Shown: piece after piece, positions 1 to 64,000 of the stretch
Position numbering within the stretch: the first letter of the stretch is position 1
Layout of the letters: each line of letters opens with the position of its first letter
From: Cyanophora paradoxa CCMP329
Taxonomy: Eukaryota > Plantae > Glaucophyta
Direction of reading: 5' to 3'
Length of the DNA stretch: 64,000 nt
NCBI GenBank assembly: GCA_004431415.1
Contig: QPMI01000003.1
Location: 124,001 to 188,000, forward strand
Notes under the pieces: model-generated
What the model was told of the DNA's origin: nothing
Database searches by the model: none
Seen by the model: the letters and a program-made list of their open reading frames with translations, nothing else
Translations under genes and position numbers: made by a program

Positions 1-3000
1 GCGCATCAACTTCGACTGCAACAGCAAGTGCGCACACATAAACAATCTCGAGCTCAGCCTGGTTGCGGCGCTTTCGAGAGAATAAACAATCTCAGCCTGC
101 GCATGCAGTACATGTTGCGCATATATATATATTATATATATATATATATATATGCATGTGGATTATAATTAATTATATAATTTCTCGCTGCAGCTGCAAG
201 ACGGCGACGACTCCTTACGGTTTGAGTTCCTCAACCGCGAAGTTTACGTGCGAAGAGTGGTGCAACAAACCGAGCATAGCGGCGGGAACCATTTATTCGC
301 ACTTCTGCGACCGTCAAGGGACGCCCAACGCGTTTGTGTGCACACCCTGCACAAGTAGCCGCCGATCTCTGCTGCATGCAAACGGTGCTGGTGATTTTAA
401 AGCACTGCGAGTAATGTTGTCTGTACATGTGTGATTATGACAGTTACCTCCATTCCGCAGAAAGGTCGAATAGGACGGCCGCGGCGGAGGCGCTTCTCGC
501 AGTGGGCGCGAAGCTTAATGGCGCAGCAGCTGCATCTGCGCCTGCCGCGAAATCCACAGGCCTCGGCCGGAGCCTGCTGGCCGCGGAGGCGATCCAGGCC
601 CTCGGCTCGCCGCCACTGTTCGTGCAGGAGCTGCCCTACAACTCCACCTCCAACGTCGTCAAGCCGCTGATGGACTTCGCGGCGCGAGACGTTCCGGCGC
701 CCGACGGGGTCGAGAGCGCCATCCCCGAAGCAAATGCCTACAGCATTGCCAACAACTTCGTCGTCGACATCGAGACCACCCGCCTTGGAATGGACAACCG
801 CACCAGGCAAATGATGGCAGACCTCACAGGTGCATCCGTAAACTTCGCTTCGCTGCGGCTGAACTCATCGATATCCTTGATTTAATCGGATGTCTGCTGC
901 GTAGCCGCAAGAGAGCGGGGGGTGCTGGAATATATGCTCGCAGAGCCTACCGGTCGCGACGCGAGCACTGCCATCAGATCTCCCCACCTTGTGAGGGGTG
1001 TGCAATTCAAGCTCGAGCTCATGATCACAGTCGTGCTCGCGTGTAGATGTAGATGTTCATGCGGTATTTCGCATGCGCAGGCTTCGTTAACTGCTACGCG
1101 GATTTGGCGCGCCCGGCACGGCTCGGGCGGACGCAGCTGGGGTCTCTGTGCTCGGATCCGCCGACGACGACAACGGGCTTCTGCGGCGTGGCGGTGGCGA
1201 CCGTCGCCCATTTCGCGTTCAACGCGACCACGTCCGGGATCTTCCGGTTCAGCGCCGCCGCGTCGGACTTCGAGGCGGTGATCGGACTCGTTTACGGAGG
1301 CTCGTGCCAGGACATTGGGTGCAACGCCCCCAAACAAGGTTAGCTGTGCTATAAATGGTATGATCGTCGTTTTTCGCTAACGGTCCGCATCTCTTGCTCG
1401 CACGCTGCATTTTCCAGATCTAGAGATCTTCCAGTCATACATGAGCGAGATTTCTGCGTTTTTGAGCGAGGGTAGCTCCGTGATCGTGACCATCGCGCCC
1501 TTCAACGGGTCGTGCATCAACCGGGCAGTTGCACTCGACATTTCTGCAGAGACGCCGTACGGCCTTCGGCTATTCGTCGACCCATTTGCGGGCAGCGATA
1601 GTTGGCCGTACATAACGAGTTACAATTCTACTTCCAACGTGAGCCTCGACGCGGTCGGGGCCCCTGTTCGCCGCTACGCGTCGATAGACGCGGCCCTAGC
1701 GTACGCCGAGCAGCGCATTCTGTCGGATGCGCCCGGAGAGGCTGTCGAGGTACGCATGAACGCGCTCATAGGCGTGCGCGCCTAGGCCTGGACTCCTAGG
1801 CCTCAACTCGCGATCAGCCTGGACCGCATGCGCATGCGCAATAATAATGTACTAATTAATATTTCCATATATAGGTTGGTATCTTCTTGAGGCCTGGCGA
1901 ATACTCACATGAGCGAAATGGAACTTTCTTCCGCTGGGGGCTTTCGAAATCGCCTTCTGCGGCAAACAGCCGCATTTTCGTGCGTCAATACCGATGTAGA
2001 ATTCCTATTAAATAATTGTGATGTTTGTCAAACCTCTCTGCGGCCGGTCGAATTAACGTGCGTTACCTGGCCATGGCCAGATTCGCTCCATCAGTGGACT
2101 CTCGAACGGGCTAGGATCCGCGGTAGACACACGATTATTCTGTACCGGAGGCAGAGGCGCGTTCGACATTCAGCACAGTTCACCACTCGTTGTCCCGCTT
2201 GGGATTACCGTCGGCATCTGCGGCGGCGTCGACACTCCGGCCATGTCTCTAAGCGGAGTGGACTTGGTCACGCTGCAGAATGTTATATTTGCGTATAACA
2301 ACAACACGGACGTTGGCGGAGCCGTGCGCGTGACGGGTGGCGCCAAAGTTAGCTTTAAGAACTGCACCTTCCTCTCGGTGTGTGCATATATGTTTGGGGC
2401 ACCCCGCGCCCGCCGCAGCGCTGACGGAGCCTCAGAATATCGCTGGTTCGGCTGGGGGGGCTGTCGCCGTCCTTGGTGGCGCGCACGCAACATTCGACCA
2501 CTGCAGTTTCGCCAGCAACAGCGCACTCGTCGGGGGCGCCGTTGTTGCCGACGGTGCCTCCTCACTTTCTTTCTCGAACAGTTACTTCAGCGTACGTATA
2601 CGTCTGGGATCTGCAAGTTCGAGCTCTGCAAGCATTGATTACTCTCTCGCAGAGCAACATGGCCGGGGATAGGGCGGCGGACGGGGCTCGAGGTGGAGCG
2701 ATTGCGATTCTCTCGCTGAGCGGTCTCGAGCCTGTCCGTGTGGTCAGCACAAGCTTCGAGCTCAACTCGGCGGCCGTGGGAGCCAGTATCTACGCTGCCG
2801 CTCCGCTCGCTCTCTCCCGCTGCGCGATCAGGCGGTCGGTCGGGGAAGCTGTTGTCGTCAACGGAACCTCGGCGTCGGTCGAAGCCTCGTTCTTTGCCTT
2901 GAACCGAAACAATCGCACCGGGCCCGACGGGCGGGTCGACGGCGGTACGCCCGAATCGCCATGGGCATGTACGAAGCGCTCGCGCTCATCTTTACTTTCT

Positions 3001-5476
3001 CACCAGGTTCTGCCGGTGTGGTCTGTGGAGGACCTTCTTCCTCGCTCAAGATCAACGCGACTCGGTTCACCACGAACGTCGGAATATTCGGTATGCGGAC
3101 TTTTCACGCACCGAACATATCGATATCGACGTAAATATTAATTCAAGATCAGGCGGAGCCTTGTGGATTCGGGAAGAGTGCCTCGCAACCATCGAGCTAA
3201 CGCAATTCGACAGTGCGCTCGACTTGTTTTTCTTGATTTCTTATGCATGCAAGCGCACTTTTAATCGCGCTCTGAATTTCACTCGTACGGTTCAGACAAC
3301 TACGGCATTTCGGTGCGCATGCGCGCGTGCCGATATGTATCTAATTAAAACTTTAAGCGTGAGTGTGCCCGTGATTAAATTATTAATACTGTCCGGCAGG
3401 GAGGGGGCGTGCTAGTCGGCTCTAGGTCTCCATCTGGGAAGAAGGCCCGAGGAGCGACATTCGACCGCTGCTTGTTCGTGCTGAACGGCGCTGGAAACAT
3501 CCGCTCCGTCGGACTGCCCCCCGGGGCTGGCGCCGGCGGCGGCCTCGCAGTCCTCGGGGCCGACGCACCGGTGCAAGTCTCGGACTGCATCTTCGCCCAG
3601 GTACATACCGGACTGGATAGCCTGCAGTGGAGCTCAGAACGGAAGCGCATCGAACCTGATCGTCTGGGGTTTGACGCCAGAACCAAGCATTCATGGGCGG
3701 CGGCATCTTCGCGACTTCAAAGATCGAGATCACGGGGCGGTCGTACTTCGAGGGGAACGTCGCTGGATTCGAGTGCGTCAATTTAATTTGGAGCTGCGAT
3801 CTTATCTTATCTTATCTTAATTACTAATTTATAATTACTCGGCTATGGGCAATTCTGCAACTGGCTGATGTCGTGTCGCGGCGACATGCATCAGGTGGCA
3901 CAAGAACAGCAGCAGCCAGGTGGGAGGGGCCGTCCTGCTCGGCGCGGGCTCCTCGGGCTCGAACGTCACACGGGACGTGCAATTCGTGAGGAACGTGGCG
4001 CTGGGCGGCTTCGGGGGCGGCCTCGCGCTGGTCGGGGCCGGCGAGGTCGCGATGCACGGCCCCGTCGTCGTGCAGAACAGCGTGGAGGGCAGGAACGGCC
4101 AGGGCGGCGGCCTCTCCGTCCACAACACCCGACTCGCCGCCGGCTCCACCTTCCGCGCGACGGCCAACCAGGCCCTCGGGATGGTGAGGCCGACCTCGAA
4201 GTGAAGTGAAGTGCAGCGAGGTGCACGCGGAGCGCTGACTTTGTGCTTTGCGCGCCTGCGACGGCAGTTCAAGAACGTGTTTCTGGCTGACAAGCTGGCG
4301 GACCTGAAGGCGAATGGATCCCTGGCCAGCTCTGTCGGCTGTGCCTCCTGCAGCCCGTGCCAGCTGTGCAACCCGGACTCCGGGAAATGCGAATTCCCTT
4401 CCGCTTCCGACCTCGGTGCGCACGGCGGCGGCCGCGGACGTCGACGGGTTTTCAATTTTCTCTTGCCTAATTCTCGTGCTTGTTCATTCAGTCGACTGGT
4501 GCAAATTCATCGGCGTGTGCAACAATCAGACGTGGTGCGCCACCCGCGCCGTCCAAGCTTAAGCAGGCCACGCTTCGAATTCCACGTGCACAGCTCTAGC
4601 TTTAGATCTAATATTAATCGCGAATTCCAGCCCATGGGTTGCGGTCGGCTCCGCCAAGTTCACTCCGGACATGCGCGGCCTGTCGGTGACCTTCGACGTC
4701 GACATGGCGATCGGGTCGTCTTCGGTGGAGTGCGCGTCCTTGCTGGACGCCAACAGCACCGCCCTCCTCGGCTCCGGTGCATGCTGGCGCTGCCCGCGAG
4801 CTCGCGATCGCGCAACGCGCAGCCCCTGATTTCACGACCGGTGCATCCGCAGCCCCGCGGTGCTCGATACAGCAGGCGCCTGCAGCCTCGTCCTCTCGCC
4901 ATCTCGCGGGCGCAACCGCGAGTTCCACACTCATTATCCAGCTCGGCCCCGGGTACACGGTCGAGCCGGGCTCGCCCCTCTACTTCCAGCAGAGCGCCCT
5001 CTCGGCAACCTATCAGCCCCTCACCGGCGCCGGCCTCGTCGAGGTCCAGCAGGTGTGCCCTCTATAGCTAGATCTGAATCTCACTCGCGCCGCGCGCGCC
5101 CTCTCGGGCCGGGTCCTCTGCTCGCGATGACACGTCGCGACCGCAGACCGGCCAGACACAGGACGCGTTGCGGGCTGCGCTCAGTGCTGCCCGCTCCGGC
5201 AGCGCTGGCGCTGGCGCTGGCGCTGGTACAATCGCCCCGAGCCAGGGCTCCACCGCGAACGGCGGCTCGGCATCGGGCTCGGGGGGCCTGGAGGGGGGCC
5301 ACATCGCGGCCATCGCCGTCGGCTCGGCCGCCGGCGTCGCCGCCCTCGTCACCGCCTTCTTCGTCGCGTGGCGCAGGCTCGGGCGGCCCGTCGCTTCCGG
5401 CGGACAATCTGCCCATGATCAGGGGCTGGGCGCCAACAGTGGGGCGTCCAGGGGCGTCTTCGTTATGCACGTGTGA
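1..5476 (+). CDS. Multi-exon extracellular/type-I membrane protein with right-handed beta-helix (polymorphic membrane protein-like GGA(I/V)...FxxN repeats), Cys-rich segments and a C-terminal TM helix; 5' end probably upstream of the window
   Basis: Exon peptides: NTDVGGAVRVTGG, SAGGAVAVLGG, FASNSALVGGAVV, ARGGAIAIL, FELNSAAVGASI, FVRNVALGGFGGGL. Cys-rich CASCSPCQLCNPDSGKC at ~4340-4390. TM HIAAIAVGSAAGVAALVTAFFVAWRR at ~5300-5378, stop 5474-5476. Exon boundaries only partly resolved. Confidence 0.7.
121..153. repeat. (TA)n microsatellite in an intron
   Basis: atatatatat attatatata tatatatata tat. Confidence 0.9.
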
Positions 5477-6143
5477 TGGCCTACCAGTTGCAATTGTACA
5501 TTTGCAGCAGAATCCGGATCAATATCCGGATCGATATCCGGAGGGCACTGCCAGATCTAGAGAAGAGGAAGCTTAAAATTAAGGCCTATAGCTAGGTTTA
5601 GGCCGCGGGTGGCAGGGACGAGCCAGGACTTGGGTGGCAAGCGTGGGCTGGGGGAGAGGGCCTTAAGCTTGCAGCGAAGAAGCGAAGAGCGCAGGCTCGA
5701 GCTCGAGGCGGCCGAGGGGCCGGGGGAGTGAGGGGGCTTTCGAATCTGAAGCCTCGAATTTGGCCGGGGGCGCTGGGTGGCCGGGGGCGCTGGGTCCGGA
5801 TCCGGAGGGTCGACGTCGCGATCGGGCCATGGCCAGCTGCAGCTGCAAGCACCTGCAGCTCGGCGCGCGCCGGAGCGCTGCGACACGGTCGGGGGCGAGG
5901 CGGGGGCTAGCGCTGCGACGCGTTTGAATTCGAAGCTCAATTGCAAACGTCCGGCTTGCGCGCATATGCGGGCCTGCGGGATCGATGCGGCCTGGCAATT
6001 CGGCTTCCCGGGGGTACGGCGACTTCTCGTCGAATCGGGGCGTTAGCTTGAGCGAGCTCCCCACGATCTGTAGCTGCCGCGGCGAGGGTCCAGACCGTCG
6101 TTTAAGCGCCCGCAACGCCTTCTCAGCCGCCCCAGCACGCGCG

Positions 6144-7512
6144 ATGGCGCCGACGCCGCGGCCGAGCGAGATCCTGTACCAGATCTCGGCCCGCCCGTAC
6201 CTCTTCGAGCTCTCGAAGCGCCTCGGGCGCAAGGTGAGCGCGGCGGCCGCCGGCGCGCGCGGGGCTCGAAGGGGCGCGACCGCGCGCAGGTCGCCGGCAT
6301 CCGGGAGATCCCCGACAGCGACCTGGACGCGCTCAAGGACGAGGGCATCACCTGGGTCTGGCTCATGGGCGTCTGGGAGCTCGGTGCGCCTCGCGGGAGG
6401 CCCGCGCTCGCCTCGCGCGGGGGAGGCGGGCGCGCGGGACCGGACCGCGCGCGCCCGCGCCGCGCCTCCCGAGCGGCCGCGGGCGCCTCCTGACGCCGGG
6501 CACAGGCAAGATCGGCCTGGAGTTCGACCGCACCTTCCCGCCGCTGCTGCAGGGCTACAAGGGGGTGCGCCCGCCACGCCCGTCGGCGCCGCCGCCGGCC
6601 GGCGCCGCCGCCCACTCGCGCGCGCGCGGGGGGCAGCACCTGCCGGACTTCGTGCTGGAGGACGTGATCGGGTCGCCGTACGCGGTGGCGGAGTACCGCT
6701 GCAACCCCGAGCTCGGGACGGACGAGGACCTCGCCGCCTTCCGGGGCCGCCTCCACGCCCGCGGCATGAAGGCGCGCCCAGCCGCCCCCGCCCACCCGAC
6801 CCGGCCCGACCCGACCCGACCCGATCCGAGCTGACCGCCGGCTTCTCGGCCCGCAGCTGATGCTGGACTTCGTGCCCAACCACACGGCCCGCGACGGTGC
6901 GCCCCCGGCCCCGCCCGCCCAGCAGCAGCCCGGGCGGCGCTCACGCCGGCCCCGCAGCGCGGCTGCGGAAGGAGAAGCCGCAGTGCTACATGCGCGAGCC
7001 GAAGCACCGGGGGCGGGACACCAACCGCTACGACGGCGAGGGCTACGCCTACGGGTGCGCCCCCCGCCCGAGCTCGGCGCCAGCCAGCTAGCGCTGGAGT
7101 GTCTGCAGCGAAGCTCTCGTCTCGTTCCACTCACCCCTGGCGCGCCCGCCGCCCCGCACGACGCTCCGCTCCTGCAGGCGCGACATGTACTGCGATCCCT
7201 GGCGGTGCCCCCCTCCCTCCCCGGCGTACCCCCCGCCCCGCGCCCCGTTCAGGCTGTACCCCACAGAGATACCCTCCAGCTCAACTACTGGAAGTGCGCG
7301 GCCCACATCCCTCCCCCTATACCCCATACCCCCCTCCTTGCCCGCTCCCCCGTCCTCCCTCCGACGCTGTACGCCTCGCGCTCTCCCCCGGTGCGCAGCG
7401 TGGAGACGCGGGAGGAGATGATCGGGGCGCTGCGGCGGATCGCGGGGCTGTGCGACGGCGTGCGCTGCGACATGGCCATGCTCGTCCTCAACTGGGTCAT
7501 CGCCAAGGCGCG

Positions 7513-7547
<35 letters not shown>

Positions 7548-8901
7548 TTCCCGCCTGCCGGCGCCGCGGAGGCGGGCGCCGCTCACGGGCGCGGGGGCAG
7601 ACGTGGGCGGAGAACGTCGAGTCGCACGGGCACAAGCAGCCGCCCCGTGAGTTCTGGTCCGAGGCGCGCGCGTGCCCCGTACCCCCCCCCTCTCCGCCCC
7701 CGGCGCTGCCGAGCTGAGGGGCGGGGCGGGCAGGCGATCGGGGCGGTGCGGGGGGAGCACCCCGCCTTCTGCTTCATGGCCGAGTGCTACTGGGACACCG
7801 AGGTCCCCCCCGCACCCCCCCCCCCCCCCCCCCCCCACCGCGCCCGGCCCAGCCCGGCCCCGGGGTCGGGCCCGAGGCCTCAGTGGCGTGTTGCGCAGGA
7901 GACGCTCATGTCGCTCGGCTTCGACTACGTCTACGACAAGGCGCGCGCGCAGGGGCGACCCCCGGCCCCCGCCCCGCCGCTCACCCCGCCCCGCCCCGCG
8001 CCCCGCAGGACATCTACGACCGGCTGGAGCGCGGCCACATGGACAACCTTCGGGGGTACCTGGGCTGGCGCAAGCAGCCCTACCTCGCCCGCTGCGCACA
8101 CTGTGCGCCCCGTCCCTTCCCCTCCGCCCCTGAGGCGGCCGACCGCCCTCGCGCGCGCCCCCGCAGTCGTGGAGAACCACGACGAGCCGCGGGCGGTGGC
8201 GGCCTTCCACGGCGTGGCCCGCGCGAACGCCGCGGCGCTCGCGACGATGACCCTCCCCGGCCTCCGCTTCTTCTTCCACGGGCAGTGGGACGGCCGCGCC
8301 AACAAGCTCGACGTCCACCTCAGGCGAGCGCGCGGCGAGCGGCGACCGCGTTGCAATTGTGCGCGCCGCCTCGCTCCTCACCGCGCCGGTGGGCAGGCGG
8401 GCGCTGGACGAGGCGGGGCGGCCGGAGGCGCGGGACTTCTACCGGCGCCTGCTCCCCGTCATCCGGGAGCCGGTCTTCGGCCCCGACGCCGCCTTTGCGC
8501 CCTGCGCCGTCTCCGGCAGCGGCGCCTGGCGCCTCCTCGCCTGGCGCTGGTCCCTCGGCCCCCAGCGCCGCCTCGTCGTCATCAACTACACGTGAGCCGC
8601 GCCCCCGCGTGGCCCCTGGCGCGGCCCGGGGCGACGCGGGGGCGGGCGGGCCGGGGCCAGGGACGGGATGGACGACGGGCGGGTGCAGGTGCTGGACGCG
8701 GCGGGGCGCGACGGGCGCGACGAGCTCGAGCTCCGCGACCTCCTCTCCGGTCCGCCCCGCCCCGTGCCGCCCTCTCGCCCCGCCTGATCGCGGAGCGGGG
8801 CCGGGGCAGGCGAGGCGTACAAGCGGAGCGCGCGGGAGATGCGCGAGGCGGGTCTCCACGTCGTCCTCGGGCCCTGGGCCGGCCACGTCTTCGCCTACTA
8901 G
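6144..8901 (+). CDS. Glycoside hydrolase family 13 (alpha-amylase-like), intron-rich, no obvious signal peptide
   Basis: Spliced peptides contain the GH13 conserved regions LMLDFVPNH (I), DGVRCDMAML (II, nucleophile Asp), FMAECYW (III, Glu) and HFVENHDEPR (IV, Asp), plus GSPYAVAEY and GRDMYCDPWRDTLQLNYW. ATG 6144, TAG 8899-8901. Confidence 0.92.
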
Positions 8902-9850
8902 CCCCGATCCGGGTCCGGGGCGCGCCTGTGTAGCTAGGCCAAGTGAACTCGAACGGGAACGCAGCAGTTTAATTTCGAAGTCTAATTTGAATTTCAGCAT
9001 GACCTTTCAGCATGACCGACCCGGGCCCGAGCCGGCGGGCACCGCCCCAGTGCGGTGGTGGAAAATCATAAATTACGCACGAATACGCCGACCGCGAGCG
9101 CCTATATAAGTACATCGTACACTGAGCGGAAATTATACTGCACTACAGTACACGATGTATACGTAAGAAAATTCTGCATATGCATCTGTATGCAAGTGAC
9201 TGGGTCTGATCTGTGTCCGAAATTCAACACGAATGAGCGAGGCAAGCTTTGCGGGAAAGAGCATCACAACACGCTGGTAAAGCTTTAAGGCTTTCATGCA
9301 GCTTGCAGCTGCCGCTGATTGAGAGAGAGGGCGGCACTATGTAAAGAAGGCGCGCAGCCTCGCAGGATAACGAGATATCGATCGGGCATAGCACATGTAC
9401 AGCTGCAATCTGCAGCAGCAGCTCGTCGTGAAAGACTGTCAGCTGCAGAGGGAGCCAAACAGGAATCGACTACGTTTACGATCGGCAAACTCGCAGAATC
9501 CGAAGCTACTCAAACTAAAGAAGCCATGCATATACGAGATTTCTCGCTGAAGGTCCATACAGGAAGTCTAGGGGATTCAACAGTCTCTATACTATTATCT
9601 AATGCGGACGCAAACTCTTCACAATCGGCCGCGATCGCCGTGGGTCACTCCGTCTACCGCTGACCGGCCTACGGGCACTGCACATTTGAAACGAGTCCGA
9701 CGGCGCCGTCTCGCGCGGGGGCTCTTGGATGGGCGCCCCTGCGGCCGCGCCGCCATCTCGGGGATGTACACTGGCGGGGGGGGGGGAGGGGAGGGGTGGC
9801 GAGGAAGGGGCGGGGGGGCCCCGGGCCGGCTCCCGCTGGCGCCGGGCCCT

Positions 9851-12020
9851 TCAGCTTGCGGGGCCGTGGCGGGAGCTCGAGGGGCCCTGCTGCGGCCCCG
9901 AGGAGGCCCCCAACGAGGCCCACAAGGGCCGCGGGGCGCCCGATCCCGAGCGCCCCGCGGCGTGCCGCTCGTGGTCCCGCTCGCGTTCGTAGCCGCCGGG
10001 GAGGGAGGGGGCATCGAAGAAGGGGCCCTGCGGGGGCGCGAAGATGGGCGGCAGGCCGTACTGGTACGCGCCCGGGTGGGCGAACGGGAAGCCGTAGAGG
10101 TCGGCGGCGGTGGCGCGGCGGTTGGCGGCGTGCGCGGCGTGCGCGGCGGCGGCGGCGGAGGAGTGGAGGTCGCTGGGCGGGGGGAGCTGGATGCTCGGCG
10201 CCGTCGCCCGCCGGTGGTGCGCCGCCGCCAGCGCCGCCCCGGCCGCCGCCGCCGCCGCCGAGGACGAGGCCGAGGAGGCGGAGGAGAGGCTGCGCGACTG
10301 CGGCGCCGACGGGGCCGGCGAGGGCGGGGGGAGGACGCCCGGCAGGGAGACGGGGTACAGGGCGAAGCGGGCGGCGGCGGCGCCGAGGTAGGAGAAGGGG
10401 TTCGGGGCGGGGGCGCCCGAGCGGGAGTCGTAGTTGGGGATTGCGGCGCGGGGCGGGGGCAGCGGGTTGTCCGGGATGCTCACGCGCGGCGGGCCGCCTC
10501 CACCTTCACCCCTCCCCCGCCCGGCCGGCGCCGGCGGCGGCGCGGGGGCGGGGCCGGGGCCGGGCCGGGGGCTGGCGCGGGGCGGGGCGGTGACGTCGTC
10601 GGCGGAGAAGGAGCGGGCGCGGCGCGCGGCAGCCATCGCCGCGTCGCTCTCCTCCGAAGACGGCTGCCACGAGAGGCGCGGCCGCTTCAGCGCCGCCCCT
10701 CGCTCGCCCCCACTCCTCTCTGCCCGCACGCTGCCCCCGCCGCCGCCGCCCCCGCCGGCCCGCCCTCGCCGCCGCTCGCGCCGGCGCCGCCCTCCCGCTC
10801 GCTTGCGACGCCGTCGGTCGCATCGCCGTCCGACTCGCCGTCGCGCGGGGTCCGCCCCGGCCCCCCTGCCTCGGGCGCCACCGCCCCGGAGCCCTCCTTC
10901 TCAGCCTCCTCGCGATCTGCAGCCTGGATCCGAGCCCCGCGCCGCCGCGCGCGTAGTCAGTCGACGAAGCTCTTGAAGCGGAAGGGACGAGGCATGCACC
11001 TGGGGCTGCGCGGGCGCCTGCGGGGCGTCCGAGGAGAACGAGGGGGCGGGCGGGGGCGCCTGCGCCGCGGCGGACCCCCCGTGGCCCTTCTTCTTCTTCG
11101 TCTCGTGGCTTGCGTTCCCTGCCCCGCGCCCCGCGCGCCGCCGTGAGGAAGCGGAGCGGGGCGAGGGGGGAAGGGCGGCGGGGGCGGACAGCGGTACTCG
11201 GGGTGGCGGAGGATGAAATCCTCGCGGACGGCGCGCGCCACTTCCTCGTAGCGCGCCTTCACGTCGCGGCTCAGAGAGCGCCACTGCGGCGCGCCCGGCC
11301 GGATCGCCGTCAGCGGCGGCGGATCGCAGGTCCGAGGTCGACGCCAGCGAAGGCACCTTCTCGCCCAGGAGGCGCGAGATTTGAGCGTTCGTCATCTCCT
11401 TGTTCTCTGCGGCCGGTCAGATGCGCGACCGCGGCGCGGGCGAGCCCGCAGCGAGCTTCGCACCTTCCTGAAGCTTCTTTCGGAACTGCGGCGTGCGTGA
11501 GTGGCGAAGGCAGAACGTAGAGGGGGAGATCGCATTACCTGGTTGCTGAAAATCTGTTGACGCGCACGAAAAGAGCGGCGCAGGGGTCAGGCATGTCGCG
11601 CTGCCGAGCGCGCGGCGCGTCGTAACATAAGCGCACGAGGAAGGAGTTGACCGGTCGCGGCTGCCGCGGGACGTGAGCGCGATCGGGTAAGGCGTGTTGA
11701 CAACCGCGGGCCGGGACTCGACGCACGGGCTGCTTGACGGGTGGAGGGGAAGCGCCGGAGACATCGATCGGATGCGCGAAGCCGGCGGAAGACGCGGGAA
11801 GGAAGGCGGGGAAGGCTCCAGCCGGCGCGGCGATGTACGGAAAGGCTCCCGGCATGGAATACATGGCCGGATAGCCGCGTGCGGCCGCGGCGCCTGCGAA
11901 GGAGATGGGCACTACAGTGGTCTGAGCAGATATGACGCCAGATGCGGCTGCCGCGTGCGCCGCTGTGCGAGGATCGATCTGCGGCCACCGATCGCCTTCG
12001 CTTTCTTCTGAGTCGGACAT
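9851..12020 (-). CDS. Sequence-specific HMG-box transcription factor (SOX/TCF/MATA-HMG class) with long low-complexity C-terminus
   Basis: Splicing GT-AG introns gives PRPVNSFL|IFSNQ|FRKKLQE|ENKEMTNAQISRLLGEK|WRSLSRDVKARYEEVARAVREDFILRHPEYR|WNASHETKKKK, a canonical HMG box. The C-terminal frame is taken from ORF 9851..10729; one junction near 10730 is unresolved. Confidence 0.85.
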
Positions 12021-13913
12021 GACGGCGCTCGCGGCCGACGGATCGGAGCCTGACGGAGGGTTGGAGGCGTCTGTCTAGCGAAGAAGAGTACAACGGTAGC
12101 AGCGGTGTATGATCCCTAGCGAACGTCGCACTTTTCGGCGAAGTTCAGGCCTGGGTTATCGTTGCGTACGTATACGTACGTCTGCTGCGCTGGCAATGCG
12201 GCAGCTAGCTGGCCGATACGGCGTACGCGTGCTCGCTGCGGCAAGCGCTTGGTTGCTGCTCAGCCTGGCAGCGGTCGCGGGCCTCGCGGGGGAGTCGACG
12301 TCGCGGCTGGTTCCCTGCAGCTGCTGAGCGCGCGCGGAGCTGCTAGCGCTCATGCGCATGCAAGTTGCCAACTTGCAAGTACTAGTTTATGCAACTCATC
12401 ATCATGGCATCACTGAATTCGAAGTCAGCAGCAGCTCTCAGAGTCTTCCTACCGGTACATGCACACTACTATACTATCGCGAATACCAATATTACATGTC
12501 AACAGCAGCAGAGATTAACAGATTATGTTTGTATGAGGCGATAATGTTGGGGGGTATCTGCATGCTGTCACATTGCTGTGTGGCATTCGCAGATGATTAG
12601 CGCAGCGAATTAAAACTGCGCAGTCCCAAATTTTTTAATTAATGAACTTTTTTCAAATTAAATTGAACTTTCGGTCTGTTAATTTGGGACTCTGCAAATT
12701 AAGTGAGTGCGGATCCGGGCTCGGCGCGCTTCCGGACCGCCGGTCTGGGTACAAGTTTTTAGATGCAAAAAACCCGAGGCGCTCACTCAGCGTTCAGCAC
12801 TCGAGCTGCGGAGTCCCCAGGGAAAAACCCCCGGATTTTACACGCAATGGTGGCATTTTTATGGTGCCTGTTAAATTGCGTTCATAAGCCTTCATGTCAT
12901 GATTAACATTGCAATTGATTGTCGATATGATCCGCGCGGCGCGCATTGCGCAGCATGCACGATGCCAGCATCTATTTACATATTCGATTTTTATCAAAGA
13001 ACGGAATTTGCGGATGGCATCGACGGCGAATCGACGTTCAAGCTTGCAAATATATATATAGCCTGTATAGGTAATCACGTTGCACGGTAATTTATTTATC
13101 CTTATATAAGATAAAATGGCAGAGGCGAGCGGCGAGCGCTCAGTTCACTTCCCCATCGAACTTCCATGCTTCAATGGCGCTATTCACCTTTCCCAAAAAA
13201 TTGCAGCGGACTTTCGAACTTTATAATTTATCGATATCCGAACGCTCCGAACACTGGTACGTCGAGTGTTGACGTCACTGTCTGTGCAGAGTCGTACCCC
13301 AGCTTAACTAAGGGTACGATGAAGAAGGGAGGGCCGGGTACCGGTAACTGCACATGCATATGCATTACCCTCTTGGGCGCTAGATTTACGTACTGCGGCA
13401 TTCACTGCACTTCGGCACGCGCAATCACCGTATCTCTATTTCGATGATTGAAACGCAACTAAAGCTACCAAGATGCAAGCATACTTGCACGTTTGCGAGC
13501 TCCAGAATAACAAAAACAAATTAAAGCAACGTCTCTTGAAATCTCTGCCACCACACTGAGACGGAACAGGATCACGATCACACACGATTCGTGACACGAA
13601 GCGATTTGGAATTGCAATTGAATAAAGAAACTCGACCTAAGAAATCTAGGGGTAGCGAGGGCCGGGCGGAGTGGCGAGGGGACCGCCGCGAGCAGCGCGC
13701 CGGGTGCTACAAGCGCGCCAGCGCCGCGTTGAGAAGGCCGCCCAACGCGGGTGCCGCGAAGCTGCTGGCGCGCGAGCCTTCCCGGGTCTGCCCCTTGCGG
13801 AGGAGCCCCCGCCCCGCCGCCCTGCCCTGCCCTACCATCTGCTCTACTGAAAGCACGCCCCGTCCCGTCTACCTACACGCGTTCTCCTGCTTTAAAAAGA
13901 GAGGCGGGGCCCA

Positions 13914-16527
13914 CTACCGGGCGACCGCCTGCGCCAGGGCGTACGCGCCGGCGTGCGAGATGGTCACGATGACCTGCGTGCGGCGGCCGGCGTGAGCGCC
14001 CGAGGCGCAAGTGCGAGCAAGGCGGGGCGGCGGGACCTCGGAGACGGCGACGGCCTTGGCGACCTCGGCGGGGTGGGCGCGGAGCTTGACGATGGGCGCG
14101 CCAGAGCTGCTGTGCGCGATCTCGATGTTCTTGAGGGGCGCCCCCGAGCCCTTCCACAGGTTCTGGCTGTCCGGCGCGCTGCTCGAGAGCGCCTTGACGA
14201 CGGCCTCCTTGGCGGCCCAGCGCCCGGCGAAGCGGGCCTGCCGCTCGCCGTCCGTCGGGGCGCTCTGGCAGTACGCGACCTCGTCGTCCGTGAAGTTGCG
14301 CGAGATGAAGTCCTCTGCACCCCCGGGGGCCCCGTCAGGCGCGGGCGGGGCGGGGCGGGGCGGGGCGGGGCACCGTTGGCGAGGTCGAAGGTGGAGATGG
14401 GCTCGATGTCGACGCCGATCCCCTTGTCGTGCGGGCCCCGCAGGCCCCACGCCACCTCCCGCATCGTCACCTCCAGCTTCCGCGCCGCCGGCACCTGCAC
14501 CGCCCCCCCTCCCTCAGGCCCGGCCCGGCGCGGCGCCCGCGCCCCGGCGCGCTCGCGACGCGGGCGGACCTGGACGGCCTGGCCGAAGCGGCCCGAGGCC
14601 GAGCGCTTCATGCCGGGGCCGGCCGCCGCCGCGGCGGCGTCGGCCGGCGTCGGGTGCGGCACGGGCACCGCCGACGTCGGCTCCTCGGGGGCCTCCAAAG
14701 GCGGCACGAAGTACCAGCTGCCGCCGCCCCGCCGGTCAGCCGGGCGCGGCGGCGCCGCGCGGGGGCGGGGCGGGGGCGGGGGCGGGGGCGGGAGCGGGGG
14801 GACCTGCGGCGCTTGGGGTCGTACTGGGCGCGGGCGGTGGGGTCGAGGTAGACGCGCTGGGAGTCCTTGGCGCTGTACGGCGCCTCGGTCTTGACCTGGA
14901 TGAAGCTGTGCTTGCCGCAGAGCACGTCCTGCATGTAGCGGTACGCCCGCCGCTCGCGCTCCGCCCGCTTGCGCGCGTAGGCGCCGAACTCCTCGCGCGA
15001 GACGGTCGCGAAGAGGAAGTCGGGGTGGACGAGGAGGATCTCGCCGCCCGCCTGCCCGAACCCGAACGACTTGAGGAGGCCGGCGTTGATGACGGGGAAC
15101 TGCTGCGCGCGGTTGATGTACGCCACGTTGGTGAACTTGCGCAGCTCGACCGCCACGTTGTCCGCGTTGCGGTTGCCCGGGACGACGCCGGCGGCCATCG
15201 ACTGGAGGACGCCGTTGAGCATCCACGCGGCGGCGGCGCCCTTGGGGTGGCCCGTGAGGTACTTCTGGCAGATGGCGGGGACGGGGTTGCCGCGGGAGCG
15301 CCCGATGTGCTCGAGCTGCCTGTTGAGGACCTCCGACTCGTTCTTGTCGTTCGCCTTGGTCGAGGTGCCGTGGAACGAGGCGACGCCGATGTCGTCGGGG
15401 GTGAGCCCGAAGACGGCGAGCGCGCCCCGCAGCGGCGCGATCGAGGCGTCGCCGCGCCAGAAGTCGTTGCCCCAGACGCGCTGCGCGGCCTTCTCCTGCC
15501 GGCGGGCCTCGCGCATGACGAACTCGGCGCGGTCGGCGAGGAAGGCGTCGGCGACGTCGCCCCCCTCCGACTCGAGCAGCCGCTCCGCCTCGGCGCGGAT
15601 CGCCTGCAGCTCGCTCTCCTTCCACTGCCGCGCGTGCTCCCGCGCCCGCTCCAGCTGCCGCCGCCGGTACGCCATGTCCAGCGCGGGGCTGGGGAGGCCG
15701 CCCTTGCGCTCGCGGGCGGTGGTGAGGATGCCCTGGCCCGGGGCGGGGACGGAGCGGCCCTCCTTGTCGGTGGCGGTGTTGGTGAGGGCGACGACGCCGT
15801 GGACGGGGACGCCCATGCGGAGGGCGAGGTCGGCGGCCATGAGGACCTGGATGCCGGCGCCCTGCGACTCCATGAAGCCGGCGCGGGTCGTCGACGTCGG
15901 GCGGGACATCTCGCTCGGCTCGCGCCCGCGCGCCACCTCCTCGCTCGAGTTGCTCGTCGCCTTCATCTGCGCGAACTCGTAGCTCCCCTCCTCGCCAAAG
16001 TCTGCACGCGAGGCGGGGTCAGACGGCGCGGACGGGACGGGACCGGACAGTCCGAGGGCACCGTCGTAGCCGCCGACGAGGACGATCTTGGCCTTGCCCG
16101 AGAGGATGGTCTCCACGCCGATGTCCACCGACTCGGCCGCCGTGGCGCACGCGCCGACGGGCGTCTTGATCGGGCCCGAGGCGGAGAGGAGCAGCATGTT
16201 GACCCACGCCGGCATCGTGTTGATGAAGACCTGCGCGCGCGCGCGCCGCGGTCAGGCGGCCGCCGACCGGACAGACGGACTCGTTCGTCCCGCGAGCCCC
16301 TCACACACCTCCTGGAGGGCGTCGCCCTGGACGGGCTTCTCGAGGAAGCGCTCGCGGTAGATCTGGCGCATGGAGCGCATGCCGCCCATGCCGCCGCCCG
16401 ACGTGTTGCCGACCTCGGAGACGTGCACGTACTCGTAGAACTCGTACGCGTCCGTGATGCCGCTGTTCACCAGCGCCTCCACCGTCGACACCAGCACGTA
16501 CAGCGTGATCGGGTCCACCTGCGGGGG

Positions 16528-16559
<32 letters not shown>

Positions 16560-19417
16560 AGCGGCGCGTCAAGAGGCGGGCGGGCGGGCGGGGGATCTCG
16601 AGGGGGGGCGAGGGGGGCGGGGGCGGGGGCGGGACCTGGTTGATGATGTCGGCGGGGACGCCGAAGGTGGCGGGGTTCCACCCCGTGGGGATCTGGCCCG
16701 CCACGAAGCGGTCGAAGCGCAGGGCCTTCGGGATGAAGAGCACCGCGCCCTTGCGCAGCTGCACCTTCCACTGCCCGTCCACCTGCGCCCCGCGTCAGAT
16801 GCGGGGCCGGATGGGAGCGCGGGCGGGGCGGGGGCGAGCCTGGTAGACGTCGGCCTTGTCGCCGTGCTCGCGCTTGAAGTTCTCGGCCTCCTCCTTCGAG
16901 CCGACGTCCACGGGGAGCATGTCCCGGTCGATGGCCACCTGCGCGAGCGAGGGCGCGCGGGGGCGGGTCAGCGCGGGGCGGGGCGGGGCGGGGGCGGGCG
17001 AAGGGGGGGGCGGGCCTGGTGGAGGAACATCTTGCGGTGCGGGTCGTAGCCGTCGAAGAGGGCCGGCTCGATGACGCGGATGCCGGTGTGGCCGAGGATC
17101 GCCTCCTCGTAGCGGGCCTTGACCTCGTGGTCGGGCACCGGCGCCTGCGTCGCCGCGTCCACCCAGCCGGCGTAGACCTTGCCGTCCTTGAGGCGCCCGT
17201 TGAAGTACTTGATGAGGCCCATGAGCCAGGCGAGCTCAAGGCAGCCCTCGATCGAGAACTCGCCGTCGCGCTCCATCTCCCAGCGCGTCCGGCTGTTGCC
17301 CCACGGGCCCACCTCGCCGAAGCCCGTGCAGACGACGATCTTCTCGAGGTCGACCATGCCCTCGAGCTGCGCGCGCAGCGGGCCGAGGCGCGACTCGCCC
17401 GGCAGCTGCGGGAACTGGAAGTCGAAGTTGGCGCGGCGGGGCACGGGCCGCTTGGGGCGGGCGGCCTGCTGGCCCTCCGCCTCCGAGTCGCGCTCGCGGT
17501 CGGCGGCGACGGCCTTCTTGACGGCGGCGTCCTCCATGATGCCCTCGCGCAGCTGCGCGGTGAACTTGTTGAGGTCGTCGATGAGGTTGAAGCCGCCGCC
17601 GAGGTCCGCCCAGATCGGGTCCTTCTGCGCCGCGCACCGCACGTCGGGGTGCATCAGGCCCAGCAGGTTGAACGCCATCTCCGCCGGGCTGAACGTCCGC
17701 GCGCCGGCGCGCTCGAAGCCCGGCGACACGAGGTTGTTGGCGTTCATGAGGCCCGTGCCGCGGGTCCAGCCGATGACGGCGCCGGCGAGGGAGAGGTAGT
17801 GGTTCCAGCCCTCCGAGTGCCACTTGTTGAGGAGCGCCTCGAGGCCGATCTTGGACTCGGAGTAGAGGCCGTCGAAGCCGAAGAGGCCGTGGTTCGGCGA
17901 GAGCGGGAGGACGACGTGCGCGGGGCGGGTGTCGATGCCGCGCGCCTCCTTGCAGGTCTTGATGGCGCCCAGCATGCGGAGGACGTTGGTGAGCATGGCG
18001 CGGTGCGCCAGCTCCGAGCTCCCGTCGATGCCGGCGATGTCGCGGCCCTGCTCGGGGATCGCCGCGAACGGGATCACGTAGTCGAGGTCCATGCCGAGGC
18101 CGGCCTTGTCGTCGTAGACGTACTCGACGAGGGCGTTGGTGTCCTTGACGCTGGCGGCGTTGAAGGGCACGACGACGAGCTCGGCCCCCTTGGCGCCGTG
18201 CTGCTCGAAGACGCCCCGGTAGAAGTCCGTGGCGGCCTTGGAGAAGCGCGAGGTGGTGGCGACGACGCGGGCGCCGCCGGCCAGGAGGCCCTTGACGCAC
18301 TCGATGCCGATGGAGCCCTTGCCGCAGCCCGTCACGAGGACGACCTTGCCGGCGAAGGAGACGCCCGAGGCGGCCATCTTCGCGAGCGTGTCGAGGAAGG
18401 CGTCCGTGGCGGCGCCGTCGAAGTGGCGCTCCTGGCCCGGCTTGCCCTTCTTGATGAAGAGGAAGGGGGCGCTCTTGGCGGGGCCCGAGCCGAGCGTCTT
18501 GCGGATCGCGTCGAGCTGCGCCTGGATGGCGCCCACGAGCCCGGCGTCGGCCTTGGGGCTCGCGGAGAGGGCCCGCTCGAGGCCGACGAGGGTCTGGCGC
18601 AGGGCGGCGCGCTCGGGGCCCTCGAGCTTGGTCGGGTCGATGCTCGAGCCGCGGCGCATCTCGGCGACGTACGCGGCGAAGTCGGCGACGCCGGCGCGGG
18701 GCACCTCCTTGTAGGCGACGGTGCCCGTCGGGGTGACGTCCACCGAGGGCGCCGTCGGCGTGGAGAGCTCCTTGTAGAGCGGCGCCGCGTTCATCGCGCC
18801 GCGGATCTCGAGCGAGAGCTGCGCGAAGAAGGCGCGCGTCTCCTCGGCGCGCTTCTCCGCCGCCTCCTTGAAGAGGCCGCGGGCCTGCGCCAGCGACGCC
18901 GCCGCGCGGGCCGCCGCCTTGGCCGAGCCGTAGAACTCGGTGACCTGCCCGGCGCGCCGCCTCTCAGCGGGGCGCCCGCCGGCAAATGGGGGGCGGGGCG
19001 GGGCGCGGGGGCGGACCTCGAGGAGCTCGGGGCAGGCGCGGTTGACGATGCGGAAGACCTTGTCCTTGGGGACGGCGGCCGGGGAGGCGAGCTTGCCGAG
19101 GAGCAGCTCGTTGTAGAGCTGGAGGGCGTCCTGGCGGGCCCAGTTCCAGCTGCTGTCGTAGCGACGCTCCTTGGTCGAGTCGAAGACGGGCTTGATGCCC
19201 TCGCCGTAGGCCTTGCCGTGCTCGCCGGTCCACAGGTCCAGCTCCGCCTCGAGCTCCTTGCGGAGGGCCGTCGCCATCTCGGCGGCGCGCTCCTGGGCGC
19301 GCGGGTCCTCCCCGAGGAAGTCGAAGTAGGCCTTGACCTGGTCCCGGATGAGCCGCTCCTGCTGCTTCTTCACCTCCGCCAGCGCCTTGGAGTCGACCAC
19401 CGCGACGGCGCCGCCCG

Positions 19418-19450
<33 letters not shown>

Positions 19451-22400
19451 GGGGCACGGTGACGCCGACCTTGGCGCCGTAGGCGTCGGCGGCGGCGTCG
19501 AGGAAGGCGTTGGCGGCGGCCTCGGTCTCGAGGCGCGCCGGGGGCTCCATGGTGAGGGCGTGGATGAGGACGCCGTCGACGCGGCCCTCGCCGAGGAGGC
19601 GCTCGCCCTGGAGGTAGGCCTTGGCCTGCGCCATCGAGTAGCCGCCGGGGAACTTGGAGGAGAGGAGCTTGGAGATGAGGGCGGCCGAGAGCTTGCCCGG
19701 CTTGGCGTACGAGGCGCCCATCGCCTGCGCCAGCTCCCGCACGGGGCGCTCGGCCGCGTTCTCCGGCCCGTTGCCGAACTCCTTCTCGAGGTCGCCGAGG
19801 ATCTCGTTCTGGACGGCCGACTTGCCGCCCACGAGGTCCTTGATCGTCTTGTCCTCCTTCACCTCCGCCAGCGGCTTCTTCAGCTTCAGCGCGAGGAGCA
19901 CCTGCAGCGTCTCGAACGACGAGAGCGGCGCGTCCGGGATCGGCGCGCCGCCGCCGCCGCCCGAGGGCTTGGGCGCCGGGGCCGCCGGGGGCGGCGCCGC
20001 AGCGGCGGGGGCCGGGGCCGGGGCGGCGGCGGGGGCCGGGGCCGGGGCGGCGGGCTTGGCGGGGGCCGGGGCGGCGGCGGGGGCGGGCTTGGCGGCCGGG
20101 GCGGCGGCGGCGCGGTCCGAGTCGGAGAAGGAGAAGTAGAGGGCCTGCTGGTCGCGGTTGTAGTGGAGGAGCTCGACCTTGCCCTTGTACTTGCCGCCGG
20201 CGAGCGTCTGGCGGGCCATGTTGACGAGCGTTGCCGCGGGGCCGAGCTCGACGAGGCGCTCGACGCCCTGCCGGAAGAAGACGTCCTGCGTCTCGATCCA
20301 CCTCACGGGCGACGCGAACTGGTACGAGAGCAGCTCGACGAGCAGCTTGTGCGCCAGCACGTTGTGCTTCTTGGAGATCGTGCCCCAGTTGGCGAGGACG
20401 TCCTTGATGATCGGCGAGTCGGTCTGCTTGTCGATCTCCTCGAAGTAGGAGCGCTCCAGGCTGAAGGGCTTGGCCGTCAGGTTCGGGATGTAGCGCCCGA
20501 CCAGCATCGTCGGGTCGATCTTGTCAGGCTGCCCCGCGGCGTCAGCGGCGCCGCAGGCCAGAGCTGCGAGGCGGGAGGGAAGAAGGCGGGGCGGGACGGG
20601 CGCGGACCGAGAAGTTGGCCTCGAGGAGCTCGCGGAAGACGGGGACGCCGGAGAGGAGCAGCTTGGAGTGGAAGGGCACGTCGATGCCCGGGAGCGGGAT
20701 GGTCGCCACGCCGCGCTCCAGCTTGATGAAGCCGCCCGGCGCCTGCGCCTTCAGCTCCGCCACCTGCGCGCGCGCGGGGCGGGGTGAGCCGGGCGGGGCC
20801 AGGGAGGGCGGGCGGGGGAAAGAAAGCGGGCTCGCCTCCTGGATGGCCTTGCCAACGACGGCGTCGATCTCCTTGACGCAGTGCGGGTCCTGGCGGACCT
20901 TGCCGAGCACGCGCGAGAGGACCTCGAGGTTGCCGATCTCGCCGGCGACGACGTACTGCGTGTTCTCGATGTTGTAGTTGACGACCTGGATGAGGCGGCC
21001 CGACTGCTCCGAGATGATGTCGACGAGCTTGGAGAGGGCGCGCTCGTTGGCGGCGGGGCCGACGCGGCGCGGGTTGACGGCGACCATGGCGTACGAGGAG
21101 CGGCCGAGGTCGTCGCGGGCGACGGCGCGCTGCATGGTCATGCCGCGGAGGAAGACGATCTCCACCAGCGACTCGATGGTGAGCACGTTGCCGACGGCCG
21201 CCAGCCCCGCGTACTCGCCCAGCGAGTGCCCCGCGAAGATGGCGTCCTCAGGGATCAGGCCCCGCTGCTTCATGTCGTCGTAGCACGCCTGCGGGCCGGG
21301 CCGCGCGGGGCGCGTCAGCGCACGATCCGCGGCGGTCTGGACTCGGCGGGCGGTGGGGCGGGCGAGGGCGCAGGGCGCAGGGCACCTTCTCCATGAGGGT
21401 GATGGCGGGCTGGGTGAACTGCGTGGCGAAGAGGAGGCCCTCCGGGGCGCGGAAGGTGTACGACTCGGTGGAGCCGGTGATGTCCGGGAAGAGCGGCACC
21501 GAGTGGCGCTTGACGACGCCATTCTCCTCCGTCACGTGCTCGCTCTTGAGCGCCATGTAGTGGTTGCGCACCGCGTTGCCGTGCGGGCCCCCGAAGTGGA
21601 TGGTCCGCTCCTTGGGGTTGTTGCGCACGATGTCGAGGATGGAGAAGCCGAAGCGGGTGTGGAGGTGCGCCTCGGCGCGGTCCCACACGGCCTTGGCGAC
21701 GGCCGAGGAGGAGTAGAGGTCCATGCCCATGCCGACCTCGGCCGAGCCCTGGCCCGTGAAGACGTACGAGGTCTTCGGCTGCTCCACCTCCGCCGACGCC
21801 TTGAGGACGGTCGCGCCGGCCTCGTTGGTGATGACCACCTCGACGATCATGCGGCCCGAGCGCATGCCGACGTGGCGGAGCTCGGTGGTCAGGACGTCGC
21901 GGGGCTTGACCATGCCGAGGAAGGTGGCGAGGTACGAGACGACGCGCGCGCCGTGCGTCTTGGCGGCGTACGTCTCCACGACGCGGCGCCCGTTGGCCGA
22001 GGTCCACATGCCGTGCGTGATGGTCGCCGGCAGATTCGCCAGGTCCGCGATGTACGGGTTCACGTGGATCGGGTTGAAGTCGCGCGACGCCGCCGCGTAC
22101 CTGCCCCCGGCGCGCCGCGCGCGTCAACGGCGCCGATCGAGAACGGGGGGCCGAGGAGTGGGGGAGGGGGGAGATGGGGGGGGCGCCGAATCAGCGAAGC
22201 AGAATAGGTAATCTTCAAAGGTTCGCTCAGAAGCAGAACTGGATAATATGGTTTGTCATCCTCTAGGCGCCCCCGCCGTCCCCGACACGACCCGTCCGAG
22301 CGGGGCCCGGGGAGAAGACGCACCCGGTGTTCTCGGCGGGGGCGACGACCTTGTCGACCTCGGCGAGCATCGAGTAGCCGCCGTCCTCGAAGAGCACGGC

Positions 22401-25400
22401 CGGCTCCTCGGGGGCGCCGTGGCGGGCGAGGAAGGCGGCGACGGCGTTGCCGGTGACGTCCTTGGCCGAGTAGTCGACGGTGCCGACCTTGAGCGAGTTG
22501 CGCGTGATGGTGCCCGTCGTCGTCGTGCTCGAGAGGAGCTTGTCCGTGCGGAAACGGTCGCTCGTGTGGACCTGGAAGAGGAGGTTGTCGCCGACCTTGA
22601 TCTCGGTGCCGGCCTCCCACTTGAAGTACTTCTTGTCCTTGAGGACGCCGAGGACCTTGGAGTCCTTGACGGCGACGCGGCGCGAGTCGTCCACGCGGCG
22701 GAACGTGCGCTCGAAGTCGTCGAACTTGCCGCGGATGAGGAACTGGCTGGTGAGCTCCACGAACGGCACGTTGTCGCGCGAGAGCACGCCTCGGACGGTG
22801 ATGAGCTTGCCGTTGACCTCCGTCGAGTTGATCACCTCGGTGATGTTCATCGCCGACGAGATCTTGTCGCCCTCGGTGATCGGGCGCCGGTCGAGCAGCT
22901 TGAACTTGTTCGACAGGTGCACCAGCTTCAGGATGTCGCCGTCAATGTCGTTCTGCGCGACCCGCGTGAGCCGGAGCGCGGAGAGGACGGGGGAGGCGGC
23001 GGGGGGCGGGGGGCGGCGGACCGGGAAGATGGACTTGATGAGCGAGTCCCAGCCGGCGACGATGGCGAAGTCGAGGGGGCTGGGGAGCTTCTCCTGGGCG
23101 CGGTCCATGTAGTTCTCGGAGAAGTTGAGGATGGCCTTGCAGAAGGCCGTGACGTCGTGGCGGGCGACGGTGAACTCGGAGCGGAACGTGTCGTCGATCT
23201 TGAGCGAGCCGAGGGAGATGCCCTGCGGGAACCACAGCTTCGCGTAGAACTCCTTCACGCGCCGGTTGCGGCCCTCCATCACCTGCGCCCCGGCAGCAAC
23301 CGCGTCAGCGACCGTCTAAATCATAGTTTCCGTGCTGCGGGCGGGCGGGGGGGCGGACCTCGTGGATCGGGGCGTAGCCCTGGGCGGGCTTGTAGACGAA
23401 CTCGAGGGGCAGGGAGACGGTGACGTCGCCCTTGTCGGTGGCGCGGACGTCGTGGATGGTGACGGCGATGCGCTGGCCGGCGTTGAGCTTGGCCTCCACC
23501 GCGCAGTGGTACTTGTCCACGCCGTTGCGGTGCGTGCAGTGCAGCGCGCGCAGCGCCGTCGGCTTGCCGTCCTTGCCGCGCGACAGCTCGACCTTCTGCT
23601 GCGGGCGGGGCCGGAAGAGGCGGCTGACGGGGTTCGGCGTCTTCTTCTTGTCCTGGACGACGCGGGGGGTGCGGAGGAGGGCGCGGAGCCAGTTGTAGCT
23701 GGGGCCGGCGAGCCACTCGAGCCAGGCGTGCTCCTCGGGGAGCGCGGCGGCGTCGGCGGGGAGCTCGGCGGTGACGAGCTCGGGCGTCTCGGTGACCTTG
23801 ACCGAGGCGATCGCCTCCGGGGCGACCGGCACGATCGGCGGGCCCCCGAGGTACTCCACCGTCGGGATCGCCGCCTCCGAGGCGTAGAGGCCGCGGGCCT
23901 TCTCGATGAAGTACTTGTTGATCCCGCCCATGACCTCGCCGGCCGGCTCGTTCGCCTTCTTGGTGTGGCGGACGGCGACGGGCCCGTTGAGGATGCAGGT
24001 GCGGTCGACGTCGCGGTCAGGGACGGCCTCGAGCTCCTCGCAGTAGAAGAGCGAGTCCTTCTTGAACCAGATCTTGAGGTCCTTGTCGACGACGGGGATG
24101 TAGTTGACGGGCTTGCCCGGGCGCATGCTCAGCTGCATGAAGAAGTCGACGTCCTCGCTCGAGATGAGCAGCTCGCCGGCCTTGGGGAACTTGGCGAGGA
24201 ACTCGGCGACGACGCGGTCCGGGTTCACCTCGATGTCCTCGGGGCCGGCGAACTGGGAGGTCGCCTTGGCGCCGCTGAAGCGCTCCTCGATGCGCAGCAG
24301 GAAGTCGTACACGCGGTCCCGGAACGTCCTGCGTGCGGGGCGCCCGCGCCGTCAGCGGGGGCGCATCCGAGGCGGCGGCGGCGCGGGGGCGGCGGGGCGT
24401 ACACGTCGATCCAGCGGTCCTTGACCTCCGAGTTGCGGATGTACATGAGCTCGGTCATGCGGAGGGCGACCTCGGCGTAGGTCATGTCGGCGAGGTCGCA
24501 GACGGTGCCGTCGGCCTTCTTCCCGAAGAAGACCTTCTGGAAGTCGGCATTGAGGCGCGAGATGATGTAGTCCTTGTTCTCCGCGATCGCCTTCTCCGCG
24601 ACGGCCGGCGGCTGCGCGAAGAACTTGTTGTCGAACTCGCGCCACAGGAGCACGCCGCGGGTGGCGAGCTTGTGGATCGGCTCCCCGAGCTCGGAGAGGA
24701 CGGTCACGATGCCGCCGGCGACGCCGTCGTACGACGTCTCCCAGTCCGCCTGGTTCTCGATGCCGGGGCAGGCGGCGATGAGCTCCTTGGTCTTGTTCGG
24801 CTTGACCATCTCCTTGGCCGCGCAGAGGCGCGAGGCGAGGAGGACGCCGTCGAACGGCATCTTCGCGTAGCCGAAGGCCAGCGACCACTCGCCCGAAATC
24901 CAGGGCCACGAGCTGCCACGGAAACGATGAGCCTCGGGGGAAAGGGCGCGCGGCGGCCGAGGGAGGGAGGGGGAGGGGGCGGGGCGGCTCACCCCTCGCC
25001 GTCGCCGAAGCCGGAGCCGGCGACGAGGACGACGTTCGGGGCGCTGCGCATGAGCGCGTACGTCTCGAGCACGGGCTGGTACACGTCCTCGAACGAGTGG
25101 TGCCCGCCGGCGCGCCCGCCCGTCCACTGCAGCATGATCGTCGCCTGCGGGTTCGCCTTGGCGATCTCGATCACCGAGCTGCGCGGGGGGCGGGGCGGTC
25201 GGTCAGGCGGCGCCGCGCAGGGCGTCCGGGGCGGGGCGGGCCGCACCGGATGGCGCCGACCGCGCCGGGCTTGAAGGCGACGTGCGCGATGCCGGCCTCG
25301 CCAAGCTTGGTGATCACCTCCGTCGCTGCGGCGCGCGGCGCGGCGTGGGCCGGCGGCCGGGGGATGCGGGGGGTGGAGGGGGCGGGGGGGGCACCCTTCT

Positions 25401-27980
25401 CGAGGGAGGGGACGCCGGCGGCGATGGTGATGCCGTCGATGGGCTCGCCCTCCTGGAGCATGAGCTCGATCATGGGGTACTGGAAGCCCCAGAGGTACGG
25501 GTTCAGGAAGAGCAGGTTGATCGTGATGCCGTCGCCGGCCTTGATCAGGTTGCGCAGGTTCGAGATGCGGTTCCGGAAGATGTCGGGCGTGTGCTGGCCG
25601 CCGCCGGCGAGCTCGCCGTGGAAGCCGGCCTCCGAGCAGGCCACGATGATCGGCTCCGCCACCGTGCACGGCGTCATCCCCGCCAGCATCACCGGCGCCT
25701 TGCCGATCGCCCGCGTGAACTTGGTGTCTGCCGCCGCGCGCGTGTCAGCCCCCGCTCAAAGGGGAACCAAGGGCAGCTTGGCGGACCCATCATGAGGGTG
25801 CCGTCGCCGAGGCGGACGAGCTTGGGGCCGAACTCCGCGCCCCAGTCGGCCGCGTACTGGATCGAGCCCTGTGCCGAGTTGAAGAGCGCCGACTTGTCCT
25901 GCGCGGCCGCCGGCGCCGGTCAGCCATGTGGCAAAAGCGGCGCGAACTTGCCGAGAGAAAAGCGCGCCTGGAGGCTGGCGGTCGCCTTGAACTGGTTGCA
26001 GCCGACGACAGCGACGCCGGAGCCGACCTTGAGGCGCGCGGTCATGTTGCCCTCGCCGGGGCCGTAGTTGAGCAGGTGCGTCACGCTGCCGGGCCCGCCG
26101 CGTGAGACCGGGCGGGGCGGCGGGGGACAGAAAAAGGAGCGGGGCGGGCGGGCGGACCCCTTGGCGGGGACGGCCTCCGCGAGGGCGGCCGGGTAGTTGA
26201 CGGGCTGGATGCACTGCAGGTCGATCAGCTCGCCGGTCAGGTCCGCCGACTTGCGCAGGTCAGAGCCGTCCAGCGTCCTGCCCGCCCCGCCGCGGTCACG
26301 GAGAGAAGGAAGGAGGAGAAGGAAGGAAAACGAAGACGAAGGCGCACGAGTAGACGGGGATCTGGAGGTCGGCGGCCTTGAACTCGATGGCGAGGCGCTT
26401 GCAGTCGGCGCGGACGAGGTCGCACGCCGCCTTGCAGAGCGGCGAGTGGAACGGCACCGAGACCGAGAGGAACACCGTCGTGAACTCGAGCTTCCGCTTC
26501 GAGAACGGGATGCGCGACTGGTCGCCCTTGGCCTCCTCCTGCGCTCCGCGGTTCAGGAGAGGAAAGGAAGAGAAGGAAGAGAGCAGGGGAAAGGGCGGGG
26601 ACCTTGCGGAGGGCCTCCTTGACGGCGTGGAGGGACTCCGGGTGGCCGGCGAGGTTGACGGCGCGGGGGCCGTTGACCAGCGCGACGGTCACCTGGCGGT
26701 CCGCGGGGGCGCCCTTGTTGAAGGTGTCCACGAAGGGCTTGACCTGGTCCGGCCGCAGCTTCAGCACCGCCAGCAGCGGCGTCGGCACGCCGTCGCCCTT
26801 CTCCCTGCACTCCTGCACCAGCTCCGGGTCTAGGATCGCCTGCGGTGCGGCGCGCGCCGGATCAAATCTCGCGCGCGGCTCGCGCGAGGCGCGCGCGGGG
26901 GGCGCTGCTCGCCTGGGGGAACGCCTGCTGCATGCGGGAGCCCTGCCAGAAGAGGTAGCGCGCGGTCTGCACGATGCGGTCGCACAGCTCCTGCTCCGTC
27001 TTCGCGCTCGCGATGGCGACGGCCGCGACGACGCCCTGCGCGGCGATCAGAGCAAGGAGAGGAGCGCAAAGAAGAGGAAAAGCCGTGCCTGGCTGTGGCC
27101 GGTCGCGCCCTTGAAGAGAGAGACGTACTCGGCCGCGGAGCGGCCCGAGACGCGGTACGCGACGTAGTAGTGGAGCAACTGAGTCAGCCCGATGAGCGGG
27201 TAGCTGACGGGCGCGCTCGAGAGGTAGGATTCCGACGGCTCCGCGGCCGTGCCGCGCAGCCACGCGAGCACGTCCATGCCTACGCGCGGCGCACGATCAG
27301 CGGGGGAGGGCGGCAGGGCCGGGTGCGCGCGGGCGTGCTCTCGCACCTTCAGAGTGGAAGCCGAGGGTGGCAGCCTCGGAAGAAGCCGCCTCGTTGCGGA
27401 GGACCTTGCAGGCGCGCTCGATCAGCGGCCGCGCGAAGAAGTAGGTCTCCCAGATGGTCCGGAGCTCCGGAAGGTACGCATACGCCTGCCCGTTGAAGTC
27501 CGCAAAGAGACCAGCCGAGCCAGACTTGGCGGCGCGCAGGAGCGCGGCGTCGGAAGCCCCCGTCTCAGAGAGCATGCTCGCGGCCTCGAGCACGCTGCGG
27601 GCCTGGTAGTAGGTGGAGACCAGGCGCATCTGATTGGGAGAATCCTGAGCCACGACATGCACGTCGTTGCCGTCTACGCATCGGGACTGGAACTGAGCGA
27701 ACGCCTCCGAAAGAATGGCGAGCTTTGACTGCTCCGGGAGGTCTTTGCTGGTGGGCGCGTTGAGCGCGAGGTTGAGGAAGAGACCCATCGCCTCCACCTC
27801 CGAGTCGACGGGCTCAGCTGGCCGCCCCTCCCACAGCCGGCTCGCCAGCGGCAGGAGAGTGTCGGGAACGAGAACGCTTGCGGCCTGGCCCAGCGAGAGC
27901 CATACGCGGCTCTTTGCTGATGCTTTGATGCCATCCGCACCGTCCACGGCCACCCCGTTGCCCTTGCCCATGACGCCCAT
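13914..27980 (-). CDS. FAS: Single-polypeptide fungal-type type I fatty acid synthase (AT-ER-DH-MPT-ACP-KR-KS-PPT)
   Basis: AT GATGHSQ|GVVAA (~27030-27110). [11 protein letters not shown] (~25100). [21 protein letters not shown] (~22000-22085). [49 protein letters not shown] (~19820). [14 protein letters not shown] and [69 protein letters not shown] 27980, stop 13914. Confidence 0.96.
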
Positions 27981-28683
27981 CTGCCAAGATCACTCGCGAC
28001 CTGCGCGGGAAAGCAAAAACCTTCAGCGGTCCGCAAGCGAAGCGCGCAGCTCAGAGAAAGCCTCCCTCTAAGAACTAGACCTATCGGCGCGGCCGGCGCG
28101 GCGCCCTCCGTCCGGATCGCGTAGTCCCGATCGGCCAAATGGGCAGCCCGTCGCCCGGGCAGCGGCAGGGCAGACTGCGCCCCGGGCTGCACGTGTGCGC
28201 GACAGGCCGGCACGTCTGCTAAAGTCCGGGATCGCCCGAATGCGCATGTCTCCGCGCGCGCAACCGACAAACTGGCGTTCTGCGCGCTCCCCGGCGGAAG
28301 GGTGCGATCTTCGCACCTTTTAGACGGCCGCACGAACGGGTGCCGGCAGACGAGCTGGGATGCTGGGCGAACCGAAGTCGGGGGCTTGAGATACAGGCCC
28401 GTGATGTGTACCCCCCCATTGCTGATCCCAGTGATCCGAGGGACCTACGGCCGGGGGGCGCAAAGGCATCGCGCTCTGGCGTGCCCAGGCTACGGTTTGA
28501 GACGCTTGGAAGCCTCCAGCGAAGCCAACCGGGGTGACGGAAGGTTCAAGCCCTTTTCGGCCGTGCGAACGTGGGCTCGGCGGCGATTCCGATCGGTACA
28601 ATCGGAGGCTAGATAGCCTAGCTCATTTGAGCGTTCGGCCGCACGCACCGCCGTCGGTTTAACAGCGGCGCCTCCCGAGCTGC

Positions 28684-30055
28684 ATGGCGCCTCTCACTCC
28701 CCGCCGGGGGACACGAGGGCGCGAGCGCGAGAGTGCAGCAGCAACGCAACGTACCACTAAACGATCGCGATCCCGCTCGAGGGCGCGGGCGTTGAAGCCC
28801 GTCCGCGCCGCTGCGTTCCTCCCTTTTTTGCCGAAGTCCAACATCAACCTCGTCCGCTTCCACGAGCTGAAGGAGACCTGGCTCCGCGGAAACGGTGCGA
28901 ATCGTTCGTATCTATTTCAAAATCTCTCTTATCTTCGCCGCTCTTCAGACTGCATCCTCAGCGGTCATCGCCAGCAGCTGCAGCCGTGCGACTGCCTGTT
29001 CTCCGTCTGCTGCATCCACAATGAGTGCGTGCGGGGCTTCGGCTCTTCTAAATTATATATTTTCCTGACATGCACACGCCGCCCGCGAAGGACCGGCAAC
29101 ATCTGGACGCACCTCCTGGCCACGCTCCTCGCAGTCGGCATCGCGATTCGCGTCCTCTTTTTCGACCTGCGCGGGGCCGCGCTGGAGCACTACCTCAACC
29201 TCGCTTCCTTTCTCATCTCCGGCATCGGGGTTCGCCCCGGCGCTTCCTTTCTTTTCTTTTCCACTTCCACGCGAGCGCTCATGCCCTGCAGGTCTTCCTC
29301 TGCTCCTTTATCTTCCACGCGTTCATGCCCGTCTCCGCGCGGGCGTTCTCCATCCTCTCCAAGCTCGATTACGTCGGTGCGACGCCCGCCCGCACCCGCC
29401 GAGCGGCCCGTCCCACATGAGCACTGAACTTGAAGACAGGCATCGCGGTGCACCTGTTCGGGGCGAACCTGCCGGCGATCAACTACGAGTTCTACTGCGA
29501 GCCGGCGCTCTGGCGCGTCTACGTGGCGCTCTTCGTGGGGGCCTCCCTCGTGATGCTCGCCGCCGCGAGCCGCGCGAGCTTCGCGGCGCCCGAGTACCAG
29601 TGGCTCCGCGGCGCCCTCTTCTTCGGCTGCGGCGTCGCCTTCATCGCGCCCCACGTCCACAAGATCGTCGCCTTCGGTGCGCCGCGGCCGCCGGCCCCCG
29701 CCGACCGCGCCCTTCCTTTCTCAAGTGTCGAGCCTCGCTCAATTTCTTTCTCGCCGCAGGGACGGGCCATGAGGAGACGGACCGGGCTCTCCCGTTCTAC
29801 ATCCTCTCGGGGGTGTTCTACGGCGTGGGCACGGTCATCTTCGCGCTGCGCTTCCCGGAGCGCCTGTGGCCGGGCCGCTTCGACTACTGGCTGCACTCGC
29901 ACCAGCTCTTCCACGTGCTCTGCGTGCCGGGCTACCTCGCCTTCCTCGCGGGCGTCCACAGCGCCTGGCGCTGGCGCTCCACCACCGAGTGCACCCACGC
30001 CCTCCCCAGGGGCCTCCTCCACGACCTCCACGACCTCTTCCCCAGCATTTTTTGA
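28684..30055 (+). CDS. PAQR/AdipoR/Izh (hemolysin-III, CREST superfamily) 7-TM protein
   Basis: Spliced motifs HNE|TGNIWTH (ExxNxxxH), CSFIFH (SxxxH), SKLDYVG and RFPERLWPGRFDYWLHSHQLFH (HxxxH); metal-binding residues intact. Stop 30053-30055. Confidence 0.93.
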
Positions 30056-30547
30056 AGGGCGCCGGCGCCCTCGGGCCCGGGGAGTGCGCACGCGCGCCCA
30101 TGCTGGGGCCCGCGGGCGGGCCTAGGCCCGCCCGCTATAGACGTGGCGCCAATCTGCAAACGTATAGTACTTTTTATTTTGCCTTTTTAATTAGGTTCAA
30201 ATTCTTGCTTGCATTTGCAGTTGGGGAGCTAGTCCGCGTACGCATGCATTCCCCAGCTAGATCTAGATGTACATGTACAATTACTTTGATAACAGTTCGC
30301 AGTAAGTTATTTCTGTTTCACTCATGCAAGACTTGGTGTCCTTCGTCAATTGAAGACTTCATCTCTTTCGCAAGCCCGCGCCCGGCGTTGATCCCCGGAA
30401 ACCCCCGCTAGCACGCCCCCGCACGTCGCACGTGATTGCCGGAGCCGCTTATGAATTGGATCGGAGCATGCACATGGCACCAGGCAAGAGCGAGGCCGAG
30501 AGAGTTGGTCAAAGAGCGAGCCCGGGAGGCCCGATGAAAGTGCGCGC

Positions 30548-32286
30548 TTAAGCGCGGCGCTTGAGGGCGCCCAGGAACTTCGACTTCTCCTCCGAGGTCT
30601 GGAAGCGGCCGTGGCCGAACTTGGACGAGGTGTCGATGAACTTGAGCTTGATCTGCTCCTGGGCCGAGCGGGTGGTGCCCGGGAGGAGGGACTTGCGGAG
30701 GGTGATCACGCGCTTCTTGGGGCCCATGACGGCGCCCTTGATCATGAGGAAGTCCTCCTTGACCTGGCCGTAGTGGGGGAAGCCACCCATGGGGGTGATG
30801 CTCTTCTCGGTCAGATCCTGCTCGGTGGTGCCGGCGGTGGCGAGGTCCTCCTGCTTGCCCACGCGGTACACCTTCTTGTTGATCTCCGTGCGGTGGAAGT
30901 AGCCGTTCTGGCCGGCGCGCGGCACCGCGAACGAGACGCGGGCCGGATGCCAGGCACCGATACAGGCGACCTGCGCGGCACGTCGGCGGCTGCGCGATCG
31001 GGCGGGCCCCGGGGCGGGCGGGGCGGACCTTGCGGAGACCCTTGTGGGTCTTGCGCGGCAGGCGGCGGGTGCCCCAGCGGGTGGTCACACCCTCGAAGCC
31101 CTTGCCCTTGGTGATGCCGATGCAGTCGATCATCTCGGACTCGGTGAAGAGCTGCGCCCTGTCGTGAGCGCGGGCCGGGCCAGCGAGGCGCGGCGAGGCG
31201 AGGCGCGGGACGGCGGGGCCGGTGCGGGAGATCGCTCACCTCCGACACGCGGACCTGCTTCTCGAACAGTCCGTACCCGAAGTCAACCTTCTCGGCGACG
31301 GTGCCGCCGTTGACCTGCACCCTGGGCGTCAGCACGGGATCCGGCGGCAGCGATCGCCGACGTGGTGCGCCTGGATCTCCATAACGTGGGCCTTCTTCTG
31401 GCGCAGGTTGAGCTTGCGGATCTGGGTGTGCGCGATGACACGGACGACCTGGAGCGGCGATCAGAGGGCGCTCCGGCGGGGAGGAGGGTTTGTGACAGAC
31501 CTGGCAGTACTTCTTAATGCGAGCGAGCTCGGCATCGATCTCCTTGTGGCCGTCAGCGTACTTCTTCACGTACTTGGTGAAAGCCTTCTTCTTCGACTTG
31601 TACCTGCAGCGCTGCTCAGCAGCTGCATTGAGGAGCTCCAGGAGGAAATGCGCACCAGTTCTTGTAGAAGCGGCGCTTGACCTCGTCGCTCAGATGCTCC
31701 GCCCACACGGTGGTGAGGGTGCGCAGGCCACGCGGGGTCTCGACGTAGCCGACGATACCGACGATGACCATCGGCGGGCACTCAAGGATGGTGACCGCCT
31801 CGACGACCTCCTTCTTGTGGACCTCTGCACAACACCACCGTCAGGTCGCCACGCGATCGAGGCCCGGCTAGGGGCCAGCACGGCCGGTAGCACGGGCAGG
31901 ACGGGAGCCGCGCACTCGAGCCAGGCTTGTCGACATCGCGGACGATGTGGGTCATGCCGGCCTTGTAGCCCATGAAGGCGGTGAGGTGGGGCTTCTTCTT
32001 GGCATCATCCTTCGGGAAGCTCTTGACTGAGGGACCACACGTAACGCGTCAAGGCTTCGAATGCATGCTGGGCAGGCTATCGCCGCGGCCAGGAGTTGCG
32101 CCGGAGGGCGGGAGCGGCGGCGCACCCTTGCCCTTCGAGCGAGCAGCGCGCTTGCGGGGCAGGAACCCCAGCGAGCCGTGCCTCGGCGCTGCGCACGTTC
32201 GAAAGCAACGAGAGGGCGCAGGAATCAGCCGGGACCGTCGAACGCCGGAATGGGGATCGCGCACCCTCGAACTTGCGGTGAGACAT
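30548..32286 (-). CDS. RPL3: 60S ribosomal protein L3 (uL3)
   Basis: MSHRKFE|[57 protein letters not shown]|[36 protein letters not shown]. Confidence 0.99.
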
Positions 32287-32469
32287 GTTGTGGTCTCGGC
32301 GACTGCGCGGCAGGAGGCGCCGGGTCAAGGGCCGTCGAGAAAACGCGGCGCCCGCGCGATCAACCCACCTCGCCTCTGTACCCGGCCACAGCTCGTACCC
32401 GCCCTAAAGGGTACATCACACGACAAAGTTTCCACCAAAAGTTTCCGTCAAGAGAGACCCGCGCCGAGG

Positions 32470-32880
32470 ATGACGGGCAGCAAAGACTCGAAGAAGGGCG
32501 CCGACCCGAACGCCCGGCTTGAGCGCCACAGCGGTAAGAGATTCAGACGGCTTGGTCGATCCGGTGGTCTTGTGGACTGATCGGCGTTGCGAAATCGCAG
32601 GCACTGGCGAGCCCATTCACGGGAAGGACAAGAAGGGAGGCAGTGGGAGCGCCAACTGGGGCAAGGTGCTCCGGCCATTTTGCGATCACTCACCCGTGTG
32701 CATTACCTTATCGCCACGCAGGCCGGTCAGGACGACCTCGCCGACGTCACTGACGTCGCTCACGAGGCCGAGCTCCTCAACCCGCCGGTGCGGTTGCCGT
32801 GGTCTCGTTCCGGCCGCCGATCGCTGACTCGGGAGCAGATCCAGAGCAACGTCCGCACTGCTCCGGCCGGTTCCCAGTAG
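32470..32880 (+). CDS. 78-aa four-exon microprotein with HABP4/SERBP1/Stm1-like motif
   Basis: Exons 32470-32533, 32601-32665, 32722-32787 and 32839-32880, joined by three GT-AG introns, give MTGSKDSKKGADPNARLERHSGTGEPIHGKDKKGGSGSANWGKAGQDDLADVTDVAHEAELLNPPIQSNVRTAPAGSQ*. Confidence 0.8.
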
Positions 32881-33703
32881 ATCATGACTGCGAGTCATGT
32901 CTGACATGGTGGACGCGGCCGTCCAACACCCGTCCGCAAGTCCATCCAACTTTTTGGCACCGGCAACTCCAGCCACGATGGGGTCTTAGCCATAGGTTAC
33001 GAAGGCTAGCGGTGACACTCGGCAGATCAAGCGCATTTCAAGCTTTTTCCTGTATTCAGAGTTTGTACAGCTTAATGATCGGGGACCTTCACCACGCCTT
33101 CGACGCGCACAGCGGGTGCTTCACTGGCCTTCTCTCGCTTGCTCTTCATCGCTCCCTCCCTTTCTTCTCCTTTCTTTAGTCCCACCGTCGCATCCTGTCC
33201 CGTGCCAGCCATACCTCTGCGGTGCATTACGCCTAGTGACTTCACTTCTCGTCTAGGGCGGCGTGTGGGTCGCTCGCATTTCACGCGTGAACGACGTGCA
33301 TAACACTTTCCTTTTCTGTTAACGATTGGCGGCCAGGCGCCTTCGTTGCCGCGGCATGCCGTTCCTCGGAATGCTGCGCTTGTTAGCTCTAGGGGTTCTT
33401 TGCACCTTGACTACAAGGCAAAACTTCAACAACTGCTAGTTCAACGAGGCCAGCGGCCGAGGTGGTGGCACTGGTGAGGACGTAGCGCCGACGTTCGCGT
33501 GCGGTGCCTGCGACGTACGCATCGTCCGCGCGCGGACGCGCGGAGATTGCGCCGCGACCATCAGTTGTGTGTAAACGCTTCGGCAATCACTCTTGTCGAC
33601 GCATCAAGCGCGAGAGACCGCGGCAGCGCCCGGGTTGTGGGGGCTGGCCGGGAGCCCAGCACGCCCAGCTGGGTACAGGACTTTCGCATCCGCGCTCGGA
33701 GTG

Positions 33704-36700
33704 ATGCAAGGCCCCGACGGTCCCGGCGAGGACCGGGACCTCTTTGCTGTGCGTTACGTTGCCTAGCCGGCGCTCTGCGCGCTTGCCGGGCCCTGCTGGC
33801 TTCGTCTGATCCGCCCTTCGCTGCAACGCAGGAGTTCGTGCGGCTAAAGGCCGAGTGGGATGCGCGCAATGGCCGCAGCACCGGCGACGAGCAGCCCGGT
33901 GAGCCGCCACCCCGCCTCGCCTCTGCCGACCACGTTTTGAACTCCAGCGCCCGCGCTCGCAGCGGAGGCCGCCCCGGCCGCTGCTGGCAGGCGCAGGTGG
34001 GGAAAGGCGGCAGAGCCCGTTAATCCAGTGCAGGTAGAGCGCTGGAACCGCTAGCTAACCACGCGACGTGTCGCTAACGCGCGAGCAGTCCCGGCGGCCA
34101 ACAGAGCCGGGCGGGGTGCCGCCCGACCAAGCGGAGCACCTCGCCCTTCTGCAGGAACGACAGCGCTTGCTGAAGAAGCTGCGGGTGCGCGCTCCGCGCC
34201 CGCGTCACCGCGTCTTTGGCGCTGATGGCCGGATAGGAGCGGGAGCTGACGGAGGAGGAGAAGGAGAAGCAGGCGAGGGAGCGAGGCTTCAACGTGTTCA
34301 TCAGCGGAGCGAACGCGGATCGCGTGCGCGAGCAGCGGCGCCGCGAGAAGGAGGCCCGCAACGCCGTCCGCACGGCCGGTCAGACGCCCCGCGCGCCTCC
34401 CGAGCCTCCCGCCGGCGAGGGCGCCCGACACGCGCACCAGGCCCGGCGACCGCGGCAGGGCGAGATCCGTACGCGTCGGCGCCCGCGGGAGGCGGCCGGC
34501 GGCGCTGGGGTGACGCCCCCGCGACGGTCCCAATCGCCCCCGTCATCGCGACGGGCTCCGGCTCCGCGTTCTACGTGCCGTGCGTCTCCGCTCCCGGCTT
34601 GAATGGCCCTGCTGCGCACGCGCGAATCGCGGCCGGCGCAGGCTCGAGGACGGCTCGGGCGGGCCGCTCGGGCGGGGGCCCCTCCCCAAGTCCAACTCGG
34701 GCGGAGAGGGCAAGGGCGGCCGCAAGAAGTGGGGCCAGGCCCGTCCTCGTCCCGGCGTCCACCCCGCGCCGGCCTCGCCTCGCGGCTGAGGCGCGGCCGC
34801 AGGAGACGGTCTACATCCGGGCGGCGAGTGGGGAGCGGCTCTCGGCCTCGCCCAGCAAGCGGCGCCCGGGCGGCAGCAGCCGCAGCGCGACCGCCGACGC
34901 GGCCGTCGGGCCGGCGCCGGCGCCCGTCGGCAGGCGGCGGAGCAGCGGCGGGAGCGGTGCGGGGCGGGGCGGGCGGCCGGGGGCGCAGCGGGGCGCCTGA
35001 GCGCGGCCGCAGACCCCGACGTCGCCCTCGTGCCCGAGGAGGAGTCCTACGAGGCCGAGCCCTTCGAGCACGAGCCCGACCCGGGGGTGCGCCGCTCGCT
35101 GTGGGCGCGGCCCCGCCCCGGCCCGCCCGCCCGCCCGTCGCTGACCGGCCGGCCGGCAGGGGCGGTCCCGGCTGCCGAGGGCGGAGACGGGGGCGGGGCG
35201 GAGGGCGACGGGGAGGCAAGGCCGCCGGAGGGCGAGCCCGGGGCGGAGGGGGAGGGCGGGGAAGAGGCGGAGGCGGAGGCGGAGGCGGAGGAGGGCGGGC
35301 CAAGCGCCGCGCAGGGGGCCCCCATCGTCGGCGAGGTGCGCGCGCCCCGCGCTGAAACCGAAGGCGGCGGCCCGACGGGGTGAGGCGCGCGTCAGGTGGT
35401 GGCGATCGCGGACGACGCGGGGGCGGCGGAGGGCGTCGAGCTCACCGAGGCCGACGTCGCCTTCCTTCGCGTCCGCCCCGCCGCTTTCCTCCGTCCCGCC
35501 GCGACTTGCGGGCCCGAGCGTGTGGGCGGCGGGGGCGCAGTTCGCGGTGGGGCGGGACGAGGAGTCGGCCGCAGTGGAGGAGGCGAGCCTGGCCGCCCGC
35601 GAGGAAGGGGCGCCCGCCCCGGCCCCCGCCGGCGTCCCCGAGGAGGAGGAGGAGGAGGAGGAGGAGGAGGAGGAGGCGGTGGCCGGGGAGACGATCCCCT
35701 CCCCCGCCGCCTCGCACGCCTCGGTCTCGGCGCGCCCCGTGCCCCGCGCCCCGCTTCGCCGCCCGCGCGGCCCTCTGACGCGCCGGCAGCGGCCCCTGTC
35801 GGCCCCGCGGCGCCAGCGGCCGGCCTCGCCGGCGGCGGCGGCAGGGCCCGCCCCCGACGCCATCCGCGTCATGGAAGCGAGCGGTGCGCGCCGCGCCGTG
35901 GCCCACCCGCTGAATTTCTCGGGATCGACGCCCCGCCGCAGACCCGCCGGCGAGGCGCGCGGTTCGGCCCCTCTCGGCGGCGCGCCTCTCCGCCGGAGCG
36001 GGCCCCGCCGTCCCCTCCGCCGGCCTCGCCGCCGCGATCGCCGAGGCCTGCCGCCCCGCCCCTAGAACAACGCGAGCCCGGCGACGCTGACGCCCTCCGC
36101 AGGAGAACGCGCGCGCGCTGGACTCGGCGCGGCGCGCATCCGTCCCCGCCCCCGCCCCCGCAGACGAGTTCGGCGACTCGCAGCCGTTCCGCGACTCGCC
36201 CCCGCCGTCCGCCTCCGACGAGGCTCGCCTGCCCTTCTCAACCCGCGCCCCCGCGCGCCGCTGACCGGCGCCGCGCCCTCCCCGCAGCGCATGCGCTCGG
36301 TGGCGCTTGCGCGCTCCGCCGCCGTCGTCTCGTCCATCGACATGCCCCCGGCGCCCCGGCCCGCCTCGGCCGCCGCCCCGGAGCCGCGCACCCCCGCGGA
36401 CGAGCTCAGCGAGCGCATCAAGCAGATGGACACCCGCAAGCAGCGGTACCTCCTCCAGGCTCGGCCCCCTCCCCCCCGCGACGCTAAGCCCTCGGTGACC
36501 CCGCTGACTCCCCCGCCAGGTGCTGAACAAGCTGGAGAAGGCGGACGCGATGGGCGTGAACGTGTCGCTGGTGATCGACCGGCTGGACACGACCGTGCGG
36601 GAGCGGCGCAGCGCGGCCGTGCAGGGGACCCTCGGGCCCGACGCCTCCTCCGCCGGCGTCGCCGCCGCCATCCGCGAGGCCGCCCGCGCCGCCTCCGCCG

Positions 36701-39700
36701 CCGCCTCGCCGTCTCCCCTGCCGCCGCCGCCGCCGCCGCCGCCGTCCCGTCGCCCCCGGCCGCCGCCGCCGCTCCGCCCGCCCCGAAGGAGGACGCCGGT
36801 GCCGGGCAGGCGAGCGGCTCCACGCCCTCCGGCTCGCCCGCGCCCGACCCTCCCCGCAGGTGCTCACGCTCCGGATCAAATCCTCGTGGGGCAACAAGAA
36901 GTACGTGGGGCTCACAGAGGTACCCCCCGCGCTCCGCAGCGCCCGCCTCGCCTCGCTCACTGCGCTCCTAGGTGGAGCTCTTCGACGTCCGGGGCGCCCA
37001 GGCGCGCCCCCGCCCGCCCCGGCGCCTGGCCCGGCCGCTCCGCCGCTGACGACCCCTCAGATCCTGGTGGACCCGACGCGGGTGGCGTCGCGGGGGACGC
37101 CCGTCAACGGCACCCGCCTCGCCAACCTCGTCAACGGCAAGACCAAGGCGCGCGCCCCCCCGCCCGCCCCGCGCAGGCCCGCCTGACGCGCCCGCGCTCG
37201 CTCGCAGACGACGAACGAGAAGCACATGTGGCTCTCGGTGCTGCCGCCTGCGCCGCAGCCGCGGGACCTGACGATCGCGCTGCCGGCCGGGGCGCCCCCC
37301 GTCGCCCGCCTCCGCATATGGAACTACAACAAGTGCACCGCCGTGCGCCCCCGCCCCGCCCCCGCCCTCGCCCACCCCCGCCTCTCTCCCCCGCGCCCTC
37401 CGAGCGGGGCCGGCGGCGGTGCGCAGGAGCTGGACAAGGGGGCGCGGGAGGTCGAGCTGCTGCTGGACGGGCGCCCCGTCTGGTCCGGCTCCGTCGCCAA
37501 GGTCCCCGCCCCACCCCGGGCCCCGGCCCGCGCCACGCCTGCAAAATGCGCGTCTGAGGCCGCTCCCCGCCCCGCCCCGCCGCAGGGCTGCGGCAACTTC
37601 CTCTTCGACTACTCTACACCCGTCCTCCTTCCCTCGGCTGCCGGCGCCGCCCCGCCCCGCCCCTCCTCCCGCGCCGCCCTCCCGACCCCCGGGCCGAAGC
37701 CCGTGCCCGCCCTCGCCGCCGCCCCCGCGCCGGGCCCGGCGCCGCTGTCGCCCGCCGACATCGCCTCGACCCTCCCGGCCCTCGCTACGAGACGGGGACC
37801 CCGCCCCAGGGCGCCCCCGGGCCTCCCGCCGGGGGCCTCCCCGCCGGGCTCGGCCTCCTCGCTGGCCCGCGCCCCGCGGCCCGCCGACTCCGACTCCGTC
37901 TCTCTCACCTCCGCCGCCTCCGCCCGCAGCGCCGGCGCCCCGCCCCGCCCCGCCTCCTCCGCCTCCGCCTCCGCCTCCGCCCCCGCCGACTCCGCCCACG
38001 CGGGGGCAAAGCCCCTCCCCATCTTCCTGCAGAAGGACGTGCCCCCCGCGCCGGCGCCCGGATCGGCATCGGGCCCCTCGCCGCGCCCCATCTGGCTGGA
38101 CGACGACGACCGGGGGCGGGGACGGCCCCGAAGGCCGCCGCGCCGGCCCCGCGCGAGGAGAGCCCCGCCGACGGCTCCCTCTCCGCCCGCCGCCGGCCCC
38201 TCTCCGGCCGCCGCGCCGGCTCGGACAACGGTTCGGCCGGCGCGCTCCGCGCCCGCCCGCCGCCCCTCGCGCTCACCGCGCCTTCCGCAGAGGCGCCGAG
38301 GGCGCCGTCGCCGGCGCCCCCGCCGACCTCTTTGGGGCCCCTCGTCGGCCGCCCCGGCCTCCGCCGGGGCGCCCCGCCGCGCCCGAAGTCGGGCCGCCGC
38401 GCCGGCTCGATTCACTCCGACGCCTCCCCGAGGCGCCGGCCGCCTCGGCCGCCGCGCTGCCGCTGCCGCCGCCGGCGCTGGACGCTCGGGATCCGTCGCC
38501 GCGCCCGTCCTCCTCCTCGTCCGCCGCCGCTGCCGCCGTCCCGCCGCGGCCGCTCAGCGCCAGCGACCGCTCGCGGCGGCGCATGCTGCCGGTCGACGCC
38601 CCGGGCCCCCGGCCCCGGCCCAGGCGCCCTTTGAGGTCCTCTCCGTCCCCGCCGACGACCCGCTCGCGAGCGCGCCGCCGCCGGCGCCGCTGCCGGCCGC
38701 TCGGCGCTCCTCGCGGGCGCGGGAGGCGGGCGGCCCCGCGCTCTTCCCGCCCCTCGACGAGGACTCGGTGGTGCTGGGCGAGGGCGGGAGCGTGAGCCTG
38801 GGGGGCGGGGGCGGGGGCCTGGCGGGGGCCGGGAGCGTGACGGCGGGGGGCCGGCTGCGGCCGCGGAACCCGATGGAGGAGTCGTGGGACTCGCTGACGT
38901 ACTTCCAGCTGAACAACCTCTCCCGCCTCGGCTCCTCCACCGTCGGCAGCCTCGCCGCCGCCGCCGCCGCCGAGGCCGGCCCCGCCCCGCCGCCCCTCGA
39001 CGAGGACGGCGCCGCGGGGGCCGACGCCCTCGAGCAGTTCCTCAGCGAGGTCCGCCCTGGACGGCGCGCTTGCTTTGCGCGCCCGTCCCTGACCCCGCAA
39101 CGCAGCGGGAGCGGCCCTCGCCGCCCCCGGCCCCCTCCGCACCGGCCCCCGGGCCGCCCCTGCCCCCCGCCTCCCAGATCCTGAAGCCGTCCCCCGGGCT
39201 CTCCCCCTCCCCGCCCCGCGCCGCGACCTCCCTGCCGCCCCAGGCCCCCTCCCCGCCCAAGCCCGACGCCCCCGCCCCCTTCGAGATCCCCCTCGCCCCC
39301 GTCGGCCAGTCCCTGGTCCGTGCGCCCCCTTTCGCATCGTACCCCTCCCTGAATGCCGTACCCCCCAGGTCGTCAACATCCTCAGCACGTGGGGCGACCC
39401 GTACTACGTTGGCCTCTCGGGCATCGAGGTCTTCGACTCCCGGGGTACCCCCGTCAAAGTCACGAGCGTGCGCGCCCACCCGTACCCCTCCTCCCCGCCA
39501 GCATCGCCCGGCTCCCTCCCCCCCACCGACGCGCGGGGGGGCAGATCCGGGCGGACCCGCCGGACATCAACGTGCTGCCGGGGTACGGGAAGGACCCGCG
39601 GACGGCGGAGAAGCTGCTGGACGGGGTGAACCGGACGTGCGACGACGTCCACGTGTGGCTGGCGCCCTTCGCCGCAGGCAAGAACCACTTCCTCTTCCTG

Positions 39701-42624
39701 GACCTGGGTGCCCCCGTCGCCCTCGGCGCCCTCCGCTTCTGGAACTACAACAAGGCGCGCCCCGCCTCGCCCTGGCGGCCCCCGAGGGGCGCGCCGCGGC
39801 TGACGCGGGCGGCAGAGCCGGATCCACGCGGCGCGCGGGGCGAGGCAGCTGCAGGTCTCGCTGGACTCGCGCGTCGTCTTCGTGGGGGAGATCGCGCGCG
39901 CCCCGGGCACCCTCACCGGCGCCGAGCGGTGCCCCCCGCCCCTCGCCCGTCGCCCGCCGAGCCCGCCCTCTCGCCCTCGCCCGAGCCGCCTGCAGGGCCG
40001 CCGAGTGCATCCTCTTCACGTCGGACGATGCCGCGCTCGAGGCCATTGACGCCTTCTACAAGTCCCGGGTTCGAGTCCGGGGAGGTTTTTTTCGCGCGCG
40101 GCTGACGCCCGACAGGGCCTTGCGGCGCCGACGGCGGCAGAGGCGGAGGCGGAGGCGGCAGCAGCGGCGGCGGCGGCGGCGGAGCGGCCGCGGACGGCGC
40201 CCAAGGCGGGGCCGGACGGGCGCCCCGTGACGTCGGCGGCGGTGCGGCCGCCGCTGTCGGCGGCGCCGTCGGCCCCATCGGCGGCGGCGGGCCCGCTGCC
40301 GGCGGGGCGGGAGCTGCGGCTGGAGGTCCTGAGCACGTGGGGGGACCCCTACTACTGCGGCCTGACGGGCCTGGAGGTGCTGGGGGCGGACGGGCGGCCC
40401 CTTGCGCTGGCCCCCGACGGCCTGGCCGCCGACCCGCGCGACCTCAACGTCATCCCGGGCCACTCCGGCGACGAGCGCACCCTCGACAAGCTGGCGCGCC
40501 CGCCCCCCGGTCCCTTGCTCCTCCTCGAAGCCCTCTTCTGAGGCGGCGGGGCGCAGGTGAACGGGACGAACGTGACGACGGACGACCGCAACATGTGGCT
40601 CACCCCCTTCACCCAGGCCCGCCCCCCCGCCCGCCCTCTTCCCCCGCCTCGGGGCCGGGGCCGACCGGCGGGGCGGCAGGGCGCCCTCCACTGGATGTCG
40701 GCCCGCCTGGCTGCGCCCGACGCGCCGCCCGTCGCCGTCTCCGCCCTCCGCGTCTACAACTACAACAAGGCAGGCCACTCCCTTGCCCTCCCTTTCGTTT
40801 CCCGCCCCGTCCCTTTCTCACCGCCTCGCAGAACTCCGACGACACGTCGCGGGGGGTACACGCTCAAACGACGCGCCCGGCCGCGCCGCGCCGCGCCGCG
40901 CCGCCGCTGAGCGCCGCGCAGGCGAAGTGCGTGCGGGTGTACGTGGACGACACGCTCGTTTCCCCCAAGGAGGGGTACGCCTCCCGCCCGCCCCGCCCCG
41001 CCCCCCTCGGCCCGGCCCGGCGCGAGCGGCGCCCTCGCAGCTTCACGTTCCGGAAGGCGCCGGGGACGGCGGCTTTTGACTTCGGGCAGACCATCCCCCT
41101 CGGCGGCCCCGCCCCGCTTGCCGCCCCTGCCCCCGTGCGCCGCCCCGCGCCGCGCCCCGAGCGCCGCTGGAGCCATCTCTCGAGCGGGGCGGGGCGGGGC
41201 GGGCAGGCGACGGCGAGGCCGGCGTCGGTGCCGGGGACGGCGAAGCGGCGCTGCGTGGGCGATGCTGTCCGCCAGGTCCGCCCCTGCCCCGCCCCGCCAC
41301 GCCCGCCGCCGCAGCCGCCCTCCAGCCACCCGGGCGGCCCGCTCACGTGCCCCGGCCGCCCGCCCGCCCGTGCAGGACTACGATCCGCCTCTCCTTCCCT
41401 CCGGCTGTGCGCCCCGCCTCGCCCCGCGCGCTCCCCGCCCTTCCCGACGCGGCGCGGGCAGACATCCTGAAGCTCGTGCTGCTCTCCACCTGGGGCGACC
41501 CGCACTACATCGGCGAGCCGGCCCCGCCCCACCCCCCCCCCCCGACGCTGTTAGCGCCGCGCCGCTCACCGGCGCCGCCGGCAGGCCTCAACGGCATCTC
41601 CGTCTGCGACGCCTCCGGCAACCCCGTCCCCATCCCCGCCTCCGGTGGCCCCCGCCCCTCTTCCCCTTCGGATCTCCGGCCTGCCTCTGACTCGGCCCGC
41701 AGCGGTCTCGGCGGTGCCGCGGAGCATCAACGAGCTGCACGGCGTCTCCGGCGACGTCCGCACGCCCGACAAGGCGCGCCGAGCCCCTCGGGGCCCGCGC
41801 TCCCGCCCCGCGCACCCCTCGCGACGCCCGCGTTCTTGCAGCTGGTGGACGGGACGAACGACACGTGGAACGACGAGCACATGTGGCTCGCCCCCTTCAC
41901 CCGCGGCCAGGCGCGCCGCACCGCCCACCCCCGCCTGCCCCGCTCTTCCGGTCGCTCTGAGCGTCGGGGCGGGGCAGCCGCACGTGGTGTACGTGGCGTT
42001 CGAGCAGCCGGTGGCGCTCTCCGTCTTCACCCTCTGGAACTACGCCAAGACGCCCGCCCGCGGCGCCCAGGACTTCGAGGCCCGCCCCGCCCCCCTCCCC
42101 TCGCGGCGCCGTTGGCGCGCCCGTTCTGACGAGGGTGAGGGGGGGCAGCTGTATGTGGACGACCTGCTGGTGTACAAGGGGGTGGCGCGGCGGGCCCCGG
42201 AGGCCAAGCCCGGCATCCAGGACGGCCAGCTCCACTTCGCCCAGGCGAGCCGCCCCCGGGCCAGGGGCCAGGACAGCGCCCCCGCCCCTCACTTTTCTGA
42301 GGCGAGGGGCGGGCGGGGCGCAGGCGGTGGTCTTCACGGACGACGCGGCGATCGTCGCCCGCGAGCGGCCCCGCGTCTCCTTCACCCCCCAGGACTCCGA
42401 GGGTCCGCCCCCTCCTCTGGTCGGCCGGGCCGGTGCTGAGGACGGGGCGGGGCGGTGCAGGGTCCGTGCTGCTCTACAACGACTCGCGCCCGATGCTCCC
42501 GACGGTCGCCTCCTCCGTGGGCGCCGCCGCCGGGGCCGGGGCGGGGCGCCCCGCCGCCTCGCCCCCGCCCGACTCGGAGCGCCCTGCCACGTCCGTCGTC
42601 GGCGGGCGCGCCCCCTCCCGCTAG
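33704..42624 (+). CDS. KATNIP: Katanin-interacting protein (KIAA0556), ciliary/basal-body protein with repeated DUF4457-type domains
   Basis: N-terminal LALLQERQRLLKKLR..ERGFNVFISGAN. Four repeats of the S(S/T)WG..YxGLxxxxV motif (SSWGNKKYVGLTE, STWGDPYYVGLSGIEV, STWGDPYYCGLTGLEV, STWGDPHYIG|LNGI), followed by HMWL/VWLAPF and (W/Y)NY(N/A)K motifs. Also ADPPDINVLPGYGKDPRT and FRKAPGTAAFDFGQ. Start codon less certain. Confidence 0.9.
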
Positions 42625-42925
42625 CCCTCACCCTGCCCCTAGCAAGCACTTCGTGCTGCGATCTCGAAGTAGACGAGTATATATATATTGATTTCGAGGT
42701 CTGCTCGTCTGAAGGGGGGTACCCAAGCAATCGGTAATCTGTACCCAGCTGCAGGAGCAGCAGAGATCAGCAGCTTGCAATTGCAGCTCAGCTCACCGCT
42801 TCTGCGCGTGCTGCGTTCGGGTCCGTGGCTGGCATGGGCACGGAAGTGTGTACTTGGAAAGATCGTTAGCTGACGCGTGCACCTGGCCTGTCGTCGGGGC
42901 TGTCGACCGGACCGTCAAGCGTATC

Positions 42926-42981
42926 GCGTTACGGCAGTTACGGGGCAGTTACTTTGAGCAGTTACTCTGAGCAGTTACTCT
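42926..42981. repeat. Tandem GCAGTTAC octamer array upstream of the kinase gene
   Basis: Perfect copies at 42934-42941, 42945-42952, 42958-42965 and 42971-42978, plus degenerate GCGTTAC at 42926-42932. Confidence 0.85.
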
Positions 42982-43192
42982 GCGTCCCGCAGCCAGGCCT
43001 AGGCCAGCCCGCGCCGTGCGCGGTCCGACAGGTCGACCGATCGAAATCCACGGCCGATTGCAGCTATAGCTAGCAGCGATCATCGACTCTCTCGTGTCTT
43101 CAGAGGCGCGCGCAGAGCGTGCTTCGCGATTCGCACTTGACGCGCAACTGCAGTCCTTGCAATTGCAATTGGCCTAGGCAACGCGTACGCGG

Positions 43193-46100
43193 ATGGCGGA
43201 TGCACATGGCGCGCGCTCCGGGTGCGCGATCGCTGCTCATGATCAACGACTCGTGATAGAGCTAACGTTGACGAGCCGCGGCCGGCGCTCGGGCAGAAGC
43301 GTCTACGTGCGGCTCTGTGCAGGATGCGTAGACACGGCCACAAACGCCGGCGTCCCGGCGGTGCAGCCGCAGCGAATCGACTCGGATACAGACGCCTTCG
43401 ACGAGAGAGCCTGCCCCCAGTGTAGGCGCCACCCGCTGATCATTGGCGACCTGCGCCGCCAGGATGTCTGCCCGGACCTCGACCAGATCGACACGGCTGT
43501 TGCACCGCTCCTGGAGTCCGACACACGGATGTACGCGCTCGAGGAGCTCCGGGGCTGCGGCAACTTCGGCTCGGTCTTCAGAGCCCGCTGCTCTGTGCTC
43601 GGCCTTCGCGGAAAACCCGTGGCAGTCAAGAAGTTAAAAAACAGCTCAAACTCGAGCTCCCGGTGTGTCCTCTTGAGAACGGGAATCGATTTTAGATCTC
43701 AGCTGACACAGCTGCAGCCACTCACTCTGGACAGCCGAGAAGGAAGTCCTTTTCCGCCTCCTCCGGTTGCGGTTCTACGGCGTCCCTGCGCTCCTAGACT
43801 TTTCGAAGGAGCACAGCGCCCTAGTGATGACCTACATCTCGGGCACGAGGTCCGTAGCGGCGAGACGCGCCTTGTGCTGGAATCAATTTAATTAATTAAT
43901 ATAATTAACTTTTATTTTCAGTATTTCAGAGTGGTTCGAAATGAAGGCTGCTTTTTACCGCTCTGAGGTCATCGCATTCCTGAGCCAGGTACGCTGACCG
44001 TGAGGGGTGGCTGCAGTGTTTATGCTCATGATCAGGTACTGCGGTACATGAGATTGCAGGCCTCTTTGATTCTCGGCTTCTTTCAAAAGAGATGGAAGAT
44101 CGTCCACCGGGACATTCACTGCGGCAACGTGCTTGCTTCAACTCCAGGAGGCCGGAATATGCAGTGAGAACATCATGATCATTTTTTGACGCAGCGCCCT
44201 CACTCTATTTAACTTTGCTGATACGTGTACGTGGTTTCATGCCCCAGGTTTATGTTGTGCGATCTTGGGCTGGCCGCAGACATGTACATGAACGATCACG
44301 AATGCAAAGAAAAACAGCTGCAGTGCAAAGGAACTCTGTGTCCGCAGAACGGGGTACCTCCCATTATTGCTTTCAATTGCTTGATTGCCATCAAAACATA
44401 TAACCTGCAGCAGAGCCGCTCTTTCGACCCGCAGTTTGACGTCTTCTGTGTGGCTCTCGTCGCTATCTCAATGCTCCTCGGCAAGGTCATTGAAGTCAAC
44501 ATGGACAGCGACGAGGCGGAGTCCCACCGGCGTGCTCTGGAGGCGGGCTCCGAGCCCTTCTCGAAAATTGATTCCAATCTCCGGGAGATCTTGTCTCAAT
44601 GTATGAAGGTGCTTCAATTTCTTATTTCAAACTCTTGCCGAGCATGCGGCTGCGTAGTTCTGACTCTAAATCTGTAATTTGTGTGACAGAGACCCGGTGA
44701 ACCTGCAGCTGATCGGATAAAGGATGCGGTGGATCTCTGGGCTGCGATGAACATGCGAGAGATGTTCAAAGAGGATATAGACTATTTTCGGCAAGGTATG
44801 GCTGCGGTCCGATTTGATTTCAGCTTGACTTTTCCATGACAACGGACATTTTGGAGGTTTTTTGCAAGGGGAGAGTGTCGCTGTTCAAGCCCAGGTGGAG
44901 GTGCTCGAGCGCGAGCTGCGCTCTGAGTTCTGCATGCGCAGACGGTAGAGCATCCTGTGTGCATATGCTGTGCGCTCTGTTCTGATCATAGATTTCTTAG
45001 ATCACAGACGCGAGAATTTACTGCCTCTTCATCAGTCGCGATATCTCAGCTGTCAGGCTTGACCTCTCAGTATCAAACAATGAGCTCGCTGTCTCAACAT
45101 CCCACGGCTGTCTACGTATCTCAGCCGGGAGCTGCAGCTGATGTCGATTTTGAATATGAGCAAATCATCGTCAGGCACCAGACTCCGAGACATCAGCTGG
45201 ATGTTCAACAGCTCGTAGAAGCGATTTGTAACTTCGCTGCGCTCAGAGTTCCAGCTCGAATTTCAGGCCTCGGCGCTACGCTCTCGTTGGTGCGCTCGGC
45301 AGTGCAAATTCGAACATGTGTAATTATATATATAAGTAAGACTGAAATAAGCTACGTATACGCAGATGGCAAGCATTGTTGTGCGCTCCATCCGCAGCGG
45401 GAGCACTATTGTCGAACTGGATTTCCCCAAGGTTCTGGCTGAAGCCATGTTCCAATCGGTCGCGAATTGGCACAACGGAGAATTGGACATTAATCTGGCC
45501 TTGCACGTACGTGAGCTTGGTATTGTTGAGATTTCTGGCAGCAACCGGCCAACATTTCGCCTCCCTGGTTCGTGGATATCCAGAACGCCAAAACTTTCTC
45601 TTTCTAGCTGGGATGTGGCTCACTCTCAATTACATGTTTCATTCAGATATCGATTCAAATGCCGAAGTCGTCTGCAGCTTTGCATGGGGCGGCGATTCCC
45701 TCGTGCTCTCAAGATTTAGAGCGGGTACATGCATGCGATCGATCGCGAGATCACTGTAGCTATCTACTACTCCAACTTGCAATCGGTATTCATTGCCCGA
45801 TGACAGGTGGAGACGCAGATCCCGCAGTCAAAGCATTGGGTTACAGCGAGACTGTCCAGCGGGGGCAGCTCATTGTGGAAGCTGGGAAAGGAGGCGTCCC
45901 GGCACAGTTGACATCAGACGACCTGATAGTACTGGCTAAGATAATCGAAGCCAACCCACAACTCAGGTGCTCGCTGTCCGCCAGCAATCTAGACCTAGAA
46001 CGGCATTAGAACCAAACTTTGCTGTTGCGCATGCACGGTACCCGGTCGACTCCTTTGCATACAGCACAATCGAGCTGAAGGTGTGCACATTGCAGTTTAT

Positions 46101-47315
46101 TTTGATATCCGTGCAGACTTGCACATTGCACTCACTGACTGAGCTTAACTGACGCAGCTTGCCGGACCGGCGCCGGCACCCTTCCAACATGCGCGTGATC
46201 ATCATTCGAAGTCGGACTTCGAAAAGGAATTCTGCGACGCCTTGGTGCTGCTCGGGCGAGCGGTGGGCGGGAGCAACCGAACAGCCCTGTGCTTGGGGCG
46301 CACCAGCATGGGCAAGTCCATCAATCTTGATATGCCTTCTTCGACTGCGGCCTGGAACAGGTTTCTGAAGGAGGCCCTCGCGTTCTCTGCGACTCCGCAA
46401 TCTTCTCTGCGGATTTTTACGCTGTGCAATTTCCGCCTTGATCACGACGGGGCAGCAGCCGTCATCAGCGCTATTTCCAACGCTGACGGTCTCGAAGTTG
46501 TTTCGATCACCAACATTGAGCTGCCAATCCCCGACCGTAGAACGCGAGAGCGCACCGATCGCGATTCGTTCAAGGAGCTGTTTTCGATCGCCGACATCGA
46601 GTTTCCAATTGCAACATCCGACCGTCGAGGGCACTCCGATTCGTTCGACGAGCTCTTTGCCGCCCTCAGCAGCCGCCCGGCCATCCATACCCTTGCCATG
46701 AGCCGTGTGACTGCAGGCTGGCACACTTCCGACACAGAAGCCCTTGCGATACAAGCACGCCGCCTCGTCGATGGGATCTGCTCCATCCTCCAAGGCGTCT
46801 GCGGGACTCTGAGAGAGCTTACTCTGCAAGAGATGAGCTTTGCACAACAGGGGAATTCGAAACAAGTTGCGGAGGCAATTGGACGTTGCGAAAGCCTGCA
46901 AGGGCTTGAGCTGCGTCAGATCATCTTGGCCCCACGCGAAGAAGACCTTACGACAAACTTTTTGACGGAGGCCTGGGACGACTTCCTCGATCCAATCAGC
47001 AATCTTCCTGCGCTCAAGCGCTTATCCCTCGAGCAAATCGAGTTCAAATTCGAACATGTGCGCATTCATGCTCGCGCTTGCCATCGCATGATTAATATTC
47101 ACATCGATATCCTGGTCGGTGCTCACATATGCAACGGGCAGATTGACATGCTTGCCTCGTGCATGCAACACAGAATGCCAGCCTTGCGGGAGTTGCGCCT
47201 TGAACAATGCTTCCAAGATACTCATAGCGCGAATGTATTTGTGCTCTGCAACGCGGCCGCTCTGCGCTGCGTGGGCCTTCCTTCTGGGGAGACCTTCACT
47301 CTCGCAATCAACTTC
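43193..47315 (+). pseudogene. 5' part of LINE-disrupted multidomain gene: protein kinase + linker + RNI-like leucine-rich repeats
   Basis: Kinase: GCGNFGSVF (43553), VAVKK, EKEVL, LVMTYISG, HRDIHCGN (44105-44128), DLG (44261), DVFCVALV, ILSQCMK..DR. LRR-like: LRIFTLCNF, LRELTLQEM, LQGLELRQI, LPALKRLSLEQI, MPALRELRLEQC. Exons join in frame via GT-AG introns up to ...ETFTLAINF at 47315. Confidence 0.8.
47302..47315 (+). repeat. Left copy of 14-bp target-site duplication TCGCAATCAACTTC
   Basis: Identical 14-mer at 55595-55608, on the other side of the LINE. Confidence 0.95.
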
Positions 47316-50300
47316 AATTCAATGAATTCGCACACACCGAGACAATACGGCTAATGATAGAACTGAGGTGTCCGTAAAGTGTCAAGTCGAAAGATGAGCC
47401 TACTGGTTACGCCGGGTAGGGAACCTAACAGCCATCGGACAGGGTGGAGCTAGTCAAGGAGACGTAAACTAAAGCAAAGCTAACCCAGAGCAGAGAGCTA
47501 CTACCTATACATCTAGCCTAGCTTAGGACTAGGCTACAGAGAGGACTACCCAGGGGTCTACGAGTGCTGCCTGCTAGTGCTGCCTGCCTAGGGACCGTCG
47601 GGACGTCCGGAGCTCGCGGGCTGTTCTACTGTACGGTAGGAAAGCCAGGACGGACCCGCGGTCTAATCTGCCTACTCTCGACGCGGCCGCGACTACAGTT
47701 AGCGCGGCGGGCTCCGCGTCGAGGGGCCGCTCGCCCGAAGCGCGGGTGGAAGCACGTCGGCGTAGAGGGGCCGAGGGGAATGAGGCGAGGGGGACGTTGC
47801 GGGGAAGAAGTGGGGCGGGACGGAGAAGGTCGGCGCCGGCCGTGGCGGGGAGGGGAGGGTCGGATTTCTCGGTCAGCAGGGCTTCCAGCCTCGAACCAGC
47901 CGCCGCACCCCCGCCGCGGGCAATTGCGAGCCCCCTCCGCGGCGGTCCTTCAACCCACGGTCCTGGCACGATGGCCGGGGTATCTGGTGGGTGCAACGAC
48001 CAGCCGAAGCCTTCCGCCAAGCCTTCCGGTCCATCGTTCCCTCCCTGTCGAGGCGCGAGGAGCGTTGGCGAGGTCGTGAGTGGGAGGCAGGGCCAAGAGA
48101 GCGAGCAGGAGGGCAGAACGGGAGAGGGAGGCAAGGCAGGCGCTCGCTTGGGCGGGGCCCAGCGAGTCGGACGGGGCGGCTATATCTAGTGTGTGCGAGG
48201 CTAAGAGTAGAGCAGGGAAGTTTCTCGAGGACTAGGTATGGTGAAGTAGTAGGTAGGTGGTGTCGAGAGTCTCCTCCCGACGTAGCCCCCCCCCCCCCCC
48301 CCCCCCCTTTCGCGCGACTCGGGGTACCGTTTAGAGCGGGCTAGGATGTGGCTCCCAAGGGCGTACCTTGACGCAATCGTAGAGCTCTTGGGCGCGGAGC
48401 GCCGCCTTCCAGCCCGCGTACTCCGGTGGGCAGTCTGCGTTCCGAGCGGCGTTGAGTAGATTGTGAAGGCGAATCGGCCCGTCGCAGGCGGCGCAGACTT
48501 CCTTACAGGTCCGGGGCCGCGGGCCCGCTCTCGGGCGCGGGCGCCCGTGCGGGGCGGGCGCGGTCGCTTCTTTGAGGCCTGGAGACGCGGCAGTCGCGTT
48601 CCCACTCCGCGTTGATTTCGCAGCGACGTGACCAGAGGCGTCGGGCCCGCTCCAGAAGCGTCTGCCGAACGCGTTTAGCTGCGCGTGCCGCGTACCGGGG
48701 TGCAAGGTTCAGGCAGCGTGCGAGGGCGCTTTCTAGACTCTGCGGAGCAAGGCCCTGGAGCACCCAGAGGCGCGGGTACGCGTACGGCCTACCATCGTAG
48801 CTGCGCGCCTCGGCGTCGTCGTCCGCGACGCGGAGGAAGATTGGGACCAGGTCGGGGCAAGGAGGGCTCCTGCTGGCGGCGCTGTGAGTCCGTGGGCCTC
48901 TCTGTATGCGCAGAGCAGAAGTCGGTTCAGTTCGCGAGCAGTCTCCGCGCGGTGCGCGACCGCATGCGGACCCGGGCACAGGAAGACGTGCGGGAAAGTT
49001 TCAGTCGGGCCTGCGGTAAGAGCCGTCGGTGCCCGGTTCGGGCGGCTGGGGCCCGCTGCTGGTTGGGCATGCGAGGCCTCTGGTGCAGTCTGGCTGTTCT
49101 GTGAGGCTGTCGGGCCGCTAGTCTCTGCACGAGGGAAAGGCGTTCTGGTGGCGCAGCCCGCACAGCGTCCCCCAGGGTTGCAGGCGGCGTAGAGTTCCTT
49201 CTGGTCACGTACCCGGACTTCGTTCGCTGGTAGCGAGCTACAGAGCAGCTGCGTCCGAAACTTGAATAGCGCGTTGCGGGCTCCATTGGCGCCTTGGAAT
49301 CGGGAGCCTACGCTCGTTTCCGCATATAGCCCTGCTATGTCTGCGCCGTCGGCGCCTCGGCGCAGGAGCGCGCCAGCCAGCGGTTGTTGGGTCCAGGCAA
49401 AGTGCGTCTGGTGCTCGTGAAGTGCGTCCATGTGTGCCTTGGGGTCCCCTTCCACCCGTCGTGTGCGCCCGTCGGGGTCGCTGATGGTGAGCACCGCAGG
49501 CATGCTGAAGGCCGGCGGCAGAAAGAGAGGTTCATGCCGGTTTTCGTCCGCCAGATCCAGGTCGGCCGCCACGTTCGCTCCGGCGTCCGCGATGTCGTTG
49601 TGGGGTCGCGGGCGTCGCCCTTCGCGTGCGCTTTGACTTTGACGAGTTTGAGCGGCCGCCCGCGCTCCTCTAGCATTGTCCTGAGCTTGCTCCATGCGTA
49701 CAGTTCCGCGGAGCAGGCGTGCCGGATGTATTCCCGCGGGCTGCGGCAGCTCGCGTGCTGGACGAAATCGGAGTACCAGCGGATCGCGTTCATGTTGTCG
49801 ACGTGTAGAACCGCTCCGAAAGGCGAGAGCAGGTCAGCCATGAGCACCGCCTGGAGTTCCGCCTTGTTGATCTCCTGCAGGCCCCGGAGCCGGGCAAAGA
49901 AGTCCGTGAGGATACCCGGCGGGTGCAGGCTTGCGCCAGTTCTGAGGTCCGTTTCCGGCCAGTGTACTGCGTAGCCCGCGCGAGCGTTAACCGTCTGGCC
50001 CTCTTTCAGGCTCCCGTCCGTCCAGGCGTACGCTGGGGCGTCGGCCACGTATGAGCCGCCGGACGCCGCCTCGGCCTCCAGGTGCTCTTTGCGGTAGCGG
50101 GCTTCGAGGCCCTTCCAGGTCTCCAGGTATGCAACCCAACTGTACGGATCGGCCTGATAGTAATATAGCTCGCGCGCCTCCTTGTTGGAGCTGACCGGGG
50201 GCGCTTCATCTTGCGGCAGGGGGGGCAAGTCGGGCGGGTTCGCCTCGAGCGTGGCGAGGTGAGCGGCGTCGGGCTCGGAGAGGAGGTGCCAGTTGACCCT

Positions 50301-53300
50301 CTCATCGCCCTCCTGCTTTGCCTGCAGCAGCATCCGCCATCGGTGCGCAGTGATGGTCGCGGCCGCCTGCCTGAAGGGCTTGAAGTATTCAAGACGGGCT
50401 TGGCGCAGGACCTGGCGACTGGCGCGCCCCGAGCGCGTCTGTACCTGCCCCTCGCATTCTTCCACGGGGGCGCCCGACACTTCTACTAGCTCCACCGTGC
50501 CGGGGATCGTGCAGAGTGCGGACGCGTGCTCTACCCATCCTCCCACCGCCGTCCCGTACTTGCCCTCGTCATCGCAGGTGCTCGTCGCCCGGCAGGCCGC
50601 GCCGGCGCCTTGAGGGCAGACGTGGTTGTCGTGCCAGTGGCGGCGGCCCTCTCCCGGTACGATATTAAAGCGGCGCGCAGCTGGGGCGGGCGGCCCTTCG
50701 CGGGGTCCGAGCTGACAGTGGCCATCGCAGCGGCAGTAGGCTCCGTTGGCCTCGTCGTCGGCCTCTTCTGGGACGGGGACCCAGTGCTCCAGCCGGCACT
50801 CCGTCGCTACTAGGCTGCCGGCCTCGGCCTCAGCGGAGCGGACCCGGCCGATTTCCGGTACCGCATCCGTCTCGTGAATCGTTGCGAGGTCGTAGTAGCA
50901 GACGAAGTCTCCCGGTTGGTGAATTAACTTCCTTGCCCCGCCCGGAAGCTGTACCATGGCCGAGGAAGGGGTACCGGGCGGTTGCCGCATGGGTATCGGA
51001 GGGCGCCCGAACCGCGCCCGTCGATCGTGAGGGCCTTGGCCACCGCCTTCCACCAGGCGGGCGCTGCCCAAGGGAGCGTGCCGCGGGGGGCGCGGAGGTG
51101 CAGGTCTCGCCAGGTGCAGAGGCGTTCCCCATCGCGCGCCGTGACGTCGGACATCCAGTAGAGCCGTGCGCGGTGGAGGGCGGGCGCAGCCGTGCTGAAC
51201 ACTTCCCGGGGAATGTGTGAGGTAAGCACGAATTCCCGGCGCAGTTCCGCGGGGTCGGGCCAAGTGGCTGCGGGGGGTACGGCGTGAACAAGAAGCGGGC
51301 GTGGTTGGACTGGATCCGGTAGAGCCGGCGCTGCAGGAGCGGCATCACTGCGGCGATCGCATTCGATCGAGCAAGCTGGCGTGACACTGGGGCGTTCAGG
51401 AACTCGGTCGGCAGCAGCGGGACGCCTAGCTTGCGCTGGAGGTCCCGGATGCGGTGCATCATCACCTGAGATAGCAGCTCTTCCGGCTCGCCACAGAGGC
51501 GGACGAGCAGATCCGTGATTTGGTTCTTGGCCATCATGTGCGCTGTGCGCGGCAGGCTGTACGTGCCGTGGCTCCAGAGCGCGTAGTTGGAAGTCGATGC
51601 CGCCAGGCCCCCATGGTGCTTAACCACGCGCATCCAGATGGCATCTAGGCGATCGCACTGCCTCTCTGTGAGCGGCGTCACTTTGAGCCCGTAGGCGATC
51701 CGCGCCTGCACGACGGCCTCGACAACGTAGCAGGCCTCTTGCGCGGTCAGCTGCTTACGAGCTATGACCGCCACCGTCTCGCGAGCCTGCGTTTCCATCT
51801 GTCTGATCTGCTCCTTCCACGACAGGTTCGCGGTCAGGTAGACGCCGAGCAGCTTGAAATGCTCGCCCGGTTTCAGCTTCTTGCCGACCGGGACGCGGGG
51901 ATTGCCGAGCAGCGGGGGTTCAGGCTCGGGTGAGACGTTGTTGTACGCAAACTCTGTTTTCCGCGCGTTGACGGCGATGTCGTGCAGGCGGAAGAATTCA
52001 GACGCCACGTCCGCGAGCATCTGGATCCCTTCGGCCGATCCGCTCATCCACTGCGTGTCGTCCGCGTAGGCGCTCCCGGTCACCCGTGCGGGGGCGAAGT
52101 CCGCGTCGTCTTCGCCCATGCCCATGACGTACGCGACCCCCGCGCCCCCTTTTCCTGCTCGAGCCTGTCCAATTCTTGTTGAGCGCAGAGCAAGGCATCG
52201 TAGAAGATGAGCCAGTGGAGCGGGGATTCGATGCCGCCCTGCGGGAGCCCACATTCGAGTTCAAACACGTCTGACAGTCCGTGGCCCGTGATAGCTCGCG
52301 CCCGGCGTCGTTCGAATATGTTGCGGTGCAGGTCGATGTACGTCTCGGGGCCCCGATGCGTCGGAGGGAGAGCTCCATGCTGGCCCAGGAAACTGAATCG
52401 TACGCCCGTCTGATATCCTGTAGCAAGAGGTAGATGGGCTTGCGGTGCTCCTTAGCGTCCTCTAGAATAGCGACCATTAGGTGAAGGGCATCATCGGTCG
52501 CCTTAGCCTTCCTGAAGCCATAATTTACCCCCTTAAGGATTCCGTGCTTCTCGATGGCCTCGGCTAGCCGTTTCGTGACGAGGCCCGTCGTTAGCTTGAG
52601 GCCAACTTCCTGCAGCGTGATCGGGCGGAGGTTCCCTTCAATGTCTCCGTCCCAGCTCCCGTTCTTGGGGATCCCGAAGATATTGCTCTCACACATCTCG
52701 GCGGGCAGGTCGCGCAGGCGGAGGGCCTCGCAGACGATGGCCATCAGGAGCCGACGACCGCGGGGGGGGTACGCCTCTGGATCCATGGCGTCCGGCAGGT
52801 CGGGGTTCCAGAGCGTCTTCAGGATCGCGTTCGTGCAGTTGGAGGGCCCTCCCGCTCCATCCGTGAGCGAGCGCACGTGTGCCCCTAGCTCTTCGTACGT
52901 AGGCTCAGCCATGACTCCCGCGAAGGCTTCCGCGGTCGCCACGTGCGTCCCGAGGGGGCGGTAGAGCGCGCGCCAGAAGTCGGGGGGCAGGAAGGCTAGC
53001 TGGGAGTCGGGTATTAAGTCCGCTGTGCACCCTACCAGGGGGTTTCTCTTCGCACACCACTGACGCCAGTGCTCCGCCATCACTGCCTTCACCTCCTCGG
53101 GGGCCGTGTAAATTTCATAGAAGTTGCCTTCGCGCGCGAGGCGGGTGACGTGCATGATCGGCTCCCCCCTGGACCGCTCCAGAATGGAGTCTAGATAGCT
53201 GCGCAGCTTGCGCGGGTCTGCAAACCGGGCCTGGCGCGCAGTAACGAATTCCTGGATCTGTCGCTGCTTCTCTGCGCGCGTCTCGTGTTGGTGGCGCCGG

Positions 53301-55594
53301 CGGACGCGGTTGCGCCATGCGTTCAGCGACCGGAAGTACAGCCGCCACGCTACGTAGCGCCCCGGGAACGGCGCCTCGTCGTCAGCGTCGCGTACGGGGC
53401 GGCGGGGCATGGGTTCGGGTCCGGGGACGAGCCCTTTGATGAGAGCCTCCAGTTTCTCGATCCGGGCGACCAGCGGGGCCGACGGCAAGCCTCCGGGCGC
53501 TTCAACAGTCCATCCAGCGATCAGGCGCTCCACTTTCTTGGACATGACCAGCTGCCACGGCACCGCTCTGCGAGTGGGCGGGCGCGATCCGCGGGCTTTC
53601 AAGCATTTGTGTTCCTTAGCGAGTGTCAGCACCGCCTCCGTGGCCTGTCGGTAGAGAGAGCTGACCCGGTCCCTGCGCTCTTGTTCCGTGCCCGCCGCGC
53701 CTAGCGCTTTCTCAAGATCGCTTTCCAGGGCTTGCAGACGGTCTTCTACAGCCTTTCGGAAGGCCGGCAGCTTCTCCTTCTCAAGTAGGTGCGGTGCGAA
53801 GAGCGGCGGCGGGTGCGCCGGGCGGGCATCGCCCGCGGGCGGTCTGGCGAGTTCGGCTTTGAGCAGATCGTAGTCGGCCATGACCGGGAAGTGGTCAGAG
53901 GGGTGCGGTAGCGCCACCTCTGGCGGCAGCGGGTGCACCGCCAGGAGCGCTGGCGCGAGACCTGCAGAGTGCAACACCGCATCGATACGTCCTGCCGAGA
54001 TGACCGCGGCGCCTTCGGCGACGGCGGGCCCGTCCATTTGCTGGTCCTGTTCCGAGTCCGAGTCGTCGGCGCCGTCGTCCCCGCCATCCTCTTCGGCGCC
54101 GTGCTGGCTCGGGCCGCGCCTGATGAAGGTAACTTCGTGTTCGTGGCCTTTCTGTGTCGCCGCGTCAACTAGTGCCCAGGTGCCGGTCAGTTTTCCCCAC
54201 CACTCGCGTTCCGGCGTCCAGGACTGGACGAACCGTCCCGCGCGGATGCGGGACGTGGCCGGCGTCTTCACGGAGTTCCAGTCGCCGAGAAGGATGAGGT
54301 GCGCGGTCGAGCGCGATCGGAAGTCCGCGTAGATGCGCTCGATGCATTCGAGGAGCGCCGCCTGATCGGTCTTGTGCTCAGGCTTCCGCTGGGTGGCCGG
54401 CATGTATACGCTCACTACGAAGAGCTGGCGGTTTCCCTTAAAGCGCATTTCACAGCCGGCAAGCCGGCCCGGGTAGTGATAGTGGCGCGCGATGTGCCGC
54501 GCCCAGGGCGCCGCCACCCATAGCGCCGCTCCGTTTCCTTTCGGTTTTGTTTTCTTAATTGAGTGGATTAGGCGACCCCGCGTGATCGAGCTCTTGGGGG
54601 CTCGCCGGGCTCCGCTGCCGGGGTGAAGAGCGCCGAGTGCAGTTCGGCGCGCGTGACTGAGAGCTCTTGGAGAGCCATCACGTCGACCCCCATTTCACGG
54701 CGAAGTCTTCGGCCTGCTGAAGCCGGCCCTCGGACGTGCCCCGCACGTTAAAGGTCATCATCCTGAGATTCCCCTCCGGCTTGTGGCGCATGAGCGATGG
54801 GGGCGGGCCTATGAGGGGGCTCCCTGAGGCGTAATGGGTGGTTGGGAAAAGGTCGCCAAACGAGATATGCCCCGGAGCGTTAGTGTTGACGTCTACAGCG
54901 GCAGACACGTTAGGGGGGTCGGACAGCGTCTAGGGTTGGAGGATGTCTGTGCTCGGCGGGACGCGCGCAGCGGTCCGACTGATCAGCTAGTTGGTCACAT
55001 CTGGCTGCCCAGAGATGCGCGTGCACGTGGTTCCAGGCGTGCGTGTGCCTAGCCGCCCCGGACCCGTCGCCTGTGCGCCGCATCGTCCAAGTCTCAAAAG
55101 TCTGCGGTCGGGAAGCCGTCAAATTACAGCTGACACGTACAGTAGCGGCCTCGCAGGAAAGGGGCGCTAAATGCGCGTCTGGGCGGGAAATGGGCGATGC
55201 GGCTTGCCCAGCCTCAGCGACTTGGCGCTTGGGGAGGAGGAGGAGGCGGGTCTGAGAGCGGGTCGGTAGAGAGCGGGTCGGCAGCGGGTGTATGGCGAGG
55301 CGTGGCCAGGGAGGCCAGACGTAGCTCGGCAAGGAGATTGATTCAAGAGGGCGGTCCAGGGTGTGCGTGAGACGCGGTAACTGCTTGCAGTTACATCACC
55401 CAGGGACTCCCGGGCGATGTTGCCGCGTTGGCGGGGCGGTTTGGAGAGAGTGGCCGGCATACCTACGCAGACATCGCGGCGGACGCTACCTAGGCTGTCG
55501 CGGCCTCTACTCTCGCACTGGTGATCGCGCACGCAGCGCTACGCTGCGAGCTAGGCGGGTTGGCAGGCGCCTTCCTGTTTTTTTCCCACGGGGG
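47316..55594 (-). mobile_element. Non-LTR retrotransposon (LINE), ~8.3 kb, ORF2 = APE endonuclease-RT-RNase H-CCHC; apparently 5'-truncated (ORF1 absent)
   Basis: APE: MMTFNVRG, DVMALQE, VVSVYMP, LILLGDWNS, GRIDAVL, SDHFPV. RT: LRPITLQE, NYGFRKAKAT, LLQDIRRAYDSVSW, GLPQGGIESP, SAYADDT, FKLLGVYL. RNase H: WTDGS, KAELQAV, HVDN, VKVKAH, HNDIADA. C-terminal CAGC..ETFPHVFLC. Bounded by a perfect 14-bp TSD. Confidence 0.95.
48331..54791 (-). CDS. LINE ORF2 polyprotein (several apparent 1-nt frameshifts in C/G homopolymers)
   Basis: Pieces in ORFs 54678..54908, 51998..54517, 52080..52268, 50830..52254, 50924..51229, 49335..51263, 48733..49695, 48503..48979 and 48331..48705 are collinear. Confidence 0.85.
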
Positions 55595-55608
55595 TCGCAA
55601 TCAACTTC
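55595..55608 (+). repeat. Right copy of 14-bp target-site duplication TCGCAATCAACTTC
   Basis: Matches 47302-47315 exactly. Confidence 0.95.
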
Positions 55609-56987
55609 GGCTTTCATCGATTACATCAGCCGAAGCGGATCATGTCTTCTGCGCTAAACTACCTCGAGGCTGAATTGGAAGGAGCTCGAGAGGAAGCCGC
55701 CCACGCTGTAGATCCGCCGTCGGCAGGCTGGGCGGAAGTCTCGGACAAATTGAACCTCATCCTCCCGAAGAGCCTCGAGAGCGACAAGCGTATGCCCCTC
55801 TTCAAGCGGATTCTCTTCGAGCGCAGGTGGCCACCGAAAGACGATCCGCTAACTGCGATTGGTAAGCATTTAGCTCATGCCCGCGCACACTCGATTGTGA
55901 GAAGACTCCGACGGCATGCGCAGGTCGTTTAAATACGGAGCTGGGGGAGAATGACACGTCGAACGAGCAAGACAGCATTTCCGAGCCCAGCGCGCGAGAA
56001 AAGCGACAGCGGATCCAGAGCCCGAGATCGTCAGCCGACGACGTCGACGTCAACGTCAACGTCGAAGTAGAAGTGGTTCGTCTGCGTTTGTCATGCTTCC
56101 GATTAATTGCTCAGCGGCTGGCTGAAATCCAACGATCTCTGTGTAGATGGGATTGGCTGGCTGTCGAGCAGATGTCGATGAAGTGGAAGATACATCTGAT
56201 TATGATCCAGATCCGGAGTCTAGATCTGCTGATCATGAAGACCTTCGTGATCATGAGGAAAGCGCGCGGAAGAAGCAACAACAGAGCAAGCTTAAGAGCC
56301 CAGGTCATGATCAACTTGAAGATCTAGATCTAGAAGTGGTTCGTTTGCAACTGCGTTTGTCATGCGTCGGACTTGAAATTGCTTGCTGAAATCGCTGCGT
56401 AGCCGGGTGCTGGATGCGAGCGGAAAGGAAGAGGGGAGAAGTGGCAGCGCTGGGTTCTACTGTCGTGCGGAGGAAACTGCTTCTACTGCAAGGACCCTCG
56501 CATAACCAGCAATCTGCCTGAGCTCCTCAGCGAGTGGGAGATCGATCACTTGGAGCCAAGATCGGAGGGGGGCAAGAGCGCGCTGCAGAACCTTGTCGCT
56601 GCTTGCAAGAATTGCAATTTGTGCATTCAATTTAATATTTCAGAATTTTCTTTGATCATGAAGCGAGTGCGGAACTGAGTGCAGAGCAGACGGAAGAGCG
56701 ACCTCTCGCATCGCGCATTCATCAAGCGATTCAAGGGCGAGAACTCCGGAAGTGGCATCGTGGCGGACTACGTCCGCTGCCACGCCCTTCGCAAGAACGG
56801 CCTGCGCTGCGAGCTCCCCGTGGAAGCAGGCGCCGAAAAGTACTGCGGGTGCGTGTCTTGATCTCTAAGCATCCATTTGCATGGAAAATGTGAGTTCGAA
56901 AAGTGATCGGCTCTGTGCAGTGATCACAGGGGCTTCGTTTGGCCGACAGATGACGAGCTATTTGGGCAAATATATATGATTTTGTGA
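55609..56987 (+). pseudogene. 3' part of the LINE-disrupted gene: acidic linker + HNH (McrA-like) endonuclease + C3H zinc finger
   Basis: Reading resumes in frame after the TSD (LAINF|GFHRLHQPKRIMSSALNYL). Exons 56403-56620 and 56690-56848 give GGNCFYCKDP..WEIDHLEPRSEGGKSALQNLVAACKNCN|LRKSD, then RCHALRKNGLRCELPVEAGAEKYCG|DH. Stop 56985-56987. Confidence 0.82.
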
Positions 56988-57519
56988 GATATTACGTATT
57001 TTTGTGTCGCGGTGTTTTGCGTTCTGTGTATTGTGTCGGGTCTTAATCAAGACGTTTTGTTATGGTACTGTACATGTGACGGGCCAGTCTTATAATATTG
57101 AGCCTTTATCTTAGATCTTTTAAATCCCTTAGATCTCCTACGATTTAGGTGAGATCTCCCTCGTGTGCCCTTCGAACTCGTATGATGGAGCGGAGACGTC
57201 GACGTCTTCTAGATCTGAAAGAGAAAGATCGCGATCGCGATCCTCTCGTCAAGCCGTCACCAAGACGGGAAATTCGAATTCACAGAAGAATTCGAATTCG
57301 AACCGGCATTGAACAAGAATCATCGAAATTTAAATCTCTCTCGAGCTGTCTACTAGGGGCCAGTCTAGGGCGCTGCTGCTAGGCGGGGCGGTGCGGGCTT
57401 GCTAATTGGAAACTGAACAAGAACATGATTCATCGATATCATTGAGCAAGCAATCCTGATAATCTCCTGATAATGAAATTCAAAGGAACATGACTCATCA
57501 TTAGTCTAAAAGTAGCTGC

Positions 57520-59890
57520 CTACGCGGGGCGGCGCTTGCGTTCGCCGGGCTTGCCAGGGAGCAGCCGCGAGCCGTCCCAGAAGAAGTACTCCTGCGGAGT
57601 CTGTCCGATGTGCACCGCGCACCTGCCGTCCAGGGTTAACGTTTGATGTGTGTGTGCCAGAGGGCGGGCGGATCGGACCAGCACGGGGTGACGGGGGAGA
57701 GCTTGAGGCCGGACGGCTTCAGGCGGGGGCACCCCTGCGCACTGCTCGGGGCGCTCAGAGGGCGAGAGGGGAGAAAGAGAAGGGGCGGAAAGGGGGTACT
57801 GGATCTTGATCAGGTCGGGGCTGGCCGCGCTGATCGACTGGACGTCCACATCCGCGAGATCGATCCGCTGGGGGTACGTCAGAGGCGAAGCGGAGAGGGG
57901 TACAGGGCCCAGGGCGGCGCACGCGCAGGCGGGGGAGGCAGGTGAGATCCATGTCGCGCGGCCCCGGCATCCCGCCGTACTGCGCGCCCGCGGGTCATGG
58001 GGGGGTACCGGTGGCGATCGCGAGGGGGGCGCGGCGCACGCAGAGGGTCTCGAGGCGGGGGGCGCCGCGGAGGGCGGCGGGGACGGCGGCGGCGATGCGG
58101 GGGAGGTTCTCGAGGGTGAGCTCCCGCAGCAGCGGCGCCTGCAGCGCGAAGCTGGCCGCGCTCTCCACGTGCCGCACGGCGAGCTCCCTGCGCCGCCGCT
58201 CGAGGAAAGGCGAGGGGCCGGGGCGGGGGCGGCGGGTCCGGGGCGGGCCTGAGGCGCGGGGCGGCGACGTGGAGGGCGCGGAGCGGGGCGCGGGGGGCGG
58301 AGGCGGGCCCCGCGTAGCCGGCCGGCATCCCCGAGAGCTCGAGGCGCTCCAGCAGCGGGCTCCGCCTGCAGAGCGCCGCGAGCCACGCGTCCGTCAGCAC
58401 CGACGCCGCCACCAGCACCGCCGCCTGCGCCGCGGCGGGCGGGCGCCGCTCAGCGCCGCGTCGGGCGGGCCGGCGCGGGGCGGCGGGCGGGCGGGGAGCG
58501 GGCCTCGCGGAGGGACGGGGCGCGCAGGTCGACGTCGGCGTCGGCGCCCCACGGGCCGAACTCGAACTCCTCCAGCCTGCCGCGGCCGCCGAGTCAGCGG
58601 CCGGGCGGCCGGCGAGGGGGGCTCCACGGCGGGCGCCGGCGGGCGGACTTGGGGGCGTCGAGGAGGAGGGTGGAGCGGTGGCGGCAGCGCATGCGGACGA
58701 GCGGCGGCGTGGTCTCGCTGGAGAGCCGCAGCGAGCGGCACGCCGGCAGCGGCAGCGGCAGCCGCTCGTCGGGGCCCCCGTCCGGCTTGATCCTGCGCCC
58801 CCGGCCCGAGTGGGCCGCCGCAGAACGCTGCGGCGCGGCGGCGCGCGGGCGCGCGTATGCGCACATTATGCAGAGCGTCTCGAGGTTGACGCAGGCGGCG
58901 AAGGGGGCCAGCATCGCCGCGGATGGGCCCCACTCCGGCATCTGCGGGCAGAGTTAGGGTCAGGCGCCGCCCGCGGTGGCCGGGCGGCCCCGCACGGTGA
59001 TGTGGAGGTGCCTCAGAGCGGGCCCGAAGACCCCGGCGAGGTCCGTCTTGAAGAGCAGCACGCGGCCCGTGCGGACCGCTGCGGCCGCCTCAGCGGGCAG
59101 CGGGCAGCGGGGAGGGGGGCGGGGGGGTGGAGGAAGGCGGGGCGCGCTGGAGCAGAAGCCGTTGAGGTCGGGGCAGTGGACGGGGGCGGAGGGGGTGCTG
59201 AAGCTGCGGAGGGCGGGGCAGCCGGGGGCCCGCACGCGCAGCGCGGGGGCGGGGATCATGCTCTTCCACATGTCCTCCTGCAACTCCCACTCGAACCACT
59301 CGTCCTGCGGGGGGGCCGGGGCGCGCTCTCGTCAGACCCCGCCGGCACGGAGGAGCCGAGGGAGAGAGCGCGCCTCCTCGAACGCGTCCTCCGTCTCCTC
59401 GTACTCCTCCTCGAAGTCGTCGCTCGCGTCCCAGTCCCCCCCGTCCCTCGGCGCCCCAGGCCAGCCGGCCGCCCTGCCGCCCCCGGCCGCCCGATCGACG
59501 CGGCGGGCGGGCGAGCTCGGCGGGGGGCGCACCCGCGGTCCGGGGCGCGGGGGCGGCGGCCGGCGAGCCAGATGCGCGGGCTGTCGAGGCGGACGCAGGC
59601 GCCGCGGCGCATGACCGTCGAGGCGCCCCTGCGCCGCCTCCGTCAGGCGGGCCGAGCAGCACCGCGCCGCACCGCAGGGCGGGGCGGGGCGGGGCGGGGC
59701 GGACCAGGGGCGGGGGGCCTGCAGGCCGTCGCAAGTCCAGATGTTGACGGAGAGGCCCTCGAGGCGCGGGCAGTCGCGGACGGTCAGGCTCTGCCCCGGC
59801 TGCGGGGAGCCCCACATCTCGTCGTCCTCCGCCTGGTTGCGCTGCCAACCAGCCGCAGCCTGCGCGCCCGCCGCCGTCGACACGAGAGCT

Positions 59891-59927
<37 letters not shown>

Positions 59928-61753
59928 ACCGCTCGATGGTGGGGGATCCCTCGATGAGGGTGACGGGGGCGGGCGTCCCGGCCGGCGGGAACTCGCCGCC
60001 GGGCAGCTCCCACCGCACGGCGAGCGCCCGCAGGCCGCGCGTCGGCGCGTGCTTCACCGCCTTATCGCTGCCCGTGGAGACCGCGGCGTCGCCCAGCAGC
60101 GCCGAGAGCGCGAAGGCGTCCGCGGGGGGCGCCGCCGCCGCCACCGCGAGCGACTCGAGGCGGGGGAGCGCCTCGAGCAGCGCCGCCGCCTTGGGCCCGT
60201 TCAGCACGGGCCGCTTCGACTCCTCGTCGTCCTCGTCGTACGAGCCCCGCACGTCCAGCGCCAGCCTGCCGCCGCCGTCAGTTGCAAGCGCACAGCGAGA
60301 GATGCAAGAGGGCTGCGCGGGGCGCGCGCCGGACGAGGAACTTGCAGCGGGCGGTGATGCTCTGGAGCAGGGCGGCGTGCGGGCTCATCGCCGTGATCGC
60401 CAGGCCCCTCAGCGCCGGGTACTCCCGCGGGGCATCCGCGGCGCTGCCGGCGGGCCGGGTCAGAGGCGCCGGGGTCGGGGCGGGGCGCGGAGGCCGCGGC
60501 CACGGGGCGAACCGGGCGGGCGCGCCCTTCTTCTCGGGCGCGGGATCGAGCATCGGGTTGGGCACGCCGAAGAGGGCCTCGGCCACGCCGCTGCCCACGT
60601 CCAGGTTTCCAACGACGAGGTTCCGCAGGCCCTGCCGGCCCCGCGGCGGCGTCGGAGGGCGCGGGCGACACGCGCGCGCGGCGGCGCGGCGGCGCGCGCG
60701 CACCGGAGCGACGCGGGCAATGGCCACCGGGAGCGCGGCGGCGTCGCCCGTGGGGCGAGCCTCGACGCAGAGGGCGCGCAGCGGGGCGCCGCGCGTGGCC
60801 ACGCCGGCGAGGAGCGCCGCCGCCGACGCCGCGCGGATCCCGACTGCGCCCTCCCTCGGCCCGCGCCCCTCCTGCTCCGCCGCGTGCATGTGGAACTCGT
60901 TCGACTCCAGAAGCTGGCCGGAAAGACTCGTGAGAGGGCTGCAGCGGCTCGATGGAGCCTTGGGCGGGGGAAGCGGTGGCGCACCTCGAGGCGGCGGAGG
61001 CGGGAGCCCCAGGTGCGGCCCTGGAGGACGGCCTGCGCCACCGTCACCGCGCGGCCTTGGGCCATCAGCGTGCCGAACTGCGAGGCGAGGACGGCCTCCA
61101 CGTGCGACTCGCCGATCGCCACCAGCTCCTCGGGGCCCTCCGGGCAGCCGCGGGTGAACGCCATCGTCCAGATCCCGGCTTTCGCCGCGTTCAGCTGCAC
61201 CAGAGCGTTCGAGTCGAACTGCACCCTGCGCGAGGGACGACTGTGAGATCTAGAGCCAGCGGGGGCCGGCGTACGTGAACGTCCAAGCGCGTCAAAGCAA
61301 ATGGAGCACCGATAAAGACGCTTGCAGGACGCGGCGAGGCCGAAGCGGGACTGCGCGTCGCCCAGCCTGCAAGCAGAACGTCGGCGCCGGCGCGTGTATA
61401 TGACGCATGCACGCGGCGCACCGATCGAAGATCGAAGCAAGGATCGCGTCAGGGAGCGTCAGGATGAAGTCGCATCCCTCCTTGATGCCGCCGATCTCAG
61501 CAGAGCTCGAGTCGCCATCGACGGCCGCGGGACTCGCGGCGGGGACTTGCTGTTCGCATATCGCCCCCTCTAGATCTGATCGCTGAGGAGATTTCGCGGA
61601 AGCGGACGTGGACGCGGGATCGGCCGGCGCCGGCGCGTGGTCGCCATGTGCTGTCGGAGGCCGCTGCGCGCTTCCGACTGGTGACGATCCATCTGAGGAT
61701 GCGGGCGCCTTCGATTTGGACGCCGGCTTGGTGTTCAGGAAGCCCTTCCGCAT
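57520..61753 (-). CDS. F-box/leucine-rich-repeat protein (FBXL-like)
   Basis: F-box ILTLPDAILASIFDR|LGDAQSRFGLAASCKRLY. Cys-containing LRRs: LPRLESLAV, CPRLEGLSV, CPALRSF, CVNLETL, SPLLERLELSGM, APLLRELTLENL, CPRLKPSGL. Many introns; boundaries approximate. Confidence 0.78.
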
Positions 61754-61976
61754 CGCAGGTCGAAGAGACCGTACCCCAAAACTTCAGCTGAGTCGAGCGG
61801 GACCTGTACCCAAACGCGTCCGGCTCGGTCGCCGGACGGCGGTCGCAGGAGCGCATAGCTGGCACACACACTCGGTCGACGCCGGGAGAAGGTTGGAGCC
61901 GCCCGCGAGCTGCAGCCTCCCCTGCAACGCGTCTGGCCCATGCCAGCGCGCGCAGCCTGCAGCTGGGCGAAGCGCG

Positions 61977-63253
61977 ATGCGGCACCAACAAGAGCGAGCT
62001 TCGGCTCCTACAACCAGCGGGGAGATTTACTACCTCGTCCCCAGTCGGCGGGAGGCGAACGCCGCCGAGGCGCCGACCGCGGCCGCGGCCGCGGCCGATG
62101 ACCACGACGCGAGCGTTCGCGTGGGCATCGAGGCGGTCTGCTTCGAGCTCTGCGGCTTCCTGAAGGATGCTCTCGCAGCGGACAACATCCACAAGCCCCG
62201 CGCGCGAAGGTCCGCTTGCGCATGCATATATATGCTCGCGCTGTGCGAATTCGCGCGCGCCAAGCTCGCTGACCGCGGCCGGACGCGCAGACCAGCCGCC
62301 TCTCCCCGTCGACAGGCGCTTTGCAAGCCGAGAAGCGGTGCTGCGGATCTCGGGTCTGTGCTCGCTGATCGCGGGCGTCGGCGCGGAGGCGGAGCTGGGC
62401 GCGCGGCTCGGCGCGCTCTCCGACGACGAGCTGTGGGAGACGGTGATGGCGGCGGAGTACCTGCAGTGCGCGCCGGTCTCGGAGCGCCTGCGGGCGCTCG
62501 CGCGGGCGCGCGTCTGGCGGGGCGCCGGCGACGACGTGCGGGCGCTCGCCGCGGCGGGCGTCGCGGCGCCGGCGCCGGGGCGGCGCGGGGGAGCTCTTCG
62601 GGCGGCTCGCCGGCTTCGTGCAGGCGCTCGCCGGCCTCATCCCCGCCGGCCTCCGCCCGGAGGACGTGCGCGCCCTGCAGCCCTCCGTCGCCTACCACGT
62701 GCGCCCCCGCGCCCCGCGCCCCGCGCTGCCCCCGCGGGCCCTTTTGACCCCTCGTCGCAGTGGGCATACGAGCTGTGCGCTGCTGCAGGGGGCGAGGGGA
62801 GGGAGAACAGGCGCGTCCCAGCGAGCCCTCGCATTTTCTTGTCGGCCGCGGCCGCCCGCGCGGTTGACGACCCCTGCAGCGAGAAGGCTTACGACCTCGC
62901 CGTCGCCGGCTTCGTGCGCGCCCGCTGGCCTCCCTGCGAGCCGCGAGCCGCGCGAGCCGACCGATCGGGCGCAGCGCGTGGCGGCGCGGGCGTACGAAGC
63001 GTACCCGGAGGCAGCGCGCCGCGTCATCGCTGAGCGCTCGGCCACCCTCCCGACCTCCCTCCTCGAGGGTGCGCCCGCGCGGGCGCCGCACGCCCCCGCC
63101 GGGTGGGCGGGGCGAGTAACGGGCGGGCGGCAGATGTGCTGGGCGTGCCGTGCGGCGGGGGGCCGCTGGAGGAGGCGGCGGGGGCGCTGGCGGCGGTGCG
63201 GGCGCCCTACGCCGCCTTCACAGGCGTCGTCCTCCGAGTCTTCCGCTACCTCG
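61977..63253 (+). CDS. Skp1/BTB-POZ-like protein (divergent), 3' end not found before the AT-rich segment
   Basis: VCFELCGFLKDAL, PLPVDRRFASREAVLRI and LSDDELWETVMAAEYLQCAPVSERLRALARARVWRGAGDDVRAL resemble Skp1 helices (LFELILAANYL...EEIR). Confidence 0.55.
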
Positions 63254-63300
63254 TGCGTCGCGCCGCGGGCCGGGGCTGCGCGGGTGTGGCCCCGCTCGCT

Positions 63301-64000
63301 TGGGGGTAGCCCCCACCAATTGCGCGACCTTCCCGCGACCATTTTCAATAAGCACATTTTCAGCATCACGAATCTCAGTCACAAAATCACAAATTCGCAC
63401 TGAGCCACACTGTATTTTTCAGACTTCTAACCTCTCCTTACTGAAACCAATCACGAAACCCTTTAATTCTCCACTTTTCTAATTCCTTACCATTCCCAGT
63501 AAGCCCTTTAACTTTCCCCCGATCTCTCAGTAAGGACAGTAAGACCCTCATTTTTACGAAATGTTCCCGATCGTTTCCGGACTGTTTTCAGTTAGCCAAA
63601 TTGAAAAATCCAGGTAAACCCCACCAAATAAACAGGTGATCCCCACTTAAAGATATCCCGAATGTATAATGTAACAATGGCAAGCAATCAAGTAAATCTA
63701 CCTGAGAGTAAGCGGTGCAATGTTTGCGATAAGGTAAAACCGGCATCGAGTTATGCATTGCAAAAGCGTAGCTCAGGGAATGTACTTTTGAATTGGAGGT
63801 GCAAAGTTTGCGACCGAGACTATCACAATTACCTTTATCATTTCGTGTTAAAAACGCGTCCGAAGATCGAAGTACAATCGAAGATATGCTCGCACTGCAA
63901 GATTGAGAAGCCTGCAAGCGAGTATAATAAAAAACAAAGCACAAAGGATGGTCTCTACTATCAATGCCGAGAATGTTATAGTAAAACTCGTAAGAGTTAA
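63301..64000. mobile_element. Left end of an AT-rich foreign segment (candidate endogenous virus, Polinton-like element or DNA transposon), continuing beyond the window
   Basis: Abrupt drop in GC after ~63340. Starts inside what looks like an intron of the Skp1-like gene. Hairpin TGGGGG-TAG-CCCCCA at 63301-63315. Contains an intronless AT-biased ORF. Confidence 0.5.
63662..64000 (+). CDS. Small intronless protein with two tandem C4 zinc fingers
   Basis: KRCNVCDKVKPASSY..WRCKVC and KICSHCKIEKPASEY..KDGLYYQCREC. TAA at 63998-64000. Confidence 0.75.
   Translation: MYNVTMASNQVNLPESKRCNVCDKVKPASSYALQKRSSGNVLLNWRCKVCDRDYHNYLYHFVLKTRPKIEVQSKICSHCKIEKPASEYNKKQSTKDGLYYQCRECYSKTRKS

Follow-up and report, generated by a model that had tools for sequence, protein, structure and literature searches.

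A LINE-interrupted gene of the glaucophyte Cyanophora paradoxa encoding a divergent kinase with likely leucine-rich repeats and an HNH nuclease domain

Gene Structure and Transcript Evidence

The window, a 64,000-nt stretch of the Cyanophora paradoxa CCMP329 genome (contig QPMI01000003.1, positions 124,001–188,000), carries one gene of 21 exons for a 1,350-aa protein, interrupted inside an exon by a LINE retrotransposon (Table 1). The protein comprises, in order, a Cys finger, a divergent kinase, likely leucine-rich repeats (LRRs), an acidic linker, an HNH nuclease domain and a Zn finger. Read across the LINE, the spliced frame was open throughout (1,004 + 346 = 1,350 aa), with neither stop nor frameshift in either half, in agreement with the single ORF of roughly 1,350–1,400 aa that a preliminary description had expected after LINE removal.

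Nineteen of the 20 coding introns were present as joints (13 joints representing 14 introns, and five further joints) in contigs of runs taken as likely RNA, none of which is on record as RNA. From such contigs neither the start, the strand nor the level of a transcript can be read. Runs X21 and X24 gave no coverage here, which counts neither for nor against the model. The first coding intron (43222–43296) was placed from contig piece coordinates and EukProt protein P0001, which corresponds to model residues 1–398. Splicing at ∼44797–44990 through a GAG acceptor had been considered the weakest point of the model and was confirmed, with the acceptor at 44856 used in both runs covering it (joint 44793>44855, cut +2). 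Kinase and LRR region were found on one contig, of 2,647 nt vs. 2,646 nt predicted. Ends of the leader intron were deduced from a 69-nt gap in the record coordinates. The GC content was 0.54/0.51 in this gene vs. 0.79 in the neighboring DUF4457 gene. No Rfam family was found in 42600–57600.

Table 1. Features of the interrupted gene and of the inserted LINE, by position in the window.
Feature	Position	Strand	Basis
5' leader: exon 42709–∼43105, likely GC-AG intron ∼43106–43153, then 43154–43192	42709–43192	+	Contig piece coordinates
Start codon and Cys-rich N-terminus (C17-x2-C20 ... C49-P-x-C52)	43193–43550	+	Model, P0001
Divergent protein kinase, aa ∼92–334, seven exons; GCGNFG, VAVK, αC Glu, HRDIHCGN, DLG	43540–44795	+	Pfam, alignment, contig joints
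61-nt intron with GAG acceptor (doubted junction)	44796–44856	+	Joint in likely-RNA runs X15 and X17
Unassigned region, aa ∼369–587, with β-GS-β motif (IVVRSIRSGSTIVELDF); TRADD-N/SEA-like by eye only	44857–45724	+	No profile match
Likely RNI-like LRRs, aa ∼588–1004	45807–47315	+	Motif excess, Atlas LRR_6 leads, contig joints
Target-site duplication, 14 bp, left copy	47302–47315	.	
LINE (AP endonuclease, reverse transcriptase, weak RNase H), antisense inside exon	47316–55594	-	Pfam
LINE-derived stop TAA at codon 1,017, leaving a 5' product of 1,016 aa	47352–47354	+	
LINE-derived leader of 3' contig, with five upstream ATGs and, near 55100, a candidate promoter facing outward (antisense)	55094–55594	+	
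Target-site duplication, 14 bp, right copy	55595–55608	.	
Remainder of interrupted exon; ATG at 55642 starts a 335-aa ORF running to the stop	55609–55861	+	
Acidic linker, two exons; 32 D/E vs. 14 K/R in 115 aa	55924–56338	+	
McrA/IscB-type HNH nuclease: CFYC, IDHLEP, CKNCN; intron 56621–56689 within	56403–56700	+	Profile, residues
C-x9-C-x11-C-x2-H finger (C1306, C1316, C1328, H1331), spanning intron 56849–56920	56776–56929	+	Exact spacing
Stop codon, then 3' UTR; 8 consecutive A at 57067 in one of the runs	56985–57067	+	Contigs

Domains of the Kinase and Likely LRR Half

The Cys-rich N-terminus (85 aa) had no Pfam match and no hydrophobic signal-like stretch; it resembles a RING finger in its latter half, although no profile matched. 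The kinase matched Pkinase (PF00069) with an E-value of 1.3e-16 and 61.3 bits (cut-off 31.7), over profile positions 4–246 of 263. Its motifs lie at residues 96 (GCGNFG), 118 (VAVK), 138 (AEKE), 214 (HRDIHCGN) and 238 (DLG), and the K, E, D, N and D residues are all present. The motifs given in the preliminary description were recovered, but the set departs in part from the canonical one: His replaces the lysine of HRDxK, found in 124 of the 150 proteins compared, and neither an APE motif nor any xPE was present, although 122 of the 149 best kinase matches have APE. Because both are missing, the kinase may be weak or a pseudokinase.

By eye, the middle region holds a GS pattern of the kind that TRADD-N and SEA domains share. 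It fits the hallmark of TRADD-N (PF20694), a GS at the β2-β3 turn preceded by h-x-h-x-x-h (PMC8195603, section 8 and supplement 10). A TRADD-N domain at residues 445–560 was nevertheless not supported: hmmsearch gave no match to a profile built from a narrow set of 34 cyanobacterial domains, 34 of 150 shuffles scored at least the hhalign value of 11.2, and 44 of 300 shuffles attained the PSSM score of 16.6 bits, which compares with 65–109 bits for true members left out of the matrix.

The region described earlier as RNI-like LRRs contains a 16-nt micro-exon (46065–46080) and an 84-nt intron (47058–47141). RNI-like LRRs repeat LxxLxLxxNxL every 28–29 aa; four strict cores of this kind were found vs. 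0.5–0.7 expected (p = 0.004 and 0.0005, 2,000 shuffles), while a loose pattern gave p = 0.056 by shuffling. Atlas LRR_6 clusters were recovered at 0.87–0.90, with a low recognition of 1,826 vs. a guide value of 2,300, and searches of Pfam, NCBIfam and PDB returned no match for the region. The repeats are a likely but weak prediction from the motif excess and the low-scoring Atlas leads. Single-sequence AlphaFold models had a pLDDT of 35 for the LRR region and 38 for the N-terminus, too low for use. One Walker-A-like octamer sits in the LRR register.

Domains of the HNH Half

Downstream of the LINE, all three elements of the preliminary description were recovered. The linker is acidic by composition, and the McrA-type HNH domain was called by PF01844 (E = 1.8e-11, 44.4 bits vs. 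a cut-off of 21.4), scoring highest against IscB/Cas9d and phage HNH models. Its catalytic residues are in place (D1251, H1252, N1266, N1275 of CKNCN, and K1278), and it is predicted to be a nuclease domain of DNase type. The terminal finger has exactly the proposed spacing, and matched zf-primase weakly, below the cut-off (E = 7e-4).

Homology Searches

Among 1.84 billion protein representatives, P0001 had no relatives beyond generic kinases. The best kinase matches were 23–36% identical, and the top one, P0002, owes its high score solely to the sum over four PAK-like kinase domains. Across the 149 best kinase matches there was no match to the LRR region, HNH domain, finger or unassigned parts, and no HNH or LRR family was found by Pfam in the 27 of them that were scanned. 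Exon 2 retrieved only the EukProt model of the gene itself (one of 657 candidates). No homologue of the LRR exon was found among 7,990 candidates, all of 526–2,000 aa, and none of the HNH exon among four, with no annotated protein of at least 127 aa found.

Scans of viral sequences, prokaryote genomes and metagenomes gave no relatives of the kinase, the LRR exon or the post-LINE exon. The HNH exon had three generic viral matches, and a weak match to ZRANB3 (E = 0.47); the finger exon had one match, which weakened to E = 0.006. Plasmid kinases were 21–26% identical among the 15 matches listed. PADLOC matches to PD-T4-6, Mad6 and PtuB reflected generic kinase or HNH similarity, not membership in those systems. 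Protein searches found no paralogue or orthologue, and no literature report of this domain order was found, in line with the earlier remark that it was not recognized as a described family. By these searches the gene appears to be an orphan beyond generic kinases.

LINE Insertion and the Split Gene

The LINE belongs to a multicopy family, with a DNA depth of 887–3,871 vs. 53–64 on the flanks. Its 14-bp target-site duplication (TSD) exceeds chance, the longest match in 1,000 shuffles being 10 nt, and after the TSD the one open frame is that which continues the LRR exon, the other two stopping at codons 15 and 20. Removal of 47316–55608 (the 8.3-kb LINE and one TSD copy) hence joins the exons in frame, as proposed.

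The 5' contigs reach 29 nt into the LINE (to 47344), just before the LINE-derived stop. No GT occurs in 47316–47354, and the RNA contigs continue without interruption from exon 47142 to 47344. Separate spliced 3' contigs carry the HNH exons, reach back into the LINE 5' end and hold the 335-aa HNH ORF. These begin at 55094 and 55474, positions that do not mark transcript starts; in three runs the RNA depth drops at ∼55100, a point past which the DNA run continues, a weak hint of the candidate promoter. Among the joints listed, none in the likely-RNA runs joined both halves.

The preliminary description had read kinase, LRRs and HNH domain as one ORF once the LINE is removed, and had named transcripts or paralogues showing them as separate genes as grounds for refutation. 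For this strain that is partly the case. The linkage of kinase and LRRs stands; the HNH exons, however, are on other contigs, and in this strain the kinase–LRR contigs end in the LINE. Because the 5' product stops in the LINE and the HNH domain is encoded on separate contigs, the fusion protein is probably beyond the reach of this strain. The LINE, rather than two ancestral genes, best accounts for the split.

It looks like LINE "gene breaking". Wheelan et al. reportedly described this for L1 in mammals in 2005. According to PMC2176070, a LINE lies antisense in a gene, the upstream transcript enters it, and a LINE-derived first exon captures the downstream exons, which encode intact domains. 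The present upstream transcript likewise enters an antisense LINE and is truncated there; in contrast to L1, the insertion is exonic rather than intronic, an RNase H-like part is present in the LINE and the host is a glaucophyte alga.

Comparison With Known Systems

Kinase-plus-nuclease coupling, in which the kinase is thought to regulate the nuclease, accounts for about one-sixth of Crinkler C-termini according to PMC5289972, which relays the work of Zhang et al. (2016). Crinklers (CRN/CR) share with the present protein a eukaryotic, modular make-up and the presence of both a kinase and a nuclease, include HNH among their toxin domains and are likewise found in free-living eukaryotes. The C. 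paradoxa protein differs in having a Cys-rich N-terminus where Crinklers have a Ubl header, often with LxLFLAK, and in lacking an LxLFLAK-like motif (no match to LxLFxA); it further has ∼900 aa of unassigned region, LRR-like repeats and linker between kinase and nuclease, and an HNH rather than an REase partner; the protein searches gave no sign of an expanded family.

RNase L and IRE1 combine a sensor, a (pseudo)kinase and a KEN RNase on one chain, and a degenerate kinase could gate a nuclease without full catalysis. Kinase and nuclease share a chain here too, but the nuclease is an HNH of DNase type that does not adjoin the kinase, no KEN match was found in P0001 or the following exons, and the LRR-like candidate sensor lies after the kinase. 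NLR/STAND immune receptors carry LRR sensors, and likewise combine LRR-like repeats with enzymatic effector domains on one chain; here the effector is C-terminal to the LRRs, and no NB-ARC or NACHT was found in the exons scanned by Pfam. With McrA, IscB and Cas9d HNH domains (PF01844; NF040563, NF049971; PDB 4h9d) the protein shares the CxxC ... DH ... N ... CxxCN core of only ∼50 aa, but it has no RuvC or guide-RNA parts, and its HNH domain is split by an intron and belongs to a kinase chain.

Proposed Function

We put at roughly 50% the probability that the gene encodes an orphan kinase-gated DNase for defense or conflict that was recently split. In the intact protein the LRRs would bind a trigger, the kinase would then phosphorylate the protein itself or its Ser/Thr-bearing acidic linker, and the HNH domain and Zn finger would be freed onto DNA, resulting in restriction of the invader or abortive cell death. 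Today the 3' half would be under an outward-facing LINE promoter, much as gene breaking by mammalian L1 works. The freed HNH domain may be tolerated because it requires positive activation; alternatively, its own acidic linker might restrain it as a DNA mimic, or translation behind the five upstream ATGs might be poor. Since cells tolerate a free-HNH transcript, simple autoinhibition by the LRRs seems disfavored. Orphan status and the GC contrast would be as expected of a fast-changing conflict gene; conflict effectors usually occur as expanded families, however, and the failure of the protein searches to find a paralogue counts against a conflict role. The fuller proposal, of an undescribed algal single-chain immune effector caught in mid-fission, an LRR-sensing, kinase-gated HNH DNase lacking the NLR NTPase, whose nuclease is uncoupled by the LINE promoter and silenced by the acidic linker as a DNA mimic, is tentative and somewhat doubtful.

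Orphan status would also suit a young chimera without host function, in which a prokaryote- or virus-type HNH was captured by a kinase–LRR gene and the transcripts are by-products of LINE or leftover promoters. The best HNH scores against IscB/Cas9d and phage models, the tolerated gene break and the degeneration of the kinase at two motifs fit this origin, yet the 20 introns are clean (the 3' half has five, including two that lie within HNH and finger), and together with 1,350 codons free of stops and frameshifts they argue for long residence under selection, and the catalytic residues are intact; we consider it unlikely. HNH domains also occur in eukaryotic repair enzymes, of which ZRANB3 was a weak match, and a structure-specific nuclease under kinase control, serving repair, meiosis or programmed DNA turnover, would accord with contigs covering both halves in three runs for which no infection is known and with the lack of a signal-like N-terminus. 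Such upkeep enzymes are usually conserved across lineages, whereas this gene has no relative beyond generic kinases among the 1.84 billion representatives and its loss is tolerated; a role in DNA upkeep appears quite improbable. That the full-length fusion is still made, by a rare splice skipping the LINE or from an empty allele, is very unlikely: contigs lose rare forms, 15 of 43 joints were listed, and antisense LINE sequence can be spliced, GT..AG joints being present on the + strand in copies of the LINE, but the contigs run unbroken to 47344 with no GT before the stop, and DNA contigs of X4, possibly the window's own source, enter the LINE on both sides unbroken at the TSD.

Implications

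Annotation can miss such fusions, because the public P0001 covers only the kinase, ending at 398 aa, and for the HNH exon no annotated protein of at least 127 aa was found. Cell-autonomous immunity of free-living algae is poorly known. If the kinase-gated DNase for defense or conflict is real, a kinase–LRR–HNH chain would place a DNase-based sensor-effector design alongside those of NLRs, RNase L/IRE1 and Crinklers. The insertion suggests that L1-style gene breaking extends beyond mammals, and the LINE provides a natural experiment in which the nuclease half is transcribed without kinase and LRRs, making the gating testable.

Genomic Setting and Gene Model

The window was eukaryotic and high in GC, and its other genes included a single-chain fatty acid synthase, an HlyIII-family gene, ribosomal L3 and a DUF4457 gene. 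The split gene lay directly downstream of the DUF4457 gene, in an island of reduced GC (0.54 in its 5′ half and 0.51 in its 3′ half, vs. 0.79 in the DUF4457 gene). A second intron-rich gene of low GC, at the start of the window, presumably resembles a polymorphic-membrane-protein-like surface protein.

Twenty sequencing runs contained at least half of the words of the 5′ region, and the six containing about 0.6 were presumed, as a guess, to be RNA. Splice joints were read from contigs of three likely-RNA runs (X15, X16, and X17) for the 3′ half and of two of them for the 5′ half; the three differ in study code but share a year, and possibly stem from a single campaign. All five 3′ introns were seen as GT..AG joints in contigs of the three runs, and 13 joints represented 14 introns of the 5′ half, a 16-nt micro-exon appearing as letters between the sides of one joint. 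The GAG acceptor doubted in the preliminary description was used in both covering runs. The first coding intron was supported by contig piece coordinates and by the EukProt model P0001 (tig00000025_g7956.t1), the sole database protein found for exon 2, which equals aa 1–398 of our model. With these introns the frame was open for 1,004 aa before the break and 346 aa after it, and the resulting 1,350 aa agree with the single ORF of roughly 1,350–1,400 aa first estimated. An X17 contig spanning 43718–47344 measured 2,647 nt vs. 2,646 nt predicted, so the kinase and LRR region share one contig. In X15, depth climbed from 48 to 213 at intron 45725–45806, with cover inside the intron, and X17 had no step; an internal start near this intron, giving an LRR-only transcript, is possible.

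Features of the window and of the split gene
Feature	Position	Strand	Remarks
Low-GC intron-rich gene	1–5500		GGA-rich repeats; weak Beta_helix match (E 8e-4); likely membrane span near 5300–5370
Fatty acid synthase I, fungal/mycobacterial-type	14600–28000	minus	beta- and alpha-type domains, one locus
DUF4457 gene	36000–42620		repeated units; several introns seem GC-initial (read from sequence)
Intron with GAG acceptor	44796–44856		used in X15 and X17
Intron retention	44945–44949		immediate stop; 398-aa kinase-only protein, as in P0001, which terminates at 44945
Walker-A-like octamer GRTSMGKS	46296–46319		in LRR register; probably coincidence
Direct repeat, left copy	47302–47315		14 bp
LINE	47316–55594	minus	antisense inside exon
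AP endonuclease	between repeat copies	minus	E 1.5e-5
Reverse transcriptase	between repeat copies	minus	E 1.7e-8
RNase H, weak	between repeat copies	minus	E 0.021
Stop of 5′ frame	47352–47354		
Single extra G/C/A letters in contigs vs. window	47722–55230		12 listed LINE places; full depth in DNA
Joints within LINE	49421–54380		ten in likely-RNA contigs; six GT..AG on plus strand, antisense to LINE
Direct repeat, right copy	55595–55608		14 bp
ATG of 3′ ORF	55642		335 aa
Introns after acidic exons	56062–56146; 56325–56402		blocks of 14, 15, and 9 nt in common
Run of 8 A	57067		X16

LINE Insertion and In-Frame Join

The LINE was bracketed by a 14-bp direct repeat, whereas the longest repeat in 1,000 shuffles of both junction windows was 10 nt. 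Depth in the DNA run X4 (depth, not copy number) was 887–3,871 across the LINE, far above the 53–64 on the flanks, indicating that the LINE family is multicopy. Past the right repeat copy only one frame was open, that continuing the LRR exon, the other two stopping at codons 15 and 20; the flanking exons are thus in frame once the LINE is removed, as originally proposed. Because the upstream frame had no stop ahead of the duplication and the next ATG lay 34 nt beyond it, we infer from frame and ATG position that two separate ancestral genes would have no room at this site. The frameshifts of the LINE may be assembly errors, given the single extra letters at full DNA depth. The joints within the LINE, some of them from diverged copies, suggest transcription and splicing of its antisense strand.

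Domain Content

The kinase exceeded the Pfam cut-off (E 1.3e-16) and matched 70 PDB sequences at E < 0.001, all of them distant (best 4e-7). The Gly loop, Lys, Glu, HRD Asp, Asn and DLG Asp were retained, but the HRDxK lysine (Lys in 124 of the 150 proteins of the set) was replaced by His, and the APE motif, present in 122 of 149 matches, was not found, so that the claim of intact catalytic motifs held in part. The HNH domain was called by profile search (PF01844, E 1.8e-11) with its DH, N and CxxCN residues intact, as the preliminary description had claimed; its top NCBIfam scores were to Cas9d and IscB models, far under their cut-offs, and its spliced end resembled viral HNH proteins. Over 115 aa the linker was indeed acidic (32 acidic vs. 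14 basic residues), and the terminal finger had exactly the reported C-x9-C-x11-C-x2-H spacing. Three blocks shared by two introns following the acidic exons point to a linker probably built by tandem exon–intron duplication.

Leucine-rich repeats in the 5′ half are likely. Four strict cores, spaced 29, 39, and 29, were found vs. 0.5–0.7 expected (p 0.004 and 0.0005; loose pattern p 0.056), and the Atlas gave LRR_6-type clusters at 0.87–0.90, with all ten named matches in one clan, at low recognition. The region had no match in Pfam, NCBIfam or PDB. Residues 369–587 had a beta-GS-beta pattern fitting by eye the bacterial TRADD-N columns in the available part of PMC8195603, but in three tests of a profile built from 34 cyanobacterial PF20694 domains they did not score above shuffles, and the region is left unassigned. 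One cyanobacterial genome (G003, contig C9; loci L125, L127, L129, and L130) had five PF20694 matches, three within 4 kb on one strand.

Present-Day Transcripts

In X15 and X17 the 5′ contigs ran unbroken from exon 47142 to 47344, 29 nt inside the LINE, where no GT splice donor precedes the stop that ends the frame at 1,016 aa, without the nuclease. The 3′ exons lay on separate contigs extending back into the LINE 5′ end, to 55474 (X15) and 55094 (X17). Kinase and LRR stand on one contig, in keeping with the chain first described, but in none of the contigs seen were the HNH exons joined to them. RNA depth was 46, 0, and 35 in bin 54628–55124 and 3,181, 3,724, and 495 in the next, with DNA depth level (930, 887); this step weakly hints that an outward-facing promoter lies some 500 nt inside the 5′ end of the LINE. 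The 3′ ORF comprised a helical segment, the acidic linker, HNH and finger, and in the longer leader five ATGs preceded it. No LINE-spanning joint occurred among the 15 listed of 43 joints. X4 DNA contigs entered the LINE from both sides, and no empty allele was seen in them, X4 possibly being the window's own source and contigs dropping rare forms. The transcript pattern fits L1 gene breaking as presented in the accessible part of PMC2176070.

Relatives

Searching 1.84 billion representatives with P0001 gave 2,913 matches with E ≤ 0.001; those listed, the top 150, were 23–36% identical, the gene itself excepted. No relatives beyond generic kinases were found: in all 149 best matches the LRR, HNH, finger and unassigned parts were unmatched and the HNH motif pattern absent, one scoring weakly (E 0.019) with the post-LINE segment. 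The top match, P0002 (2,027 aa), had four tandem PAK-like kinase domains. The gene's parts had no matches, or generic ones, among viral, prokaryotic and metagenome contigs. Orphan status is limited to this coverage, since the collections hold few intron-rich algal genomes. A combination of kinase and HNH, alone or with LRR, Crinkler or immunity, was not found in the literature searched, mostly without subscription papers. In the available part of PMC5289972, CR proteins bear a Ubl header, a kinase is coupled to an REase in about one-sixth of them, and the toxin domains include HNH; CRN-like proteins are reported from free-living eukaryotes (PMC12957317, available part).

Predicted Function

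The analysis shows which parts the gene has, with the LRRs as a likely one, in what order they stand, and that they were once continuous and are now split. What was first observed is confirmed; the accompanying interpretation was supported in part. With a probability of about 0.5, the intact protein was an intracellular kinase-gated DNase for defence or conflict, in which the LRRs would sense a trigger, the kinase would gate the nuclease, and the HNH would cut DNA. A chimera without function is unlikely, an enzyme of DNA upkeep slightly less likely still, and continued expression of the full-length fusion highly improbable. For the kinase-gated DNase, restraint by the LRRs alone is unlikely unless the 3′ transcript is poorly translated, because living cultures transcribe the 3′ half on its own, with neither kinase nor LRRs; a nuclease that requires positive activation, or one inhibited by the acidic linker remaining with the HNH, fits better. 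So far one broken copy with a predicted function, the kinase–LRR–HNH protein is a member of none of the Crinkler kinase-nuclease, RNase L/IRE1 and NLR families, but is like them in its predicted working.
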